From: Giardia intestinalis
Taxonomy: Eukaryota
Assembly (NCBI GenBank): GCA_000002435.2
Contig: CM018793.1
Length of the DNA stretch: 64,000 nucleotides
Reading direction: 5' to 3' (one strand)
Below, piece by piece: positions 1 through 64,000 of this stretch. A model generated the notes under the pieces. It was not told where the DNA came from. It was given only the letters and a program-made list of their open reading frames with translations, and ran no database searches. A program made the position numbers and the translations under genes. Within the stretch, counting starts at the first letter, position 1. Every line of letters starts with the position of its first letter.

Positions 1-1771
1 TTTCATAGCGTGTTGCTCCCTCTGGGCAGACGCATGGAACTGCCAAAATGTTGGTGCTATTATTTTTCTTTCCCTTTCCACAATCTACAGAAATATTAGT
101 AAATGGTATGTACTGAGGGATGAAGAGATCGTCTGCGCTTACCCCATCTTCCGCTGCCTTCTCCTCTGTGGATATGCACACGCCTCTTATGGACGAGAAG
201 TATGGACGAGAATGTCCATACTTAGCTAGGCAGTCGACCGGCCTGCATGACGGAATATCACCCATTTCCATGGTCTGATCACATGAGCAGGCGACTAGGC
301 ATACAAGGGTGGATGTTTGTGGAGCTGTAAATCGTATGTCTGGGTCTACACACTGTACAGGAGAGTCTATCCTCACGTAGGTTCCTGGCGCATATCCAGA
401 TACTGTCCCTAGCCAAGAGATAGTGGCTTCGCTAGTAGCCGCCTGGGACTCGCTTTCGGGCCCCGCGGCTTGGAGAAATTGTATACTACACCTTCCTGGG
501 CTCAAAGCAAGAGATTCGGCAACGATGACATTTGCCGGGCTCGTCAGCAAAAAGCTGTAGATGGCTGTCTTATCCACGTCAATGAAGTGCTTGATAGGCT
601 TTCCTGTATAAGTAAAGGACCCAACGATTGGAGAGCTCGAAATGCACCGAAGAAGCTTGACTGTCACTACTCCCGGCATCATGCCTTCGTTCCCAACTGT
701 AATGTTCAAGATGGCCTGCCTGCGGACGAGACTCACTACCGATTGAAGCACAACCGGCTTGCCTATGAGTTGTGTGAGCGTGACACTGTCTGCTGAAATG
801 TGTAGACTAAATGCCAATAGAAGAATATCATCGCTGCATGCATACTTTACGGTTTGTGCTGAATCGCCACTCATGTTACACCCCTCTACACAGTTGCAAT
901 TGCTTGGCAAATAAGGTGAATCATCCCTGTAGTTTAGTAGCTGATCGGCAGGAAACACGTCAGGGGTTGGCGGACTGCCTATGAATGTCAGCTCATTCGT
1001 CCTGGTGCTAGAGTCTGAAGCTATAACGGCTCTCTTCCAGACGCTCGGGAGCATGCCCAGTAAGTTTGTGCCACCAAACCCGACAACATCAAAAGGCACT
1101 GCCATGCTATTGAGCACTCCCTCGTTTTCCCTGTGTATCACGTAGCAGCCAAAGCAGAACATGTTATTTGTGGAGCCTGTGGAAACAACCACGGTCTGCA
1201 TGTATGAATTTCCATCTATGACAGGTCCCTTCTTGTTGTGCTCGTTGAAGATGACGTCATACTTGTTAACCGTTCCGTCTTCCTCCTCAATGGTTATGAC
1301 AGCAGTCACTGTGTATGATAAACGTGGGAGACCTGGCTTCCACACTTTGTGTGGGTCGACCTGCTGCAGTTTGCGAACCTTGTTCCCATAGGGCGTTCTT
1401 TTGCAGTGGCCGATATTTGTATCCGTGAAGTCTGGGCATCGAAGGGTAGTGATTTCTAAGGTCTCTGCAGCATTATACGCATCGAAGCGCTTGGCATAAT
1501 CTATGACTGCGCGCGCTTCCATCTTGATGAGGACCTTCACCAGGGACTTAAGCTCCCATCGACTGACAACGTGCCCATCCTTATCGACGATCTGGTAAAT
1601 CTTAGACGTGGTATAGGAAAGCTGCTTGTCGTAAGCATCTGACTTAATCTCGCCATAGATGGAGACGTACTGCTTTCCGTCAGACGTTATGATCTCACTA
1701 TTGATGCCTTGAGTCGGCTCGGTAGCAAGCGCTGACCACAAGCAAACAGCCCAAATGCACGATCTAATCAT
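1..1771 (-). CDS. Hypothetical secreted protein, partial: ATG at 1771 and the 3-prime end runs off the window start. At least 590 aa with an N-terminal signal-peptide-like MIRSCIWAVCLWSALA. It is absent from the ORF track because there is no in-window stop.
   Basis: Manual reverse-complement translation from ATG (rc of cat at 1769-1771) gives an uninterrupted frame to position 2. N-terminus is hydrophobic, there are several NxS/T sites, and an AT-rich leader precedes the ATG. Confidence 0.55.
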   Translation of the reverse strand, partial: MIRSCIWAVCLWSALATEPTQGINSEIITSDGKQYVSIYGEIKSDAYDKQLSYTTSKIYQIVDKDGHVVSRWELKSLVKVLIKMEARAVIDYAKRFDAYNAAETLEITTLRCPDFTDTNIGHCKRTPYGNKVRKLQQVDPHKVWKPGLPRLSYTVTAVITIEEEDGTVNKYDVIFNEHNKKGPVIDGNSYMQTVVVSTGSTNNMFCFGCYVIHRENEGVLNSMAVPFDVVGFGGTNLLGMLPSVWKRAVIASDSSTRTNELTFIGSPPTPDVFPADQLLNYRDDSPYLPSNCNCVEGCNMSGDSAQTVKYACSDDILLLAFSLHISADSVTLTQLIGKPVVLQSVVSLVRRQAILNITVGNEGMMPGVVTVKLLRCISSSPIVGSFTYTGKPIKHFIDVDKTAIYSFLLTSPANVIVAESLALSPGRCSIQFLQAAGPESESQAATSEATISWLGTVSGYAPGTYVRIDSPVQCVDPDIRFTAPQTSTLVCLVACSCDQTMEMGDIPSCRPVDCLAKYGHSRPYFSSIRGVCISTEEKAAEDGVSADDLFIPQYIPFTNISVDCGKGKKNNSTNILAVPCVCPEGATRYE

Positions 1772-2051
1772 ATAGTAACTATTTGCAGATCCACACGCTC
1801 ACCCGTCCATAGCGGTTCGTTTCCGGATTGCTCGTTTCCAGTTGTAAATTAATTTAAAGTGAATTCTTCTCAAGTTTTTACGCGGTGTCGAGAATGATGA
1901 GACGTGTTCCTCTCTCCTACAGACTCCCTGGGGATGCTATGTACACCTTACTGATTTACTTTCCTTTTCTCAAGGGCCATTGTGTCGTGCCATTGTGTTT
2001 TTGCGGGGCTTAGTGGTTCCCAGTGCAGTCGCCCGGATCCGGCAGGACCTA

Positions 2052-3251
2052 CTACTCTCTATCATCGTGCTTGAACCCAAACTCAGAGAGAGCAATCTCG
2101 AGAGCCTTGATCCCTTCGATGTATTCTTTCACTGCCTCGGAGTCAAGGAAGTAGCGGCGGGGGGTCATGACCTCCGTTGCGAGGATTTCTGCGGTGGCAG
2201 TCGCGCTGCGTGTGTCGTATTCTTTGCCGCGCAGAAGTTCGTCGCGCCTCATAGTGAAGAATTTGATGATGTTCGTGGCCTTGTAGAGGGCCAGCTTGTA
2301 CTCACTGGTGCCACTGTTGGTCCCGTGCTTGGCGGGGAGTGATTGCATACTTGTAGACCCATCGACACCGTCTACCTGCTCAAGAACAGCTCCGAGCCCG
2401 GTGCTTTGCTGAAGTTTCTGGGTTGTTTCTTGTATCAAGCTCCGAATTCCTGTGTGTGCAGCGCGTATTATCTGTGTCTTATCGTGCAAATCTCGAGATT
2501 GCTCGATTTTAAAACGCTCTATGTTGTCCAAGAGATCAGCCTCTCTTTCGTTAAGGATCTTCCGGAGGCGCTCAAAGCCTTCTCGAGTGCGGGATCGGAC
2601 AAGCTCAACGCTCTCGTTAAGCTCATCTGTAGACACTTTTAGGCTTTCGAGGGCCTGCTCCAAGTCAGAGCTCTTCTGCTGAAGAAGATCGAGGGCAGAA
2701 GACATTTCCAAGCGAACCACGGACAGCCCCTTGGCGACACTCTGAACAATGTGGTCCGGCCCAGGTGGATGGGAGCCGCTGACAATGCAATAAATACAGC
2801 ACAGCTCTTGGCACGTGGCGCAAATGTGCGTCGTCACTTCTGCTTCATGGTACTTGCACATGACAGGAGGCATGTAGTCCAATGCACTGACGCGCTCATG
2901 CCTTACAAAGAGTTTGTTATGGTGGATATTAGCTTCGCATCGACTACAAAGCCAGCCTTGGCAGTTCAAGCAGAACACGGATGCCCCTGCCTCTTGACAG
3001 CTGTCGCAGAGGTGCTGCTTTCCCACAGACCTCTGTGATGTTGCGCCAGATATTAAATTACCAAAGCCCGATGCTGAAATATGCGGTTCAGCAAGATCCT
3101 CGGGCATTTTTGCCTTGGATGCCACGCGCTTCTGGGTCGGTCTGGGCGGCGAACCCTTAGTCTGCGCAAGGGGCATGATGCTCTCATAGCTTTCAGAGTG
3201 GCTTCCAGGAGACTGCCGATCAACAGACGAACGCGTCCTCGCGGCTTGCAT
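2052..3251 (-). CDS. B-box zinc-finger / coiled-coil protein (TRIM-like, no RING seen)
   Basis: Two B-box-like Cys/His clusters (CDSCQ...FCLNCQGWLCSRCEANIHHNKLFVRH; CKYHEAEVTTHICATCQELCCIYC...H) followed by a long heptad-rich coiled-coil segment. True ATG at 3251 with an AT-rich leader. Confidence 0.6.
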   Translation of the reverse strand: MQAARTRSSVDRQSPGSHSESYESIMPLAQTKGSPPRPTQKRVASKAKMPEDLAEPHISASGFGNLISGATSQRSVGKQHLCDSCQEAGASVFCLNCQGWLCSRCEANIHHNKLFVRHERVSALDYMPPVMCKYHEAEVTTHICATCQELCCIYCIVSGSHPPGPDHIVQSVAKGLSVVRLEMSSALDLLQQKSSDLEQALESLKVSTDELNESVELVRSRTREGFERLRKILNEREADLLDNIERFKIEQSRDLHDKTQIIRAAHTGIRSLIQETTQKLQQSTGLGAVLEQVDGVDGSTSMQSLPAKHGTNSGTSEYKLALYKATNIIKFFTMRRDELLRGKEYDTRSATATAEILATEVMTPRRYFLDSEAVKEYIEGIKALEIALSEFGFKHDDRE

Positions 3252-3285
3252 TAAAATTCAAAATTCTTGGTTAAATGAAGTTAGA

Positions 3286-3672
3286 ATGAAGTTTGTACCT
3301 CATGAACGAGGCGGCCTGGGGCCAGATCTAGACCGTGAATGCACACGTGAAGCTCGCGAGAAGCGGACAAAACAACAGGAGTATGCAAGGCGTCTCCGCG
3401 AAACGATCCAGGATCTTCCCAAGCGGGTGGAGAAGCCTCCACGCAAAACGGAGGCCGAGTTGAAACGCGAGAGGCAGCAGGAGTATGCGAAGAACATACC
3501 AAGACCAGCTGTACGTCCTCAAACTGACAGAGAAACCATTTCCCTCCCTCCTCTTAGAAAGTCTACAACACAGGAAGAGAGGCCCATTGTAAAGCTGATG
3601 GACATGCTTGAGCAGCACGACAAGATGCTGAAAGAGTGCGCAGAAATCTACGCATACTTCGGCCTGCAGTGA
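3286..3672 (+). CDS. Small basic K/R/E-rich hypothetical protein (128 aa)
   Basis: ATG at 3286 preceded by an AT-rich leader. It is divergent from the B-box gene with only about 34 bp between the two start codons. Highly charged composition. Confidence 0.45.
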   Translation: MKFVPHERGGLGPDLDRECTREAREKRTKQQEYARRLRETIQDLPKRVEKPPRKTEAELKRERQQEYAKNIPRPAVRPQTDRETISLPPLRKSTTQEERPIVKLMDMLEQHDKMLKECAEIYAYFGLQ

Positions 3673-3689
3673 GGCTACAGCTCGGTCAA

Positions 3690-5537
3690 CTAGGGCTCCA
3701 TTATATACCCTTTAGTGTACGTCATTGTGAGAACTATAATCCCGCAAATCAATACTGTTGCAGCAATACTCGCAGAAATAAGTCCACTTTCAAAGTAACT
3801 TTCTTTTATAAATATGTATTGATACTCCTTGTGAATATCCGCAGCGGGCGCTCCAGAGTCAGTGGGGCGGAAGGAAGTCTCGGCATATACGCCGGTACCG
3901 TTTTTGTAAGCTTCCAGGACACTTTTCAGCTTGCTAGAACAGCTTCCTGTCACGTAGTACTCGATATCCTGCTTAGGAACGTTTTCAGACGAGTATACTC
4001 CCCGCTGATACATTGTATCGCAAGTAAATACTAGTTCTTTGCCCCTCTTGTACTCTGTCTCCCCAGACATTCGCACAAAAAGCCTTTCCAAAGTGATTGC
4101 TGAAATGCTAGTGCCAGAGTGGATGTAGATGTCTAAAGTAACTTCTGTCATGCCCTCAGCAACGGGGCATTCCGCCGGGGATCTTCCGATGGGTCGTAAT
4201 ATGGCCAAATTAGTTGCCACGACAAGGGTAGCCCTGGAAAAGCATGTTCGCTGAACACTCCCAGGATAGGGAATAATGGTCTCGGGAAGAGCTTTTCCTG
4301 AAAAGTACTGTAAGGTGAATGAACCTGTCAACGACAGATTGCCAGCCAGCAGCCTATTCATATCTCTGAGGCATGTAACAGTGGTGCATGGAAGGAACTG
4401 CTTTGTCCGTTTGAATGTAAAGTTTGAATTTTCGAGGGATATCCTAATAGTAGGTGCAAGTAACGAGGTGTCCTGTGCAGTTGTAAGCTCTCCGCAGACG
4501 ATGATTTTATGGTAGTCTATTAGGTCGTTGCAGATTGAAGCGGAATCACGTTCAAGAAGCACAGCGAGGACCCCAAAGTAGACCTGCACTATAACAGACT
4601 TATAGCACTTAGAGTACCCTGCGCTGGCCTTGACAGCAGAGACAATCCCTGCTTGAGCAACTGTGCTTGGGGTCACCACTTCTACCTGAGGATCTGAAGA
4701 TGAGACCGCTGTGGGGGTCTTCGACTTTGTCGTACCAGGAATGGGCACATAGACAATCAAGGTTGCAGACCACGCTGTCTCCACCTTGAGGATATCAATA
4801 AGCTCTATGCATCTATCGTATTTGTTTGAATTAGTAAGCCAGTCGTTACCAGGGTAGCGAACCCCGTTGCATGAGTAGCAAAATTGAGTTACTAAATTAT
4901 GGGTATACGGTCTGATAAAGTTGGGTAGTTGAGCATTTGTGCCATGGGATGATAATGTTATGTTTAGATAAGCATCCGGTAGTGTATCCAGATGAATCAA
5001 CATGAAGGCCTCATAAGTATTCTGCAAATTAGTGTCCTTGGGCAGGTCGCAGTCCGAAGGAGTCACTAAAAAGCATATCTCCTTATTGAAATAATCCACC
5101 GAGACCCTAGGATCCGTCCAGCAAGCAGAGTTATTCGTGAGAGTGTAGTAGACATTGGTTGTTACTAACGAGACCTTCGAGCTAGCGTAGTTGAGTTCCA
5201 CCTGGACCACTGTAGACCCAGTGAGATTTGTCTGGCAATCTGAAGTGGCTGTTTTATCTGTTGGACAGGTAAATGTTAGTAAGTTAGGCTGCTCCATACT
5301 CCAAAACGGAACACTTATCGATGAAAATGTGTACGACCCTACCATGGCAGTGGCCGTCATCCCTGTTGTGCCCTGGAGGATGGAGCAGTCGGCGGTCTGG
5401 TGATTTAGTGGCAGCGGCCAGACTGTAATTGCTAATGAATGCTTGTTAAGCAAAATATTAACGGTGGTGTTGGGGGAAAAGCAGCTTAGAGCACTTATGG
5501 TGGCAAACAGGCCCTTTAAAGCCAAGAAGATGAGCAT
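3690..5537 (-). CDS. Hypothetical type I membrane glycoprotein-like protein (615 aa)
   Basis: Real ATG at 5537. N-terminal signal peptide (MLIFLALKGLFATISALS), many NxT/S sites, and a single C-terminal TM (LISASIAATVLICGIIVLTM) with a short tail. Confidence 0.55.
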   Translation of the reverse strand: MLIFLALKGLFATISALSCFSPNTTVNILLNKHSLAITVWPLPLNHQTADCSILQGTTGMTATAMVGSYTFSSISVPFWSMEQPNLLTFTCPTDKTATSDCQTNLTGSTVVQVELNYASSKVSLVTTNVYYTLTNNSACWTDPRVSVDYFNKEICFLVTPSDCDLPKDTNLQNTYEAFMLIHLDTLPDAYLNITLSSHGTNAQLPNFIRPYTHNLVTQFCYSCNGVRYPGNDWLTNSNKYDRCIELIDILKVETAWSATLIVYVPIPGTTKSKTPTAVSSSDPQVEVVTPSTVAQAGIVSAVKASAGYSKCYKSVIVQVYFGVLAVLLERDSASICNDLIDYHKIIVCGELTTAQDTSLLAPTIRISLENSNFTFKRTKQFLPCTTVTCLRDMNRLLAGNLSLTGSFTLQYFSGKALPETIIPYPGSVQRTCFSRATLVVATNLAILRPIGRSPAECPVAEGMTEVTLDIYIHSGTSISAITLERLFVRMSGETEYKRGKELVFTCDTMYQRGVYSSENVPKQDIEYYVTGSCSSKLKSVLEAYKNGTGVYAETSFRPTDSGAPAADIHKEYQYIFIKESYFESGLISASIAATVLICGIIVLTMTYTKGYIMEP

Positions 5538-5860
5538 AAGAGGGGTTTTTTGAAATCACTTATGCCAAGTAAACGGTCTCCGGAGGAGTGGAAGCAAACA
5601 GATTGATGCGTTGCTCTACAAGGCAGGCACTTCTGTGGTACTTTTGTAGCGGCACTTAAGGCCACATTCCTCGGCTATTGCCTGCTACTTTTTGGAAAAA
5701 ATCATTATCCCCTCCCCTCAGTCATCTGGGCACACGCACCTCAGAGCAACATGAAGAAAGCGAAATACTAGGAACGCCATTCAACATGCAATTAGGTATT
5801 TTAAAAACCTTATCGAAATTAAATTAAAATTTGGGAATACAAAGCCAAATCGCAAAAGCC

Positions 5861-8635
5861 ATGTTCTCCCATGAGGTTGCCCTTAGCAGCAAGCCGCCAA
5901 TTTCCCCTCAGAAGCCCGTGAACCCCCGTGTAGCTGCGCTCCTCGTTGAGCAGGACTCAATCGGGCACGGCAAGGCTATCGCGAATACGCTACTGGCTGA
6001 TAACAGCCAGGCCATGGGGACGTGCATCGGGTCGTTGCAGTTTCACAACATGTTCCAGGTACCCTCTAAGATAAAGGAGGACACCATTCAGAGCAACATC
6101 ATCAGCTTCATAAAGTATCACCTGGGGCGTGACTCCACCACTATAGACACCTTTGGAATGTTCCAGGCTACCTCGATATCGATTCGCAACACCCTTATTG
6201 ACAACTGGCGCAAGACTCTACAGCACCAGACCGCTACAAAGGCGCGCACGGTTAACTATCTCAGCTTGGAGTTTCTGATGGGCCGCGCTCTGACCAACAC
6301 GCTCTACAATTTGGAGTTGGGCCATGTTTATAAAAATGCCCTCAAGGACCTCGGCTTTACCATCGAGGCTCTCCAGCAGGAGGAGTCCGACGCGGCCCTT
6401 GGAAACGGTGGTCTTGGCCGTCTAGCAGCGTGCTTTATCGATTCCATGGCGTCTATGGACATTGCTTCGTACGGGTATGGCATCCGCTACAGTTATGGAA
6501 TGTTCAAGCAAACCATTAGAGATGGGTGTCAAGAGGAGTTCCCAGACTATTGGCTGACACACGGCAGCGAACCGTTCCCCATAATCGAGCGTCTCGACAA
6601 GGACTACACCGTGCGCTTCTACGGTTATTCTAGCAGTGAGCCAGATGTCAAGAACCCTAAGCGCAAGCTTTTCAGATGGGAAGGGGGCGAAACTGTCCGC
6701 GCCATAGCTCACGATTGCCTTTGCCCTGGGCATCACACAACCAACGTATCTAACATCAGGCTTTGGAGTGCCCAGGCTAGCTGTGACTTCAATCTGGCCG
6801 CCCATAGTAGCGGGGACTATTACTCCTCCATCCGCGAGCGCATGGAGAGCGAAAACATCTCCTTTGTACTGTATCCGTCTGACAGTACGGACAGCGGAAA
6901 ACTCTTGCGACTTAAGCAGGAGTACTTCTTCGTCTCTGCCTCTCTGCAGGATATGATCTACCGCTGCAAGAATATGGGCTGCAGTGTTCATGACTTCCAC
7001 AAATACTTCGCGATCCAGCTGAACGATACACATCCTGCTCTGGGCATTCCCGAGCTCATGCGCTTGTTGATGGACGAGGAACGTCTCGAATGGTCGGAAG
7101 CCTGGACAATCGTCAGCAACACCTTCTGTTACACAAACCACACAGTTCTTCCTGAGGCTCTCGAAAAGTGGAATCTCGGAATCATTGCAAAGCTCCTCCC
7201 CAGACATACAGAGATCATATTTGAAATCAACCGTCGCTTTATTGATGAGTTGAGAAAGATCCACAAATGTCCAGACGATGTTATCTCGAAGCTCTCGATA
7301 TTTGAAGAATGCGGAGGATCCAAGAAGGTGCGCATGGCCAACCTTAGCATTATAGGCTCATACAAAGTTAATGGAGTGGCGGCTCTCCACACGGAGATCA
7401 TCCGGAACACGCTCTTCAAGGAGTTCAATGATCTCTATCCCAACAAGATTGTCAATGTCACTAACGGAGTCACACCGCGTAGATGGGTTGCGCAGGCGAA
7501 CCCGCTTCTGTCTCACTATCTCACCAAGCACCTGAAGGAGCATAAGATAGCGGAGTCTGAGCACGAGTGGCTCAGTAATATGCAGCTGCTCACCTCGCTT
7601 GTGGAGCCTCTATCTAAGGATTCTCATGCAATAGCTGAGCTTTTGGAGATCAAGAGGCATAACAAGCAACGCCTGGCAAACTACATCCAGAGGCATGTGA
7701 GCTCTGAGTATACGTTCGACCGTCCGATTCCCACCACAATGATCTTCGATACCCAAGTGAAGCGTATCCATGAGTACAAGCGCCAGCTTCTGAACATTCT
7801 TCAAGCCATCCATTTCTATTTGACCCTCAAGCAGATGCACACGCACGAGGAGAAGGAGGCGTTCATGGGATCAGGGGTTTGCAAGATATTTGCTGGTAAG
7901 GCTGCATCGGCCTATGTGACTGCAAAGCGCATCATCAAACTCATAAACAATGTGTCGAAGCGCATAAATAACGATCCGGATACATGCAATTACTTGCAAG
8001 TCTACTTTTTACCGAACTATAACGTGTCATCGGCGGAGATAATATTCCCGGGCACAGACCTTTCCGAGCAAATCTCTACAGCAGGCGCTGAGGCTTCGGG
8101 CACAGGAAATATGAAGGCCTGCATGAACGGCGGAGTTATTGTCGGCACGATGGATGGCGCCAATGTCGAGATCTACAACCATGTGGGCGAGGAGAACATC
8201 TTTATCTTTGGTGCAGACACTAATACCGTTACGGAAGTGAGAGAGCAGTACTCGCAGGGCCGTCGCTTGCAGATATCTACGAGCTTGAATGAGGTCCTTG
8301 ACTGCATTGAGTCTGGCTTCTTCGGTGGCCTAGACGACTACAACACGCACTTCAAGCCCCTCGTAGACATGATCAGAGCGGGCAATGACTGGTATCTTGT
8401 GAGCGTCGACTTCGAAAGCTACAACGAGTGCTACCAGACTCAGATTGTGCCTCTGTTCCGTGATAAGAAGACCTGGGGGAAGATGGCACTAAACAACTGC
8501 CTCCGCATGTCATACTTCAGCAGTGACCGCTCCATCCGCGACTACTGCGAGAAGATTTGGAATGTGGAGCCCTGCAACCCGGACAGCAGTGTTGGTTCCT
8601 GCCTGGCTGGGGTGCCCTTGAACAGAAGTGCCTAG
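5861..8635 (+). CDS. Glycogen phosphorylase (GT35 family)
   Basis: Pyridoxal-phosphate lysine motif EASGTGNMK, conserved phosphorylase core throughout, about 924 aa. The ORF-track start at 5831 is TTG; the first ATG is 5861, with an AT-rich leader. Confidence 0.95.
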   Translation: MFSHEVALSSKPPISPQKPVNPRVAALLVEQDSIGHGKAIANTLLADNSQAMGTCIGSLQFHNMFQVPSKIKEDTIQSNIISFIKYHLGRDSTTIDTFGMFQATSISIRNTLIDNWRKTLQHQTATKARTVNYLSLEFLMGRALTNTLYNLELGHVYKNALKDLGFTIEALQQEESDAALGNGGLGRLAACFIDSMASMDIASYGYGIRYSYGMFKQTIRDGCQEEFPDYWLTHGSEPFPIIERLDKDYTVRFYGYSSSEPDVKNPKRKLFRWEGGETVRAIAHDCLCPGHHTTNVSNIRLWSAQASCDFNLAAHSSGDYYSSIRERMESENISFVLYPSDSTDSGKLLRLKQEYFFVSASLQDMIYRCKNMGCSVHDFHKYFAIQLNDTHPALGIPELMRLLMDEERLEWSEAWTIVSNTFCYTNHTVLPEALEKWNLGIIAKLLPRHTEIIFEINRRFIDELRKIHKCPDDVISKLSIFEECGGSKKVRMANLSIIGSYKVNGVAALHTEIIRNTLFKEFNDLYPNKIVNVTNGVTPRRWVAQANPLLSHYLTKHLKEHKIAESEHEWLSNMQLLTSLVEPLSKDSHAIAELLEIKRHNKQRLANYIQRHVSSEYTFDRPIPTTMIFDTQVKRIHEYKRQLLNILQAIHFYLTLKQMHTHEEKEAFMGSGVCKIFAGKAASAYVTAKRIIKLINNVSKRINNDPDTCNYLQVYFLPNYNVSSAEIIFPGTDLSEQISTAGAEASGTGNMKACMNGGVIVGTMDGANVEIYNHVGEENIFIFGADTNTVTEVREQYSQGRRLQISTSLNEVLDCIESGFFGGLDDYNTHFKPLVDMIRAGNDWYLVSVDFESYNECYQTQIVPLFRDKKTWGKMALNNCLRMSYFSSDRSIRDYCEKIWNVEPCNPDSSVGSCLAGVPLNRSA

Positions 8636-8780
8636 GTGCGTTTGAAGTTTGCGCGTATAGGCGGGGCAGACGTAAATACTTTTGTTAGCACTCTTTATTT
8701 ATATATGCCTCCAAGTCTGCGAAGTTTCTGCGCGTTGGGCTCGCATTGCGAAAGATGTCGTGGTATAAAAATAATTACAC

Positions 8781-9593
8781 ATGCCAACCCCCGATGTGGT
8801 GCAAGTTGACATCCCCGCAGAAGCCAATCCCGACGGCTACAGTGAGCTGATGTGGTTCCGAGCGCGGATCAATGCAATCTCCGGAGTCCACTTCTTAAAT
8901 CTCATCCTGATTGTTATTGGATTTGCAGTGAGCATAGCATCTCTTGCTTTAGGAGTACAGTTCACCACGGTGCTACCCTTGCTGGCATTCGCAGGGGGCT
9001 TCTTTTGCAATATCTTTATTAATTATATAACACTATTCCTATCCACGCCTCTATTTCTTATTGTCGTTATCTACGGAATCTATAGTCTAAGCCTCTTTAT
9101 CTTGTTTGCTATCTCATCTGGCATAGGATCCTTTTCGTCGAAAGAGCTCGCTGCATTTGTGTTGGACATATGCTTGCTTCCGTTGGGCATTACCTTAGTT
9201 GTGTTAAACTTAGTGGTGCGCCGGCTGATTATCAAGACCATGGAGCACGTAATGCCCAATGCGCCTTTGCCAGGCACTGCCCTTCGGTACTCCTACACGA
9301 AGGCATACACGAAGATGAAGTCGATGAACGATGAAGCATACATTATTCTGGGGCATAGCGACATTGGAGAACAGTGTCAGCCCTTAGTAATAGCTGCCCC
9401 CGAAGAAAGCCATAAGCCAGTATTGCGAGAATTTGAAAAAGACCGGCGCAAGGGAATAATTCGCTCTGGAGGCATAGGGATTTTAAGGGGCTCACACAAA
9501 AATATAAACCCGGAGGCAATATCGTACCGCTATATGGCAAAGACGTTTCTGCCTCTAGGCTCTGACTTTGTCCCATCAGGTGTTATAAAATAA
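8781..9593 (+). CDS. Hypothetical multi-pass membrane protein (270 aa)
   Basis: ATG at 8781 preceded by tataaaaataattacac. At least 4 hydrophobic TM-like segments in the N-terminal two thirds. Confidence 0.5.
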   Translation: MPTPDVVQVDIPAEANPDGYSELMWFRARINAISGVHFLNLILIVIGFAVSIASLALGVQFTTVLPLLAFAGGFFCNIFINYITLFLSTPLFLIVVIYGIYSLSLFILFAISSGIGSFSSKELAAFVLDICLLPLGITLVVLNLVVRRLIIKTMEHVMPNAPLPGTALRYSYTKAYTKMKSMNDEAYIILGHSDIGEQCQPLVIAAPEESHKPVLREFEKDRRKGIIRSGGIGILRGSHKNINPEAISYRYMAKTFLPLGSDFVPSGVIK

Positions 9594-9613
9594 GCAAAAA
9601 CGTCAAAGATAGC

Positions 9614-12600
9614 ATGTTTCCTGGCTTACCGAATCCCAGTAAGCCGGTGACTGACAACGATATTATGGACGCGTACCTCCAACTGAGGAAGCAGACGGGA
9701 TCCCGGTCCTCTTCGCCAGCTAAGTCCTTATCGAAGCCGGCCGCCCTTCCCAAGACTCTTAAGCCTATACAAGTTTCGCATCAAATGAAGATAGATACTG
9801 AAACGGCTTCTCTAGCGGTAGAGCATCGGTTTACAGATCACATGTACGACCTCTTTGGAGAGCTTGAAAACGATCCTATTTTTGGGGAAGATGGGCTACT
9901 GAGGAGCAATGGTTCACTTCTACATGTCTCTTCTTCTCTCAAAGTCCCTTTCGGCAAAGAGGTTGGCATTACTGACCTTTCGCCCTCCAGATTCTCGACC
10001 GTGTCTAGCCCTTCCCCGCACTCAACCAGCTCAGGTAGCCTCAAGACAAAGGATCCTTTGGATATTTACCTAGAGTCGGCATATTCTGCTTTAGACACCG
10101 TAAACACCTTTGACCCTTCCGCCGCAGATGTGCTCTATAGGGTGATTAAGTGGCTAGTAACCGACGCTCGAGTCAAGCCTGAGGAGGTAGCGCGCCACAA
10201 GGAAGCATCTGCCCATGCTCTCGCTCTGGTCGCAGACAGAGAAAAAGTGATCGAATCCCTTACAAAGGAGAAGAACTCTGCTGTGGCCGAGTTTGAGGAC
10301 CTACGAAGACAAATAAAAGACTCAGAAAGCGCTGCTGCTAGACTCCAGTTCGACCTAGACTCATCTAGAGCGGAGATTCGCATGCATCTGGAGAAGATCT
10401 CTCTTCTCCAAGCAGATTTACTTGAAGAGGAAAAAAAGTTTTATGACATGAAGATGGAGAGAAATAAGTTAGCTTACCGGAACACGGAGCTGGTCACCAC
10501 TGGTGTTGAGTTACGCACGCAGATAGAGGAGTTTATTAAAGTCCAGAAGGAGTGCACGTCTCACGACGAGGAGTACACTATGGAGATTAAAAGGCTGAAG
10601 AGTGAGCTTGACAATCTGAAGGAGCAGTATGACGATGACATTGTGGCGTATCAGCAAATAGTGGGCTCAAAGACAGAGTTGATTGCAGATTTAACAATGC
10701 AATGCAACACGGCTCAGAATGAAGTTATGATATTAAAGGACAAACTAGCGTACATGCAGAATTGTATTATGGCCAACAAAACGGTCTCAAGCCAAAGAGT
10801 CAAAGATGGGAGCCTTGAGGGCAGCCTTGTCGGGATTGTCGATCAATCAACAAAGAATACTAAAGGCAGTGGTGATCAATCTGATACCGCGTCACAAGCT
10901 AGAGCGGCTGTAAAAAAATCTAAGCCAACTCGTGGTATCGCTGTCCAGATAGGAGGTGACAAAGATGGCCTCTGCACAGTTGCAGGAGAAGATCTAGAGG
11001 ACTCTGAGGCTAGCTCATTTATCCAGTTCAGACTAGGAGATGCAGGAGCCGGTTCTCAGCTACTGGACTTGCCCTCTCTGGCAGCCTTCCTATCTGCCCA
11101 AGTGAGCGCGGAGGCATCGAAGGTGAATGCCCTGCTGGATATATGCTCTACTGGTTCGCCTTCTAAGCAGTCCAATGTTGCTTCCAATGTAATCAGGCGG
11201 AAGATGCAGCTATTCAACAATCAGGTTTCAAAATATAAAGAGCTCTTGATCAAACTTGCTAACTCTGAGGACGTGGCTGTCGATCTGGACGTAGACTCAG
11301 ATATAGACTTTCAGGCCAGCCCACATACCCACTCGGCAAAGAATCCAAACGAGAACCCTTCCAAGAAGACTCTGCATGGAGTAAGCTCCTCTTCTGATGC
11401 CCAATTGAAGACCGATGACATTAGGACGTTGCAGACTATACAAGCAGTGCTTGGTGAGACGTTTACACTGGATGATCTCATCACTAACGAGGAGCTTTTA
11501 CGCATCGTGGGAGAAGCGAAACTGAACTTGCTTCTAGGTAAACTCAAGCAGAGAGGGTGCTCAACCTTTAACGCGAGCAACCTACTCAGCGAGGCTAGCA
11601 CTAAAGACGCCGATGATTCTAAGCTAAGCGTGGCACAGCATTCTCTACCACTCAGGGAGCCAGGAAAAGAACAGCTATTTGCAGCTACGAGTCCTCATGT
11701 TAAAGCACCCAAAAAAGGAGGACAAAAGAATGCACTAGGAACAGAGTCCTTAACCCGCAAAAAAGCTCCATCATTTCCGCAAAAGGTGTTGAATCACACT
11801 GGAGTTAGAACTGCACAGAAAACCATGCCTAATCGTGCAGCAGTACGTGATGGCAAACTTCCACAGGATGAGGCTTCACAGCTTGTCATGGACGGCCGCT
11901 TAGAGGGCCAAATGCTGCAGAAGATCACTGATATTTCGCAAATTGATGTCAACCTTAATCCAGAAAACGACTCACTGATAGAGGAAAATGGGCCAAGCAA
12001 TCTCCTACCTTCCGATATGACTGAAGAGACGCCTATCTACGGATATGTGTCACCGGCTCTCACCTCAGATATATTTGGTGCTGACCCTAAAGGATCACGC
12101 GAGTACCCAACCAAGGTTATCACTGACAAGAACACTGTGGAGAACAAGCCCGAATCAGTTGTGCATAATAGACTCTCTACTGAAACGAGTGTCTCCCAGA
12201 AAAAGCCTGTAACAGCTATTGCTATGACAGGAACGCGAACTGCGACCCAAGAGTCAGCAGAAGAGACACACCAAGCTATGAAGGAAATTCTTGAGCCTCC
12301 TGCTCGCCTGCAAACGCCGCAAGATCAACAGAGGCAGAGAATGCCTCCTGACACGAAGCAACAGGCCATGTACACTGTCACCACCAAGCAAGACTCTCAA
12401 TTGTTAACTGGAATGGTTGTTAAAGCAACAGGTCCTCTAGTTTCTGAAACGCCAGTGCGCATAAAAGGCACACCATCCGTTCAGGTAGGGAAAGCCACGC
12501 CACACATTTATAAGTCCAGTGTACGGCAGCCTAATGACCAGATGGTATTTCTACCAGGTAACCCAGTTAAGAGCATAGGCAAATTGAATGACCATCAGGA

Positions 12601-15600
12601 CAGCGACGATGAATCGGAGTCCAGTTCATCTTCGTCTCTTTCACTAAGTTCACACTTTGAAGATGGCAAGCTCCTAGAGAAGGATGTTGCTGGCGGAGTG
12701 ACCAATGAACCGGCTGCATCTCCAACCCAAATAGGTCTTACTGAAGATCGTAAACATAAAAAGAAGAAGCATAACGCTAAAGCACATATTAAATCTGATA
12801 AGGAACAAGGCATATTGATACAGCTCCAAGGAAAAGATGCTAAGAAGGGCTACTACACGTATCTACAGACAAAGAACGACAAGGCATTGCAGTATGAACC
12901 TCTCCTCGAGGGCAGCCGTGCATTTTCTGATGTTATTCTCACGGCGTCACATATTTATGATCCACATTTTGAGAATGCCCTTCTGGCGAAAAGTAAGCAG
13001 GCGCTGGAGCGCATTAAGACCAGGGCCCTGTCGGACCGCACAAAGCTACAGATGGCAGACCTTGATTATAACTACAAAATGCCGGCAAACAGCATCTTGC
13101 AAGGATCCCAACTTCTCAAACGTCAGCAATCAGAGCCGGATCTGTCCAGGGGCTCCGAGAAGCTGGGCGGCCCTATCGTTACGGCCTTGTTTGATGGAAC
13201 AATTCCTCATGTAGATGGAGTTACATCAGTTGCAAAGAAACTGATAGAAAATAAAGCTATTGATCACACTCCTAGAGGAGATGCTTCTGTGAGTGACCTA
13301 GATCTTTCGGGCCTTAGAACATATGACACAGGAAGCTTTGCGTCAAGCAAGTCGGTATTGGACAATGACGATCCACTAATTGACATGGCACAACGCGCAG
13401 TGAGACATTTCCGCTTGGTTGGTAAAAGCATGCAAGCGGACGACACTCCACCCTTCACTACTGAAGCAGCTACCAGTACACCCATGCGGGAAGAACTGCC
13501 CACAAATCCTAAGCCTTTACTCTCCTTGCATCAATCACCTCCAATAGAGCTGCAAGAGCATAAGACTGCGGCTGGGGAAGTGTGCCAATCCAGTCACGAT
13601 ATGTCTGCGTCGAAGCCTGAACCTACCCTAGCGTCTGCAAAACGTGAGAATTTAGTCTCACAGGCGAGCTCCTTGTTGAAGAAAACAGCCCCCATCCTGG
13701 TTCGTACATTTGAACCTGATCCGCTTTTATCGGACCGAGCCACTGATGAAGAAGGTAGCACTAATAAGTGTTGTTATGATATTGAGTCTATCTTTTCACT
13801 GGGAATGCCTAGCGACGAGAAGTCCTTTGAATTGCTAAGAACTGCTGTTTCGGCGCTAGCTGCTAAAAATATGGCATTGCATGATGAGATAGAAATGCTT
13901 AAGCAGAAGCTTGCAAGCGCTAAATCCACTAGCATCGCTCATCCGACTCCGTCAATATCTATGGCATGTCAATCAGATCCCAATCCAGCGGCAATGGCGT
14001 CACCAGCAAAGACAGATACTGAGGCATTTACTGTTGCCGCGGATTCATCTCACCCGAAGCGGCAAGAATTGCGATCTTTTTATCCCCCAAAGGCATTGAA
14101 TGTTCCTGCGCAGTGTTCTTCTAATGACCTCGTGGACCAGCAGCCTAATGCTTCTTTTGTGTCGCCTCCAACAAACTCCTTTGTAGAAATTAAGTCACAG
14201 GAGGGACTGATAGATACACGCTCTCCATGTCAATTTGAGACTGATCAAAGGACTATCAATTTGGAGTTTTCCAACGAGGAGAGAGTAGGTTCAGCGGTCG
14301 TAAAGCGAAAGCTAGGATATGAGGTGTTGACACACGTTGCCCAGGTAGCTCACGAGCCGCTTCTCAAGCCAAATAAGGACATAGTCCACCAATCAGAACT
14401 TTATGCCTATCCTCTTGTTGATCCAGCAGCTGAGAATACAGCGGATGGTGGCTTTGGAGCTTCACTTACCTATGATACTGCCTTAAATCTGGCGAAGTCT
14501 TCTATTAGCAAGTCGATAATAGTTAAGAACAAGGCCATAGATCATCCAACCCAGTCAGCAGAGCTCGACAATCTAATGCAGATAGACCCTAACAGTGAGC
14601 ATGTTCTTGCCCTGTCTGATGGCTCCGAAGATGAATTCCATCAGTTGGCAAGTACCAACACTGCTGATACTTTTAGACCCAGTGCTACAGAACAGCACAT
14701 AAATAGAATTCTGTTTCGCAATCACGCAAAGCCTCTGCTAGATGAGTACACGTCCATCAAGCATGCCAATGGACTCACTACTAATGCAAATTCACGCGAC
14801 GAAAATATTCCTAGTGCTCGATCCGCAGCACTACCTGTTTTGGTTACTGATCTAAAAGCTGCAGGTCTCAAAGGGAGGCCTCATCGCTCTGCAAGCGCAT
14901 CAACCAGTGTCCAGGGTACTGCTTTGCAACTGTTCCCCGCGGAAGATATTGACACGCAAAATCAGTATCTGGTAAGAACAGGATCATGCAAGGCAATCTT
15001 GATAACTACGCAAAATGAAGAGCCCCTGGGTAGCAAGGAATTAGAAAATTCTAATGGCAACATTGCTAGCAGTACTGATAATCAAAAACCTCCTTCAACG
15101 TCTGATAGGTTTTTACAGGGGCTGCAACCTCCCACCAATGGAAGAATCCAGCTAGATGGAGATGAAGATAAGACCACTGTTGTTGGCGCATCTCAGTACA
15201 ATCCATATATGCAGAAAAGAGTTGTGCCTTATGGAGACTTGCAGACGAGTAGAATCCACGTCCAGGATAACTGCGAAGTGGTCCCTGCTGATCTTTTATA
15301 CAAGGAGCCAACCGATGAAGAGGTAATAAGGCAGCACATACACCAGTCTGCACAGGCAGACCTAGATGCTTCGGCTGAAAGGCTTGGCAGTCTGGTGCGT
15401 AATCGGTGCAACGCTATCACAGAGCGCCCTATCAACTTAAAGTCACAACGCTCTTCTCCAAAACAATCGCCATCTAGATCTATCTCCCCAACCGTTACAG
15501 CTATGGGCAAGGGCGAGGTTTCTGCGGAGCCTCACCTCTATACTAGCGCACCTCTGAGTCCTATGCGGATGCTTCCACAGCAAAATGACGGGGCCGTTCA

Positions 15601-17803
15601 TCAGGGCTTGCAATCCAAACGTATGTCATATCCAAACACGTTCACTTGGAGAGAAGAAAAGCACCATGATTTTCAGGTTCTGTCTCCACGACGGCACACA
15701 TCAAACAAGAAGACAGGGTCATCGTTCAGCTTAGCGCTAAAGAAGGAAGAGCTGCGGCAACGGAATGAATTAGCTAAGCACATTCACATCCTAGAGGCAG
15801 AACTAGCGCTTGAGCGACAGCGCGTTGAAATGGCGCAGACAAATCCCATGATGATATCGTGCAACTACAATCCAAGCTCTTACCCCTCTGCATTTTTTCA
15901 GGTGAGCGACGGGTTCAAGACTATAATGATCAAAAATCTCAAGAGCAAGCCAGCTGCCCGTCTCCTTTTGCGTGTAGGATCAGATTCTTTAGAGCGGAAC
16001 GATGCTTCTTCCGTGAGGGCGCCTGTAGCAACCCGCTCGCATAGATCTGTTCACCTTCCTTCTGCTCCAGTGGCTATTCCATTATTTGAGCCAACTGAAG
16101 TCCATCAAGGGCTGGCGATAAGCGTTAAGAAAGAGCAGAACCCGGATATCAATGAGCATGTTACCTTCAATGACTCTCTCACCTATGCCACTGCACTAGA
16201 CTGTTTACTGAATGAGATTTTTCCGCTCCCGCCTTCTATCTATAACAACACGCTGACATCATCAGCATTCCTTCAGTCCTATGTTGCAAAGTTTCCAGAA
16301 CTAGCTGAACTACGCAGAGCTCGGACAGCTGCAGCAGATATTCTTCTTTTAGTTCCAGCATCCTGTCCTGCAGCAGAATTGGGAAAATACATTTGTGACT
16401 ACCGTGCGACTAATCCACAAACACATACCTATCCATTGGCTATCGGGGACAAGGTGACCATGGTCTTTTATAAACAAGAGCTTACCAAAGGGGATGGGCG
16501 CGTCATAGAGTCCACACCTGATCCTGCTATCCAGTTCCTGGTCACTAACTCACCAGATCTACAACTGTTACGATATAACACTACAGCAATATATGCATTA
16601 CTTCCATGCCATGTTAAGATTAAATCCATCTCTTGGTTGACACGATTGATCCGACTTCTGATTGAAGAGATTACAAGTCAGGGCCCAGTATCTGCTTTGC
16701 TAGATAGGAACATGGCTATTAAGCGCGTCCATTTATGGGCAAAGAAAAAGTATGGTCTTCAACAATTGGTTACGAATCTTCTCTGGCATCTGTATTGCTC
16801 TCTACTTTTTCATCGACGCACTGATGTAGAGGTGGATTTCTTTGCACGTATTCTGTGCGGAGACTATGATGCCGACCAGCTAAACTTTTATTTGAGCCTC
16901 CGCGATCTGCTTATGCTATCTGCAGGTGCTCAAGATAAGGATAAAGATAAAAGTAGAGACAACTGTGATAGCGGAGATTCTTCTGCAGCTTCCGATAAAA
17001 GTCAACACATAATCGCCTTGAGCGCAGCATTCTCAGTGACAGACAAGCTTTTCCCGATGCTAAACTCCGCTGACGCCTATGAGGTGTTTGGGGCCATCCT
17101 GGACAATTCTACCTTAATGACAGACTCCAGGGATGTTTTCAGAACCGATCTCCGTGCGCATATTAGCACTGTAAAAGACAATCCTGACAAGTGCTCCTCC
17201 ATACGGTCTCTTTCCGTGCCTGTAGGAACTCTGGAAACGTATGTGCTCGTACACATATTACTTAGCATATACACATCTAGAAGAACGGTATTTAACATGC
17301 ATCTCATAGATTTGTTTGAAGCAAGTGCTAGCAGTGCCGGTCCCAAAGCAGGACTGAGCTTAGAAATTGGTCTCGAGATTCTGCGGAAAGCGTGGCCGTA
17401 CCTGCACCGCGAGACCATACTCTCGTTAGTTCATAGAAAGAACCCCAACTCCGCGGTAACTCAGGTGCTGCATTTCGAGGAGTTCGTGGAGCTGTTGGCA
17501 GGTCTTGTTATTGCACCCCCTACTACGATAGACCCTCTCCTTCTACAAGCAAAGGCCGGATTTGCTGCTGCGGAGCAGCAAGCGGTGAAGTTGATACCTC
17601 TTTTGGACAAGGATGTGCCGGACGATGCAGCGCTTTTGCAGGCGCTGGATTCTTTGCGGCAAGATGCCATTGCTGCGCTGCAAAGGCAGTGTTCGCTCAA
17701 GGCAAATGTTGTGGTCGCTGAGTACCTTCGGGTGGCAGAGTTTGAAGGAATGAGGAGAGGCCTTGTGGAAGAAACTCCCGATACTCCAAACGAAATAGAA
17801 TGA
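9614..17803 (+). CDS. Giant hypothetical protein (2729 aa). N-terminal coiled coil, a long Ser/Thr/Pro/acidic low-complexity middle, and a more structured C-terminal roughly 800 aa.
   Basis: Single uninterrupted ORF with ATG at 9614 after an AT-rich leader. Heptad-rich region around aa 200-400. Acidic/Ser clusters such as DSDDESESSSSSSLSLSS. No recognisable catalytic motifs. Confidence 0.7.
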   Translation: MFPGLPNPSKPVTDNDIMDAYLQLRKQTGSRSSSPAKSLSKPAALPKTLKPIQVSHQMKIDTETASLAVEHRFTDHMYDLFGELENDPIFGEDGLLRSNGSLLHVSSSLKVPFGKEVGITDLSPSRFSTVSSPSPHSTSSGSLKTKDPLDIYLESAYSALDTVNTFDPSAADVLYRVIKWLVTDARVKPEEVARHKEASAHALALVADREKVIESLTKEKNSAVAEFEDLRRQIKDSESAAARLQFDLDSSRAEIRMHLEKISLLQADLLEEEKKFYDMKMERNKLAYRNTELVTTGVELRTQIEEFIKVQKECTSHDEEYTMEIKRLKSELDNLKEQYDDDIVAYQQIVGSKTELIADLTMQCNTAQNEVMILKDKLAYMQNCIMANKTVSSQRVKDGSLEGSLVGIVDQSTKNTKGSGDQSDTASQARAAVKKSKPTRGIAVQIGGDKDGLCTVAGEDLEDSEASSFIQFRLGDAGAGSQLLDLPSLAAFLSAQVSAEASKVNALLDICSTGSPSKQSNVASNVIRRKMQLFNNQVSKYKELLIKLANSEDVAVDLDVDSDIDFQASPHTHSAKNPNENPSKKTLHGVSSSSDAQLKTDDIRTLQTIQAVLGETFTLDDLITNEELLRIVGEAKLNLLLGKLKQRGCSTFNASNLLSEASTKDADDSKLSVAQHSLPLREPGKEQLFAATSPHVKAPKKGGQKNALGTESLTRKKAPSFPQKVLNHTGVRTAQKTMPNRAAVRDGKLPQDEASQLVMDGRLEGQMLQKITDISQIDVNLNPENDSLIEENGPSNLLPSDMTEETPIYGYVSPALTSDIFGADPKGSREYPTKVITDKNTVENKPESVVHNRLSTETSVSQKKPVTAIAMTGTRTATQESAEETHQAMKEILEPPARLQTPQDQQRQRMPPDTKQQAMYTVTTKQDSQLLTGMVVKATGPLVSETPVRIKGTPSVQVGKATPHIYKSSVRQPNDQMVFLPGNPVKSIGKLNDHQDSDDESESSSSSSLSLSSHFEDGKLLEKDVAGGVTNEPAASPTQIGLTEDRKHKKKKHNAKAHIKSDKEQGILIQLQGKDAKKGYYTYLQTKNDKALQYEPLLEGSRAFSDVILTASHIYDPHFENALLAKSKQALERIKTRALSDRTKLQMADLDYNYKMPANSILQGSQLLKRQQSEPDLSRGSEKLGGPIVTALFDGTIPHVDGVTSVAKKLIENKAIDHTPRGDASVSDLDLSGLRTYDTGSFASSKSVLDNDDPLIDMAQRAVRHFRLVGKSMQADDTPPFTTEAATSTPMREELPTNPKPLLSLHQSPPIELQEHKTAAGEVCQSSHDMSASKPEPTLASAKRENLVSQASSLLKKTAPILVRTFEPDPLLSDRATDEEGSTNKCCYDIESIFSLGMPSDEKSFELLRTAVSALAAKNMALHDEIEMLKQKLASAKSTSIAHPTPSISMACQSDPNPAAMASPAKTDTEAFTVAADSSHPKRQELRSFYPPKALNVPAQCSSNDLVDQQPNASFVSPPTNSFVEIKSQEGLIDTRSPCQFETDQRTINLEFSNEERVGSAVVKRKLGYEVLTHVAQVAHEPLLKPNKDIVHQSELYAYPLVDPAAENTADGGFGASLTYDTALNLAKSSISKSIIVKNKAIDHPTQSAELDNLMQIDPNSEHVLALSDGSEDEFHQLASTNTADTFRPSATEQHINRILFRNHAKPLLDEYTSIKHANGLTTNANSRDENIPSARSAALPVLVTDLKAAGLKGRPHRSASASTSVQGTALQLFPAEDIDTQNQYLVRTGSCKAILITTQNEEPLGSKELENSNGNIASSTDNQKPPSTSDRFLQGLQPPTNGRIQLDGDEDKTTVVGASQYNPYMQKRVVPYGDLQTSRIHVQDNCEVVPADLLYKEPTDEEVIRQHIHQSAQADLDASAERLGSLVRNRCNAITERPINLKSQRSSPKQSPSRSISPTVTAMGKGEVSAEPHLYTSAPLSPMRMLPQQNDGAVHQGLQSKRMSYPNTFTWREEKHHDFQVLSPRRHTSNKKTGSSFSLALKKEELRQRNELAKHIHILEAELALERQRVEMAQTNPMMISCNYNPSSYPSAFFQVSDGFKTIMIKNLKSKPAARLLLRVGSDSLERNDASSVRAPVATRSHRSVHLPSAPVAIPLFEPTEVHQGLAISVKKEQNPDINEHVTFNDSLTYATALDCLLNEIFPLPPSIYNNTLTSSAFLQSYVAKFPELAELRRARTAAADILLLVPASCPAAELGKYICDYRATNPQTHTYPLAIGDKVTMVFYKQELTKGDGRVIESTPDPAIQFLVTNSPDLQLLRYNTTAIYALLPCHVKIKSISWLTRLIRLLIEEITSQGPVSALLDRNMAIKRVHLWAKKKYGLQQLVTNLLWHLYCSLLFHRRTDVEVDFFARILCGDYDADQLNFYLSLRDLLMLSAGAQDKDKDKSRDNCDSGDSSAASDKSQHIIALSAAFSVTDKLFPMLNSADAYEVFGAILDNSTLMTDSRDVFRTDLRAHISTVKDNPDKCSSIRSLSVPVGTLETYVLVHILLSIYTSRRTVFNMHLIDLFEASASSAGPKAGLSLEIGLEILRKAWPYLHRETILSLVHRKNPNSAVTQVLHFEEFVELLAGLVIAPPTTIDPLLLQAKAGFAAAEQQAVKLIPLLDKDVPDDAALLQALDSLRQDAIAALQRQCSLKANVVVAEYLRVAEFEGMRRGLVEETPDTPNEIE

Positions 17804-17867
17804 ACTCCTTCCCCATAAAGCCAACTATACTTATGTAAAAGTGTGTGTTGTCGCTTTGAATAAAAGT

Positions 17868-18374
17868 ATGGAGCGTGAAGAGGTTCCTGTTTTTGACCCT
17901 GAAACGCTCGAGATAATAGGGAAGAGGTATCGCGATGAACTTACGAAAGAGGACATCCATGGAATTGTCTGCGTTGTCGTCGAGAATTCCGTTGGACAGA
18001 TATTTATGCAAGTTCGCTCTCACACGAAGAAGCTCTATCCTGGAGCCTTTGATCTGTCTGCAAGCGGGTTTGTGCGTGCAGGCGAGCGCTTTGAGGAGTC
18101 TGCATCTCGTGAGCTTGCAGAGGAAATTGGACTGATCGTCGACCCCTCAGCGTTGTCTGAGAGATTGATTTTCCGGGGGATGCTAGCGCCTTCAGAGTAC
18201 CCCTGCTATACACATGTTTACAAGGTACAGACGGATGAGCCGCCTTTGACGTCGACTGATGAGGTCGAGGATGGAAAGTGGTTTGCTCTAGACGAACTGC
18301 GGACAGCAATGCAGACCCAGCCAAAGCGTTTCACACGACTTGCACCTTTGGTTCTGAACCGAGTTTATCCATGA
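17868..18374 (+). CDS. Nudix hydrolase
   Basis: Canonical Nudix box GFVRAGERFEESASRELAEEIGL (Gx5Ex7REUxEExGU). The ORF-track start at 17841 is GTG; the first ATG is 17868, after aataaaagt. Confidence 0.8.
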   Translation: MEREEVPVFDPETLEIIGKRYRDELTKEDIHGIVCVVVENSVGQIFMQVRSHTKKLYPGAFDLSASGFVRAGERFEESASRELAEEIGLIVDPSALSERLIFRGMLAPSEYPCYTHVYKVQTDEPPLTSTDEVEDGKWFALDELRTAMQTQPKRFTRLAPLVLNRVYP

Positions 18375-18381
18375 TTAGAGC

Positions 18382-19524
18382 TTAACAGCCATTAAGGACG
18401 CTCATGATTATTCCCCTCTCTGCTTCGTCAGGACACATTTCGTATGGCTGTGTCTGCTTCTTGACGTCTTGTGCTGGAGATACGCAGTAGAGCGTGCTAT
18501 AATACTGTGCATAGTCATGAACTGTCAGACCTCCTTCAACGCCATTCCGTTTTGCATATCCCAGAAGTGAGTTAGATAAGCACCTGATCTTGTTGAACCA
18601 CAGTGGCTTGTTCTTCTTAATCCAGTAGTGCAGTGTTTCGACCTCATTAAGCTCATTGATGAATCCTGTTTCGACTGCGAACTCCATCGCTCTCGTGCTA
18701 TCTTCATCTGGAAATGCTCTGCGCAAACTGTCCACTGCTTGCTTTCCAATCTTAATGGATGTCTCGGTGTTATTACTGTAGGCCATTACAATAGACTTCG
18801 GGGCTATCCTGAGGATTAGATCGCTGAATGTAGAGTTTTCTACAGGCACATAGTCTTGTAGTGCACCTATCTCGTCTATTACACTTTCCAATTTGAACTG
18901 GGCGGTGATACTGGATAGTTTTTCACGGACCCACTGTGGCTTTAAGGATACACCTATATCAATGTATTGTGATGCTATACTTAGCATTCGCAATAGATCT
19001 GCGTACCTATTTTGTTTAGATGGTTCTTGATCTATATGGAGAACATTCAATGGGACGCCTTCATCTCGTAAGCGTCGTGCAATGCGAGCGACTGCTTCTA
19101 TATGGCGATAGTCCGTCATGTTGTTGGGATCATCGTTGAGATATATCATCAAATCAGTTGTTATTCCTTTGCTCGCTAAGTACTGGATGTCATAAACATA
19201 ATCTTCCTCGTACGGGAGGACTCCCTTGCTATAGTAATCTTCATACTCCCACTCCACAGACCCTGCGAAGAGAATTACGTTATTAAAGCCATGGAGTGAG
19301 CAAAAGTCTGCTAACTTTTCTATTTCTCCCTGTCTGTTTTTGATCAGGAGGATCCAGGCAGGCGTGCCGTCAATACGGTTGGTTGTGGAGTGAGACCACA
19401 CATAGAGGGACTTCTTTTGTTCTTTATATGCAGTAAATTCCGGATATAGCGCGTCTACATCACTTGAAGAAGTGAATGCGTATGTTGTTACTGCAAGCTC
19501 AAGGATCAGTCCCAGTGTGAGCAT
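18382..19524 (-). CDS. Hypothetical secreted protein (380 aa)
   Basis: Real ATG at 19524 and N-terminal signal peptide MLTLGLILELAVTTYAFTSS. No motif I can name. Its stop lies 7 bp from the Nudix stop, so the two genes are convergent. Confidence 0.5.
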   Translation of the reverse strand: MLTLGLILELAVTTYAFTSSSDVDALYPEFTAYKEQKKSLYVWSHSTTNRIDGTPAWILLIKNRQGEIEKLADFCSLHGFNNVILFAGSVEWEYEDYYSKGVLPYEEDYVYDIQYLASKGITTDLMIYLNDDPNNMTDYRHIEAVARIARRLRDEGVPLNVLHIDQEPSKQNRYADLLRMLSIASQYIDIGVSLKPQWVREKLSSITAQFKLESVIDEIGALQDYVPVENSTFSDLILRIAPKSIVMAYSNNTETSIKIGKQAVDSLRRAFPDEDSTRAMEFAVETGFINELNEVETLHYWIKKNKPLWFNKIRCLSNSLLGYAKRNGVEGGLTVHDYAQYYSTLYCVSPAQDVKKQTQPYEMCPDEAERGIIMSVLNGC

Positions 19525-20458
19525 TTTATTTCCCGGGCCAGAGCATAGCTTATTAAGCCATCATTCGATTGGGTACACATATGAACAATGAGTTCCTAGT
19601 GTTCATATACTTTGGCTGAGACTTTCCTCTTCAGATACGATTACAAAAGTCTAAGATCACCTTTCTAACTATTATCTGAACAAGTTTCTTGGTAAGAAGC
19701 ATTGTTCAGATTCACACCCCAATACTTTATATCAATAATTTAGAAAGTTTCTGTAGACTGCTTGTATTATGCTGATATGTCTTTGAATAACTTGCCAACC
19801 ATATCTGCATTATCTACAAGTAAAAAGGAGAGTGCCGTATATTGCTGACTGGTGATGCATCGCACAGAAAGCATACCACAAGACAGTTTAGATAATAATT
19901 CACTCCACCTTAGTTATTTTCATCGTCGGCTCTTTGGGACTGACTAATGGCTGCCTCTGTCGTCTCTTGGTGTCCGTCCAGTTCGTGGCCTCAGAGATAC
20001 TTGAGATCTCCGGGTAGCTGGCGGTTCTTCCTTTCCAATCGCTTTGGAGACAGACTCTCGGAGCCTGTTAACTAGCCCCATCGGGTGCTCACTTTGCTGC
20101 CATGCCAAATCTCTCAAGATGTTTCTGGACATAGAATGGAGAAGTCATCTGCTCCATGTGTAATTGAGAGCATCCTATCCTTGTATCTTTGCTGCTTCCT
20201 CGTCGTAGTCAGTATGGCTATTGAATGATGCACACGTCAACTGCCTTTCACTTGCCGATAATCCAGATATCCAGCTGTTGAGTATGCGCCAGCTCCCCTA
20301 CAGCTAAGGATTGTGTGAGTGACCATGTCTGGCTTTTAGTCCTTTCTTTGTGCAGCCTTGGGGACCCTCCTCCATGGTCAAGGATTGAGCAGTCTATAAT
20401 GGCAGGATTGCGCTCGCCAGGGGCCCTTTTCCTGTCTCCTGGTGATCTAATAGTCTTT

Positions 20459-22588
20459 TTAACAGCAGCACTCCAACCTTTGTAGTACTTCGTTCGAGAG
20501 GAGGGAGACTATCTCGTGGCATCCCCATAGCTTGGCCATACAAAGAGCATCTCCTCCCGTACTGTCTCTCAGACTCTTCTCTCTCACGAGGAGCTTTACA
20601 CAGTCAATACTACCAATTTTCATAGCAAACATAAGAGCGGTCCATCCCGTTTTCTCCTTCATGCCAGCTTCCTTGTCTACGAGTAGCCTAACACAATCTA
20701 CGTGACGATTCTGCGCAGCCCACATGAGAGCGGTCATCCCGTCAGTCCTCTGCATACCACCCTCCAGCTCCACAAGTAATTTGACGCAGTCTGTGCGGCC
20801 GAGCTCTGCAGCGCACATGAGAGCGGTCCATCCATTGCCATCTTGCATGCGGCTTTCCTTTTTCATGAGTAGCTTAACACAGTCTGTATAACCACGACCT
20901 GCTGCAGCCATGAGAGCTGTAGTTCCGTTATTATCTTGCATACATATCTCCTTCCTTAGTAAACTCCTGGCGCAGTTCGAGTAGCCATTACCTACTGTGG
21001 CCATAAGAGCCGTTCCTCCATTGTTATCTCTCATACCTCCTTCCCTTTCCAGCAAAAGCTCGAGACAGTCTATGTGACCAGTTCTTGCAGCCCATATGAG
21101 GGCCGTCCACCCGCTATTATCTCTTATGCCCCCTTCCTTCTCCAGTAGCAGCCCCACAAGTTCTGTGTGACCGTGTATCGCTGCTCTCATCAGGGCGGTC
21201 CCTCCGCATATCTTCCATCTGTCCACATGTGTGCATCCCTTCATCTGCATGCCTCCCTGGAGCGGTATGAGGGTCTTCACTGCCTCCACGTCGTTTCTGT
21301 CAACGGCCCTCATGAGGTCGGTGGAGTCGTCCTCTTCGAGATGCTCCTCCTCTGTGTCCTCTATATTGTCTGTCTCGTCTGTCGTATCTATTGCATCTAC
21401 TGTGTCTGTCGTATCTGTCGTATCCGCTGTATCCGTTGCATTCCACGCGTCCCCCATGCCTATCTTCATCCATATCTCCTTTACCTTCTCAAGCGTCTTG
21501 GAGGTCTCACCAAACTGCTCCTTAGGGATATCTGCCCCTGCGGATTTAGCAGCAAGCTCCTTCTCAAGAGATAGGATCTTGTTGTTGGCATCATTCAGAG
21601 CAGCCTCCAAAGATGCGCATCTGTTCCTCAGTGCTTTATCTTTGGCTTCCTGTTCATCAGGAGGGCCGTTGAGCATCTGAAGCAGACGGACAAGCCCTCT
21701 GGCTGTCGGCCTCCTCTCTGGATCCAGCACGAATATCCGCTCCAGAACACTCTTTATGAAGCCGTCGGTGATGCCACTCAGATCGGGCCTCCACCCATCG
21801 ACGAAGACATCCTCTGGTTCTCTGCCCCCCAAGAAGTCCGGCTTCCTCAGGGTGGCGAGCTCGTATGCTATGGCCCCAATGCTCCAGATGTTGGACGCGG
21901 GAGTTATGATACCGCGGAGGAGCGTCTCGGGGGCCATGTATGCGGGGTCGCCGGTCTTCGTAGCCCAGCTCGACATGCCCATGCAGAGTTCGAAATTCGC
22001 AAGAACAATGTGCCTCCTATTTTCTGTGAATAAAATATTGTCAGGCTTGAAGATAACACCAGGAAACAGGCTGCCGTGGACACCATTGATGGGATCATGC
22101 AAGTAGATAAGGCAATTAGCAAGGTCTCTTACAAGGGAAAGTACCAACCTCTTAGGAATAGGCTTATGAGTTTCTCTGTAATTAGTGATCAACTGCTGAA
22201 GGTCTCCGCAGCGGCGGTCCATGATAATAAAAATCGTATTGCGACTCTTAATTATCTTGCCGCAGCTGAGAACATCCGGATAAGAGGTGTTTGGAAGAGC
22301 GACTAGCTTGAGTTTGGCAGCATCTACACTATACTGGTCTGGATCATCAGGCCGGATCTCCTTCGCGGCAAGGTGAGGGTATCCTTTAAGAGAGTAGATA
22401 GTACTGTAGGCATCCTTGCTGAGCACGTCACCCAGGCACCTGCGCAGCTTCTCGGGACTGAACATGGGGACGTCATCTGTATCCACCAGCCCCGCAAAAC
22501 CACTAGCTGACCCCTCAGTAGGACTCCTTAGAGTGCTATGTGCGGCGGATGAGGTAAGGGGGTAAGACCGGCAGTCAACAGCCATCAT
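20459..22588 (-). CDS. NEK-family kinase-like protein with C-terminal ankyrin repeats, probably a catalytically inactive pseudokinase
   Basis: Kinase fold motifs are present (AAKEI, KPDNILF, GDPAYMAPE, SNIWSIGAIAYEL). However, the HRD catalytic loop reads GVIFKPDN and DFG reads NFE. About 9 ankyrin repeats follow (GxTALMxAAxxGHxxCVKLLL). The start is re-anchored to ATGATG at 22588 with an AT-rich leader; the ORF-track start at 22684 is GTG. Confidence 0.75.
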   Translation of the reverse strand: MMAVDCRSYPLTSSAAHSTLRSPTEGSASGFAGLVDTDDVPMFSPEKLRRCLGDVLSKDAYSTIYSLKGYPHLAAKEIRPDDPDQYSVDAAKLKLVALPNTSYPDVLSCGKIIKSRNTIFIIMDRRCGDLQQLITNYRETHKPIPKRLVLSLVRDLANCLIYLHDPINGVHGSLFPGVIFKPDNILFTENRRHIVLANFELCMGMSSWATKTGDPAYMAPETLLRGIITPASNIWSIGAIAYELATLRKPDFLGGREPEDVFVDGWRPDLSGITDGFIKSVLERIFVLDPERRPTARGLVRLLQMLNGPPDEQEAKDKALRNRCASLEAALNDANNKILSLEKELAAKSAGADIPKEQFGETSKTLEKVKEIWMKIGMGDAWNATDTADTTDTTDTVDAIDTTDETDNIEDTEEEHLEEDDSTDLMRAVDRNDVEAVKTLIPLQGGMQMKGCTHVDRWKICGGTALMRAAIHGHTELVGLLLEKEGGIRDNSGWTALIWAARTGHIDCLELLLEREGGMRDNNGGTALMATVGNGYSNCARSLLRKEICMQDNNGTTALMAAAGRGYTDCVKLLMKKESRMQDGNGWTALMCAAELGRTDCVKLLVELEGGMQRTDGMTALMWAAQNRHVDCVRLLVDKEAGMKEKTGWTALMFAMKIGSIDCVKLLVREKSLRDSTGGDALCMAKLWGCHEIVSLLSNEVLQRLECCC

Positions 22589-23182
22589 TACTTTTAATTT
22601 TACAGTACAGTTTACTCTCCGTTTCACTGGGTAAATCTCCCATGCGAGCCAGCGCCGCCCTGGGCAGGTCTCTTGCTTACTCACTAACCGAAATCCAAAT
22701 CCAGACTTCGCAAGTCAAACGTCGTCCACTTCAGCGGGAGAAGAAGCCCAAATGGGGAAGTCGGTGGTCCAACGCCTAGCCCTCTGCGTCCCCAGTAGAC
22801 AACAAACCCGCGGCTGCTCCCACGAGTGAGCCGCTGAGGAAGGCCTGCGGGGACTCGAAGAAAAGAGTCTAGAGAGCATCCAATAGAATGAGCAGGAGGG
22901 CCAGGAGACAGGAACAAGAGAGCTCTAGCATCTTCCTCTAGCGAACCTCCCTGTCATGGAGAAGGGTGTATGGTGGCTGAGTGTGGGGGTTGTAAACCTA
23001 GAGCAATCGCCGGGTCGATGGCTTCAGCATGGCTTTCAGCAAGATGTAGCAGGGAATCCGAACCAGCTGAGCATTGGACCAGGTCCTGGATAGGAGCTAA
23101 GGGCTCCTGTGCACGGCTGGGCTGCTCTCTAGATGGGACAGGGCACGGTGAGCTGGACGGGTGTGATACTATAAGGTATCTA

Positions 23183-23202
23183 TAGTTGTATCGATACAAC
23201 TA
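23183..23202. repeat. 20-bp perfect palindrome tagttgtatcgatacaacta, with a mirror copy at 36670-36689
   Basis: Exact self-reverse-complement centred on ATCGAT. It sits in the ORF-free part of each arm. Confidence 0.85.
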
Positions 23203-26200
23203 GTAGGCCCACACTGGACTCTGAGAAGTACACTGCTAGACAGGCTGGAGAAGCCTGAGGGGCGATAGCACCATCTTGTTATCGCTATGCAGTGCTCTGT
23301 GGGCATGCATTCAAGACATCATCCCCTGGTAGCCGGGGAGGGGACAGAGTCAGGCGGTAGTGAGCATGCCCATCAGAATGCCTCTAGGTACTGACCAGCC
23401 ACTCCCTAGAAGCGCAGATGTCTCGGCTAGGTTGCATCACATCCAGAGCAAAAGAGGAAGCTGTACTGTCCTATTTGTTTCTCAGAACAATGTGCGAATA
23501 GAAGGCGGCCCAGCGACTGATACTCTGCACCGTCCTCTTCATCCACAGCCTGAGCAGCCAGATGCCAGGCTCAATATGAAGACGGAGGCTGCGAAGAGTA
23601 AACTCACCACGGGGCCGATTGTCTGACACCAAAAAATCCGAAAGGACGACAGTAGCTGCTGTCTCCTTGAAGAGTGCATCACACACAGTATCGACCTTGG
23701 TCTCCTAGACGAACACTCTAGAACATTCTACACTAGCCCTGACTTCTGAGGCATTAAACCCTATAACTAGCACAGAGTGAGGCAACAGCATGCAGACGGT
23801 GCGTTATCTTCATAGATGTGTACTACAGCTTCCGACTGCATATGGATGTACCGAGATGGGCAGTTTGACCGGCTTACATTGGCGACTTGTCCGTCACCGT
23901 GTTTGCTGCGATGAGAAGCTGCGTCTGCCCGGCAGACTGAGCATAGATTACAGCAGCTTCTCTGCTGATGCATGTATGGCCATGCGCCGCCCTAGTAGGT
24001 GGCGTAAATACCATAATGCCTAACCTGTCTGTTGTTAGCGGAAAATAGCAGTTAGTCGTGTTAGAGATGCCTCTAAGTAAGCCTCTAGTCTTTGTGCCTA
24101 CTCCTCTACCAATTATAGTGACGACCGTATATTCAGAAAGACTACGGAACTCTCCACCGTCTCTCAAGGAGACTAACGGCTCATGCATGGGCTAGCGACG
24201 GAGGCCCATGAACTACCTACTACGAGCCTAGCTTACTGAGCAGTCTGGATCACAGTGCACTTGATAAGCATCTATGCACTCATTTGGATGCTCACTACTA
24301 ATACTGACAAGACTACAAGGAGGTTTGCTTTTGGTCACACTCCCCTCATAATGCTTAGCCCTTGGCACCACATTTCAACGAAGGAAGATGTTAGGTAGGT
24401 ACGCAAAAGGCTATTTGTGCACGGTGGTTCCTGGAGAGCAAGTTTGCACAAAGACTGTAAAGGCGACTAGCAGATCAGTGAGGTAAGCCTGACGTTATAG
24501 AGACAAGCTGTAGATCCGGATTGCAATGGGGACGCCTGTGGTGTCTCTCTGGCCTTCGAGTGTAGAAAAATCGCGAGGTCTGCAGACAGGTGAAGCTAGT
24601 TTTTGATTTATGCGCTTATAGCAGTGTAATATTTATTGGGACCTGTTTCGTCTGAGGCCGAAGACGTTTATCTTTTCTCCGTATACAAGCAAGGATCTAC
24701 TGTAGAGATATACTGTGCAGGCCAGTACCAATCGACGTGGTTGCTATTAGCAGGTGTCTCACTTGCACCTTCTCATAACGGGTAGCCATCAGCAGCGTCC
24801 TCGGCCCACGTGACATTCTAGATGCATCTCTGCCTTTGACCAAAGATTGACACACGCGTTGTGTAGTTTAGATTGCTCATCAGCCAGAGTGGCGTGGCTA
24901 CCCCTTATCCTCTACTTGTCTATCTCGTACAACCATTGCTGATGGCCTTTCCAGATTAGCATGCAAATGCTCTTATCGGTCCCACAAAGGCATACGTCAT
25001 ACAAATAATCACTACAGTCTAGGGTCCTGTCTACCAAAGAAAAGGCCAACCAGTTTACCACGTAGGCATTCATTGTGCATCTCATATAGTCTGGCAAGTC
25101 TTGTGCTCCCCAACATTCCCTCGCAAGCCCTCAGCTAAAGCCCGTATGCATATCGTTATTGACAAGCGCCTTAGCTTCATCTGGCCACTTAGGGCGTTAG
25201 ACCCTTTGCCTTGTACAATGAGTATACTCGGCGTGGGAGGTATACAATCAGCATCGGCCTTTTCTGCTCGTTGTCCGTATGATACTGTTGTTGCTTCTTG
25301 ATTCAACCAGCAACCTAGTTAATGGCTCAAGAGTAGGTGATAGCCCGCCAACGGGCAGTCAATAGTGGCCATAACGCATACCTTCACCAAGGCACAGCCT
25401 CCCTGAGCAGAGCACAAAAGTGGACCCTGCCATTCTGCGGCCCTACTATTCTCTTGAATAACAGGATCAGAGCAGCTCATGGTTAGTATTAGCTGTCTTC
25501 GGGTCTCCACCTGTCCTTATTGTCTGAGGTATGCTTGACTCCGTAGATTCGAAAGATGCTGTACTGTACTCGTACCTGCAAGCCTCAGCCAAGCAAGGCT
25601 ACCATCTTGAAGGCTTGGCAGTGATGAGCCACACAGTCGGCGGGATCTGCAGAGAGCATTCATCCCAATGAGCCTTTTACTTGTCGTATACAGGTTGTGG
25701 CTGTGACCTCATAGGCGCAGGACTTTCTGGAATAACCGGTCAACTACAGAGTCTGTCCACTCATGTAAAGCCACCTGATAGAGGGCGATATCAATCTCGT
25801 CACTCGTCTACAACATACACCAGTCGAATCTCACAGATGAACAAGGGCCACCCAGCCCGCAGCACTAGACATTAACAGATATCCTTCACGACAAAGGGGG
25901 TGAGCGACTAGTAGACCACAGCAGTCGCCTGCCCATTGAAGATCTTCCAGTCACTGACCTAGGTCAGCTTCCTACAAGATCTTGAGAGCTTTATTAGAGG
26001 TGCATGCTTATAGAATCCCCAACTCAAGGTGCATGCTGTCGGACCCTGCTATTTTTCACATCAGCTCGTAGACATCGGTTCTTTTGATCTCTAGTGGGGT
26101 CACGGGGGATCGCAAGATATGGTTCCCTCAGTAAGGCTTTATCTGACTCCTGTAGCTATATGACAGGAGGATACCGGTCTTCTATGGATTATTTAACGCA

Positions 26201-27357
26201 TGCTAAGGTGCACCAGTACAAGTCCTACAGTGTGGCATGATTCGTGAGTCAAAAGGTAGGATGCTTGGGCTGATTGGCGTGTCTCCTCGGGACCAAATAC
26301 AGCTAGGACCAAAGGTCATGAACGAATGCTATTCGATTCCCTTATCAGCAGATGGGGGTCAACTGCTCTAGTATCCACAAGAGGCTATAGAGGGTACTGG
26401 ACCAGGCATCCGGCCAATTGCTGGCAAATCAACACAACCTCCTTGGATCTCCATTCTTTCCTCACAGGCATCTACATGTAGGAAGCTCTGAGGACCTAGA
26501 GCCCTACACTAACAGGCTCAAGGTATTGCACTCCTAGGTGCTTCCATTAGTGGTGGTAGTGATAGCACCAGGATGATCCAGAAGGGGGATAGAAATCCTG
26601 CCCCGTTAGCTCAAGAAATGGCACAGTTTGAGCAGGGTTTCCTCCTTGTTTAAATTTGGGAGTACTAGCCTACGCCCTCTGACCATCTGACGCCTTATCA
26701 TGCGATGGGGAATCTTAATAGTATCCACTACAAAAAGCCAGAAATAGCACCATGCACACCCAACAAACCAGAGCGTCTCATAGGCTAATCTACACTGATT
26801 CGCACTTCCACGGACCCTAGCGACCACTGTAACCGTCTCTCGGGATCTTGCAAGGGACTGTCCTTGAGCGCGATTCCTCCATGACAACCAGAAGTCGCAG
26901 ACATAGTCCAAAGGGATGAGAATACTATAGAGGCGGAGAAGAGATCATCTGCGCACGGGGGTCCGCAGGGGCCCGACCCGCACAGGGAAGGCGTAAGAGG
27001 CCAATTCCCCAGGAATGCAGAGACATTAAGAGAGGAACCAGCAGTGGGCCCATAACACAGGGAGGTCACCCGGGCCGCCCCCTGATTGGCCACAGGGTAG
27101 AGGAGCAGCATGCGCGCGGGACAGCATTGCTACTTATTTTTGAATTTTCTGTTTCCCTGCATGTTGTGCAGGGGTCCGCGGTGGGTGCTAGACTATAGTT
27201 AGTAGATGCTTTCGGCATTAACAACTATCTCTTGTACAACAATATTATCAAAAAGGGATTTCTTTAAGCTGGCAGCATAGCAATAACCGAATGGAGCTTT
27301 TTAGCTTTGGGTATCTTTGCTAGTAGGATTCTTGATAGTGGATTAAGAAGAATCTCA

Positions 27358-28617
27358 ATGTTGCTGATAGCTTTCTATCTTGGGCTGAGCGCCCTTGCGG
27401 CACAATGTAAGCAAGTACAAAATTGTGCAGCAGGTAAGTGTGAGATGGTTGGCGGCACTGAAATTTGTACAGAATGCGCGACAAATGGAAACGTTCCTAT
27501 CAATGGGGAGTGTACACCAAAAGGTAATGCGGCTGATAAATGCAAGAAAGTTAACGGTAATGAGCTTGTTGACGATAAGACATGTGGAAAATGTGAGAAC
27601 ACATACTTCATGTACAAGGGTGGATGCTATCAACTTGGCAGTGATGTCGCACTCCTCATCTGCAACGATCAAGCTGCTTCACCTGGAGGGCGTAATGCTG
27701 TTGCTGGCGTTTGCACAGAATGTAATGCTACTGGGGGATTCTTCAAAAGCCCAGAGGCGGCCGACACGACAGATTCCTGCATATCGTGCAGTGATACAAC
27801 TGGAGTGCAGGTTAATGGCGGTAACACGTATAAAGGTATCGAGAATTGTGTAGTATGTGCAGCTCCAGAAAGAGGAACAGGTAACGAAAATAAGATTGCT
27901 GCATGTGAGTCATGTCTTGAAGGATTCTTCGTTGCATCTAACAAGGCAGTATGCACACGTTGTACTGATAATGATAATTGCGCTAAGTGTGATGCAGGCG
28001 AAAACAAGTGCACAAAATGTAAGGCAACAGCCAGCAAACCATATCTAAAAAAGGGCGAAACCGAGGACTCTAATACATGTGTTAATAGTAACGAATGTAC
28101 TACTGATAAAACTTACTTCACTGATGATACTGACGACCCTACTCATGGAAAGATGTGCAAGAAATGCTCAGAAGGGATAGCAGACTGTAAGAAATGCGCT
28201 CCATCATCACCTTCTGCTTTAGCTACAGTATCCGCAATTGTGTGCACAGAATGTACAACACAGACCAACAAACCCAATGTTGCCGGAACAGGGTGCTTCA
28301 CATGCTCCGTAGACGGATGTAGTAACTGTAGCGAGAATGACGTATGTGAAAAGTGTGGACCTAACAAGAAGGTGAGCCCCGGGAGGAAGTCATGCGTGGA
28401 TAGCTGTCCCGAGAACTCCATTGACGATAACTCTGTCTGTACATGCAGCAGTGGGTACAGCCCTGACAGCAGTGGGGCCTCCTGTGTGTCCACTGGCAGT
28501 AATAGGAGCGGGCTCTCCACGGGGGCCATAGCGGGGATCTCCGTCGCAGTCATCGTCGTCGTCGGGGGTCTCATAGGGTTCCTCTGCTGGTGGTTCGTGT
28601 GTAGGGGGAAGGCGTGA
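27358..28617 (+). CDS. vsp: Variant-specific surface protein (VSP)
   Basis: Signal peptide MLLIAFYLGLSALAA, many CXXC motifs, a GGCY motif (YKGGCYQ), and a C-terminal TM ending in the invariant CRGKA. The stop is followed by the VSP extended poly(A) signal. The ORF-track start at 27307 is TTG; the first ATG is 27358. Confidence 0.92.
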   Translation: MLLIAFYLGLSALAAQCKQVQNCAAGKCEMVGGTEICTECATNGNVPINGECTPKGNAADKCKKVNGNELVDDKTCGKCENTYFMYKGGCYQLGSDVALLICNDQAASPGGRNAVAGVCTECNATGGFFKSPEAADTTDSCISCSDTTGVQVNGGNTYKGIENCVVCAAPERGTGNENKIAACESCLEGFFVASNKAVCTRCTDNDNCAKCDAGENKCTKCKATASKPYLKKGETEDSNTCVNSNECTTDKTYFTDDTDDPTHGKMCKKCSEGIADCKKCAPSSPSALATVSAIVCTECTTQTNKPNVAGTGCFTCSVDGCSNCSENDVCEKCGPNKKVSPGRKSCVDSCPENSIDDNSVCTCSSGYSPDSSGASCVSTGSNRSGLSTGAIAGISVAVIVVVGGLIGFLCWWFVCRGKA

Positions 28618-28631
28618 CTTAGGTAGTAAAC
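28617..28631 (+). promoter_or_regulatory. VSP-type extended polyadenylation signal ACTTAGGTAGTAAAC, overlapping the TGA stop
   Basis: Exact match to the ACTYAGRTAGTRAAY consensus described for Giardia vsp genes. It contains the general Giardia AGTRAAY poly(A) signal. Confidence 0.8.
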
Positions 28632-29107
28632 ACGTCACTGTATATGGCTTATTACGCTATTCTGCCGGGGCTATCTGAGGATCGCCCAGAGGTCGTGCGA
28701 GTGATCCTCGCTCAAGCTCTGACCAGTCTAAGGACGAGGGTTGGTCATGAATAACATGACGGAGAGCCCTCTCCAGTGACACATCCAGAATCTGGGCATT
28801 CCTCGCCGCTCCATGAGGATATGCTCTGTCTGGATGTCCATGCCGATCTATCTTGGATTCAGGCCTTCTCGCAGGCTCTCTACTCTACCCGTGGCGCCTC
28901 TCCATGGTCTTCCTTCGTGGTGGGTGAAGCTCCGGTCGCTGTTTTTTAGATGCTCCTGTCTGTCAGGGGCTGCCACCGGGCTCTCCGCTGGCTGGGCCCT
29001 CGGTGTCCGTCCGGCTGTGGCCCGGGCAGCGCTCTACGGTCGCGGTCACTTGGGTCTCAGTGGGTTCGGATGGTGGGGAGGCGAGGGGAGTTAGGGCGGT
29101 GAGGCCG

Positions 29108-29134
29108 GAGGGGCTGGAGGGGCTGGAGGGGCTG
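29108..29134. repeat. (GGAGGGGCT)x3 G-run triplet repeat at the inner edge of the left arm; its mirror lies at 30738-30764
   Basis: Read directly: ggaggggctggaggggctggaggggct followed by gagg. Confidence 0.8.
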
Positions 29135-29150
29135 AGGTTGGTGGTGGTTG

Positions 29151-30719
29151 TATGCGCCTCTGGTCCCTCGATAGACTGGGGTGATCGCAGCTGTGGTGAC
29201 TGGGGGCTGTCCATCTGTGACTCACCCCTCTGTGTGCTCGTGGTCTGTGAGTGCCTCCACCCAGACAACCCTCAGGAGCCGTGCACACCAGGACAGAGAG
29301 GGTGACAGAGGAGAGTCAAGCAGCCCTGCCACGAGGGTGCACAGCAGCCAGCCTGGGCTGCAGGGCCCGCTCGAGCGATGGTAGTGACAGACGACTCCCT
29401 CTGACAGCAGCCCTGGTGACTGGCACTGGTCTGCTTTCGAGGCTGAGTGACAGTGTGCACAGATGGACATGAGTGCAGGAGGACCATCCACACACGGACA
29501 GACTGTGCCCCCATACGAGAGCGCCAGGCAACCACCCGAGCACCCGAGAGGCAGCAACAGACACGGGCACTAGAGATCCCCAGCCAGACAGCTGCCATGC
29601 TCATCCATAGGGGCATCAGAGGACCAGGGGAGTCACCCTCACAATCAGGGTATGATAGGAAGCCAGAGGACTCAAACACTACAGCATAGCAGATCCAAGG
29701 GAGGCACACTCCAGCAGGCGAGCAGTGGCAGAGCCCTGATAGCTGCCAGCCCCCCATGACACCCAGGCAGGCACCAGGCTCACCGAAGGCTCTGCTGGCC
29801 TCCACCGATGATCCGAGGGGGCAGCAACCAGAGGAGTGGGGAGGCCTTCGGACACCACAAGAGGCCCGGCTGTCCAGCAGGCGATGGAGCACAGGTGGCC
29901 TCTGAGCACCATACAGGCACAGAGCCGACCATCAGAGTGATGCCCGATCAGAGACGACCACGAGCACCCTCCACCGCACTCTGAGGGGCTGTCGATCATC
30001 CCACTGCCTCTCATAGCAGACCTCCTTGAGAGCAGTGCAGTGGGTCCCAGCTCATGCACGCCTCCCCTGGCATAGGACACCCCGGCTCTCCCCGAGGGGT
30101 CATCAGAGCCACGAGAGGTGTCAAGGTCCTGGTAGATCACACCGGGAACTCCCCGAGGGCACAGCAACTGAGATATGAGTGACCCTCAGTGTGCTCCTCT
30201 CTGATGGTAGAGCATCTTGAGACCAAGGGGGTCACCTCTGCCTACGGACGACACACAGCACTCCACAACAAGGACCCACTAGGAGCAGCACAGCTGACCA
30301 CGGGGACAGTGCAGTCACCAGTGCCCCACCGTGCCAGTTTTCTGGGCCATCATACTATAGGCATGAGAGAACCCCATCCCATCCACAGGGTCATCCATGC
30401 CCCTGCTGGCCCGAGGTGAACTCCCCGTCGAGGCGCTGGACAGGGCATGCCAGGGGCTCAGCAGACCCACAGAGAGAATCAGCGAGTAGCAGGAGGGGCT
30501 GCGATGGCCTGCCTCAGCCCTCACGTACCAGCCAGACAGAGAGACAGTACTGCCTGAGGCATGCAGGGGCCAAGGGAGGCGATCAGTCAGGGGACACGAC
30601 ACGATCGTCGGTGCCTGTGTCTCGGGAGTGCAACGAAGGCTGGAGATCAGACACAGCCACCTTAGCAAACAGAGTGGGGACAACCCACCACCCCAATAGC
30701 CCACCGAACCCAGAGGCAC
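29151..30719. other. Unique central spacer between the inverted-repeat arms. It is GC-rich and markedly T-poor on the top strand.
   Basis: It has no mirror partner. By eye thymine is clearly under-represented on the top strand. The several overlapping long ORFs on the minus strand are compositional artefacts, because an A-poor strand contains few stop codons. Confidence 0.7.
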
Positions 30720-31240
30720 ATACAACACCACCAACCTCAGCCCCTCCAGCCCCTCCAGCCCCTCCGGCCTCACCGCCCTAACTCCCCTCGCCTCCCCACC
30801 ATCCGAACCCACTGAGACCCAAGTGACCGCGACCGTAGAGCGCTGCCCGGGCCACAGCCGGACGGACACCGAGGGCCCAGCCAGCGGAGAGCCCGGTGGC
30901 AGCCCCTGACAGACAGGAGCATCTAAAAAACAGCGACCGGAGCTTCACCCACCACGAAGGAAGACCATGGAGAGGCGCCACGGGTAGAGTAGAGAGCCTG
31001 CGAGAAGGCCTGAATCCAAGATAGATCGGCATGGACATCCAGACAGAGCATATCCTCATGGAGCGGCGAGGAATGCCCAGATTCTGGATGTGTCACTGGA
31101 GAGGGCTCTCCGTCATGTTATTCATGACCAACCCTCGTCCTTAGACTGGTCAGAGCTTGAGCGAGGATCACTCGCACGACCTCTGGGCGATCCTCAGATA
31201 GCCCCGGCAGAATAGCGTAATAAGCCATATACAGTGACGT

Positions 31241-31255
31241 GTTTACTACCTAAGT
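31241..31255 (-). promoter_or_regulatory. Mirror copy of the VSP extended polyadenylation signal
   Basis: Reverse complement of 28617-28631, lying inside the right arm. Confidence 0.8.
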
Positions 31256-32514
31256 CACGCCTTCCCCCTACACACGAACCACCAGCAGAGGAACCCTATG
31301 AGACCCCCGACGACGACGATGACTGCGACGGAGATCCCCGCTATGGCCCCCGTGGAGAGCCCGCTCCTATTACTGCCAGTGGACACACAGGAGGCCCCAC
31401 TGCTGTCAGGGCTGTACCCACTGCTGCATGTACAGACAGAGTTATCGTCAATGGAGTTCTCGGGACAGCTATCCACGCATGACTTCCTCCCGGGGCTCAC
31501 CTTCTTGTTAGGTCCACACTTTTCACATACGTCATTCTCGCTACAGTTACTACATCCGTCTACGGAGCATGTGAAGCACCCTGTTCCGGCAACATTGGGT
31601 TTGTTGGTCTGTGTTGTACATTCTGTGCACACAATTGCGGATACTGTAGCTAAAGCAGAAGGTGATGATGGAGCGCATTTCTTACAGTCTGCTATCCCTT
31701 CTGAGCATTTCTTGCACATCTTTCCATGAGTAGGGTCGTCAGTATCATCAGTGAAGTAAGTTTTATCAGTAGTACATTCGTTACTATTAACACATGTATT
31801 AGAGTCCTCGGTTTCGCCCTTTTTTAGATATGGTTTGCTGGCTGTTGCCTTACATTTTGTGCACTTGTTTTCGCCTGCATCACACTTAGCGCAATTATCA
31901 TTATCAGTACAACGTGTGCATACTGCCTTGTTAGATGCAACGAAGAATCCTTCAAGACATGACTCACATGCAGCAATCTTATTTTCGTTACCTGTTCCTC
32001 TTTCTGGAGCTGCACATACTACACAATTCTCGATACCTTTATACGTGTTACCGCCATTAACCTGCACTCCAGTTGTATCACTGCACGATATGCAGGAATC
32101 TGTCGTGTCGGCCGCCTCTGGGCTTTTGAAGAATCCCCCAGTAGCATTACATTCTGTGCAAACGCCAGCAACAGCATTACGCCCTCCAGGTGAAGCAGCT
32201 TGATCGTTGCAGATGAGGAGTGCGACATCACTGCCAAGTTGATAGCATCCACCCTTGTACATGAAGTATGTGTTCTCACATTTTCCACATGTCTTATCGT
32301 CAACAAGCTCATTACCGTTAACTTTCTTGCATTTATCAGCCGCATTACCTTTTGGTGTACACTCCCCATTGATAGGAACGTTTCCATTTGTCGCGCATTC
32401 TGTACAAATTTCAGTGCCGCCAACCATCTCACACTTACCTGCTGCACAATTTTGTACTTGCTTACATTGTGCCGCAAGGGCGCTCAGCCCAAGATAGAAA
32501 GCTATCAGCAACAT
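31255..32514 (-). CDS. vsp: Variant-specific surface protein (VSP), an identical inverted copy
   Basis: The protein is identical to the 27358-28617 product. It is convergent with it, so the pair is tail-to-tail. Confidence 0.92.
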   Translation of the reverse strand: MLLIAFYLGLSALAAQCKQVQNCAAGKCEMVGGTEICTECATNGNVPINGECTPKGNAADKCKKVNGNELVDDKTCGKCENTYFMYKGGCYQLGSDVALLICNDQAASPGGRNAVAGVCTECNATGGFFKSPEAADTTDSCISCSDTTGVQVNGGNTYKGIENCVVCAAPERGTGNENKIAACESCLEGFFVASNKAVCTRCTDNDNCAKCDAGENKCTKCKATASKPYLKKGETEDSNTCVNSNECTTDKTYFTDDTDDPTHGKMCKKCSEGIADCKKCAPSSPSALATVSAIVCTECTTQTNKPNVAGTGCFTCSVDGCSNCSENDVCEKCGPNKKVSPGRKSCVDSCPENSIDDNSVCTCSSGYSPDSSGASCVSTGSNRSGLSTGAIAGISVAVIVVVGGLIGFLCWWFVCRGKA

Positions 32515-35500
32515 TGAGATTCTTCTTAATCCACTATCAAGAATCCTACTAGCAAAGATACCCAAAGCTAAAAAGCTCCATTCGGTTATTGCTATGCTGC
32601 CAGCTTAAAGAAATCCCTTTTTGATAATATTGTTGTACAAGAGATAGTTGTTAATGCCGAAAGCATCTACTAACTATAGTCTAGCACCCACCGCGGACCC
32701 CTGCACAACATGCAGGGAAACAGAAAATTCAAAAATAAGTAGCAATGCTGTCCCGCGCGCATGCTGCTCCTCTACCCTGTGGCCAATCAGGGGGCGGCCC
32801 GGGTGACCTCCCTGTGTTATGGGCCCACTGCTGGTTCCTCTCTTAATGTCTCTGCATTCCTGGGGAATTGGCCTCTTACGCCTTCCCTGTGCGGGTCGGG
32901 CCCCTGCGGACCCCCGTGCGCAGATGATCTCTTCTCCGCCTCTATAGTATTCTCATCCCTTTGGACTATGTCTGCGACTTCTGGTTGTCATGGAGGAATC
33001 GCGCTCAAGGACAGTCCCTTGCAAGATCCCGAGAGACGGTTACAGTGGTCGCTAGGGTCCGTGGAAGTGCGAATCAGTGTAGATTAGCCTATGAGACGCT
33101 CTGGTTTGTTGGGTGTGCATGGTGCTATTTCTGGCTTTTTGTAGTGGATACTATTAAGATTCCCCATCGCATGATAAGGCGTCAGATGGTCAGAGGGCGT
33201 AGGCTAGTACTCCCAAATTTAAACAAGGAGGAAACCCTGCTCAAACTGTGCCATTTCTTGAGCTAACGGGGCAGGATTTCTATCCCCCTTCTGGATCATC
33301 CTGGTGCTATCACTACCACCACTAATGGAAGCACCTAGGAGTGCAATACCTTGAGCCTGTTAGTGTAGGGCTCTAGGTCCTCAGAGCTTCCTACATGTAG
33401 ATGCCTGTGAGGAAAGAATGGAGATCCAAGGAGGTTGTGTTGATTTGCCAGCAATTGGCCGGATGCCTGGTCCAGTACCCTCTATAGCCTCTTGTGGATA
33501 CTAGAGCAGTTGACCCCCATCTGCTGATAAGGGAATCGAATAGCATTCGTTCATGACCTTTGGTCCTAGCTGTATTTGGTCCCGAGGAGACACGCCAATC
33601 AGCCCAAGCATCCTACCTTTTGACTCACGAATCATGCCACACTGTAGGACTTGTACTGGTGCACCTTAGCATGCGTTAAATAATCCATAGAAGACCGGTA
33701 TCCTCCTGTCATATAGCTACAGGAGTCAGATAAAGCCTTACTGAGGGAACCATATCTTGCGATCCCCCGTGACCCCACTAGAGATCAAAAGAACCGATGT
33801 CTACGAGCTGATGTGAAAAATAGCAGGGTCCGACAGCATGCACCTTGAGTTGGGGATTCTATAAGCATGCACCTCTAATAAAGCTCTCAAGATCTTGTAG
33901 GAAGCTGACCTAGGTCAGTGACTGGAAGATCTTCAATGGGCAGGCGACTGCTGTGGTCTACTAGTCGCTCACCCCCTTTGTCGTGAAGGATATCTGTTAA
34001 TGTCTAGTGCTGCGGGCTGGGTGGCCCTTGTTCATCTGTGAGATTCGACTGGTGTATGTTGTAGACGAGTGACGAGATTGATATCGCCCTCTATCAGGTG
34101 GCTTTACATGAGTGGACAGACTCTGTAGTTGACCGGTTATTCCAGAAAGTCCTGCGCCTATGAGGTCACAGCCACAACCTGTATACGACAAGTAAAAGGC
34201 TCATTGGGATGAATGCTCTCTGCAGATCCCGCCGACTGTGTGGCTCATCACTGCCAAGCCTTCAAGATGGTAGCCTTGCTTGGCTGAGGCTTGCAGGTAC
34301 GAGTACAGTACAGCATCTTTCGAATCTACGGAGTCAAGCATACCTCAGACAATAAGGACAGGTGGAGACCCGAAGACAGCTAATACTAACCATGAGCTGC
34401 TCTGATCCTGTTATTCAAGAGAATAGTAGGGCCGCAGAATGGCAGGGTCCACTTTTGTGCTCTGCTCAGGGAGGCTGTGCCTTGGTGAAGGTATGCGTTA
34501 TGGCCACTATTGACTGCCCGTTGGCGGGCTATCACCTACTCTTGAGCCATTAACTAGGTTGCTGGTTGAATCAAGAAGCAACAACAGTATCATACGGACA
34601 ACGAGCAGAAAAGGCCGATGCTGATTGTATACCTCCCACGCCGAGTATACTCATTGTACAAGGCAAAGGGTCTAACGCCCTAAGTGGCCAGATGAAGCTA
34701 AGGCGCTTGTCAATAACGATATGCATACGGGCTTTAGCTGAGGGCTTGCGAGGGAATGTTGGGGAGCACAAGACTTGCCAGACTATATGAGATGCACAAT
34801 GAATGCCTACGTGGTAAACTGGTTGGCCTTTTCTTTGGTAGACAGGACCCTAGACTGTAGTGATTATTTGTATGACGTATGCCTTTGTGGGACCGATAAG
34901 AGCATTTGCATGCTAATCTGGAAAGGCCATCAGCAATGGTTGTACGAGATAGACAAGTAGAGGATAAGGGGTAGCCACGCCACTCTGGCTGATGAGCAAT
35001 CTAAACTACACAACGCGTGTGTCAATCTTTGGTCAAAGGCAGAGATGCATCTAGAATGTCACGTGGGCCGAGGACGCTGCTGATGGCTACCCGTTATGAG
35101 AAGGTGCAAGTGAGACACCTGCTAATAGCAACCACGTCGATTGGTACTGGCCTGCACAGTATATCTCTACAGTAGATCCTTGCTTGTATACGGAGAAAAG
35201 ATAAACGTCTTCGGCCTCAGACGAAACAGGTCCCAATAAATATTACACTGCTATAAGCGCATAAATCAAAAACTAGCTTCACCTGTCTGCAGACCTCGCG
35301 ATTTTTCTACACTCGAAGGCCAGAGAGACACCACAGGCGTCCCCATTGCAATCCGGATCTACAGCTTGTCTCTATAACGTCAGGCTTACCTCACTGATCT
35401 GCTAGTCGCCTTTACAGTCTTTGTGCAAACTTGCTCTCCAGGAACCACCGTGCACAAATAGCCTTTTGCGTACCTACCTAACATCTTCCTTCGTTGAAAT

Positions 35501-37282
35501 GTGGTGCCAAGGGCTAAGCATTATGAGGGGAGTGTGACCAAAAGCAAACCTCCTTGTAGTCTTGTCAGTATTAGTAGTGAGCATCCAAATGAGTGCATAG
35601 ATGCTTATCAAGTGCACTGTGATCCAGACTGCTCAGTAAGCTAGGCTCGTAGTAGGTAGTTCATGGGCCTCCGTCGCTAGCCCATGCATGAGCCGTTAGT
35701 CTCCTTGAGAGACGGTGGAGAGTTCCGTAGTCTTTCTGAATATACGGTCGTCACTATAATTGGTAGAGGAGTAGGCACAAAGACTAGAGGCTTACTTAGA
35801 GGCATCTCTAACACGACTAACTGCTATTTTCCGCTAACAACAGACAGGTTAGGCATTATGGTATTTACGCCACCTACTAGGGCGGCGCATGGCCATACAT
35901 GCATCAGCAGAGAAGCTGCTGTAATCTATGCTCAGTCTGCCGGGCAGACGCAGCTTCTCATCGCAGCAAACACGGTGACGGACAAGTCGCCAATGTAAGC
36001 CGGTCAAACTGCCCATCTCGGTACATCCATATGCAGTCGGAAGCTGTAGTACACATCTATGAAGATAACGCACCGTCTGCATGCTGTTGCCTCACTCTGT
36101 GCTAGTTATAGGGTTTAATGCCTCAGAAGTCAGGGCTAGTGTAGAATGTTCTAGAGTGTTCGTCTAGGAGACCAAGGTCGATACTGTGTGTGATGCACTC
36201 TTCAAGGAGACAGCAGCTACTGTCGTCCTTTCGGATTTTTTGGTGTCAGACAATCGGCCCCGTGGTGAGTTTACTCTTCGCAGCCTCCGTCTTCATATTG
36301 AGCCTGGCATCTGGCTGCTCAGGCTGTGGATGAAGAGGACGGTGCAGAGTATCAGTCGCTGGGCCGCCTTCTATTCGCACATTGTTCTGAGAAACAAATA
36401 GGACAGTACAGCTTCCTCTTTTGCTCTGGATGTGATGCAACCTAGCCGAGACATCTGCGCTTCTAGGGAGTGGCTGGTCAGTACCTAGAGGCATTCTGAT
36501 GGGCATGCTCACTACCGCCTGACTCTGTCCCCTCCCCGGCTACCAGGGGATGATGTCTTGAATGCATGCCCACAGAGCACTGCATAGCGATAACAAGATG
36601 GTGCTATCGCCCCTCAGGCTTCTCCAGCCTGTCTAGCAGTGTACTTCTCAGAGTCCAGTGTGGGCCTACTAGTTGTATCGATACAACTATAGATACCTTA
36701 TAGTATCACACCCGTCCAGCTCACCGTGCCCTGTCCCATCTAGAGAGCAGCCCAGCCGTGCACAGGAGCCCTTAGCTCCTATCCAGGACCTGGTCCAATG
36801 CTCAGCTGGTTCGGATTCCCTGCTACATCTTGCTGAAAGCCATGCTGAAGCCATCGACCCGGCGATTGCTCTAGGTTTACAACCCCCACACTCAGCCACC
36901 ATACACCCTTCTCCATGACAGGGAGGTTCGCTAGAGGAAGATGCTAGAGCTCTCTTGTTCCTGTCTCCTGGCCCTCCTGCTCATTCTATTGGATGCTCTC
37001 TAGACTCTTTTCTTCGAGTCCCCGCAGGCCTTCCTCAGCGGCTCACTCGTGGGAGCAGCCGCGGGTTTGTTGTCTACTGGGGACGCAGAGGGCTAGGCGT
37101 TGGACCACCGACTTCCCCATTTGGGCTTCTTCTCCCGCTGAAGTGGACGACGTTTGACTTGCGAAGTCTGGATTTGGATTTCGGTTAGTGAGTAAGCAAG
37201 AGACCTGCCCAGGGCGGCGCTGGCTCGCATGGGAGATTTTCTTGGACAGCAGCTGGCAAACCGGTTTTAGTGACGAAAGTAA

Positions 37283-37720
37283 ACCATCATTCGTGATGCT
37301 GAACAATGCGTGAAGAACGGGGCTGCCTGCAACTGGACGCCCAAGGCGAGGGGCGGAACGTGTGTGCAGAACGCCACGGGCGCATGGACGTGTCAGTGCA
37401 ACCCGGGCTACGTTGGAAGGCATTACGACCTCTGCGACAAGGGCATGACGGCTGTCGATGGGACCTGTACGCCTCACAATCTGGTGAAACTATACGCTAG
37501 CAAGAAGTGCCTGAACACCCGTCTGGCCGCCAGCGTGTGCACAGGGCACGGGGAGTGCTACAAGGACGCCTGTGTCTGCGCCGAGGGCTACCACGGGGAT
37601 CTGTGTGACTGCCGTGTGAGGAACATCGGGGCCGTGGCGGGGGTGACGGCGAGCACGGCCGTCTTCTTCGGGCTCCTCTTCCTGTCTGTGGCCAGGTGTC
37701 ATAGGACGCCCGCCCGGTAG
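37283..37720 (+). pseudogene. EGF-like cysteine-rich membrane protein fragment (an HCMP-like 3-prime part). It has no ATG start or signal peptide and begins 44 bp after the right boundary of the inverted repeat.
   Basis: The open frame runs from the stop at 37280. The first in-frame ATG is internal, and the ORF-track start is GTG. EGF-like Cys spacing (CxCxxGYxGxxC) plus a C-terminal TM (AVAGVTASTAVFFGLLFLSVA). Confidence 0.4.
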
Positions 37721-37773
37721 GGTGTACAAGTCCCGCACACGGCTAACCTACCCGCAGCCCAAAAAAGGACCGG

Positions 37774-39687
37774 ATGTTGCTGCTTACCTTGTCTTTCCTC
37801 TGCGCGGCATCGGCCGAGCGGGACCCGTTCAGCATCCATATGGCGTGCGAGCATGCCTTCGAGCGCTTCGTCGGCCTCTACGGGAAGGCCTACGACACGC
37901 CCGGGGACCGGCTGGAGGCGGAGCGGAACTTCTGCATGCACCTCGAGCACCTCCGGAGGCTCCGCCGGGAGGGCCACGAGCACGTCACCTTCGGGATCAC
38001 GTCCCGGATGGACCGCCACCCGCGCGCCGGCCTCCTCCCGCCCCGGTCGCTGGGGGGCGGCGAGTGGGGCGCAGTCACGGGCACATGCACACGAGATGAT
38101 AAATCGAATAAGTACACCAACTGCAACGTCGATGCATACGAGCTGGGGCCGGACCTGAAGGGAGACACTCAAGCTAATTCACAGAGTGCCAACGCTGACG
38201 ATAAGAGCAAGAAGCAGGACAGCTTCTTCCTCGTCGACGTGCGGGACATGAACGTCAACGGCAGGCAGCGGACGCTCCCCCACTCCGTCGACCTCCGCGA
38301 GGTGGGCCTCGTGACCCGCGCGAAGGACCAGGGCCTGTGCGGCTCCTGCTACGAGTTCACGACCATCGAGGTCCTCGAGAACCTGATGCTCGTCGACGCA
38401 GACCTCTACACGAGGGGGAAGTACCTCGATCCTAAGCCCTTTCCGTCGAACTACTTCTGCAACTGCTCGGCCCCTGCGAGTCAGGACGGGGACCAGAAGA
38501 GTAATGACTGCACCACAGGACTGATAACTGTTACAAATCGCACCGAACAGGACTATACCGACATCCCCGAGAACTGGAAGTCCTACAGCGCGTCCACCCT
38601 GCGCCTCTCCGTCCAGTTCCTCCTCGACAACCTCATCGGCGGGAACTACTGCAACGGGGGGAACTACTTCCGCGCCATCGCAGACTTCGTCAACAAGCTG
38701 AGCAAGCTCGCGAAGGAGTCCGAGTGCATCTACAGGGAGTACGCGACGCCCGAGAAGGCCGCCCCAGACGATGGTACTAAGTGTCAGGACACCAACATAG
38801 GAGACTTCAACCCTGCCTTCGTCTCCATGCCGATGAAGAAGAAGGGCAGCTCTTCTAATTCTGGCGCTGCAGCTACCGACGAATATGAGTATGATGTCAA
38901 TGGTGGCTCAGGCACCCCCAAGAAGTTCGGCGTCTACCAGATCCTGCGGAACGAGGGCGTGCCGGCCTCGGGGCCCATAGTCGGGGAGATGGACAAGGGG
39001 AAGTTCGCCGAGTGGGAGCGGAACGTCATGAACGTCCTGGCCCGCGGGGTCGGGGTCGCGGCGGCCATGCACACAGAGTCCGGCGTCGACACGTCGATCG
39101 ACAAGGACTACGAGTCCGTCGTCGCCTCTGCGCTGACGTTCAACCTCTACAAAGGCGGCGTCTTCCCCGACGTCAAGTGCGTGCGCGCGACCACGAACCA
39201 CCAGGTCATGCTCGTCGGCTACGGGGCGTACAAGGGCCGGCCCGTCTGGATCCTGCGCAACTCGTGGGGGACCGGCTGGGGCGTCTCGGGCTACTACTAC
39301 ATCGGCCGCGGCTCCAACTCGCTCTGCCACGAGCTGACCGTCGAGTACACGATGCCCCGCTTCTACGGGCCCGACCGCGACGGCGTCCACCCGCTCTTCC
39401 TCTCCGCGCCCGACGAGGCCCAGAAGGTCGCCATCGCAGACGCCGTCCGCGCCTCCCCGTTCAACAGCAAGATCAAGCGGTGCGTGAACGGGCTGGACAC
39501 GGTCGACGCGCACGGGGGCACGATGTGCGAGGCCCTCGAGGTCAGCGCGTGGAACTACGTCCTGGTGGGGGCCCTGGCCATCGTCATCTTCTTCCTCGGC
39601 CGGTACTGCATGCAGTACTACTTCTGCGCGCCGGAGTACATCTTCCACAGCCCCCTCAACCTGAACCTTCCGCACAAGGGCGTGTAG
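37774..39687 (+). CDS. Cathepsin L-like papain-family (C1) cysteine protease with large internal insertions and a C-terminal transmembrane anchor (637 aa)
   Basis: Signal peptide MLLLTLSFLCAASA. ERFNIN-like propeptide (EAERNFCMHLEH). Catalytic Cys in QGLCGSCYEF, His in NHQVMLVGYG, and the NSWGTGWGVSGYYY motif. C-terminal hydrophobic segment WNYVLVGALAIVIFFLG. Strongly GC3-rich codons. Confidence 0.8.
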   Translation: MLLLTLSFLCAASAERDPFSIHMACEHAFERFVGLYGKAYDTPGDRLEAERNFCMHLEHLRRLRREGHEHVTFGITSRMDRHPRAGLLPPRSLGGGEWGAVTGTCTRDDKSNKYTNCNVDAYELGPDLKGDTQANSQSANADDKSKKQDSFFLVDVRDMNVNGRQRTLPHSVDLREVGLVTRAKDQGLCGSCYEFTTIEVLENLMLVDADLYTRGKYLDPKPFPSNYFCNCSAPASQDGDQKSNDCTTGLITVTNRTEQDYTDIPENWKSYSASTLRLSVQFLLDNLIGGNYCNGGNYFRAIADFVNKLSKLAKESECIYREYATPEKAAPDDGTKCQDTNIGDFNPAFVSMPMKKKGSSSNSGAAATDEYEYDVNGGSGTPKKFGVYQILRNEGVPASGPIVGEMDKGKFAEWERNVMNVLARGVGVAAAMHTESGVDTSIDKDYESVVASALTFNLYKGGVFPDVKCVRATTNHQVMLVGYGAYKGRPVWILRNSWGTGWGVSGYYYIGRGSNSLCHELTVEYTMPRFYGPDRDGVHPLFLSAPDEAQKVAIADAVRASPFNSKIKRCVNGLDTVDAHGGTMCEALEVSAWNYVLVGALAIVIFFLGRYCMQYYFCAPEYIFHSPLNLNLPHKGV

Positions 39688-39690
39688 CGC

Positions 39691-40917
39691 CTAGCGCCCG
39701 AACTCCCCGTCGTAGAGGGTGGTCAGGTAGATGTCCATGTTCTCGCTGAACCTCCGTGAGATCTCCAGTACATCGCTGTCCCCGATGGAGAAGTCGGACA
39801 GCCGCGGCCCCTCTGTGCTCCGGTAGTCGCAGAGGCTCTCCTCGTCTATGGAGACGACCCGGCTTGGATCGAAATTGACCAGCGTGTCGAACTTGTACTC
39901 GACCTCGCTCCGCTGCACTGAGATGGCGACCCCGCTGTTCAGGCCGCGCGCGCACCTTCCCACGCGGTGGGTGAGGGTGGCCAGCGACTCTGGGAGCTCG
40001 AAGTTGACCACCGAGCGAACCGCAGGAAGGTCGAGCCCACGGGCGAAGTTATCAGTTGCCAGGACGATCGTTGCAGGGTGTTCCTCGAGGGACTCGTTGG
40101 AGATGGCCGGGACAGACTCGAAGTTCGGCCTCCGGAAGACGTGCCCCTGGGCCACCAGCGTTATCCTGTACCGAAGCTCCTTGTAAACCTTGATCATCAT
40201 CAGGAACAGCAGGTGGGCGATGCGCTGCGCGGTGTGCCTGGAGTTGACGAAGACGATGCAGGGCAGGAGGGTGGTCCTCGAGTTGGTGATGGACCCGGCG
40301 GGGCTGCAGAGGAACCTGAAGACCAGGTATACGATGTCTATCTTGGAGTAGGTCCGCTTGAGCTGGACGACGAAGTGTTCGACGTTGGGCGAGAGGGCAA
40401 GGCGCGCGTGGCCCTCGTCGAAGTCCACCATGCACCCGCCGTGGAGGCCCATGTTCTCGAGCAGACTTGCCCGGTACTTCATGGTCGCAGAGAGGAAGAC
40501 AAACCTGTCCGTCGGGAGCCCAAGGCGGTGTCGCTGGGCGAAGAAGAGAGGCACGCGGAAGACGGCCGTGGAGTTCCGTTGAGCGAAGAACTCCCTGATG
40601 AGCGCCAGGAAGGACGTGTTGTCGTTGAGGAGGATGTGGTCTGCCTCGTCTATCACCACGTGCCGCAGCTTCAGGAACGAGGTTGCTCCGCGGGAGGCGA
40701 TTCCTGTGCCCGAGGCCGGCTTGACTGCCGTAAGGAGAGCAGAGACGATCCAGGGGGTGCCGCAGATGATGTACGATGTCTTGTCCTCTCCATACTCAAT
40801 GATATTTCTGAAGTCGGGAAGTTCAGAGTGTCTGAGCAGAGGCACACAGCGAACGAGACCAAGGAGCAGATGATAGACTGGCTGGAAGAACAGTGTCGCC
40901 TTGTGGATAAATGGCAA
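39691..40917 (-). CDS. DEAD-box RNA helicase-like protein lacking the N-terminal Q motif, motif I (P-loop) and motif Ia. It is a possible pseudogene or gene fragment.
   Basis: Motifs present: TPGR-like (GTPWIV), DEAD (VIDEADHIL), SAT (FLSATM), motif V (LATDNFARGLDLP) and motif VI (HRVGRCARG). The frame opens with TTG directly after a TGA. All three minus-strand frames upstream (40918-41130) contain stops within about 100 nt, and no GxGKT motif is found. Confidence 0.5.
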   Translation of the reverse strand: MPFIHKATLFFQPVYHLLLGLVRCVPLLRHSELPDFRNIIEYGEDKTSYIICGTPWIVSALLTAVKPASGTGIASRGATSFLKLRHVVIDEADHILLNDNTSFLALIREFFAQRNSTAVFRVPLFFAQRHRLGLPTDRFVFLSATMKYRASLLENMGLHGGCMVDFDEGHARLALSPNVEHFVVQLKRTYSKIDIVYLVFRFLCSPAGSITNSRTTLLPCIVFVNSRHTAQRIAHLLFLMMIKVYKELRYRITLVAQGHVFRRPNFESVPAISNESLEEHPATIVLATDNFARGLDLPAVRSVVNFELPESLATLTHRVGRCARGLNSGVAISVQRSEVEYKFDTLVNFDPSRVVSIDEESLCDYRSTEGPRLSDFSIGDSDVLEISRRFSENMDIYLTTLYDGEFGR

Positions 40918-41275
40918 TCACAGACACCGACTATCTGCCAATACTATCTCGTCCGACACCAGCTAGACACATATGAATATAACACGCCCTTCTGGTCAGT
41001 AACAGATACTATGGAGTATCCGAAGGTCTCACTTATCAACGAGCCTTCAGATTATTTTTCGGCAGGCGATTATCTTTCTCGATTCCCTGAGGACACGGTT
41101 CAGCTGGTCGACAACAGCTAGGTAAGCTTTTTATCTTAAGAGTAGACTCAAGTGCATCGGAAGCTATAATGTTATGCAGCAAGCATTACACGTAGCTCAG
41201 CGAGGACACAGCGCTGAAAAACCGATTACTGAAGGTGACAGAGGGCAAAGTAAATCTTCGACAAAATACAATTCA

Positions 41276-43054
41276 CTAAAGTGTTTTTACATTACAGTGC
41301 TTTCCAAAGTATCCAACAGAACAAACACAGTTATATCCATTGCACTTTCCATGACCACTGCACACCTCGTTAGTAGCTGAGTTGGTAATACACGACTCGT
41401 TAACGCACTCGCCATCAATGACCTTAGCATCTGAGCGACAAGAGCATTTGTAGCTGCCATCATCTTCTACGCAACGGCCATATCCTCCGCAAACAGACGT
41501 CGTCTGCGCCACATCATCGTAACTCGTCACACATTCTTCGTGGACACACAAGTTATTGACAAATGTTTGGCCAGTAGGACACTGGTACCACTCACAAAGA
41601 GCCCCGCTATATCCTTCGTTACACTTACAGACGCCATCAGTGCAAGTTCCACGATTGCTGCAGATTATAAGTGAAGCAGTCACGCAGCTATTTGGAACAC
41701 AGATCCCCCCTGGAACGGTTTCATAACCGGAATCACAACTGCACATGTAACACACGTCGAACACATCTCTTCCAGAATATGCAATACAGGTACCTTTGCC
41801 AGAGCAGACCGATAGAGCATCAGGGTTGCGTTCATCAATGCACGACCATGGCTGGCAAACCCCATCTATCAGTGTCGCCTCCGACGAGCATTCTTCGCAA
41901 GTAGGACCTGAGTTTGTTGGGTTACAGCTACACACACCGGTGTCAAAGTCGCATGATCCCGCACTGTGACATAGCTGAGGCGGATTCGTCTGACTATTGG
42001 TGACACACGAGGACGGGTAGCAGACAGAATTCCGACCAATGTAGTCAGTGGGACAAATACACCGGGGAGGGTTCATTGAAGCATCATATGTGCCATGAGG
42101 ACACACAATGCCATTCACGATGCAAGAGGCATAGATGCAGGTGTTTTCGTAGAAGACGAAACCGTCATTACATGCGCAAGCCGCTCCATCATTGTTCCAA
42201 ATACAGCGGCCGTGGCCACCACATACACTCTCGTCGGAAATGCAGGCCTCCGGATAGCATGTCTCTTGAGCAGACACGAACCCTGGTTCGCAATCGACGA
42301 CCTTGTACTCGCAAGTGGGCCCATTGTATCCGCTATCGCAAACACAGCGAGTGCCAGCACAGATACCTCTATCAGAGCAGACCTCCGTTATGCCATACAA
42401 GTTATACTCAGTAATGCAGCCATTATAAATGCAAGTGTTATTGTAGAAGGTACCATCATATGGGTAGCACGAGCAAACATAGTGAATGTTCGGGAAGGGC
42501 ATAATCATGCAGCGGCCCAATCCATTGCAGACCAGTGTCTCTCCAGGGACAAATTCCGTCAGGCAAGACTTGTGAACACACGCTCCATCAATAAGAACAG
42601 CCTCAGATGAGCACTCTGTGCACTTTTCGCCCGCGTTCGCAGGATAGCAGCGACAGTATGGCGCGCTCCCATCGGTTGGCTGAATGCACGTCCCGTAGCC
42701 AAAGCAGACGCCTTCCTCAGTGTAGCAAGCTTCTGGAACACAGACCTGGTAGTCGTTAATGTAGCCCTGGTCACAGCTACACTCATAGCTTCCGTGTTCC
42801 GACTCCACACATTTTCCATGGCCATTGCAAACATCATCAGACGCAAGGTAGCAGATCGACGGGTAGCATCCCTGATTTCCAAGACTGTAGCCAGAGTCGC
42901 ACCTACAGACCGAGGCTGTGCAAGTTCCATGATTGTTGCACACTGTGTCTTCAAAAACACAGCTGGATGGATAGCAAGCTCCATCAACTTCAACCTCTCC
43001 GTCTGGGCAATGGATTGCGGTGCAGAGAGCCACTAGCGTCAAGACGAAGATCAT
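41276..43054 (-). CDS. Tenascin-like secreted EGF-repeat cysteine-rich protein, about 590 aa with no TM
   Basis: About 14 EGF-like repeats (CxxxxxCxNHGxCxxxxCxCxxGYxGxxC). Signal peptide MIFVLTLVALCTAIHC from ATG 43054 (the ORF-track start at 43138 is not ATG-initiated at the signal peptide). No C-terminal hydrophobic anchor. Confidence 0.75.
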   Translation of the reverse strand: MIFVLTLVALCTAIHCPDGEVEVDGACYPSSCVFEDTVCNNHGTCTASVCRCDSGYSLGNQGCYPSICYLASDDVCNGHGKCVESEHGSYECSCDQGYINDYQVCVPEACYTEEGVCFGYGTCIQPTDGSAPYCRCYPANAGEKCTECSSEAVLIDGACVHKSCLTEFVPGETLVCNGLGRCMIMPFPNIHYVCSCYPYDGTFYNNTCIYNGCITEYNLYGITEVCSDRGICAGTRCVCDSGYNGPTCEYKVVDCEPGFVSAQETCYPEACISDESVCGGHGRCIWNNDGAACACNDGFVFYENTCIYASCIVNGIVCPHGTYDASMNPPRCICPTDYIGRNSVCYPSSCVTNSQTNPPQLCHSAGSCDFDTGVCSCNPTNSGPTCEECSSEATLIDGVCQPWSCIDERNPDALSVCSGKGTCIAYSGRDVFDVCYMCSCDSGYETVPGGICVPNSCVTASLIICSNRGTCTDGVCKCNEGYSGALCEWYQCPTGQTFVNNLCVHEECVTSYDDVAQTTSVCGGYGRCVEDDGSYKCSCRSDAKVIDGECVNESCITNSATNEVCSGHGKCNGYNCVCSVGYFGKHCNVKTL

Positions 43055-43137
43055 CCAAGTTTTTAAGTTAGTTGAAATTATTTCTCCATTGTGGAAAGTT
43101 TGCAATAACGAAATTGCAAATTTGCTTCCTACAAACA

Positions 43138-46100
43138 ATGGAAGGAGAATACGACTCTGACGTCACACCATATGACTCGCCGCAACCAGAATCTATAAAA
43201 GACTTCCTCCTCAACTTTAACCCATCACGTTTCAGATTCGCCATGCCTCTACGTCGGCAAGATCTGGATCCACCGCTATTAGTCGCAGAGACATGCAACG
43301 TGGAATTGGCTTGTGGCCGGGAGGCCATCTTATCCATCAGCCGCTTTAAGACCAGACAGCACCGTTTAAGGTATACTTTAGCGCGGTTGCGAGAGCGTAC
43401 CTCATGCCCTTCTGCAGTTTGCAATTGTCCCTGTGATAACAGCATTTTTGTCAGTGCTTCTGATCATGTTTGTGACACCATGGAAGCACCTACCATTGTT
43501 CCCTTATCTCTCACTTCTGATGCACAAATAAACCCCCAGTCGTCTCGGCCATCATCTGCTGGTTCAGCTGAGGCACAGACATTCCTTCACAATTGCCTTA
43601 ATAATTTCGCCGATCCGGCTGCTCTGAAGCAATGCACACAAATGCTACGAGAGAATAATAACTTGCTGCCATCAGAGCTGGTTACGACATCTTTTGTTGG
43701 GAACGTCAGAGATTGCCTTGTAGAACTTGGTGCCATGTTGTCCACTAATTACTCTGTATCAAATGTCTTAACTATAGCCCAGAAACAGTTCCTTACAGAG
43801 CTTCTCCGACGCACGAATAAGTTTTTTCTTAGCAACTCTCGCAGATATGAATCTGCACTAAGCTTCGTCTGTGCACTCTGGCCGCTCTGGGTGTACCTTT
43901 CTCAAGTTTTTGATAAAGCAATCTGCGACGTGGTTTCTACTAACCTTAACACTATAACAAAGTTCTACAGCATCAATGTTTCAAAGCGAGTTGGAGAGTA
44001 TATCCAGGCAATGCAAAAGTTGGATTCTACACAGCAAGGATCGGAAAAAAGCATAGATGACCCTGGAGAGCCAGTCGGTAAGTCTGACGACTCCAAGGCG
44101 GTGGCTAAGCTGTCTGTTGACAATATCATTTCAAGCCTACCATCGCACTCCTTGCTTCGCCGCTTCTGTGATGCAGGATTTAAAAACCCTTTTCTTCAAG
44201 CTGCTAGCTGCAAACTTACTTGCCAGCTGTTCACTATATGTAATGACCTGGTCTCTTTTCATCCGGATTTACGCATGCTCATTCACGGGGGTGTTACTTT
44301 TGAGTCCCTTCAAAGTCTCCCCCTCTCAGTTGAGAGCGTGAAGATCGCTAGATATACCTCCTCCAAGGTTTTCTTGCTGCAGGCGCAGCGTGTGTATCGC
44401 AAGTATGGCGATGAGATAGCTGCTGATGCGGACCTGGATGACCTCACACTTCTTCTTCATGACTACTATTTCCATGTGATACACAGCATGACAGAGGACG
44501 GGGTGGAAGAGCCAAGGGATGCGCCCTGTGACGTGAACCATTCTGGCTATATGCAACACTCTTCACTGAACAATGTATCCAAAAGCGACGAGCCAGAGGA
44601 GACGCTCACAGATATGTTTTACAAGCGTGGAAAAGAGGTAGATAGAGCGGTTCTCAGCGCTATTAACCTCCTTAAAGAACGGGCCAGGGAAGATGCTGTT
44701 TCTCCTACATTTACTGGTGATGATGGGTCTTCGGATGAGGATGACGCTGCTGTTGCAACAGAATTGGCCCGCCTGATGGCCTCTCCACCATCAGACTCTG
44801 ATTCCGATGTAGCTGAATCGACTACTACTGCAACTACTGCCATAGACTCCAGTGAAGAAGAGAGCGGTCATGCTGCTGACCCCACTGATGAATTAGGCGT
44901 CGCGCTTCCTAGTAGCCTGTGCACGGCTGTAAACGTACCTAGCAACGCGACAGTAGCCACAGCAGAGCCTGTCATTGAAGGACCTGTCACTCAACTTGAC
45001 GATACTCCAAATGATCAAGAGCCGACACCTCAGCTGCCTGAGGGCAAACTCAATGAACAGGCTGATGAAGAGTCCAGAAAAGACGTTATGCAAAGTGATG
45101 TTTATGATATCAGACAGATGCGAGCGATCAGCGAGGACTACGTCTCTAATTGGCTGAGTCACAACTTCCTCGAAGACGAAATGGCCATGTCTTTAGAGAC
45201 TCAAATGCGGCATATGTGTATGTTCATTTCCTCTGTTTCCCTCGTTGTCTCAGAAGCCGACTCTGAGGCAATCAACACGGAACCTCAGCAGGGACAATCA
45301 TTCTCGGAACAAGAAGAATATTTGCTTAGCCAAGCAATTGAGAAGCTGGCTACGCGGTTTGTAGAAACTGTATCTCTGGATGGACCTCTCAATAGTGTGA
45401 GCATAGCACTTATTCACGAGTTTCTCTGCATTTTCCTGTACTGCACGAGCCTTGGATTTGTTGGAGAGTTCGAGTGCATCAATTTTGACACCTTTCTGCA
45501 AATACTTCAGCACGTAGACTTGTATTCTGAGACTATCCGTTCTGTGAACAGATATATAAAGTCTATGAGTCTGCTCCAGAACGAGGACATCCGAGAGTCT
45601 CTTGTTTCTTACGATAAGAAGATATTTGACTTTCTTCTCAAGAAGTTCAGTATCGTCGATGATGCGTATTACCTCAACGCAGAAAATCCTGCACTAGTTC
45701 GCGACACTAGATTGACAAACTTGCAGTCTAGGATCCAAAACGTTGATGCCTTGAGTGCGACAGTTCGTGATCTCCAGAGGCTGATCGAGAAGCAGTGCAA
45801 TATGACCACTTGTGAGTTCATTAGTTCTTGCTTGATAGAGCATCAGTGCCTGAATTGCATCATTATGGACCTTATTATCCGATCACAAAAGGACTTCTCA
45901 GCGTTCCTCGTTGCCAATCCTGACCAGCTTCTCCAGCTTTTACATGTCTGCAAGGATAATTTACTGAACGATGTGCCTGCTAAAGAACTGGCAACAGAGA
46001 ACATCGACGTAACTCTCAGAAACAGGCTTTCATACTTCCTGCTAATGCTTTTCATTCTTTCACTGCTGGATACAGATACGATTGTTCACTCCATGCAGCT

Positions 46101-49100
46101 CCTACTGAGTCCTGTAGCTAACCCAGAAGAGACATGTGCAGATGGAACCACGGCTGAAGATAGTACTGCAGGAATGGAAAAGCAACACATAACTTCAGAC
46201 CCTACTCGTGCTATGAGTACGTTTACGATTGACAACGTTGTTACCTTGATCTGTGCATACTTACAATCCATATGTAAGTACTCGCAACAATACTCCACCG
46301 ATCGGAGCATTACATATACACTCAATACAATCAACAAGCCGGCTCGGGGCAGTGGGAAGGCGATCAAAATTCCCTTTGAACTGTTCAGAAACAAGGTTGA
46401 TGGAAGCATATACTTTGTGGAGGGAACAAGCGTGGCAAAGCTTTTGACTGTTATTACGGAGCCCTGCTATGCTGGGCTATTTGAGAAGTCGTATGCTCTC
46501 ATACCAAAATTGAAGGTTCGGTCAGATGCCGGTGGAATCGCTAGGCGTCTACTAACGACTGGGCACCTACCACTGGTGGGCATGCGTACTTTGAATACTG
46601 ATCTCTACGATCGTATCAAGCTAATGACGGGAAGGGAGCGGAGTGAGGATCTGCGTTATGTGGATAAGGCCATTCCACGGATACTTCTTGCATCTCTCTT
46701 TTTGGATCGCGTCGCTAGAGCACGCATACCCATATCTGCGTCCCCATTAGAGTCGCTGTTGATGACCCTTGAATATCTTGTCCACAAAAAGCTAATTACG
46801 CACTTGGCTGACCCACCAGATGGAGACTCCGTTTTGGCACAAAGCCTTTTCTGCTTCCCCGCAGGAATTAAGCCAAAGGTGTCTTCATTTATTGTGTCGT
46901 TGTTCACGCTTTCAAAGCATCCCATCAGCATGACGCTTTCTTATGCCCTATTCCACTGGCTAGAACTGCCAGCTACTGAGCTAGCTTTGTTTTACAATAC
47001 TCTGGAAAAATTGCCCAATTTTGGTTTTATCAATTTGCCCACAGAAAGGATTGCGGCAGCTTTAGCGGCCAAAGATGACCCTGAATCGTTGGATATAGTT
47101 GATCCCCATAGTGCTGAGCAAGCACCTGCCTCTCTTTTAGCGCAGCAGGGATTGCCAGGGACACTTGCTGCCACCCAAGTTCAGGCAGAAGCATCGTCTT
47201 GCAGCCTTGCTTCCTTCGCCTCTACAGACCTTTTGGACCAATCACTTATACATTCCCCTGTTGATAAGCTATTGTCATCCATGGGAACGCAAAGTACGTG
47301 TGCCTTTCAGTATCAATCACAAGCTATACTAGAAGAGTATACCTCCTTGGCGCAACTTTTTTACAGGAGCTTCACGCACGTGATAGTAATATTGCTGTTT
47401 GCGTTAGGGAACTGGAGATGTTATCCTCTCGGCCAGTTCTTGTACCTACCTGCTGAGCGGATATCCCAATTGCAAGGCAAGACCTTTTCTATTCCTGATA
47501 GATTGACCATGCTGAATTCACTATCTATCATCTTAGGGGAGATAGAAGCCATAGTGGCGTTTATACCGTTCATTCAGCAAACACTTCCTGTAGTGACGCT
47601 CCTCAGTGGTTGCCTGGCACACATTGACGAGGCCATCTTCTTAGGCAATGAACCCATCATACGAACGCTACTCCGTATTCTATTACCAGGAGAATTATAC
47701 TTCTCGCTGATGCGACCTCCGTCGGCGCAGACAGGGCAGATGCACTCTCTCACTTCCTCGTTGGCAACCAAGCCCTTGTCGGCAGGCGGGTCCATACTTC
47801 CGGCCCGTCCGCTATCCTCATCGTTAACCACTAAGCCAGGATACTTTATGACTGGATCAATTAATCAATCGCGTGGAGGACTATCTGTATCTCTTAAAAC
47901 CAAGCAGATGGTTCTTGCATGTCTACGGACTACCCTCGCGAACGCAATTCAAATGTGTGCATTATCTACTCTACCCCAGACCTATCCCTTCTATAATATC
48001 TATACAAACGAGCTGCTTCAGCTCTCTCAACTAGAAATATGCTCTATTTACCTAATAGGATGGTTGAGGCTCACTCAAAACTTGACACTATGCTATGATG
48101 GTGCCCTCGTTGCTCAGCTTGTCACAATTCTCTCCTACTTTCCGCAATTGAGGTACGGTATTCAGCGAGACACCCCTGAAGAGCCGTCCGAATTAGAACA
48201 CGCCGCATCTTTTAATGCGTTCGGTTCGGTGACCTCTAACGCGACTCCACTGATGCATACCAATTCCCCGGCTTTGCGCCCCTCATCAAGAGCGTCCACA
48301 GCTTCCAAGGCAACCTTGAGAGGGATATCAGCGGGAGCATCTAGCCTGAACTTTAGGAGTATTCCTGGTCTCTTTTCTCCTAACTTTAATGTGGTCAGCA
48401 CTCCCTTTATTGCGCTGCTTTTTCCTGCCTTTACGTTTGATGGGGCTGTGAGTAACTTCGTCGGCTGGATGATATACCATTTTCTTCTAGGTTACGTTAA
48501 ATCTGGCGGTTTAGAGGGGATGCTGCATCAAATACATATATCAGAGGAGTCTGTACCTTTAGCTGGTGTGTCTGTACACGCTGACTTAGATTCAGGACCA
48601 GAAAAGTATATCGAGTCATTAACCAGCTACTTCTCCACGCAAATGGAGCTTGTTTCAGCATGCAAGAATATATGTTCGCTTGTCTCTGCTCTCACATCTG
48701 TGCTTCAGTACGACATGCTCCACCTTTCTGATTCTTCAATGCAGCTCGGACACAAGCTATCTGCACATGTCCTTCAGGGCATGCTCATGGCTCTGCCCGG
48801 AACTGTGTGCAACACAGGTGAGTCTATGTTTGATGACCCCAACTCTACCAGTCGAATGGCAAAGATACTGATTCCTCTCTCAGCACCTTTGGGAGCATTT
48901 TCAACAGCCGGTTGCTTCGCCATAGATTTACCAAGCACGCAGGTTATCAAAACGGATGCAGAAGAAACAGATACTGCAAAAGAGCAAACAGAGGAAACTA
49001 AAGAAGAGACAGAAAAACAGACACTTGGTACCAAGATGATAGATGTATACGTTCCAGCGCCAAAGGTGGCTGGAAGCTTATCAGAGACGCATTTTTCGTA

Positions 49101-51036
49101 TCTTTCGGCAGAATCCAGGTTGGCAGATGTATGGACAAGCTATCAAGTCTTCTTGACCTCTGAGTACAATGAATACTTCTTCCTACAATCTCACGCCATT
49201 GTAGATCCGGCCTGCCTTTATGGAGATCACCTAGGGATGTTCTTTGCACTATGTTCATACCACATTTGGTTCAGGATGTTGTTAGATCCGTTGTTTCGTA
49301 GAAGCACCCTAATTATGTCTGTCGATGATCAGACCGATCCCTATTACGCCCTCTATAGTGAGGTTCAACACGCCCATAGATGCTATTGCTTGGAAGCAGG
49401 CCATCTCTCTAGTGTGTGGTTTGGGGTTGATTTAATCGCAATCACTCGGATCTTACGGTATCCAAATGCGGAAACAGACGAAGCTGACATTGCCCATCGA
49501 AAGCAACTGTGCTTACTGAAACGTGCATGCATCTATATTGCTGAGCTCAAGGAGGCCCTTCACGTAAAATCACCGACAGAGGGATTGTATAGCCACTTGG
49601 TTGCTCAGCAGCACGCAATGAAGTCAGTGGAGGAGCATACTATTCTAGGCCTTACCCTACCCAGCTCTGGTGTTGATGACCATACTATTGCGCAGATTCT
49701 TATGGAAGACCTGGCTGCTCAATCTAAGCAAGAATATAATTCGATGGTGTTTTTGGGCGCTCTTGGCGATATCTATCTTAACGGGGCAGCACTCTTCATG
49801 CTTTCGTTCGACGACAAGCTGTTTATGTTTAGGCATCTTATGCGTCTAGGGAGTAACTGTTATCTTCCAGAGCAGACAATGAGCGAGACAATGGTCGAGG
49901 CAACGAAATATGTTCCAGCTCAGAGCACAACGCTAGAGATATCTGTGCGACGCGATGCTCCGCTGCAATCTCTCATTGAGTACCTTGATCAAAATGTGGC
50001 AGGGTCTCAAGCGGCTCTCCAGAAGCCGTGGCGGGTCGCTTTCTTAGATGAGAACGCTCTCGATTTGCATGGTCCACGACAGGAATACATGAACCTTGTT
50101 ACAAGCGATCTGATGAATCACTGTCAGGCATTCAGTCGTAAGAATTATCTGCCAAAGACATGCAAAACCAGTGCATCCCCCTTGAAGCGTCAATCAGGGT
50201 ATTTAGAGTATATCATTTTGGCATATCTGATATCTCGATCCATTACTGAATTTCTTTCTCTAAGCTTTGACATTCCCACGACCCTCCTACGAAGGATCTT
50301 AGGGCTATCCTTCAAGGCTCAGGACATCATGCTGTCGTCTCCAGAGATGTACTATGGCAATCTGATTGCTCTACTTAATGTGGATAGATCTAGATTTGAA
50401 GATTGTGTGGGACTCGATATTACTGATGTACCCTTTGATGACGCAATCGACACAGAGCACTCCACAATCAAGTACTCTGGAGACACCATGGACCACGTTA
50501 ATATGATGGTGGCGGAAATTACTAATCGCAGATCTGTGCCGATCAATGTCGTAGCCAAGCTTGTGCAAAGATCCCTTCCATCTGTGGATCTCCGCATATT
50601 CACCCCTGTAGAATTGGGACTTGTGATCTCAGGAATTAATGAGCTATCATCGAGCCAGCTAGTCTCGCTATTTAAATGGATTCACCCTCCTCCTGACGTG
50701 TCCTCTAGCCTTGTTTCACAAGCAACAGAGCTAGCGTTTTCAACTGTACTCAATGAGCTTACCTTTGAAGAGCGCGCTGACTTTCTATGCTTTGTTACAG
50801 GCTCAAGCAGAATCCCACCAATTGGATTTGAACCAGAGCTGAAGGTTCAACGGTTGGCTGCGGACGGTGAGACACCTGACACAAAACCAGAGGACATAGA
50901 TCCGAAGAAGCTACGGCTTCCATCTGCTAGTACCTGCTTCCACAGTCTGAAGCTACCTCCATATTGCAATCCTGCAGATCTGAAGAGGGTACTAAAGATT
51001 TCTGTAAGCGAAGGAAAGACCTTTGAGTTCGCATAA
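43138..51036 (+). CDS. Giant HECT-domain E3 ubiquitin ligase, about 2632 aa
   Basis: C-terminal HECT domain with the catalytic-Cys motif LPSASTCFHSLKLPPY about 35 aa from the end. The first ATG is 43138 (the ORF-track start at 43072 is TTG). It is divergent from the tenascin-like gene, with an 84-bp AT-rich intergenic region. Confidence 0.8.
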   Translation: MEGEYDSDVTPYDSPQPESIKDFLLNFNPSRFRFAMPLRRQDLDPPLLVAETCNVELACGREAILSISRFKTRQHRLRYTLARLRERTSCPSAVCNCPCDNSIFVSASDHVCDTMEAPTIVPLSLTSDAQINPQSSRPSSAGSAEAQTFLHNCLNNFADPAALKQCTQMLRENNNLLPSELVTTSFVGNVRDCLVELGAMLSTNYSVSNVLTIAQKQFLTELLRRTNKFFLSNSRRYESALSFVCALWPLWVYLSQVFDKAICDVVSTNLNTITKFYSINVSKRVGEYIQAMQKLDSTQQGSEKSIDDPGEPVGKSDDSKAVAKLSVDNIISSLPSHSLLRRFCDAGFKNPFLQAASCKLTCQLFTICNDLVSFHPDLRMLIHGGVTFESLQSLPLSVESVKIARYTSSKVFLLQAQRVYRKYGDEIAADADLDDLTLLLHDYYFHVIHSMTEDGVEEPRDAPCDVNHSGYMQHSSLNNVSKSDEPEETLTDMFYKRGKEVDRAVLSAINLLKERAREDAVSPTFTGDDGSSDEDDAAVATELARLMASPPSDSDSDVAESTTTATTAIDSSEEESGHAADPTDELGVALPSSLCTAVNVPSNATVATAEPVIEGPVTQLDDTPNDQEPTPQLPEGKLNEQADEESRKDVMQSDVYDIRQMRAISEDYVSNWLSHNFLEDEMAMSLETQMRHMCMFISSVSLVVSEADSEAINTEPQQGQSFSEQEEYLLSQAIEKLATRFVETVSLDGPLNSVSIALIHEFLCIFLYCTSLGFVGEFECINFDTFLQILQHVDLYSETIRSVNRYIKSMSLLQNEDIRESLVSYDKKIFDFLLKKFSIVDDAYYLNAENPALVRDTRLTNLQSRIQNVDALSATVRDLQRLIEKQCNMTTCEFISSCLIEHQCLNCIIMDLIIRSQKDFSAFLVANPDQLLQLLHVCKDNLLNDVPAKELATENIDVTLRNRLSYFLLMLFILSLLDTDTIVHSMQLLLSPVANPEETCADGTTAEDSTAGMEKQHITSDPTRAMSTFTIDNVVTLICAYLQSICKYSQQYSTDRSITYTLNTINKPARGSGKAIKIPFELFRNKVDGSIYFVEGTSVAKLLTVITEPCYAGLFEKSYALIPKLKVRSDAGGIARRLLTTGHLPLVGMRTLNTDLYDRIKLMTGRERSEDLRYVDKAIPRILLASLFLDRVARARIPISASPLESLLMTLEYLVHKKLITHLADPPDGDSVLAQSLFCFPAGIKPKVSSFIVSLFTLSKHPISMTLSYALFHWLELPATELALFYNTLEKLPNFGFINLPTERIAAALAAKDDPESLDIVDPHSAEQAPASLLAQQGLPGTLAATQVQAEASSCSLASFASTDLLDQSLIHSPVDKLLSSMGTQSTCAFQYQSQAILEEYTSLAQLFYRSFTHVIVILLFALGNWRCYPLGQFLYLPAERISQLQGKTFSIPDRLTMLNSLSIILGEIEAIVAFIPFIQQTLPVVTLLSGCLAHIDEAIFLGNEPIIRTLLRILLPGELYFSLMRPPSAQTGQMHSLTSSLATKPLSAGGSILPARPLSSSLTTKPGYFMTGSINQSRGGLSVSLKTKQMVLACLRTTLANAIQMCALSTLPQTYPFYNIYTNELLQLSQLEICSIYLIGWLRLTQNLTLCYDGALVAQLVTILSYFPQLRYGIQRDTPEEPSELEHAASFNAFGSVTSNATPLMHTNSPALRPSSRASTASKATLRGISAGASSLNFRSIPGLFSPNFNVVSTPFIALLFPAFTFDGAVSNFVGWMIYHFLLGYVKSGGLEGMLHQIHISEESVPLAGVSVHADLDSGPEKYIESLTSYFSTQMELVSACKNICSLVSALTSVLQYDMLHLSDSSMQLGHKLSAHVLQGMLMALPGTVCNTGESMFDDPNSTSRMAKILIPLSAPLGAFSTAGCFAIDLPSTQVIKTDAEETDTAKEQTEETKEETEKQTLGTKMIDVYVPAPKVAGSLSETHFSYLSAESRLADVWTSYQVFLTSEYNEYFFLQSHAIVDPACLYGDHLGMFFALCSYHIWFRMLLDPLFRRSTLIMSVDDQTDPYYALYSEVQHAHRCYCLEAGHLSSVWFGVDLIAITRILRYPNAETDEADIAHRKQLCLLKRACIYIAELKEALHVKSPTEGLYSHLVAQQHAMKSVEEHTILGLTLPSSGVDDHTIAQILMEDLAAQSKQEYNSMVFLGALGDIYLNGAALFMLSFDDKLFMFRHLMRLGSNCYLPEQTMSETMVEATKYVPAQSTTLEISVRRDAPLQSLIEYLDQNVAGSQAALQKPWRVAFLDENALDLHGPRQEYMNLVTSDLMNHCQAFSRKNYLPKTCKTSASPLKRQSGYLEYIILAYLISRSITEFLSLSFDIPTTLLRRILGLSFKAQDIMLSSPEMYYGNLIALLNVDRSRFEDCVGLDITDVPFDDAIDTEHSTIKYSGDTMDHVNMMVAEITNRRSVPINVVAKLVQRSLPSVDLRIFTPVELGLVISGINELSSSQLVSLFKWIHPPPDVSSSLVSQATELAFSTVLNELTFEERADFLCFVTGSSRIPPIGFEPELKVQRLAADGETPDTKPEDIDPKKLRLPSASTCFHSLKLPPYCNPADLKRVLKISVSEGKTFEFA

Positions 51037-51142
51037 GTAGTAAAGAGCTGCATTACATTATAGAATGGGCTTGATACACTCTACTACTGAGCTCTAAAGC
51101 GCCTGCAGAGTGAGTCGGCCGTTCACAGTTCACAAAAACTTG

Positions 51143-51697
51143 ATGCCCCTGGGGGACGCCTTCCATTTGCCACAGATCCAGATGAGGCGGGGGTCTGTTA
51201 CTAAGCCACCACCCTCGATCCTCGGGGGTTCAAAGGAAAACAGCCCAGAGGAGCAGCTTCGGACTCGGCTCCCTGCCCTCCGATCAGCCGCGTATCAGCG
51301 GCCTATAGCCCACCAGAAGGACTCTTCCCCTGCTCTTGAAAAGAGCAGTCTGCGGCTGAGTGCAGGCCTCGGTGCATCGGGCCACGGACCCTTCGCACTG
51401 CCGCTATCGCCCTGTCTTTCTGCCGTATGCTCTACTAACGCGGGGTCAACTGGATCATCCTATGTAGCCACTCCTCTCCAACTATCTCAGACAGGCATGT
51501 GCGTAGGAAGCCCTATAGTCGAAGGTTTAGCCGGAATCCCCCCACGCGAAGTAGAGCCTAAGATTGTTTCCATGTTCAAGTACAAGGGCGGGGAGATGAC
51601 TATTATCAACCGCATGATACGAATGTATACGAGCCACAACTTAGGGAGCATCTACGAGCTGCGAAGACTAATACTTGGTGGTGAACGCCTTAGCTGA
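51143..51697 (+). CDS. Hypothetical Ser/Pro-rich protein, about 184 aa
   Basis: First ATG after a GTG-initiated ORF-track start, with leader cacaaaaacttg. Low-complexity composition. It ends 21 bp before the Rab-like gene. Confidence 0.35.
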   Translation: MPLGDAFHLPQIQMRRGSVTKPPPSILGGSKENSPEEQLRTRLPALRSAAYQRPIAHQKDSSPALEKSSLRLSAGLGASGHGPFALPLSPCLSAVCSTNAGSTGSSYVATPLQLSQTGMCVGSPIVEGLAGIPPREVEPKIVSMFKYKGGEMTIINRMIRMYTSHNLGSIYELRRLILGGERLS

Positions 51698-51718
51698 AAA
51701 AACTGTTAGCTATCATTT

Positions 51719-52333
51719 ATGTCAACACTCGGTGAGCGCTACAAACTCGTGGTCCTGGGGAACGCGCGCGTGGGCAAGACATCCTTGATTGTCCGCTTAA
51801 CGACTAATGTGTTCAAAGACGCATGCACCCCCACCTATGGAGTGGATTGGTTCTATAAGGATATTGAGGTTCCTGACGGAAATGCCAAGGTTTCTCTCCA
51901 TATCTGGGACACGGGTGGGACGGAACACTACTCTGGAATGCAGCCACTCTATCTAAGGGGAGCTGTAGTCGTTTTATTATGCTATGATATGACTAATCGG
52001 TTATCATTCGAGAATCTATTATACTGGAAGGACCTTGCAGCTAATGTCAAGTCCGCAGAATTCTATTATCTAGTGGCAACAAAAAGCGATCAGGCAGAGC
52101 ACCGGGCTGTAAAGCAACAAGATGCAGAGCGTCTTTCAGTCCTTCTGGGATGCAGAGCATACTTTGAAGTCAGTGCGGCAGATGGCACTAACATAGACAA
52201 TCTACTGGGTAAGCTTGCACAGGACCTAAAGGGACGGATGGAGCTTAGCAAGACTTCGCCTCAAGTGGGTCCGCCAACAGTTGATGTTCAAGCCCTGACA
52301 AACGAATCACGTACCAAGGGGTGTTACTGCTAA
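51719..52333 (+). CDS. Rab-like small GTPase with atypical G3 and G4 motifs
   Basis: G1 GNARVGKTS, switch I TPTYGVDW, G3 WDTGGTE (Thr replaces the catalytic Gln), G4 TKSD, G5 SAA, and a C-terminal CYC (CXC) prenylation motif. Confidence 0.8.
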   Translation: MSTLGERYKLVVLGNARVGKTSLIVRLTTNVFKDACTPTYGVDWFYKDIEVPDGNAKVSLHIWDTGGTEHYSGMQPLYLRGAVVVLLCYDMTNRLSFENLLYWKDLAANVKSAEFYYLVATKSDQAEHRAVKQQDAERLSVLLGCRAYFEVSAADGTNIDNLLGKLAQDLKGRMELSKTSPQVGPPTVDVQALTNESRTKGCYC

Positions 52334-52465
52334 AATGTATTAGCCAGTAGTTTACACAGAGGTACTGCAGTGATCTGCTCTTACAAAGTAACGCTGACTG
52401 GCGCGAAGAGTACAAAGGGTATCACTCTATTATGCTTTACGCCTAATGTAAATGTATTAGGTCTA

Positions 52466-54166
52466 TCAATCTGCATCAGTATTAAATAGAAGATCTTCTT
52501 GGTATTGTAATTCTTGATACTGTAATGGGAATGAGACAGAGAGGTCGTCTGTGGACGCCGGGCCTGCTTCTAGCTGACTGCTGCTGTGAGTGGAGTATAA
52601 GTTGCTTCTTTGCAGAGCAAGCTCAAGTGCCTGATTACTGGTAGACGAGTTTAGGTGCTCAGCTGACACGGATGTACTGGACCAGACGGCAAAGTCTGGA
52701 TGACTGCTAGAACAGGTGTCAAAGCCACCCAAAGGTGTGCCAACACTCATGTGTGTGTTGGAAGAGTGTGTCGACGTGCTGAAGCAATCGATAGAATCTG
52801 CTTCAAAGTTCTGACAAAGTGGAGGCTCATCGTCGCAGCAGCTTACATGCATTCTTGAGGCAGGACCTTGAGATGCTGCAAAACCAAGCTGGTCTGCACC
52901 AGACGTGGGACATGCCGCTGCCGAGATTGATGATTCTGATGGTGTTTGGGGAGCCGCAGAATATCGTAGTTTCCATACATACTTACCTGCCTCTTTTATC
53001 AGCTCTGCAGACGTCGTGCAAACGGGGCATATGCAGACAATATTGTGAATTGGGCTGAGCGGGTTCGGTGCGGAGGGTCTTCCAGAATCTCCTTTATGTA
53101 CTGAGCTAAAGGTAAGAATGTCACCAGCTCTCATGATACGGAGCGTTTGAATGCTTCCGCATTGTCTGCACAATGCATTCAGGTATGAACCTTCTTCGAG
53201 CTTTACTAGCCCAACAGTAGTGAAGATGGGCTCCGGTGACTTCTGTTCTTCGCGATGCTGATGCAGGGGATGTACCATAGAAGGTACAGATCCGCCTAGC
53301 TCACTAAAAACGAAAGGCAGTGTTATAGAACCAAAGTAGTTGATGGGGAAGGAGAATAAGCACCCACTCTCCATGTAAAGCAGCGGCACCCCAGTGGATT
53401 CCATGGGAGAATCTTTTGAGATCGCACTAGTTTCTACAGGTGAACGATGTTGAGAAATATTTGGATGCACTGGGCGATTGTGTGAAGGTAATAACAAGGG
53501 GCTTGGACTAGGGAGCTCGCCCTGTCCTGGCAGAGGGCCTGTGGGTGATAGAGGCGGACAGGGAAGCTGGATGAGGTAGGGTGGCAGCTCATTTAATTGT
53601 ACTTTTGCAGGAGACAGGATTTTCAATGGATCGAGAAGGACAGGCACTAGATGGGGCTCTTTATGGGCAGCTTCGGAAGATTTGTCCTTGCGTGCTGCAC
53701 GAGGAGACGCGGGACCATGTACTTTTTGCTTGGTGTCAGATTGACCTCTCTTCACGTCGTCCTTCATGAGCTCCTGCGCCCGTTTTATCATAATGACAAT
53801 GTTCTGGTGACTCTTGCTATGTATCTTAGAACGCTTTCGGTGTGTAGCCCTCACTAGGTTATGAAACTTACTTTTAATGGAATCTACGGTACGTGTTGGA
53901 AAGAACTGACGATACTGCGCCCAGTCGTTGCCAAAGTACATCAGAAAAAGCTTTAGGAGAAGCTCCTCGTCCTTCGTATCCCAGGTTGATGTACGTTTCA
54001 CGAGAACATTGTTCAATCCACAGGCTACAACCCCATCTGACATTGAACTTAGTGTGAACTTTGCCGAATTAAGAGGACATGCTTCTTGCTTGCAAGTACA
54101 TTTATTGTCCTTCGGATGTCGTGACTGTATACCATGTGACATACTAGTTGAGTTGGTAGAATACAT
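52466..54166 (-). CDS. Myb/SANT-domain DNA-binding protein (566 aa)
   Basis: Single Myb-like repeat WDTKDEELLLKLFLMYFGNDWAQYRQFFPTRTVDSIKSKFHNL. Real ATG at 54166 after ttaattaataa. The remainder is Ser/Pro-rich. Confidence 0.6.
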   Translation of the reverse strand: MYSTNSTSMSHGIQSRHPKDNKCTCKQEACPLNSAKFTLSSMSDGVVACGLNNVLVKRTSTWDTKDEELLLKLFLMYFGNDWAQYRQFFPTRTVDSIKSKFHNLVRATHRKRSKIHSKSHQNIVIMIKRAQELMKDDVKRGQSDTKQKVHGPASPRAARKDKSSEAAHKEPHLVPVLLDPLKILSPAKVQLNELPPYLIQLPCPPLSPTGPLPGQGELPSPSPLLLPSHNRPVHPNISQHRSPVETSAISKDSPMESTGVPLLYMESGCLFSFPINYFGSITLPFVFSELGGSVPSMVHPLHQHREEQKSPEPIFTTVGLVKLEEGSYLNALCRQCGSIQTLRIMRAGDILTFSSVHKGDSGRPSAPNPLSPIHNIVCICPVCTTSAELIKEAGKYVWKLRYSAAPQTPSESSISAAACPTSGADQLGFAASQGPASRMHVSCCDDEPPLCQNFEADSIDCFSTSTHSSNTHMSVGTPLGGFDTCSSSHPDFAVWSSTSVSAEHLNSSTSNQALELALQRSNLYSTHSSSQLEAGPASTDDLSVSFPLQYQELQYQEDLLFNTDAD

Positions 54167-54574
54167 TTATTAATTAAGAACCCAAAAAATGAATTATAAT
54201 AACTTGAGAAACGGGAATCTTGGAAACTGCAGAGACAAGCTTAGCCGTCGTGCAGAAATGAATCAGGTCACTAACTAGCGGGAGGTGCTTTAAAGAATAT
54301 TTATATGGATTTTTAAAAAGATACTTAAACTTTTTAGGATTGAATATTGATCTGCTGAAACGTTGCGAATAAACTATTCGCATTCGTATATGTATGAGAA
54401 GAATGTGTTAGTATGCGTTGCGCTAATTGTTATAAACTTAAAACCCGCAACTTGGTTATGTCTGTGGCCGACGAAGAAGACCTCCTGAATTAACCTCTGG
54501 CGTTAACTTGCCTCTCCTTACCCCAGATTCCGGTTCCAGATTAATCAAACTTTTTCAATTGCAATTAAATCCTC

Positions 54575-54898
54575 TTAGAGTATATCCAGAGATATAACTT
54601 TGACTATATACGTTGCAGACTGGGGCGCGTTTCCACAATGAGCAAGACTAGTCGGTACAATGTAATGGAAAACGCTATGAAGAGATTGGAAGCGATCTTC
54701 ACATAATGTATGGAGCTTCGCTGATGGAGCCCTGGGGCTCACTGTTGTCTCGAGCCAGCATTTGTAGAGACCCACAGACTCAACGGCGTTGTAGAATACT
54801 GGGGGCTTTAGAGGCATTCGCCCGTTCTTTAAATATTCACCAAAAAAGTCCCTGTAGACCGTTGTAGCGTAGAAGACAGTAGCCAGTAGTCTCACCAT
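54575..54898 (-). CDS. Small hypothetical protein (107 aa)
   Basis: Real ATG at 54898 with leader ttgtaattaa. It lies in an otherwise AT-rich intergenic stretch. There is no homology I can assert. Confidence 0.35.
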   Translation of the reverse strand: MVRLLATVFYATTVYRDFFGEYLKNGRMPLKPPVFYNAVESVGLYKCWLETTVSPRAPSAKLHTLCEDRFQSLHSVFHYIVPTSLAHCGNAPQSATYIVKVISLDIL

Positions 54899-55322
54899 TT
54901 AATTACAAGCCCTTCCTTATCAAATGATACCATCACTGGGCACAATATATTTTTTTCTTGAACTAAGGATATAACAACTACTCTAGCCAGACTTTCCTGC
55001 TCCACGTTACCGATACTCACACCTGGGACGTACTTGTTTGTCTGGATAAGTAGTTTGCACTATTAACGGCCTGAATTGCGACCCGCAATTTCATTTTTAC
55101 CTTAGAATGAATGACTTATCACAACAACAAAACAGGAGAGTCCCCAAAAGTTGTTATTTACAATACTAGCAAGCAGAACCTAAGAGTATTGCATAATAAC
55201 GATCAGAGACAGAAACACGAGGCCGTCTTAAAAAGGCGGTTGTTCTTTTTGGGAAACAAGGCAATACACCCCCAGTGCACAGGAAGCTAGGTGCCGTTTG
55301 TCACGTGCATACCCTTTGTGTG

Positions 55323-56813
55323 CTACTTTTTAATGTGCAGCACCCTATTCGGCCGTTTTCGGGATGCTCCGTAGACCGTGTCTCCATAGGCCCTTGCTAT
55401 TTCGTTCCAGATGTCCAGCGTCATCTGATTTGTGGCAAATATATCCAGAACGTCCTTGTACTCATCTTCTGCACGAGGAATATACAGGCTTGTCAACGGT
55501 TTAATTGTTGGACAAAATAAGATGGAATTATCCTCGCGAAACGGACAAAGAACCCGTGTAGCTATGCACCAGCGTTCAGTATCTTCGTAATAGCGAAAGG
55601 TTTTTGACAGAGATTCGCGGGATTCGTCCGCAGGGGTGAGACAAAAGGGCAAACACCTCCAGTCAGTCGGGAATGCCTCATTCACGGTGTTTCGTGGCCC
55701 AAAATTGAACTCTATAGACCCATACAAGAATGAGGAGCCTGCTGCATAGTATCTATCATGGGGGAGGTTGTGAATAGTACACCTAGGTTTTCCATTGACG
55801 AAAAAAGTGGCAAAGGATCCCTTAGAAAGCGGCCTAAGGTCATCCTTTTGAGCTTCAGCATTCTTTTTTCTCGATGGTATACCGGATTCATCAGCACTGG
55901 ATAGCTGGGATGCTTCTAAAGTTATCTGCATGCTTGTATTCTGACTAGGTATGGTGGCCTTTGTTCCTGACTTAACAAGTGACTTTTCATGGCTCTTATC
56001 AATACCCAGCTCAACCTCTTTTGGTAACTCTGGCAAGTCTGGGTTTTTAGGCAGATGGAGCAGGACACCAATGGTGTCACCTGGCCCGTAGAAAAAGGGT
56101 CCTCGAGAGACGTTTTCGGCTAGTCCATCTGATGGGAAAAATTCTACGTATGTGTGCACGGCATTGCTATCTGACAATGTGTTGTCAAAGAGGGCAGCAT
56201 CCTTTGCATCCTCTTCAGCAAGCACCATAGAAAGTGTCTCGCCAGGCTTCCGGGCCCTCCGCGCCAATCTTGTGTTGCTGGTGTGTCTCTCCCTTAGATG
56301 GCAGAGGCTTCCGTCGACAGACCGAAGACCAAACCCATAGGAATCATATCCCACGGCCCAGCCCGTTTCAAGCTCAGAACATGCTATGCCGATACGCCAC
56401 TGTGGTCGATACTGTAGTTCAGAAATGGCGTTTATTTCCTCCTCTGTGATGTCCATCGGTGGATGGGGCATTGCTTCGAAGTAGAACGTCCCGCCCGAAA
56501 CGCCGTGGGTGGAGCGGCAGGACCGATATCCCTGGGTTCCATACATAGTAAGTTGGTCCTTACTGAGCTGTATGGCGTGATCTCTGCAGATCTCATTGAG
56601 ACACACATTACCCAGATTAATCGGATTGGTATCGCCGACGTACTCCTTCAGTCGTTTAAGAATATTGTAGGTCATCAGCTGGTCTTGTGTAAATGCTCCA
56701 AGGGCTGGGATTTGTGGTTGATCTAAGGGCTTCTCTGACATTAAATTTTGAGACGATGTTCTAATGGGAGTTTCAGACTGCAATAGACACCAGAGCGATG
56801 ACGATAGAAGCAT
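55323..56813 (-). CDS. SPRY (B30.2) domain-containing protein (496 aa)
   Basis: SPRY-like signature GVSGGTFYFEAM ... QWRIGIACSELETGWAVGYDSYGFGL, and later FFVNGKPRCTIHNLPH ... YAAGSSFLYGSIEFNFGP. Real ATG at 56813. Confidence 0.55.
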   Translation of the reverse strand: MLLSSSLWCLLQSETPIRTSSQNLMSEKPLDQPQIPALGAFTQDQLMTYNILKRLKEYVGDTNPINLGNVCLNEICRDHAIQLSKDQLTMYGTQGYRSCRSTHGVSGGTFYFEAMPHPPMDITEEEINAISELQYRPQWRIGIACSELETGWAVGYDSYGFGLRSVDGSLCHLRERHTSNTRLARRARKPGETLSMVLAEEDAKDAALFDNTLSDSNAVHTYVEFFPSDGLAENVSRGPFFYGPGDTIGVLLHLPKNPDLPELPKEVELGIDKSHEKSLVKSGTKATIPSQNTSMQITLEASQLSSADESGIPSRKKNAEAQKDDLRPLSKGSFATFFVNGKPRCTIHNLPHDRYYAAGSSFLYGSIEFNFGPRNTVNEAFPTDWRCLPFCLTPADESRESLSKTFRYYEDTERWCIATRVLCPFREDNSILFCPTIKPLTSLYIPRAEDEYKDVLDIFATNQMTLDIWNEIARAYGDTVYGASRKRPNRVLHIKK

Positions 56814-56896
56814 GGTGTAGCTCAGGCGAGGCTGGAACGAAACAAACTATGACTGATTGTGACTCTGTGTTATCTTTCTTAAGAATAAATATTCTC

Positions 56897-59203
56897 ATGA
56901 AGGATACAGTCTATCCAGAAGATGCCGAAATCGCGCGGTTAGAACGCATCCTTGGCAAAGGTGCACAGTACGCTCTTCAGGAATATGGCTTCGAGGACCT
57001 TTTTGCGCCTGGACAGAGTTCTTTTATCTATAATGAATCTGGCGAATCTACAGGTAACGACAGCCTAGCGTCATCAGTCTACAGCGCAGACTCTGAAGAG
57101 CATCACCTCCCTGCATTTCTGCACCCTCCAGAGGATGCCCCTATCACGGAGACCGTCACTTGTGAAGCCCCCGGACCCAATATCCTTGGCATAGCGTCGT
57201 CTTCAATTACTAAGTATATGAATAAGCTAGTAGAAACCAATATAGAAGAGGTCGTTGATGGAATCCTTGCTTCGCGGCCTTTTTATGAAACAGATGGCTA
57301 TATGGGAGTTGACCTTGCAAACATTATTGTGGCCAGTATAGCAAACTCATATGATCAATCCTCAACAATGGGGGCACTTCTTGGCGCTTTTTTATATTGC
57401 TTGCACCTCAAGAACTCACAAGTTTGTCACGCATGCGTGAGTAACCTCTACGTGAACCTTCACGATACCATAGCAAATGCACCGATCTACTCTACAACTA
57501 CTGAACTCACTTTTATGCAGAGCCTTACAGAGGAAAGTGACTCTGAAGCCCTAGTCAGCAATCTTGTTGAGGCCCTGTCATACGCCATAGCGTTCCGTGG
57601 GGCTGCGGTAACCCCTCTGGGCAACCTCTTAGAGACCATGCTGCACTGCCAAGTAATCATCACTCTGGTGACTGAGGAAAGCACGACCGTCGTGGAGTTT
57701 CATGTGTTGAGCCCAGCGGTATACAAACTGCTGAGTAGGATTTTGCGAATAGCAGCATCTTTGCTGCTTAGTCTCTGCCCTCTCCAGTATAAAGCCTTAA
57801 GCAAACAAATTACACATGACTCTGGGGTGATGAAACAGATACTTCTCTCCCCGCACGCCTCGCTAGAACAACGGCGATTTGCCACAAGACTGCAGGTCTA
57901 TGAAGCAATGATCAAAGAAGCTAGATCTTTGGGGCTGCATACAAAGAAAGATGTGCCAGTCGCTCCCAATCTACGTGGTATCTACGAATTCATGCATAGC
58001 ATGAAGAGTGGAAAGCAGGCTACATTGCAAGAGCAAAGCCTCAACGACTGCTTTGCCATCGTCAGTCAGATAAAGAAATTCCCACATGACAAGCATATAG
58101 AGCCAAATCTGTTAGAGAAGGGCCAAGAGAGTAGTCTACGGTCTGTCGGCGCCATTATGTCGCTTCTATGGGATATGCTTTTAACTAAGGCGATAGCAGA
58201 GGAGTTCACCAGCGGTCCCTTACGACATAGACCTGTGAACTCAAATGGCCTTCGGTATTCTGAGGGAGAACTTATTGCTTGCAAATATTTCTGCTTCATA
58301 TTTGATGACATAGCGCAGAAACTTGTGGACCCAGAGAGATTCAGTGCTGCATGGAGGAATGCATACAGAACCGAGGGCCCTTCTAATACTATGTTGGACG
58401 CCTTCACTAACTATGTTTCTAAGCAACTCTCTTATCTCTCTTCGCAAGAGGGTATTGAACACAGTATAAAAACTTATCTGGATAAGCCGCTTCAAAAGCT
58501 CACCGTCCCCTCACTTTTTTCTATTATATTAACTGTTAATGCAGATCGTTCGTATACTGACCATACCTTGATACTATTATTACGAAGCATTATCGCTGCA
58601 CCAGGAAGACATGATTTCCGTTATCAGCTGGGACTTGCCATCTGGGATTATGTGGCCGGTCTTCAAAACAACAGCAGGCAGATCACCAACACGGCGCGCA
58701 TCGTAGGGTACCTTTTGGGATGCCCAACTGAATCGGGGATCCACGGAATATCTTATAGCATTCTAAAGAAGCACGTCCTATGTGACAGCAGCAGCATTCA
58801 GACTAAGTCTACTAGAAGTACATTACCTCTGGCCGTTCGCACTTTCTACGACTTTCTCTTTTGCTTCCTACTAACAGGAAAAACGCATAGACTTGAGAAC
58901 TCATCCGGGACTGACATCTATCATTCGCGGATGGCGTTTGGTCCCCTCATTGGCCACGTCGACCAGGGCTTATTAATATACAATAAGTATGAAGAGAAAG
59001 AAACAGATGGTATGGGCCGTGTACGCCGTGGCACATTACTGTATCTGGACGATCTTCTGGCCGCTTACACCCAAGGGGATAAAACCGTGCGTAAAATAGT
59101 AAGTCACTTGTATGCAGATGGAGCCGTTTTCGAGGAGCATTGCAAGAAGTTGGTGGGCCTCCTGCTCGAAAAGGTCGGGCTTGCAGTAACCAACAGGGTT
59201 TAG
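56897..59203 (+). CDS. Hypothetical protein, about 768 aa. The start is uncertain: ATGs at 56798, 56849 and 56897 are all in frame.
   Basis: Long uninterrupted ORF. The ATG at 56798 would overlap the SPRY gene start on the opposite strand. The ATG at 56897 has the most AT-rich leader (aagaataaatattctc). No recognisable domain. Confidence 0.55.
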   Translation: MKDTVYPEDAEIARLERILGKGAQYALQEYGFEDLFAPGQSSFIYNESGESTGNDSLASSVYSADSEEHHLPAFLHPPEDAPITETVTCEAPGPNILGIASSSITKYMNKLVETNIEEVVDGILASRPFYETDGYMGVDLANIIVASIANSYDQSSTMGALLGAFLYCLHLKNSQVCHACVSNLYVNLHDTIANAPIYSTTTELTFMQSLTEESDSEALVSNLVEALSYAIAFRGAAVTPLGNLLETMLHCQVIITLVTEESTTVVEFHVLSPAVYKLLSRILRIAASLLLSLCPLQYKALSKQITHDSGVMKQILLSPHASLEQRRFATRLQVYEAMIKEARSLGLHTKKDVPVAPNLRGIYEFMHSMKSGKQATLQEQSLNDCFAIVSQIKKFPHDKHIEPNLLEKGQESSLRSVGAIMSLLWDMLLTKAIAEEFTSGPLRHRPVNSNGLRYSEGELIACKYFCFIFDDIAQKLVDPERFSAAWRNAYRTEGPSNTMLDAFTNYVSKQLSYLSSQEGIEHSIKTYLDKPLQKLTVPSLFSIILTVNADRSYTDHTLILLLRSIIAAPGRHDFRYQLGLAIWDYVAGLQNNSRQITNTARIVGYLLGCPTESGIHGISYSILKKHVLCDSSSIQTKSTRSTLPLAVRTFYDFLFCFLLTGKTHRLENSSGTDIYHSRMAFGPLIGHVDQGLLIYNKYEEKETDGMGRVRRGTLLYLDDLLAAYTQGDKTVRKIVSHLYADGAVFEEHCKKLVGLLLEKVGLAVTNRV

Positions 59204-59228
59204 TGCTGAATCAAAAAAAGAGAGAGAA

Positions 59229-61235
59229 ATGAAGAAGCAATATTTGAGGCAAGGGACCGTTGCCGTGAACTGGCTTCAGCTGTATGAACTAGATTTTCCT
59301 TCCATCCTGGCATCGGACGCGACTGATGAGCTTACAAAGATCAGCACGCAGCTTTTGTATGGGGACTTTCGGTCACTCAGCGACCCTCAGTACCACACTT
59401 ACTGCTATGCAGCCTTGCAGGCTCTGCAGATGTATGGCCAGTACCTTGCTGGAATATATCACGAACAAGCAGAGAAGCTAACAGAAGCCCAGAATTTTTA
59501 TCTTAAAGCAGAAGCGGCCCCGGAAACCCTAAAGAAACGCCTAGAGGAGTACCAAGCGGAGAACAAGCACCTTAAGGAGGTAATACGCAACATAACTCAG
59601 ATGAATGCGTCCCTACTGAAGAGGTTTGTGTGCCTTAGGGATCAGTTTAACTCTGTTGTTCCTCTCCTGCAATTGCTTCCCAAGTGCCGCTGTGGCAAGA
59701 CATTTATCAGTAAGGATACTCTTCTTCATCATATGAAGGTATCTCATCCCCATTGGCCGATTCCTCCAGAGTATGAGGAGAGGTATTTTGTCGCTCCTCA
59801 GAAGCCTAGGCGAATAGCGAAGACAAGATTGGTTGAGAGCGCAAGGAGCTACCAGCGTAGCGACAGTGGTAATGACGATGAAGCCTGTTACGAGAGTCAA
59901 GACTCTGATCCTGAGCCCCCGGGTAAGGCGGAAGCCTTTCACAGAGCCTCTAAAAGATCAAAGCGACAGACACGCGTGGTCACATCACCAGTCCCGCGAT
60001 CCTACTCAAATAACGGCGAGTATAGTTCTGCGCATGGAAAAATCCTAGAGAGCTCTTATGAGCCACCACGATCGTACTCTTCATATGTTCCGCAGTCTCA
60101 AGTTATAACTGCAAGATCCAACCATTCCTCAGCGCCAACTGCTGTGCACGTGGTCCCCGGACCCAAAGAACATGGCCAGTTGCAGTACATAATTCCGCAT
60201 AACGTCTCACCAGGACATGTGGCTGCGTCAGAGTCTACCCACAATAACCTCAAAAGTGATGAACTCGAGGCACTGGTCGAACGGGCCATTGCACGTAGCT
60301 TGAGCACTTATAAGGCCACTTTCCAACCCACTGGCTGCGCTGCTGATGACGATAGCCAAAGGGGCGCACCTCTCCCTCCCCCTATCATGACTTCGTGTGG
60401 GCCTCCCTACTTGAGCAGTCAGGTTGGAGAACAGCAGACACTGCTGTATCAACCAGAGGACTACGAAATATGCCCTACTAGCAAGACAGAGCTGAAATCT
60501 CCGATAGGCTTCCGACAGACTGCTGCGCCAGCCACTGATATGACTAGGACTGCTCGTCTAGAGCAAGCTTCCGAGGCGGCAAGTAGTGTGAAGCCACCGC
60601 CCTATGCACTCGTCCCAAACTATGTCTCCTCACAATTGGGCTCAGAGTCACTACAATCCTTACATGAAAGAGACCCATTTTCAGGACAAGCGAGCGTGCC
60701 CTCACAACACCAGACGAATCCGGCATCTAGTGTAGCGCCGATCAATCCTACAATACTCCAAGCCACAGCACCTGTAGTCACGCTAAATCCAAGTGCCACC
60801 TTTGTCCATCCTCCGGATAACATTCTTAGCCCGTTGCACAATAAGCAGAAGGTAGAGCAGCAGAATCAAGAGTCCCAGGCGCACGCTCCTGCAGCCATCA
60901 GCCAAGTAAGTAGAGAAAGCACCCTGTTCGCCGAAGACCCAGAGCCTCAGCCAGACACGTCTACAGCAGAAAATATTGCACATATAAATGACGCCTTGAC
61001 AGAGCATGTAAGGGAAACTTGGCCGGAGCTTTTTCAGAAGCCCGAGGCTCTTCCGTACAATCTGGACTTAACCGAGCCGGAGATTCTTCGTCGGATAAGT
61101 GTGCTGAATAGGAGCATTAACAACGCCGTCGCTGCAAACAATATTATGCACTCTAGCCTTTCGGGCTATCATTCCTCTCTCAGCACGTATGAAGAATTTG
61201 GAAGCACCATAAATGACCTCTCACATAGATCGTGA
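59229..61235 (+). CDS. Hypothetical coiled-coil protein with a single C2H2-like zinc-finger motif (668 aa)
   Basis: ATG at 59229 after aaaaaagagagagaa. Coiled-coil stretch LKKRLEEYQAENKHLKEVIRN. CRCGKTFISKDTLLHHMKVSH. The C-terminal half is Ser/Pro/Gln-rich low complexity. Confidence 0.6.
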   Translation: MKKQYLRQGTVAVNWLQLYELDFPSILASDATDELTKISTQLLYGDFRSLSDPQYHTYCYAALQALQMYGQYLAGIYHEQAEKLTEAQNFYLKAEAAPETLKKRLEEYQAENKHLKEVIRNITQMNASLLKRFVCLRDQFNSVVPLLQLLPKCRCGKTFISKDTLLHHMKVSHPHWPIPPEYEERYFVAPQKPRRIAKTRLVESARSYQRSDSGNDDEACYESQDSDPEPPGKAEAFHRASKRSKRQTRVVTSPVPRSYSNNGEYSSAHGKILESSYEPPRSYSSYVPQSQVITARSNHSSAPTAVHVVPGPKEHGQLQYIIPHNVSPGHVAASESTHNNLKSDELEALVERAIARSLSTYKATFQPTGCAADDDSQRGAPLPPPIMTSCGPPYLSSQVGEQQTLLYQPEDYEICPTSKTELKSPIGFRQTAAPATDMTRTARLEQASEAASSVKPPPYALVPNYVSSQLGSESLQSLHERDPFSGQASVPSQHQTNPASSVAPINPTILQATAPVVTLNPSATFVHPPDNILSPLHNKQKVEQQNQESQAHAPAAISQVSRESTLFAEDPEPQPDTSTAENIAHINDALTEHVRETWPELFQKPEALPYNLDLTEPEILRRISVLNRSINNAVAANNIMHSSLSGYHSSLSTYEEFGSTINDLSHRS

Positions 61236-61347
61236 ATCAACGCTCTCATGGCTGCTTAGAATGGTGAGGAACATATGCTGAGTACTGACTAGCACATTCT
61301 CACTATGCAAATTGACGGTATGTAACGCAATCCCGATTTACTCTTTA

Positions 61348-62136
61348 TCACGCATCACTACTTGTACTGTAACTGTAGTCGCTGCTGTATGAATAGCCTG
61401 ATGCATTACCGCTTTCAGCTAACAGCTCACGATCTTGATCGTTCTCCTGGTCGTTTTCGCCTGTTGTTAGGGGAGCACTTGGCATGTCCAAGACGCTAGA
61501 TGGATCTACCTTACCTTGCACGACTTTGTAGTAGGTAGCCAAATCACTATACCAGCTGTTTTTTCTTTTGAGATACAATTCATAGATCAATCTTACTTTT
61601 TCTATTGGATTAACACTGTATTTTGTACCCCCAAACGAGCGTAAGATGGCATCAAGTCCTGTCATTCCCTTTACGTAAGACACAGAGCCGTAGTAGCTGT
61701 GATTTAAATCTAGTATTCGTCGGGAAGGGACGTGCACCCCAAGTTGGTTGAGAATTTTTTGCGTGTTGAATCCGAGGACTTTGTTGACCAGGAACTTCCG
61801 TACTTCGCTGCGCACGTCGGCAATGGATATAGCTCCTTCAAAGTCTGCTGCTGTTAAGGATGTTTCCGGGGTTCTATAGTCCGTTATGGGGGCGTAGGGA
61901 AGGAACACAGAATTATAAATGATCCGCTTCGAAGAATCTATAGCAATCAGCCTTGCAAGGCTGCTCCTAATGTGTGTGCCGGTGCCTGTCTGTATAAATA
62001 CTCCGTAAAGGGTCACGATGTTGAGGGAGTCTGACCGGATGGCAGTTTTAGTCTCTTGAGCCTCTGACGCAAACTTTTTGAGAGCTGGCGCTGCACCTTT
62101 CCGGGGTTTTTGCCAATTTTGGTCGACTATTCTCAT
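61348..62136 (-). CDS. REX4-like DEDDh 3-prime to 5-prime exonuclease-family protein with apparent substitutions at catalytic positions (262 aa)
   Basis: Strong local similarity to the REX4 core (VFLPYAPITDYRTPETSLTAADF versus YVKPTEPVTDYRTAVSGIRPENL). However, the Exo I motif reads IAIDSS rather than DCE, and the Exo II/III His and Asp are not evident. Real ATG at 62136. Confidence 0.45.
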   Translation of the reverse strand: MRIVDQNWQKPRKGAAPALKKFASEAQETKTAIRSDSLNIVTLYGVFIQTGTGTHIRSSLARLIAIDSSKRIIYNSVFLPYAPITDYRTPETSLTAADFEGAISIADVRSEVRKFLVNKVLGFNTQKILNQLGVHVPSRRILDLNHSYYGSVSYVKGMTGLDAILRSFGGTKYSVNPIEKVRLIYELYLKRKNSWYSDLATYYKVVQGKVDPSSVLDMPSAPLTTGENDQENDQDRELLAESGNASGYSYSSDYSYSTSSDA

Positions 62137-62225
62137 TTGATTTAATTAGCAAAGTGTAAAGCGCTATGTAAATTTATCACCAAGACCCTCTTTTTAGGGT
62201 CAATTTTCCAGTTTGAATTTCTAAA

Positions 62226-64000
62226 ATGGAGACACGCGCCTACACCCACAGAGACTACGCATACAGAGCGCACCGTTTACTACAGGCGGCCCGAGTGTTC
62301 TCAGCGAATTCAGATCCCTCCTTTCTCCTCGTTGTCTACAGCAGGAACTTTGGCTTTGACCCTGTGTCAAAGGCGATCCTATCTTATTTGCTAGAAGGCA
62401 CCGCGGGGTATTCATCGTTCATTAGTGTGCAGGATTTTGACGACATCGCCCTCTGTATTGACGTTGTTCAGGGCACGTTCTTGTGGTATTTTCCTACGCA
62501 GGAGCTATTGGATCAATACAGACATATTATCTCTGGGGTGTTGAGCTCCTATGTCTATATTGGCTTTACAGATCCTCTGGTATCGAAGACAAACTCTCTG
62601 GAAGACGCTGGAGGCACCAAAAACACAAGCTCGCACGAAACTCCGTACCTTTCTCTCCGCGTGGTTGGATGCCGCCGTTATGCCTCCTTAGCTGAGGCAG
62701 CATGCACTAAAGGCTTCGCTAGCAAGGTGCTTGAGTATGAAGACAGCAGCAGTGTTTTAGATGTTCCCCTTCTTGCATTCTTGCGCGACGCACTCATCCC
62801 CGTCGACGTTTCTGCCGATACAACCCAGACAGCATCTCCGAAGGCCACGCATGGTAATACACAAATACGACAAGACAGCACCAACAAGAGTTGCTGCTCA
62901 CTCAACCAATCGGAGTGTGCATCGCATTTCACAGTATACAGTGCAATTGAGGGCCCAGCCCAGCCGGGGTCTGACCCTCGTTACAGAGAGTTTTTGGAGT
63001 CTATTCCGTCAATGGCTTTAAAAGCTTTGCCTATTGATGTGCTTTATCAGTGTTTATATCATGTAGACATGTGTTCGGCGCGCACGCTCTACCGCTCGAT
63101 GCACTTGCTCGAGCTGCAATGCTTAGAGTGCGTCAATAAGTCCAAAGACCTCGTGGCATCTATCCCTCCTGGCACGGCAGACATAGGACAAATGCTCTTG
63201 GCCTCCATCTCTGAACCGATGGTAGCAGAGTTCACGAACAAGAGGACTCATTATCTTGACATCTGTGCTGCCATGCGAGCGGCAAACGCTACAGATGATT
63301 TCTTTAACAGGACAACCACTGTTAAGTACTATCCACTGATGCTTCTAGCTGCAAAGACGGCTGGTGACGGCACTCGCGCGCTCACATGCGGTGGAATTAT
63401 TGATATAAACGTCGTCCATCCGCTATATCCTTTGCAAGTACGGAGATCACTTATTGTAGAGCCATATAAGTCCACGCAATCGGATGCAAAAGACATAGAT
63501 TGTGTGCCATCATCTGTTGTCAATGCATTTTATAGCATTGCAGGTGCCGTTGCCTCTCAGCTGCCCGAGCTCGTCACACTTCTCGCCGATGAGCTGGGCC
63601 TGGGAAGCAAGCTGTATGCAAAGAGTGATGACCTTGCAAAGGCAGTAGAGTCATCGTTAGGACCATTAAAGAATAAGATATCGGGCACCCTAACTACATC
63701 CATGCAAGCGGAGAACTTCTCTGTTAACGCAGCAACACTGAAACAGGCGATCAATCTTACAAGTAATGCTATAAAGATCTCCTGTGAGTACTACAATCTG
63801 GGGATGACAAAGGTAGTATATGGCCGCGTCCTGTACCACATCAACCTTGCTATTCAGGTACGCTTGCCCTACACATCTTCGCACGTCCTGGCCTTGACGA
63901 TTGTGCATGGGGATACACTGCTTACATATCCAGGGGGGTACTATTGCATGGGTTCGCAGCTACTGGCATCTAAGAACACGGTTACCCGGCTCCGTTGCAG
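62226..64000 (+). CDS. Hypothetical protein, partial, running off the window end (at least 591 aa)
   Basis: Manual translation from ATG 62226 shows no stop through position 64000. It is not in the ORF track because no stop lies within the window. Confidence 0.6.
   Translation, partial: METRAYTHRDYAYRAHRLLQAARVFSANSDPSFLLVVYSRNFGFDPVSKAILSYLLEGTAGYSSFISVQDFDDIALCIDVVQGTFLWYFPTQELLDQYRHIISGVLSSYVYIGFTDPLVSKTNSLEDAGGTKNTSSHETPYLSLRVVGCRRYASLAEAACTKGFASKVLEYEDSSSVLDVPLLAFLRDALIPVDVSADTTQTASPKATHGNTQIRQDSTNKSCCSLNQSECASHFTVYSAIEGPAQPGSDPRYREFLESIPSMALKALPIDVLYQCLYHVDMCSARTLYRSMHLLELQCLECVNKSKDLVASIPPGTADIGQMLLASISEPMVAEFTNKRTHYLDICAAMRAANATDDFFNRTTTVKYYPLMLLAAKTAGDGTRALTCGGIIDINVVHPLYPLQVRRSLIVEPYKSTQSDAKDIDCVPSSVVNAFYSIAGAVASQLPELVTLLADELGLGSKLYAKSDDLAKAVESSLGPLKNKISGTLTTSMQAENFSVNAATLKQAINLTSNAIKISCEYYNLGMTKVVYGRVLYHINLAIQVRLPYTSSHVLALTIVHGDTLLTYPGGYYCMGSQLLASKNTVTRLRC

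What the first reader, a model, noticed from the sequence alone, without database searches (positions are those of the whole stretch)
22633..37239. Perfect 6.5-kb inverted repeat carrying two identical, tail-to-tail VSP genes
Two identical vsp genes converge on a roughly 1.57-kb spacer, and the arms are identical in every sampled stretch. A read-through transcript from either gene would fold into a dsRNA hairpin about 6 kb long, containing the vsp sense strand and its perfect antisense. VSP expression in Giardia is reported to be controlled post-transcriptionally by RdRP/Dicer/Argonaute. This locus is therefore a built-in source of vsp dsRNA/siRNA, or a hotspot for gene conversion that keeps the copies identical. 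Inverted vsp pairs are known in G. intestinalis. The perfection and length of the arms here, 4.7 kb of which is non-coding, is still striking.
Basis: partly seen in the sequence, partly recalled or inferred. Interest (0 to 1): 0.7.

Follow-up and report, generated by a model that had tools for sequence, protein, structure and literature searches.

The report
Known Giardia inverted VSP gene pair
This is a real, perfect 6.5-kb inverted duplication carrying two identical surface-antigen (VSP) genes of Giardia intestinalis WB, but the pair is already catalogued, and comparison with other isolates suggests its arms are kept identical by DNA copying between them rather than pointing to an RNA-hairpin function.

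Summary
The arms are 22633-29146 and 30726-37239, 6514 nt each and 100% complementary, around a unique 1579-nt spacer. Each arm carries an identical 419-aa VSP gene, tail to tail.

The locus is Giardia intestinalis WB chromosome 5, GL50803_0014331/d14331. It is listed in Xu 2020 Table 2 (419 aa, 2637 bp apart) and matches vsp107 in Adam 2010 (3' divergence 529 nt, inter-ORF 2638), so the structure is already known.

What my analysis adds:
- The same palindrome, with homologous inner and outer junctions, exists in assemblage AII. Orthologous arms differ by 517 substitutions, yet the two WB arms differ by none. I read this as arm-to-arm gene conversion.
- WB lacks, in both arms, a 3.1-kb reverse-transcriptase relic segment that AII has.
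- The GC-rich spacer plus about 250 nt of each arm is non-coding and recurs at about 77-90% identity (spacer) at paralogous VSP loci.
- In assemblage E the syntenic site holds an intact HCMP gene. WB keeps only its C-terminal remnant beside the right arm.

The dsRNA-hairpin idea is untested. A transcript starting at the VSP promoter could form a stem of about 1.8 kb at most, not 6 kb, and this VSP is known to be expressed.

The parts
22633..29146 (+). Left arm of the inverted repeat (6514 nt). It comprises the outer segment A, the upstream region U, the VSP gene and the 3' flank f.
   Evidence: 100% complementary to 30726-37239
30726..37239 (-). Right arm of the inverted repeat (6514 nt), the exact reverse complement of the left arm.
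29147..30725 (.). Unique central spacer S (1579 nt, 61% GC). It is non-coding and is conserved at orthologous and paralogous tail-to-tail VSP loci.
   Evidence: No self-complementarity. No Pfam hit in six frames. No Rfam hit. Variable sites by codon phase are 160/158/157, with many 1-nt indels. Identity is 89% to the DH ortholog, 89% to paralog L007 and 77% to paralog L008.
27358..28617 (+). VSP gene copy 1 (419 aa plus stop). It is 100% identical to the WB protein KAE8305600.1/KAE8305601.1/XP_001705960.1, i.e. GL50803_0014331/d14331.
   Evidence: Xu 2020 Table 2
31255..32514 (-). VSP gene copy 2, identical to copy 1.
28625..28631 (+). AGTAAAC polyadenylation signal of copy 1. It is the only AGTRAAY motif on this strand between the two genes.
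31241..31247 (-). AGTAAAC polyadenylation signal of copy 2.
22969..27357 (+). Upstream region U (4.4 kb, no coding signal). Its mirror copy is at 32515-36903. It is homologous to the upstream regions of related VSPs in AII (92%), in the AII paralog L008 (69%) and at two P15 loci (65%).
22937..22969 (.). Site where assemblage AII carries an extra 3.1-kb segment with a reverse-transcriptase relic. WB lacks it in both arms (mirror site 36903-36935). In DH the segment is bounded by a ~13-nt direct repeat, TATGrTrGCwGAG.
28618..29146 (+). 3' flank f (529 nt), inside the arm; its mirror f' is 30726-31254. The stretch 28640-28900 is hypervariable between loci and isolates (57-67% identity). The inner ~250 nt are conserved.
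   Evidence: 529 nt equals the '3' divergence' of vsp107 in Adam 2010
28900..30970 (.). Conserved core: S plus about 250 nt of each arm. Its 100-nt bins are mostly 85-96% identical in DH and L007, and in L008 as far as ~30200. The exceptions are the bins at the arm/spacer junctions that hold the 9-nt repeats (63-80%). The core also occurs next to a single VSP without a second copy (L007).
   Evidence: boundaries approximate
29103..29134 (+). 3.6 copies of the 9-nt unit GGCTGGAGG at the inner end of the arm (mirror 30738-30769). The array is shorter in DH.
20459..22588 (-). Left flanking gene, a NEK-type kinase with ankyrin repeats (709 aa). Its ATG lies 45 nt outside the left arm.
37301..37717 (+). 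Remnant of the C-terminal ~176 codons of a high-cysteine membrane protein gene that is intact (1374 aa) at the syntenic site in P15. It lies just outside the right arm.
   Evidence: tblastn E 6e-60
37774..39687 (+). Right flanking gene, a papain-family cysteine protease (637 aa). It anchors orthology with DH and P15.

Best explanation
This is one member of the known family of identical, inverted VSP gene pairs of Giardia intestinalis. It is the tail-to-tail pair GL50803_0014331/d14331 (matching vsp107 of Adam 2010) on chromosome 5 of isolate WB.

It is a segmental DNA palindrome. Each arm consists of about 4.7 kb of degenerate non-coding upstream DNA (which carries a reverse-transcriptase relic in other isolates), the VSP gene, and 529 nt of 3' flank. 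The arms surround a unique, conserved, GC-rich, non-coding 1.6-kb spacer.

The palindrome is old: it predates the split of sub-assemblages AI and AII. Its arms stay identical because sequence is repeatedly copied from one arm to the other by intrachromosomal gene conversion. This is the same kind of homogenisation that I infer keeps Giardia's four genome copies nearly identical.

The inverted orientation is what lets such a duplicate persist. Crossing-over between inverted copies only flips the spacer, whereas direct repeats would be deleted.

Shown: the structure, the identity of the locus, the conservation of the junctions in AII, and between-lineage divergence combined with within-lineage identity.

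Inferred: gene conversion as the process, and the survivorship argument. Any benefit, such as two expressible copies or protection of the gene from decay, is conjecture.
For: - Structure.
- Organism and locus: GlsR10 snoRNA; VSP 100% identical to WB KAE8305600.1/KAE8305601.1 on a 4,018,654-bp contig; Xu 2020 Table 2 lists chr5 d14331/14331, convergent, 419 aa, 2637 bp apart; Adam 2010 Table 5 lists vsp107 with 3' divergence 529 and inter-ORF distance 2638. Both match the window exactly.
- Orthologous palindrome in AII: the DH contig runs from the cathepsin flank through the arm, VSP and spacer into 484 nt of a second arm that is 100% complementary. The inner junction is at the homologous position. 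Metagenome contig L002 starts within 3 nt of the WB outer boundary and ends at the far end of the spacer, as expected when identical arms collapse in assembly.
- Concerted evolution: WB and DH arms differ by 517 substitutions and 112 gap columns over 6.2 kb, against 0 differences between the two WB arms. In the DH stub there are 109 substitutions versus WB and 0 between the DH arms.
- Shared changes: a sharp drop from 98.4% to 72.5% identity inside the VSP 3' end is shared by both arms. The 3.1-kb segment is absent from both WB arms.
- Literature: identical VSP genes occur only as inverted pairs (Adam 2010). WB allelic heterozygosity is about 0.01%.
Against: - Conversion is inferred, not observed.
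- The DH second arm is seen for only 484 nt, at a contig end. A short-read assembler could have built it from reads of both arms, so within-DH identity is weaker evidence than within-WB identity.
- Illumina polishing of the WB assembly could erase rare arm differences.
- Whole-arm re-duplication in each lineage would give the same pattern.
- The spacer is no more similar between the WB and DH orthologs (89.2%) than between either and the paralog L007 (89.4-89.7%). Simple vertical descent of the whole unit is therefore not the full story. Exchange between loci, or selection on the spacer, must also be acting.
Confidence: 0.8

Rival explanations
1. Hairpin or convergent dsRNA source. Transcripts that escape the VSP polyadenylation signal run through the spacer into the antisense of the other copy. 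They fold, or pair with mRNA, into dsRNA that Dicer cuts into vsp siRNAs, feeding the reported RdRP/Dicer/Argonaute control of VSP expression.
For: - The sequence can form such a duplex.
- After the single AGTAAAC at 28625 there is no further AGTRAAY on the transcribed strand through the spacer and the antisense VSP.
- The first antisense sequence reached would be the 3' end of the VSP gene. That this end is conserved across VSPs is stated in Adam 2010.
- Giardia shows pervasive overlap of convergent transcripts and antisense VSP RNA (PMC3610916; PMC2817412).
- The spacer core is conserved at several tail-to-tail loci. It could therefore be a shared convergently transcribed region.
Against: - No RNA data could be examined, and I found no paper linking VSP pairs to small RNAs.
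- The stem from a VSP-promoter transcript is about 1.8 kb at most, so the 4.7 kb of identical upstream DNA is not explained.
- Head-to-head identical pairs (4 of 14 in Adam 2010; 7 in Xu 2020) cannot work this way yet are equally identical.
- Most VSPs are unpaired.
- A canonical poly(A) signal starts 8 nt after the stop.
- GL50803_14331 is expressed and rose after excystation. VSP1267, another paired gene, has a monoclonal antibody raised against its protein.
- In P15, related VSPs sit singly between inverted upstream regions, an arrangement that yields no VSP hairpin.
Confidence: 0.12
2. Composite mobile or duplicative cassette. The unit bounded by inverted upstream regions (U), or the 2-kb core with its ~250-nt inverted ends, is a foldback-like element. 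It moves or seeds palindromes and carries VSP genes as cargo. The arms would be identical because of how the element forms, not because of later conversion.
For: - U, f and S recur at other loci in one AII genome (L007, L008) with different VSPs.
- U occurs as an inverted pair around a single VSP at two non-syntenic P15 loci.
- The core occurs beside a single VSP and a housekeeping Mec-17 gene in L007.
- At the syntenic P15 site there is no palindrome but an intact HCMP gene, of which WB keeps only the tail at the arm edge.
- Reverse-transcriptase relics lie within or next to the arms in DH and P15.
- Adam 2010 and the 2022 preprint invoke duplication and transposition.
Against: - There is no transposase or integrase, and no Pfam hit in U or S.
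- There is no target-site duplication at the outer boundaries.
- The reverse-transcriptase relic is absent from WB and degenerate in DH.
- Formation by a mobile element would not explain why arms stay identical while orthologs diverge by 8%.
Confidence: 0.15
3. A very recent one-off inverted duplication in the WB lineage, with no continuing homogenisation.
For: Zero differences in 6514 nt is what a brand-new duplication would show.
Against: The same palindrome, with homologous inner junction, spacer and outer boundary, is present in AII isolates. These differ from WB by 5% in the unique flank and 8.5% in the arms.
Confidence: 0.05
4. Assembly artefact: a foldback chimera or a mis-joined collapsed repeat.
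For: Identical repeats are hard to assemble. Earlier workers questioned VSP pairs as possible artefacts.
Against: The two arms have different unique flanks and the spacer is asymmetric. Four independent data sets give the same centre: Sanger WB, PacBio WB, 454 DH and metagenomes.
Confidence: 0.02

Closest known systems
Identical inverted VSP gene pairs of Giardia intestinalis WB (Adam et al. 2010, BMC Genomics 11:424; Xu et al. 2020, Sci Data 7:38; first case vsp1267)
   Same: It has every feature of the family: two identical VSP ORFs, tail to tail, 2-4 kb of non-coding DNA between them, and flanks identical up to an abrupt divergence point. This exact pair is listed as d14331/14331 (419 aa, 2637 bp) and matches vsp107 (529/2638).
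   Different: Nothing essential differs. The 2010 paper could not determine the 5' extent of identity for tail-to-tail pairs. Here it is 4725 nt upstream of the ATG.
Large palindromes of primate sex chromosomes, whose arms are kept >99.9% identical by arm-to-arm gene conversion (Rozen et al. 2003, cited from my own knowledge)
   Same: Long inverted arms carry genes around a unique spacer. The orthologous palindrome exists in a sister lineage. Arms diverge between lineages but are identical within each.
   Different: The scale is 6.5 kb rather than 9 kb to 1.45 Mb. The organism is a tetraploid, binucleate protist. The cargo is an antigenic-variation gene. Conversion is inferred from two lineages only.
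Hairpin-RNA (hpRNA) endo-siRNA loci made of inverted gene or pseudogene duplicates in Drosophila and mouse oocytes (Okamura 2008; Watanabe 2008; cited from my own knowledge and as a reference seen)
   Same: An inverted duplicate of a gene that, if transcribed as one unit, would give long perfect dsRNA against that gene.
   Different: No evidence of single-unit transcription or of small RNAs. Each copy has its own promoter context and poly(A) signal. Both copies are intact genes, and GL50803_14331 transcripts are detected.
Identical VSP pairs of Giardia muris (Xu et al. 2020, Microb Genom 6:mgen000402)
   Same: Seven identical pairs, five of them tail to tail, so the arrangement is genus-wide.
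   Different: In G. muris the intervening DNA holds NEK, ankyrin and zinc-finger genes or pseudogenes. Here the spacer has no coding signal.

Membership tests
Giardia identical inverted VSP pairs, tail-to-tail class | Two VSP ORFs with identical sequence | tested here: met
   both 419 aa, lying within 100% identical arms
Giardia identical inverted VSP pairs, tail-to-tail class | Bona fide VSP: Pfam VSP domain, signal peptide, CXXC motifs, conserved TM plus CRGKA tail, AGTAAAC signal | tested here: met
   (PF03302 in all homologues)
Giardia identical inverted VSP pairs, tail-to-tail class | Convergent orientation with 2-4 kb of non-coding DNA between the ORFs | tested here: met
   2637 nt between ORFs; no Pfam hit in six frames
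Giardia identical inverted VSP pairs, tail-to-tail class | Flanks identical up to an abrupt divergence point a few hundred nt beyond the stop codon | tested here: met
   529 nt beyond the stop, equal to the vsp107 entry in Adam 2010
Giardia identical inverted VSP pairs, tail-to-tail class | Listed in the published WB catalogues | tested here: met
   Xu 2020 Table 2, chr5 d14331/14331, 419 aa, 2637 bp. Protein accessions KAE8305600.1/KAE8305601.1.
Palindromes maintained by arm-to-arm gene conversion | Arms essentially identical around a non-palindromic spacer | tested here: met
Palindromes maintained by arm-to-arm gene conversion | Orthologous palindrome in a diverged lineage: arms differ between lineages but not within | tested here: met
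   Caveat: the second DH arm is visible for only 484 nt at a contig end.
Palindromes maintained by arm-to-arm gene conversion | Direct detection of conversion tracts, or of both spacer orientations in a population | not testable with these tools
   This needs raw long reads. The DH contig shows the spacer in the opposite orientation relative to the cathepsin flank, but 454 reads cannot resolve this.
hpRNA / endo-siRNA locus | Sequence able to form a long perfect intramolecular duplex | tested here: met
   The stem is at most about 1.8 kb for a VSP-promoter transcript.
hpRNA / endo-siRNA locus | Both arms and the loop transcribed as one RNA | not testable with these tools
   No RNA data. A canonical poly(A) signal starting 8 nt after the stop argues against efficient read-through.
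hpRNA / endo-siRNA locus | Dicer-size (25-26 nt in Giardia) small RNAs from both strands of the arms, dependent on Dicer/Argonaute | not testable with these tools
   No small-RNA data. None is reported for VSP pairs in the papers I could read.
Transposable element (foldback/TIR or retroelement) | Encoded transposase/RT, or target-site duplication at the ends | tested here: not met
   No Pfam hit in U, f or S of WB. No duplication at the outer junctions. An RT relic is present only in DH and P15.

The most novel reading that the evidence does not exclude
The conserved, non-coding, GC-rich 2-kb core (the spacer plus its ~250-nt inverted ends) may be a discrete functional element shared by the tail-to-tail VSP palindromes. 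It recurs beside different VSPs and is conserved far better than the adjacent hypervariable 3' flank. Under this reading it would both seed outward growth of the palindrome and act as a convergently transcribed region whose dsRNA feeds the small-RNA control of VSP expression.
Probability: 0.08. Interest if true: 0.7.

Novelty: already known. Interest (0 to 1): 0.3.

Why it matters
The pair is ordinary for Giardia. About 20 identical inverted VSP pairs are catalogued in WB, and similar pairs occur in G. muris. Why antigen genes are kept as perfect palindromes was still called 'cryptic' by Adam et al. (2010).

Three observations here sharpen that question:
- The palindrome is older than the AI/AII split, yet its arms are identical.
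- A non-coding spacer core is shared by several tail-to-tail loci.
- Assemblage E uses the same upstream element as inverted arms around a single VSP.

If the arms are homogenised by gene conversion, these loci are small, tractable models of palindrome maintenance. The unique spacer is the one place where read-through transcription and small RNAs can be measured unambiguously, so the hairpin idea can be tested with existing RNA libraries.

Tried and rejected
- Exact-sequence look-ups of WB proteins to fetch other WB pairs failed. The WB chromosomes are evidently not in that index, so I could not compare all 12-13 tail-to-tail pairs of WB directly. I used paralogous loci from an AII metagenome instead.
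- Pfam scans of all six frames found nothing, either in the 4.7-kb upstream region or in the whole inter-ORF region. The idea that the spacer is a VSP or other pseudogene is therefore not supported. Codon-phase and indel analysis also show no coding constraint.
- Rfam found no RNA family in the arm or spacer, at gathering threshold for the whole window and at E up to 1 for 22500-31400.
- blastn and tblastx of the spacer and upstream region against the rest of the window gave no other copies.
- A scan of JGI metagenome contigs with an invariant 27-mer from the spacer gave 0 hits.
- Literature: the endo-siRNA paper of Liao et al. 2014 is not held. A search for the GilD/GilM/GilT retroelements gave nothing useful, so assigning the RT relic to a named Giardia retroelement family remains untested.
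- A G-quadruplex role at the inner boundaries was considered. Only one motif was found in the whole region, so I dropped it.
- The opposite spacer orientation in the DH contig was considered as evidence for flip-flop inversion. I rejected it as evidence because 454 reads cannot link the spacer to a unique flank across a 9-kb identical arm.

Full report
**1. Observation**

The window holds one long repeat. Its inverted arms are 22633-29146 and 30726-37239. Each is 6514 nt, they are 100% complementary, and 1579 nt separate them. A direct string comparison confirms that one arm is the exact reverse complement of the other. Allowing one 1-nt indel, similarity continues 17 nt further inward, to 29163/30710, and then stops. 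The spacer has no internal symmetry, and the sequences outside the arms are unrelated to each other.

Each arm carries a 419-aa ORF, at 27358-28617 (+) and 31255-32514 (-). The ORF has a signal peptide, many CXXC motifs, a C-terminal membrane span and the CRGKA tail. It has the VSP initiator context CAatgTT, and an AGTAAAC signal starts 8 nt after the stop codon. The 4725 nt upstream of the ATG within each arm has no stop-free stretch above 114 codons and no Pfam match in any frame.

**2. Identity of the locus**

- A Giardia-specific snoRNA, GlsR10, lies at 1891-1958.
- The VSP is 100% identical to a Giardia intestinalis WB protein with two adjacent GenBank accessions, KAE8305600.1 and KAE8305601.1. 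It is also XP_001705960.1. It sits on a 4,018,654-bp contig.
- Xu et al. 2020 list, on chromosome 5, the convergent pair d14331/14331: 419 aa, 2637 bp apart. The gap in the window is 31255 - 28617 - 1 = 2637.
- Adam et al. 2010 list the tail-to-tail pair vsp107 with a 3' divergence of 529 nt beyond the stop and 2638 nt between ORFs. In the window, 29146 - 28617 = 529.
- The pair is therefore already catalogued twice. That paper reported 14 identical inverted pairs. A 2022 preprint counts 20, of which 13 are tail to tail. G. muris has seven.
- For tail-to-tail pairs the 2010 paper left the 5' extent of identity undetermined. Here it is 4.7 kb.

**3. Surroundings**

- On the left is an intact NEK-type kinase with ankyrin repeats, at 20459-22588 (-). 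Its ATG lies 45 nt outside the arm.
- On the right is a papain-family cysteine protease, at 37774-39687.
- Between that protease and the arm, 37301-37717 encodes only the last ~176 residues of a high-cysteine membrane protein. The gene is intact (1374 aa) at the syntenic position in the assemblage E isolate P15 (tblastn E 6e-60).
- In DH this homology runs right up to the arm boundary.
- P15 has no palindrome at this site, and its genes further left are different. The palindrome therefore sits at a synteny break and abuts a truncated gene.

**4. Comparison with assemblage AII**

The DH contig AHGT01000063.1 (L001) runs from the orthologous protease, across the same outer junction, through the arm, the VSP (95% amino-acid identity) and the spacer. 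It then continues 484 nt into a second arm that is 100% complementary to the first, where the contig ends. Its inner junction is at the homologous position. A gut-metagenome contig (L002) starts within 3 nt of the WB outer boundary and ends at the far end of the spacer. This is what an assembler produces when two arms are identical.

Identity between WB and DH by segment:

| Segment | Identity |
|---|---|
| Upstream region U | 92.2% |
| First 1093 nt of the VSP | 98.4% |
| Last 167 nt of the VSP | 72.5% |
| 3' flank f | 77% |
| Spacer S | 89.4% |

Over 6.2 kb of arm this amounts to 517 substitutions and 112 gap columns. The two WB arms differ at no position. In the DH stub there are 109 substitutions relative to WB and none between the DH arms. 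The unique protease flank is 95% identical.

AII arms also contain an extra 3.1-kb segment with a reverse-transcriptase relic (RVT_1, E 4e-6 in DH; the P15 counterpart scores 4.5e-12). Both WB arms lack it. In DH it is bounded by a ~13-nt direct repeat.

A palindrome with the same junctions thus predates the AI/AII split. Substitutions, a replaced 3' end and a 3-kb indel are each shared by both arms within a lineage. That is the signature of arm-to-arm gene conversion. The caveat is that the second DH arm is seen only briefly and comes from a short-read assembly.

**5. The upstream region and the spacer are family elements**

Translating a spacer ORF and searching for homologues gave nine hits, all from metagenome contigs. 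Two of them, L007 and L008, come from the same sample as L002 but are different loci.

- L008 has spacer, 3' flank, a different VSP (506 aa) and a U-like upstream region 69% identical to WB.
- L007 has a VSP 3' end, flank, spacer and an inverted flank, but no second VSP. Its next gene is a Mec-17 acetyltransferase.

Spacer identity:

| Comparison | Identity |
|---|---|
| WB vs DH (orthologs) | 89.2% |
| WB vs L007 (paralog) | 89.4% |
| DH vs L007 (paralog) | 89.7% |
| L008 vs each of the others | 77-78% |

Most 100-nt bins of the block from about 28900 to 30970 are 85-96% identical. The bins that hold the 9-nt repeats at the arm/spacer junctions are lower (63-80%). L008 aligns well only as far as about 30200. 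By contrast, 28640-28900 is only 57-67% identical, even between orthologs.

The spacer is not coding. Variable sites fall evenly on the three phases (160/158/157). One-nucleotide indels are frequent. Translated identity (37-47%) is far below nucleotide identity. There is no Pfam or Rfam hit.

P15 has two non-syntenic loci where a related VSP (62% and 50% amino-acid identity), with its proximal promoter, forms the 1.4-1.5-kb spacer between inverted copies of U. The arms there are 2057 nt at 98% identity and 1562 nt at 100% identity. There is no f or S homologue.

**6. How it most likely works**

The best-supported reading is a DNA-level one. This is an old segmental palindrome whose arms are homogenised by intrachromosomal gene conversion. 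The organism's four genome copies differ by only about 0.01%.

Identical VSP genes are found only in inverted arrangement. This fits survivorship: crossing-over between inverted copies flips the spacer, whereas direct copies would be lost.

I considered formation by fold-back or template-switch copying seeded by the inverted ends of the core, as in L007. That is an inference from known palindrome-forming mechanisms in other organisms and is not shown here.

**7. The hairpin hypothesis**

The sequence permits it, and after the AGTAAAC at 28625 there is no second canonical signal on that strand. However:

- A transcript from the VSP promoter contains only about 1.8 kb of an arm, so the stem would be about 1.8 kb. 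The 4.7 kb of identical upstream DNA is left unexplained.
- Head-to-head identical pairs cannot act this way, yet they are equally identical.
- Most VSPs are unpaired.
- GL50803_14331 is expressed. It was one of only two VSPs higher in trophozoites after excystation.
- I found no report of small RNAs from VSP pairs.

The idea is untested rather than refuted. The unique spacer is the place to test it.

**8. Verdict**

The feature is real, and it is an already-known kind and an already-listed locus. The new points are modest:

- the full extent of the arms;
- conservation of the palindrome across AI and AII, with concerted evolution;
- a shared non-coding spacer core;
- the truncated HCMP gene at the right boundary;
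- the different U-palindrome architecture in assemblage E.

Noticed in passing
window 1891-1958 (+): Box C/D snoRNA GlsR10 (Rfam RF02478, 105 bits, E 1e-24). This alone identifies the window as Giardia.
   Followed up: no
window 37301-37717 (+): An open 139-codon remnant of the C-terminus (EGF-like repeats plus TM) of a high-cysteine membrane protein. The full gene is 1374 aa at the syntenic site in P15. The remnant has an internal deletion, is preceded by stop codons, and ends 57 nt before the protease ATG.
   Followed up: partly
window 37000-41000: A 4-kb block of 58-66% GC, against about 47-50% elsewhere. It covers the cysteine protease gene and the adjacent helicase gene (39691-40917, -). 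Long spurious ORFs appear on the opposite strands because of the GC content. The cause of the high GC is unexplained.
   Followed up: no
L004 7704-13231 and L006 1-4645 (Giardia P15 contigs ACVC01000023.1, ACVC01000133.1): In assemblage E the homologous upstream element U forms the inverted arms, and a single VSP with its promoter is the spacer (1414 and 1521 nt). Recombination between these arms would flip the VSP gene.
   Followed up: partly
L004 3347-3529 / 7520-7702; L001 2303-2363 / 5598-5658: The reverse-transcriptase relic segment is itself flanked by inverted repeats: 183 nt at 95% in P15 and about 62 nt at about 75% in DH. The left copy in DH spans the position that is the outer arm boundary in WB.
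   Followed up: partly
L007 298-3027 (metagenome ERZ27317378, k141_116932): A copy of the flank-spacer-flank core follows a VSP 3' end but has no second VSP. The inverted repeat there is only about 430 nt at 88-100% identity. A Mec-17 tubulin acetyltransferase gene follows. This is either a precursor or a decayed palindrome.
   Followed up: partly
window 28451-28900 versus L001 11145-11600: WB-DH identity drops abruptly from 98% to about 60-73% inside the last 167 nt of the VSP and the first 280 nt of the 3' flank, then recovers. This looks like replacement of this stretch from another VSP locus in one lineage.
   Followed up: partly
window 29103-29134 and 30738-30769: A 9-nt tandem repeat (GGCTGGAGG, 3.6 copies) lies at the inner end of each arm, 12 nt from the arm/spacer boundary. 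DH has a shorter array.
   Followed up: no
L001 versus window 29147-30725: In the DH contig the spacer is in the opposite orientation relative to the protease flank than in WB. This could be a real flip by recombination between the arms, or an unresolvable assembly choice.
   Followed up: partly
window 43072-51036 (+) and 9614-17803 (+): Two very long ORFs of 2654 and 2729 aa. I did not run either against any database.
   Followed up: no

Follow-up and report, generated by a model that had tools for sequence, protein, structure and literature searches.

An ORF-free flank of the inverted vsp107 pair in Giardia intestinalis WB probably consists of a dead-retrotransposon stump and neutrally drifting non-coding DNA

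Introduction

The genome of Giardia intestinalis WB is 81.5% coding, with intergenic distances of 477 bp in the mean and 81 bp in the median (PMC7000408; PMC7641422). For the vsp genes, however, 'an extended noncoding region upstream' has been described (PMC2996952), and 'regions around VSPs tend to be gene-poor', with reverse transcriptase (RT) remnants in four of seven divergent vsp pairs (PMC7000408). In PMC2861651, copies of the retrotransposon GilD are described as dead, riddled with deletions and situated beside vsp genes, where other genes are few. Measured against the genome averages, the 4.7 kb without ORFs considered here is unusually long.

GilD was described by Arkhipova and Morrison in 2001 and is probably the same element as Genie 2 of Burke and co-workers from 2002, copies of which reportedly have inverted repeats of up to ~172 bp. 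A second system for comparison are the palindromes of the human Y chromosome, which are large and are kept uniform by arm-to-arm gene conversion. Inverted vsp pairs of WB have been catalogued twice (Adam et al. 2010, PMC2996952; Xu et al. 2020, PMC7000408); for tail-to-tail pairs PMC2996952 could not give the extent of the 5' identity, because the contigs broke there.

Here, we analyse the upstream flank of one such pair within a stretch of 64,000 nucleotides (the window; contig CM018793.1). For comparison, sequences of DH (assemblage AII), P15 (assemblage E) and GS as well as ENA and Logan contigs were used.

Results

Structure of the locus

A repeat search and direct comparison place the ORF-poor stretch 22633-27357 and its mirror 32515-37239 within one inverted repeat (Table 1), whose arms are 100% complementary over 6,514 nt and separated by a spacer of 1,579 nt. 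The perfect conservation between the arms and the co-duplication with the vsp, both proposed in the first-pass annotation, are thereby confirmed. Of seven contigs from other sequencing runs (L008-L014), the five that were compared are 99.9-100% identical to window 21839-25845, so that the sequence itself is confirmed along with the arm boundary and the NEK flank.

Table 1. Features of the locus, in window coordinates
Feature	Position	Strand	Description
Left arm	22633-29146	+	element stump, non-coding module, vsp and 529 nt of 3' flank
Right arm	30726-37239	-	exact reverse complement of left arm; ORF-free part 32515-37239
5' stump of a dead GilD/Genie-2-like non-LTR retrotransposon	~22610-22968	+	left terminal inverted repeat ~22610-22790 plus ~190 nt of 5' region
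Mirror stump	~36904-37262	-	mirror of 22610-22968
Putative deletion junction	22961-22973	+	TATGGTGGCTGAG, single WB copy of the imperfect 13-nt direct repeat bracketing the 3.1 kb in DH
Non-coding module	22969-~27110	+	~4.1 kb, no detectable ancestry; mirror 32762-36903
vsp promoter-proximal region	27111-27357	+	motifs conserved in WB, DH, L007 and P15
vsp gene GL50803_(d)14331	27358-28617	+	419 aa, ATG at 27358, C-terminus CRGKA
Unique spacer between arms	29147-30725		~63% GC
Twin vsp	31255-32514	-	ORF 100% identical to left-arm copy

By exact-sequence look-up the vsp protein is KAE8305600.1, KAE8305601.1 and XP_001705960.1, and the locus is the tail-to-tail pair vsp107 (alias GL50803_d14331/14331) on WB chromosome 5. 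Its two ORFs are 100% alike and 2,637 nt apart, and the copies diverge 529 nt past the stop. Both distances agree with the row 'vsp107' in Table 5 of PMC2996952; Table 2 of PMC7000408 lists d14331/14331 as -> <-, 419 aa, 2637 bp, chr 5. The pair is thus the one already catalogued, with 2,637-2,638 nt between the ORFs. Identity reaches 4,725 nt upstream of the ATG, much further than the 158-729 nt published for head-to-head pairs.

The AGTAAA polyadenylation signal of the vsp is found downstream of the stop codon, at 28625-28630. The inter-vsp DNA (28618-31254) gave no Pfam match in six frames, and the spacer within it is 85% identical to DH and ENA contigs. The spacer may be flipped in DH relative to WB, and an assembler may swap arms within identical repeats.

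DH has the same inverted structure, with an identity between its arms of only 95.5% at the inner ends and 67-70% at the outer ends; the P15 arms are 97.8% identical. Since the inverted structure is present in AII and in P15, the repeat appears to be old, and since the DH arms differ, the perfect identity in WB points to recent arm-to-arm homogenisation, with gene conversion as the putative mechanism. Of the two origins offered in the first-pass annotation, a young duplication or maintenance by conversion, the second is thus favoured over the first. As in the human Y palindromes, long near-identical inverted arms surround a unique spacer, the WB arms agreeing at 100% against 92% between WB and DH. 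Unlike in the Y palindromes, the arms are much smaller and those of DH are not uniform.

The stretch is non-coding

The stretch 22633-27357 is genuine non-coding DNA without a hidden gene. Two minus-strand ORFs, of 108 aa (26785-27111) and 104 aa (23874-24188), are the longest that begin with ATG. From stop to stop, the longest frame spans 114 codons, compared with 137 +/- 25 in mononucleotide shuffles, and is thus no greater than in random sequence. With a GC content of 0.47-0.53 the stretch resembles the remaining window. Apart from one 20-nt palindrome, searches for tandem repeats and self-similarity yielded trivial repeats alone, with no notable tandem or internal repeats. The initial description of some 4.7 kb per arm with no sizeable ORF, normal base composition and no low complexity is therefore accurate.

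An earlier annotation of the 104-aa ORF as 'hypothetical protein GL50803_117618' might still suggest a protein gene (vsp, HCMP, NEK or ankyrin) that has recently decayed or been mis-annotated, or a gene with unrecognised introns. This ORF has no coding signal, however, and the first WB annotation was over-annotated with small ORFs (PMC7000408). Six-frame translations of the region, with stops read as X, had no Pfam match at E<=1. Nor was anything found in the stretch when 95 Giardia NEK, VSP and RT proteins served as tblastn queries, or when it was compared with the remaining window by tblastx. Its codon log-odds reach a maximum of 0.049 and fall under the shuffle mean; real genes score 0.11-0.20, and the DH pseudo-RT scores 0.154. 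Mismatches between WB and P15 and between WB and DH lack a 3-base periodicity (p 0.19-0.98 per 600 nt; 0.41-0.91 for WB-P15), while the vsp coding sequence gives 167/81/82 (p = 2.4e-10). The P15 counterpart is ORF-free as well. In open frame, domain homology, codon bias and periodicity, the stretch thus has none of the properties of a coding gene or recent pseudogene, and a gene of this kind is extremely improbable. The few indels in the WB-P15 alignment were also considered as a sign of coding constraint; this was rejected, as there is no periodicity and blastn does introduce ~170 gap columns.

The stretch might conceivably carry at least one unannotated gene for a non-coding RNA, whether snoRNA-like or of another kind, given that Giardia ncRNAs are poorly catalogued and that the snoRNA GlsR10 is encoded elsewhere in the window. 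GlsR10, far from the stretch, is however the sole match to Rfam 15 in the whole window at the gathering threshold; covariance models found no structured RNA family in 22400-31000 at that threshold or at E<=1, ARAGORN found no tRNA, and no island in the stretch is conserved across WB, DH, L007 and P15. We consider such genes highly improbable. Neither the ncRNA gene nor the degenerated gene envisaged in the first-pass annotation was thus detected: the 4.1-4.4 kb that remain beside the element described below yielded no remnant of a vsp, of an HCMP or NEK gene or of any other protein gene.

A retrotransposon stump at the outer arm ends

Alignment with a near-complete element in P15 (L015:3347-7702, with terminal inverted repeats of 183 nt) identifies the outer ~350-400 nt of each WB arm as the stump of a retrotransposon. 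Window 22610-22631 corresponds, in reverse complement, to L005:3351-3372, the 3' end of the P15 element with its AGTAAAC (95%), and 22636-22668 aligns to the reverse complement of L005:3290-3322. On the other arm 37204-37259 aligns to L005:3290-3344 (E 2e-7). The 5' part of the element is represented by 22638-22668, aligning to L015:3373-3403 (94%), and by 22798-22981, aligning to L015:3564-3752 (61%). In a six-way alignment, in which the terminal repeats were placed, the outer WB arm ends align to the terminal repeat of the P15 element.

DH and two metagenome contigs, all AII, retain a further 3.1 kb of the element at the identical site, with a zinc finger, a frameshifted RT and a 3' UTR. On L002, L003 and L004 this extra segment amounts to 3,094 nt between window positions 22937 and 22969. 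It is colinear with the P15 element, of which the DH copy lacks L015:6578-7645. The segment matches Pfam RVT_1 (E 2.7e-6), its RT matches by tblastn are spread over three frames, and the RT stitched across the frameshifts matches the P15 'reverse transcriptase/endonuclease' P0093 with an E-value of 1.5e-66. These matches establish a retrotransposon origin of both the missing piece and the stump. An RT domain is thus present in the orthologous DH and ENA segment; the WB window gave no RT signal in tblastn and phmmer searches with P0093 and P0095, in tblastx against the P15 and GS elements or in six-frame Pfam searches.

The extra segment in DH is bracketed by an imperfect 13-nt direct repeat, TATGATAGCAGAG at L004 ~2636 and TATGGTGGCTGAG at L004 5714, and ~13 nt of flank (GAGGACCGTGCTC) common to P15 and DH are absent from WB. 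We infer that WB lost the 3.1 kb by a deletion with microhomology. The opposite polarity, in which the 13-nt repeat would be a target-site duplication and WB an empty site, was rejected, as the left copy lies ~350 nt inside the element. It is also countered by the flank bases that DH and P15 share and WB is missing, and by the diverged second DH arm (end of L001, 67-70% identical), which enters the extra segment too.

The element is termed GilD/Genie-2-like on the basis of the published description of the family and of related Giardia elements. The 3' AGTAAAC and its inverted 5' copy, which reportedly define the family according to Burke and co-workers, are both present, and the 183-nt repeats of the P15 element fit the length that Genie 2 repeats are said to reach (~172 bp). 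The gene order, zinc finger, RT and then CCHC/REL-endonuclease, is a further shared feature. The copies are dead, frameshifted and internally deleted, with a deletion that probably involved microhomology, and they sit beside a vsp in gene-poor DNA, exactly the location given for GilD in PMC2861651. A difference is that WB keeps only the stump, and the other 4.1-4.4 kb show no relation to the element. The suggestion that the region is a retrotransposon remnant therefore stands for the outer ~350 bp only; the recognisable RT lies in the 3.1 kb carried by DH and the metagenome contigs.

It could be argued that the whole 4.7 kb is debris of such elements, the ~4.1 kb being for instance an exceptionally long 3' UTR or the remains of older GilD copies that have decayed past recognition. 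A GilD-like element does adjoin the module, at window 22969 in the A lineage and at the equivalent of ~25200 in P15, and the deletions known from GilD copies are in keeping with decay. The joints between element and module, however, differ between A and E, and the P15 element is closed by its own terminal inverted repeats, with the module outside them. The module has no match to the complete P15 element, to the intact RT/endonuclease P0095 or to the GS element ORFs by tblastx, blastn or phmmer (--max), and no residual codon bias, which the DH pseudo-RT still has. An origin of the whole stretch from retrotransposons is hence very unlikely.

The non-coding module and its conservation

As judged from the alignments, the stretch is homologous to loci in DH, L007 and P15. 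The module is 92% identical to DH and 66.7% (64-67%) identical to L015:11309-15476 of P15, in reverse orientation; we found no earlier report tracing it to an assemblage E locus. Identity to P15 is flat along the module (55-80% per 100 nt), and the length is near-constant, with 4,120 nt in WB and 4,168 nt in P15. No relatives of the module were found in the rest of the window, among the fetched proteins or in the complete P15 element.

In P15 the module also flanks a related vsp as an inverted repeat. The left arm carries only ~2.05-2.3 kb of it, the distal half being missing. As assembled, a single vsp lies between inverted module copies of 2,052 nt, an arrangement that resembles an invertible segment. 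At the L007 locus, which carries a different vsp, the proximal 2 kb are swapped for a sequence of ~60% identity.

The divergence between WB and DH is ~8% in the module, compared with 1.3-4.5% at four-fold sites of the flanking genes and 8.7% in the vsp. Between WB and P15, the 66.7% identity of the module compares with ~56% at vsp third-codon positions; it is not below this value, and weak constraint is thus possible. Overall, the substitution pattern suggests that the module drifts at a roughly neutral rate. WB and P15 share one GC-rich block of 30 nt (26952-26982) without a single mismatch, against an expectation of 0.02 such blocks, and a related motif occurs at 27173-27186. The block has five changes in DH and seven in L007, and beyond the last ~250 bp no other island is conserved across WB, DH, L007 and P15.

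Some of these findings would agree with a cis-acting control of the vsp, the module forming a chromatin or insulator domain or giving rise to sterile or antisense transcripts that contribute to the silencing of vsp genes. Such a role would account for the module always being copied with the vsp, and it would fit the near-constant length and the inverted duplication around the vsp in both assemblages, the identity to P15 at or above that of third-codon positions, and the 30-nt block with its related motif. On the other hand, this single short island is not conserved in DH or L007, WB and DH differ in the module at least as much as they do at synonymous sites of the flanking genes, and the module half next to the vsp has been swapped in L007 while the distal half is missing from the left P15 arm. 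Cis-acting control is thus unlikely.

The promoter-proximal 250 bp

Immediately upstream of the vsp, the initiator CAATGTT at 27355-27361 corresponds to the vsp Inr consensus PyAatgTT (PMC2996952). Conserved blocks are located at ~27132-27160, at 27173-27186 (GGTCCGCGGTGGG) and at ~27300-27331 (TTTTAGCTTTGGGTATCTTTGCTAGTAGGATT). Constraint looks to be apparent only in these last ~250 bp, the presumed vsp promoter. The proposal of co-duplicated regulatory sequence hence holds for the conserved, regulatory-looking motifs in front of the ATG and not for the DNA beyond them.

Discussion

The stretch is probably a gene-poor vsp flank that is non-functional, or at most passively structural, made up of a dead-retrotransposon stump and ~4 kb of neutrally drifting filler. 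The absence of function and the order of events are deduced from sequence comparison. In the scenario we propose, ~4.1 kb of non-coding DNA would have been linked to the vsp lineage before the split of assemblages A and E. A GilD/Genie-2-type element with terminal inverted repeats of ~180 nt would then have come to sit at the distal end of the module and died, and the element, the module, the vsp and ~0.5 kb may have become a tail-to-tail inverted duplication. In WB (AI), a deletion at the 13-nt imperfect microhomology would have cut the element back to the stump of 350-400 nt, with the loss of 3.1 kb and of ~13 nt of flank. Finally, gene conversion between the arms, or re-copying, may have rendered them identical.

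Two observations are at odds with mere filler: ~4.1 kb has been kept at near-equal length through the divergence of A and E in a compact genome, and inverted module copies surround a vsp in both. The proximal swap in L007 and the shortened left P15 arm speak for dispensability. The module could instead be a conserved, vsp-linked functional unit, providing homology arms for conversion or inversion of the vsp cassette or a chromatin or non-coding-transcript domain in vsp switching; in a related version, the GilD-like element at the outer arm ends would have helped to create the inverted vsp pairs. We regard this as quite unlikely.

With a dead-retrotransposon stump and filler as the preferred reading, the gap exemplifies what has been documented for vsp loci, namely that they hold few genes, recombine and contain many dead GilD copies, and it is in this sense ordinary. 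As in other such neighbourhoods, long ORF-free DNA lies upstream of an expressed vsp with an initiator; this one has, in addition, a counterpart of 64-67% identity at a locus of assemblage E. The surprise at such a gap in gene-dense Giardia, expressed in the first-pass annotation, is justified by the genome averages and weakened by the published gene-poor surroundings of vsp genes.

What the present analysis adds is that the identical arms of a tail-to-tail pair reach 4.7 kb upstream and end in the terminal repeat of a dead retrotransposon, that AII isolates retain 3.1 kb of this element which WB appears to have lost, and that the module is found at an assemblage E vsp locus, inverted around the gene there too. 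These additions, of modest interest to students of vsp genome dynamics, indicate that palindromes of this kind have a long history with repeated homogenisation and are not duplications of recent date.

Organisation of the locus

In chromosome 5 of Giardia intestinalis WB (assemblage AI), a repeat search and direct comparison define a perfect inverted repeat of 6,514 nt (22633-29146 versus 30726-37239), the arms being separated by a spacer of 1,579 nt with ~63% GC. The two vsp copies are arranged tail-to-tail at an ORF-to-ORF distance of 2,637 nt, and the identity of the arms stops 529 nt past the stop codon. These two distances identify the locus as a catalogued pair: Adam et al. 2010 (PMC2996952, Table 5) list it as 'vsp107', and Xu et al. 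2020 (PMC7000408, Table 2) as d14331/14331 on chromosome 5 (-> <-, 419 aa, 2637 bp). Its vsp is expressed, as GL50803_14331 has been reported to be one of only two vsp genes staying up-regulated in trophozoites after excystation (PMC8700996).

The spacer (29147-30725) holds stop-free frames of at most 161 aa, gave no Pfam or Rfam match, and is 85% identical to its counterparts in DH (L004:11857-13476) and in an AII-like metagenome contig (L002:9515-11134). In the DH contig the spacer runs the other way round than in WB, taking the cathepsin flank as reference; the arms could have undergone flip-flop recombination, or the assembler could have switched arms. A 9-nt tandem repeat, GGCTGGAGG, in 3.6 copies lies right at each arm's inner end (29103-29134; 30738-30769), exactly where identity stops.

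Annotated features of the window
Feature	Position	Strand	Evidence
VSP ORF, 419 aa	27358-28617	+	exact match KAE8305600.1/KAE8305601.1/XP_001705960.1
NEK kinase gene, 709 aa	20459-22588	-	100% identical to WB NEK kinase
snoRNA GlsR10, C/D-box	1891-1958	+	Rfam RF02478, 105 bits
Former 'hypothetical protein GL50803_117618', 104-aa ORF	23874-24188	-	first WB annotation

Coding content of the upstream stretch

The first-pass annotation had described 22633-27357 as 4.7 kb free of ORFs, with normal base composition and no obvious low complexity, and this description holds. The longest ATG ORFs encode 108 and 104 aa, the longest stop-free frame is 114 codons versus 137 +/- 25 codons in shuffles of the stretch, GC content is 0.47-0.53, and tandem or dispersed repeats of any significance were not found. 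Coding sequence makes up 81.5% of the WB genome, and intergenic regions average 477 bp (median 81 bp) (PMC7000408; PMC7641422), so the gap is about ten times the mean. Of seven contigs from other sequencing runs that cover this part (L008-L014), the five compared are 99.9-100% identical to window 21839-25845. All seven, from different runs, appear to end at 25845, as seen directly in these five, and no obvious repeat marks the shared end.

We found no evidence of a product encoded in the stretch. An ncRNA gene, which had been suggested with a search by covariance models, was not recovered by Rfam over 22400-31000, even at E<=1, and ARAGORN found no tRNA. The proposed decayed gene, such as a degenerate vsp or HCMP, also finds no support: tblastn with 95 Giardia NEK, VSP and RT proteins, Pfam against six-frame translations (E<=1) and tblastx to the remainder of the window gave no match, and in a codon-usage log-odds scan, with the window's own genes as training set, the score peaked at 0.049 per codon (over 100 codons), below the shuffle mean of 0.061. 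Real genes average 0.11-0.20, and a decayed DH reverse transcriptase (RT) still reaches 0.154. WB substitutions versus two other lineages lack 3-base periodicity (p 0.19-0.98 per 600-nt block; WB-P15 0.41-0.91); those in the adjacent vsp CDS split 167/81/82 (p = 2.4e-10). The first WB annotation, source of the former hypothetical protein, was over-annotated with small ORFs according to Xu et al. (PMC7000408).

A dead retrotransposon at the outer arm ends

Related loci were reached via homologues, in DH (assemblage AII; L001, L004), AII-like metagenome contigs (L002-L003), a Logan contig of another isolate (L007) and retroelement loci of P15 (assemblage E; L005, L015) and GS (L006). L001 ends ~470 bp upstream of the NEK gene, and L004 begins at the cathepsin gene, crosses one arm, the vsp and the spacer, and enters the second arm. 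L002, L003 and L004 are 88-93% identical to the WB arm, but where window positions 22937 and 22969 adjoin they have an additional 3,094 nt. This segment contains an RT remnant, scoring slightly below the Pfam RVT_1 cut-off (E 2.7e-6, 27.7 bits; cut-off 29.6), and a zinc-finger-like stretch of C2H2 type. By tblastn the RT is split over three frames; its translation, stitched over two frameshifts, is 48% identical (E 1.5e-66) to 'Reverse transcriptase/endonuclease, putative [Giardia lamblia P15]'.

In P15, a near-complete copy of the element (L015 ~3347-7702) is bounded by terminal inverted repeats of 183 nt that are 95% identical, and its matches extend over all 494 residues of the intact RT/CCHC/endonuclease protein P0095. 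Genie 2 copies have inverted repeats of up to ~172 bp. The DH copy is colinear with the L015 element without L015:6578-7645, and carries its own terminal inverted repeat of 82 nt. Both WB arms match the element at their outer ends, over its left terminal repeat and ~200 nt beyond it (22638-22668 to L015:3373-3403; 22798-22981 to L015:3564-3752), hence no more than its first 350-400 nt is retained in WB; window 22610-22631 corresponds, reverse-complemented, to the element's 3' end with AGTAAAC, and the mirror matches are at 37204-37262. The WB stump comes from a dead retrotransposon, GilD-like by the published description of that family. A suspected retrotransposon remnant is thus present in the outermost 350-400 nt and was not found in 22969 to ~27110. 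RT remnants lie within 4/7 divergent vsp pairs, according to Xu et al. (PMC7000408). The GS locus L006:9907-16419 (AHHH01000176) holds three RT-bearing element fragments in tandem, of at least two families, preceded by ~4 kb without called genes.

In DH, the 3.1 kb lies between TATGATAGCAGAG and TATGGTGGCTGAG, the two imperfect copies of a 13-nt direct repeat, and WB has a single copy (22961-22973). WB as an empty site was rejected, as the left repeat copy falls within the element, the second DH arm, whose end (L001:1-460) shares only 67-70% identity with the first, also runs on into the extra segment, and ~13 flank bases just before the repeat are common to DH and P15 and absent from WB. Together, these observations indicate that the element is ancestral to both arms and that the WB lineage lost most of it through a deletion with microhomology.

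Origin and evolution of the non-coding module

Its own copies apart, nothing among the fetched sequences, the complete P15 element and the intact RT/endonuclease protein included, resembles the ~4.1 kb of non-coding DNA from 22969 to ~27110, termed the module here. An origin as part of the retrotransposon was rejected, since the module lies outside the terminal repeats and the element-module junction differs between assemblages, at window 22969 in A and about 25200 in E. The module is 92% identical in DH and occurs twice in P15 at 64-67%, upstream of a related vsp (L015:8005-10000; 62% aa identity) and, reversed, downstream of it (L015:11309-15476, covering window 27103-22983), with no ORFs called in either copy. 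Sequence comparison thus indicates that the module is old. In P15, an inverted repeat of 2,052 nt (L015:7704-9755 versus 11180-13231, 97.8%) surrounds a single vsp (10001-11164). This arrangement is most simply read as what is left of a tail-to-tail pair after loss of the spacer and one vsp; the single vsp may also be an assembly collapse. Formally, this vsp between inverted repeats is like an invertible cassette.

WB-DH divergence of the module is ~8%, and that of four-fold sites 1.3-4.5% in flanking genes and 8.7% in the vsp; WB-P15 identity is flat along the module (55-80% per 100 nt). Its evolution looks unconstrained, roughly a neutral drift. The main rival explanation, an unlikely regulatory or chromatin role, draws only on the long-term retention of the module and one short conserved block. 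The GC-rich block GCGCACGGGGGTCCGCAGGGGCCCGACCCGC (26952-26982) has 30 nt identical between WB and P15, with 0.02 such blocks expected, and carries 5 changes in DH and 7 in L007. A motif resembling it 200 nt downstream, GGTCCGCGGTGGG (27173-27186), is conserved in WB, DH, L007 and P15. Motifs common to all four occur only in the last ~250 bp (~27132-27160, 27173-27186, ~27300-27331), and the initiator CAATGTT at the vsp ATG agrees with the published vsp Inr (PMC2996952). Motifs that look regulatory, as proposed initially, are confined to these ~250 bp; elsewhere the flat WB-P15 identity and the WB-DH divergence give the module an unconstrained appearance. A perfect 20-nt palindrome, TAGTTGTATCGATACAACTA (23183-23202; ~0.005 expected in 4.7 kb), keeps its symmetry in DH with a central CG to TA change, and P15 retains only the core ATCGAT.

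The contig L007:1-6164 (Logan SRR21529620) is a mosaic that begins exactly at the deletion junction, 22969. Over the distal 2.4 kb it matches WB at 99.5% (11 mismatches up to 25377), identity is ~60% from about 25378 on, and a different vsp follows, longer and unrelated (<=35% aa identity to any vsp fetched). The module's proximal half is hence exchangeable.

Homogenisation of the arms

The perfect identity had been taken as young or maintained by conversion. A young duplication is rejected, as the inverted structure is common to WB and DH and present in modified form in P15. The DH arms are 95.5% identical beside the vsp 3' end and 67-70% at the outer end, and both WB arms are close to the DH arm on the cathepsin side (93-97%) and distant from that on the NEK side (about 70%). 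Shared ancestry of the palindrome and the likeness of both WB arms to one DH arm point to a recent homogenisation, by which the WB arms would have become identical through gene conversion or re-copying of one arm.

Beyond the arms, the first ~38 NEK codons and 5' flank (22475-22633; L001:470-607) are about 65-70% identical between WB and DH, and the rest of the gene region 97%; from the alignment, this drop looks like a recombination breakpoint within the CDS, outside the perfect arm. A 136-codon stop-free frame (37310-37720, +), located between the right arm and the cathepsin gene, shows a pair of EGF-like cysteine patterns plus a transmembrane tail. In WB it lacks an ATG and may be a pseudogene; DH (L004:1704-2285) has a 193-aa ORF, with 19 extra nt.

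Conclusion

The 4.7-kb gap is real but ordinary, a gene-poor vsp flank within a catalogued vsp palindrome, composed of a dead GilD-like stump, ~4.1 kb of roughly neutral non-coding DNA and the vsp promoter. This kind of feature is already known. Three details may be new, all of interest to specialists only: the arms reach 4.7 kb upstream, the loss of the 3.1 kb is specific to WB, and the module can be traced to assemblage E.
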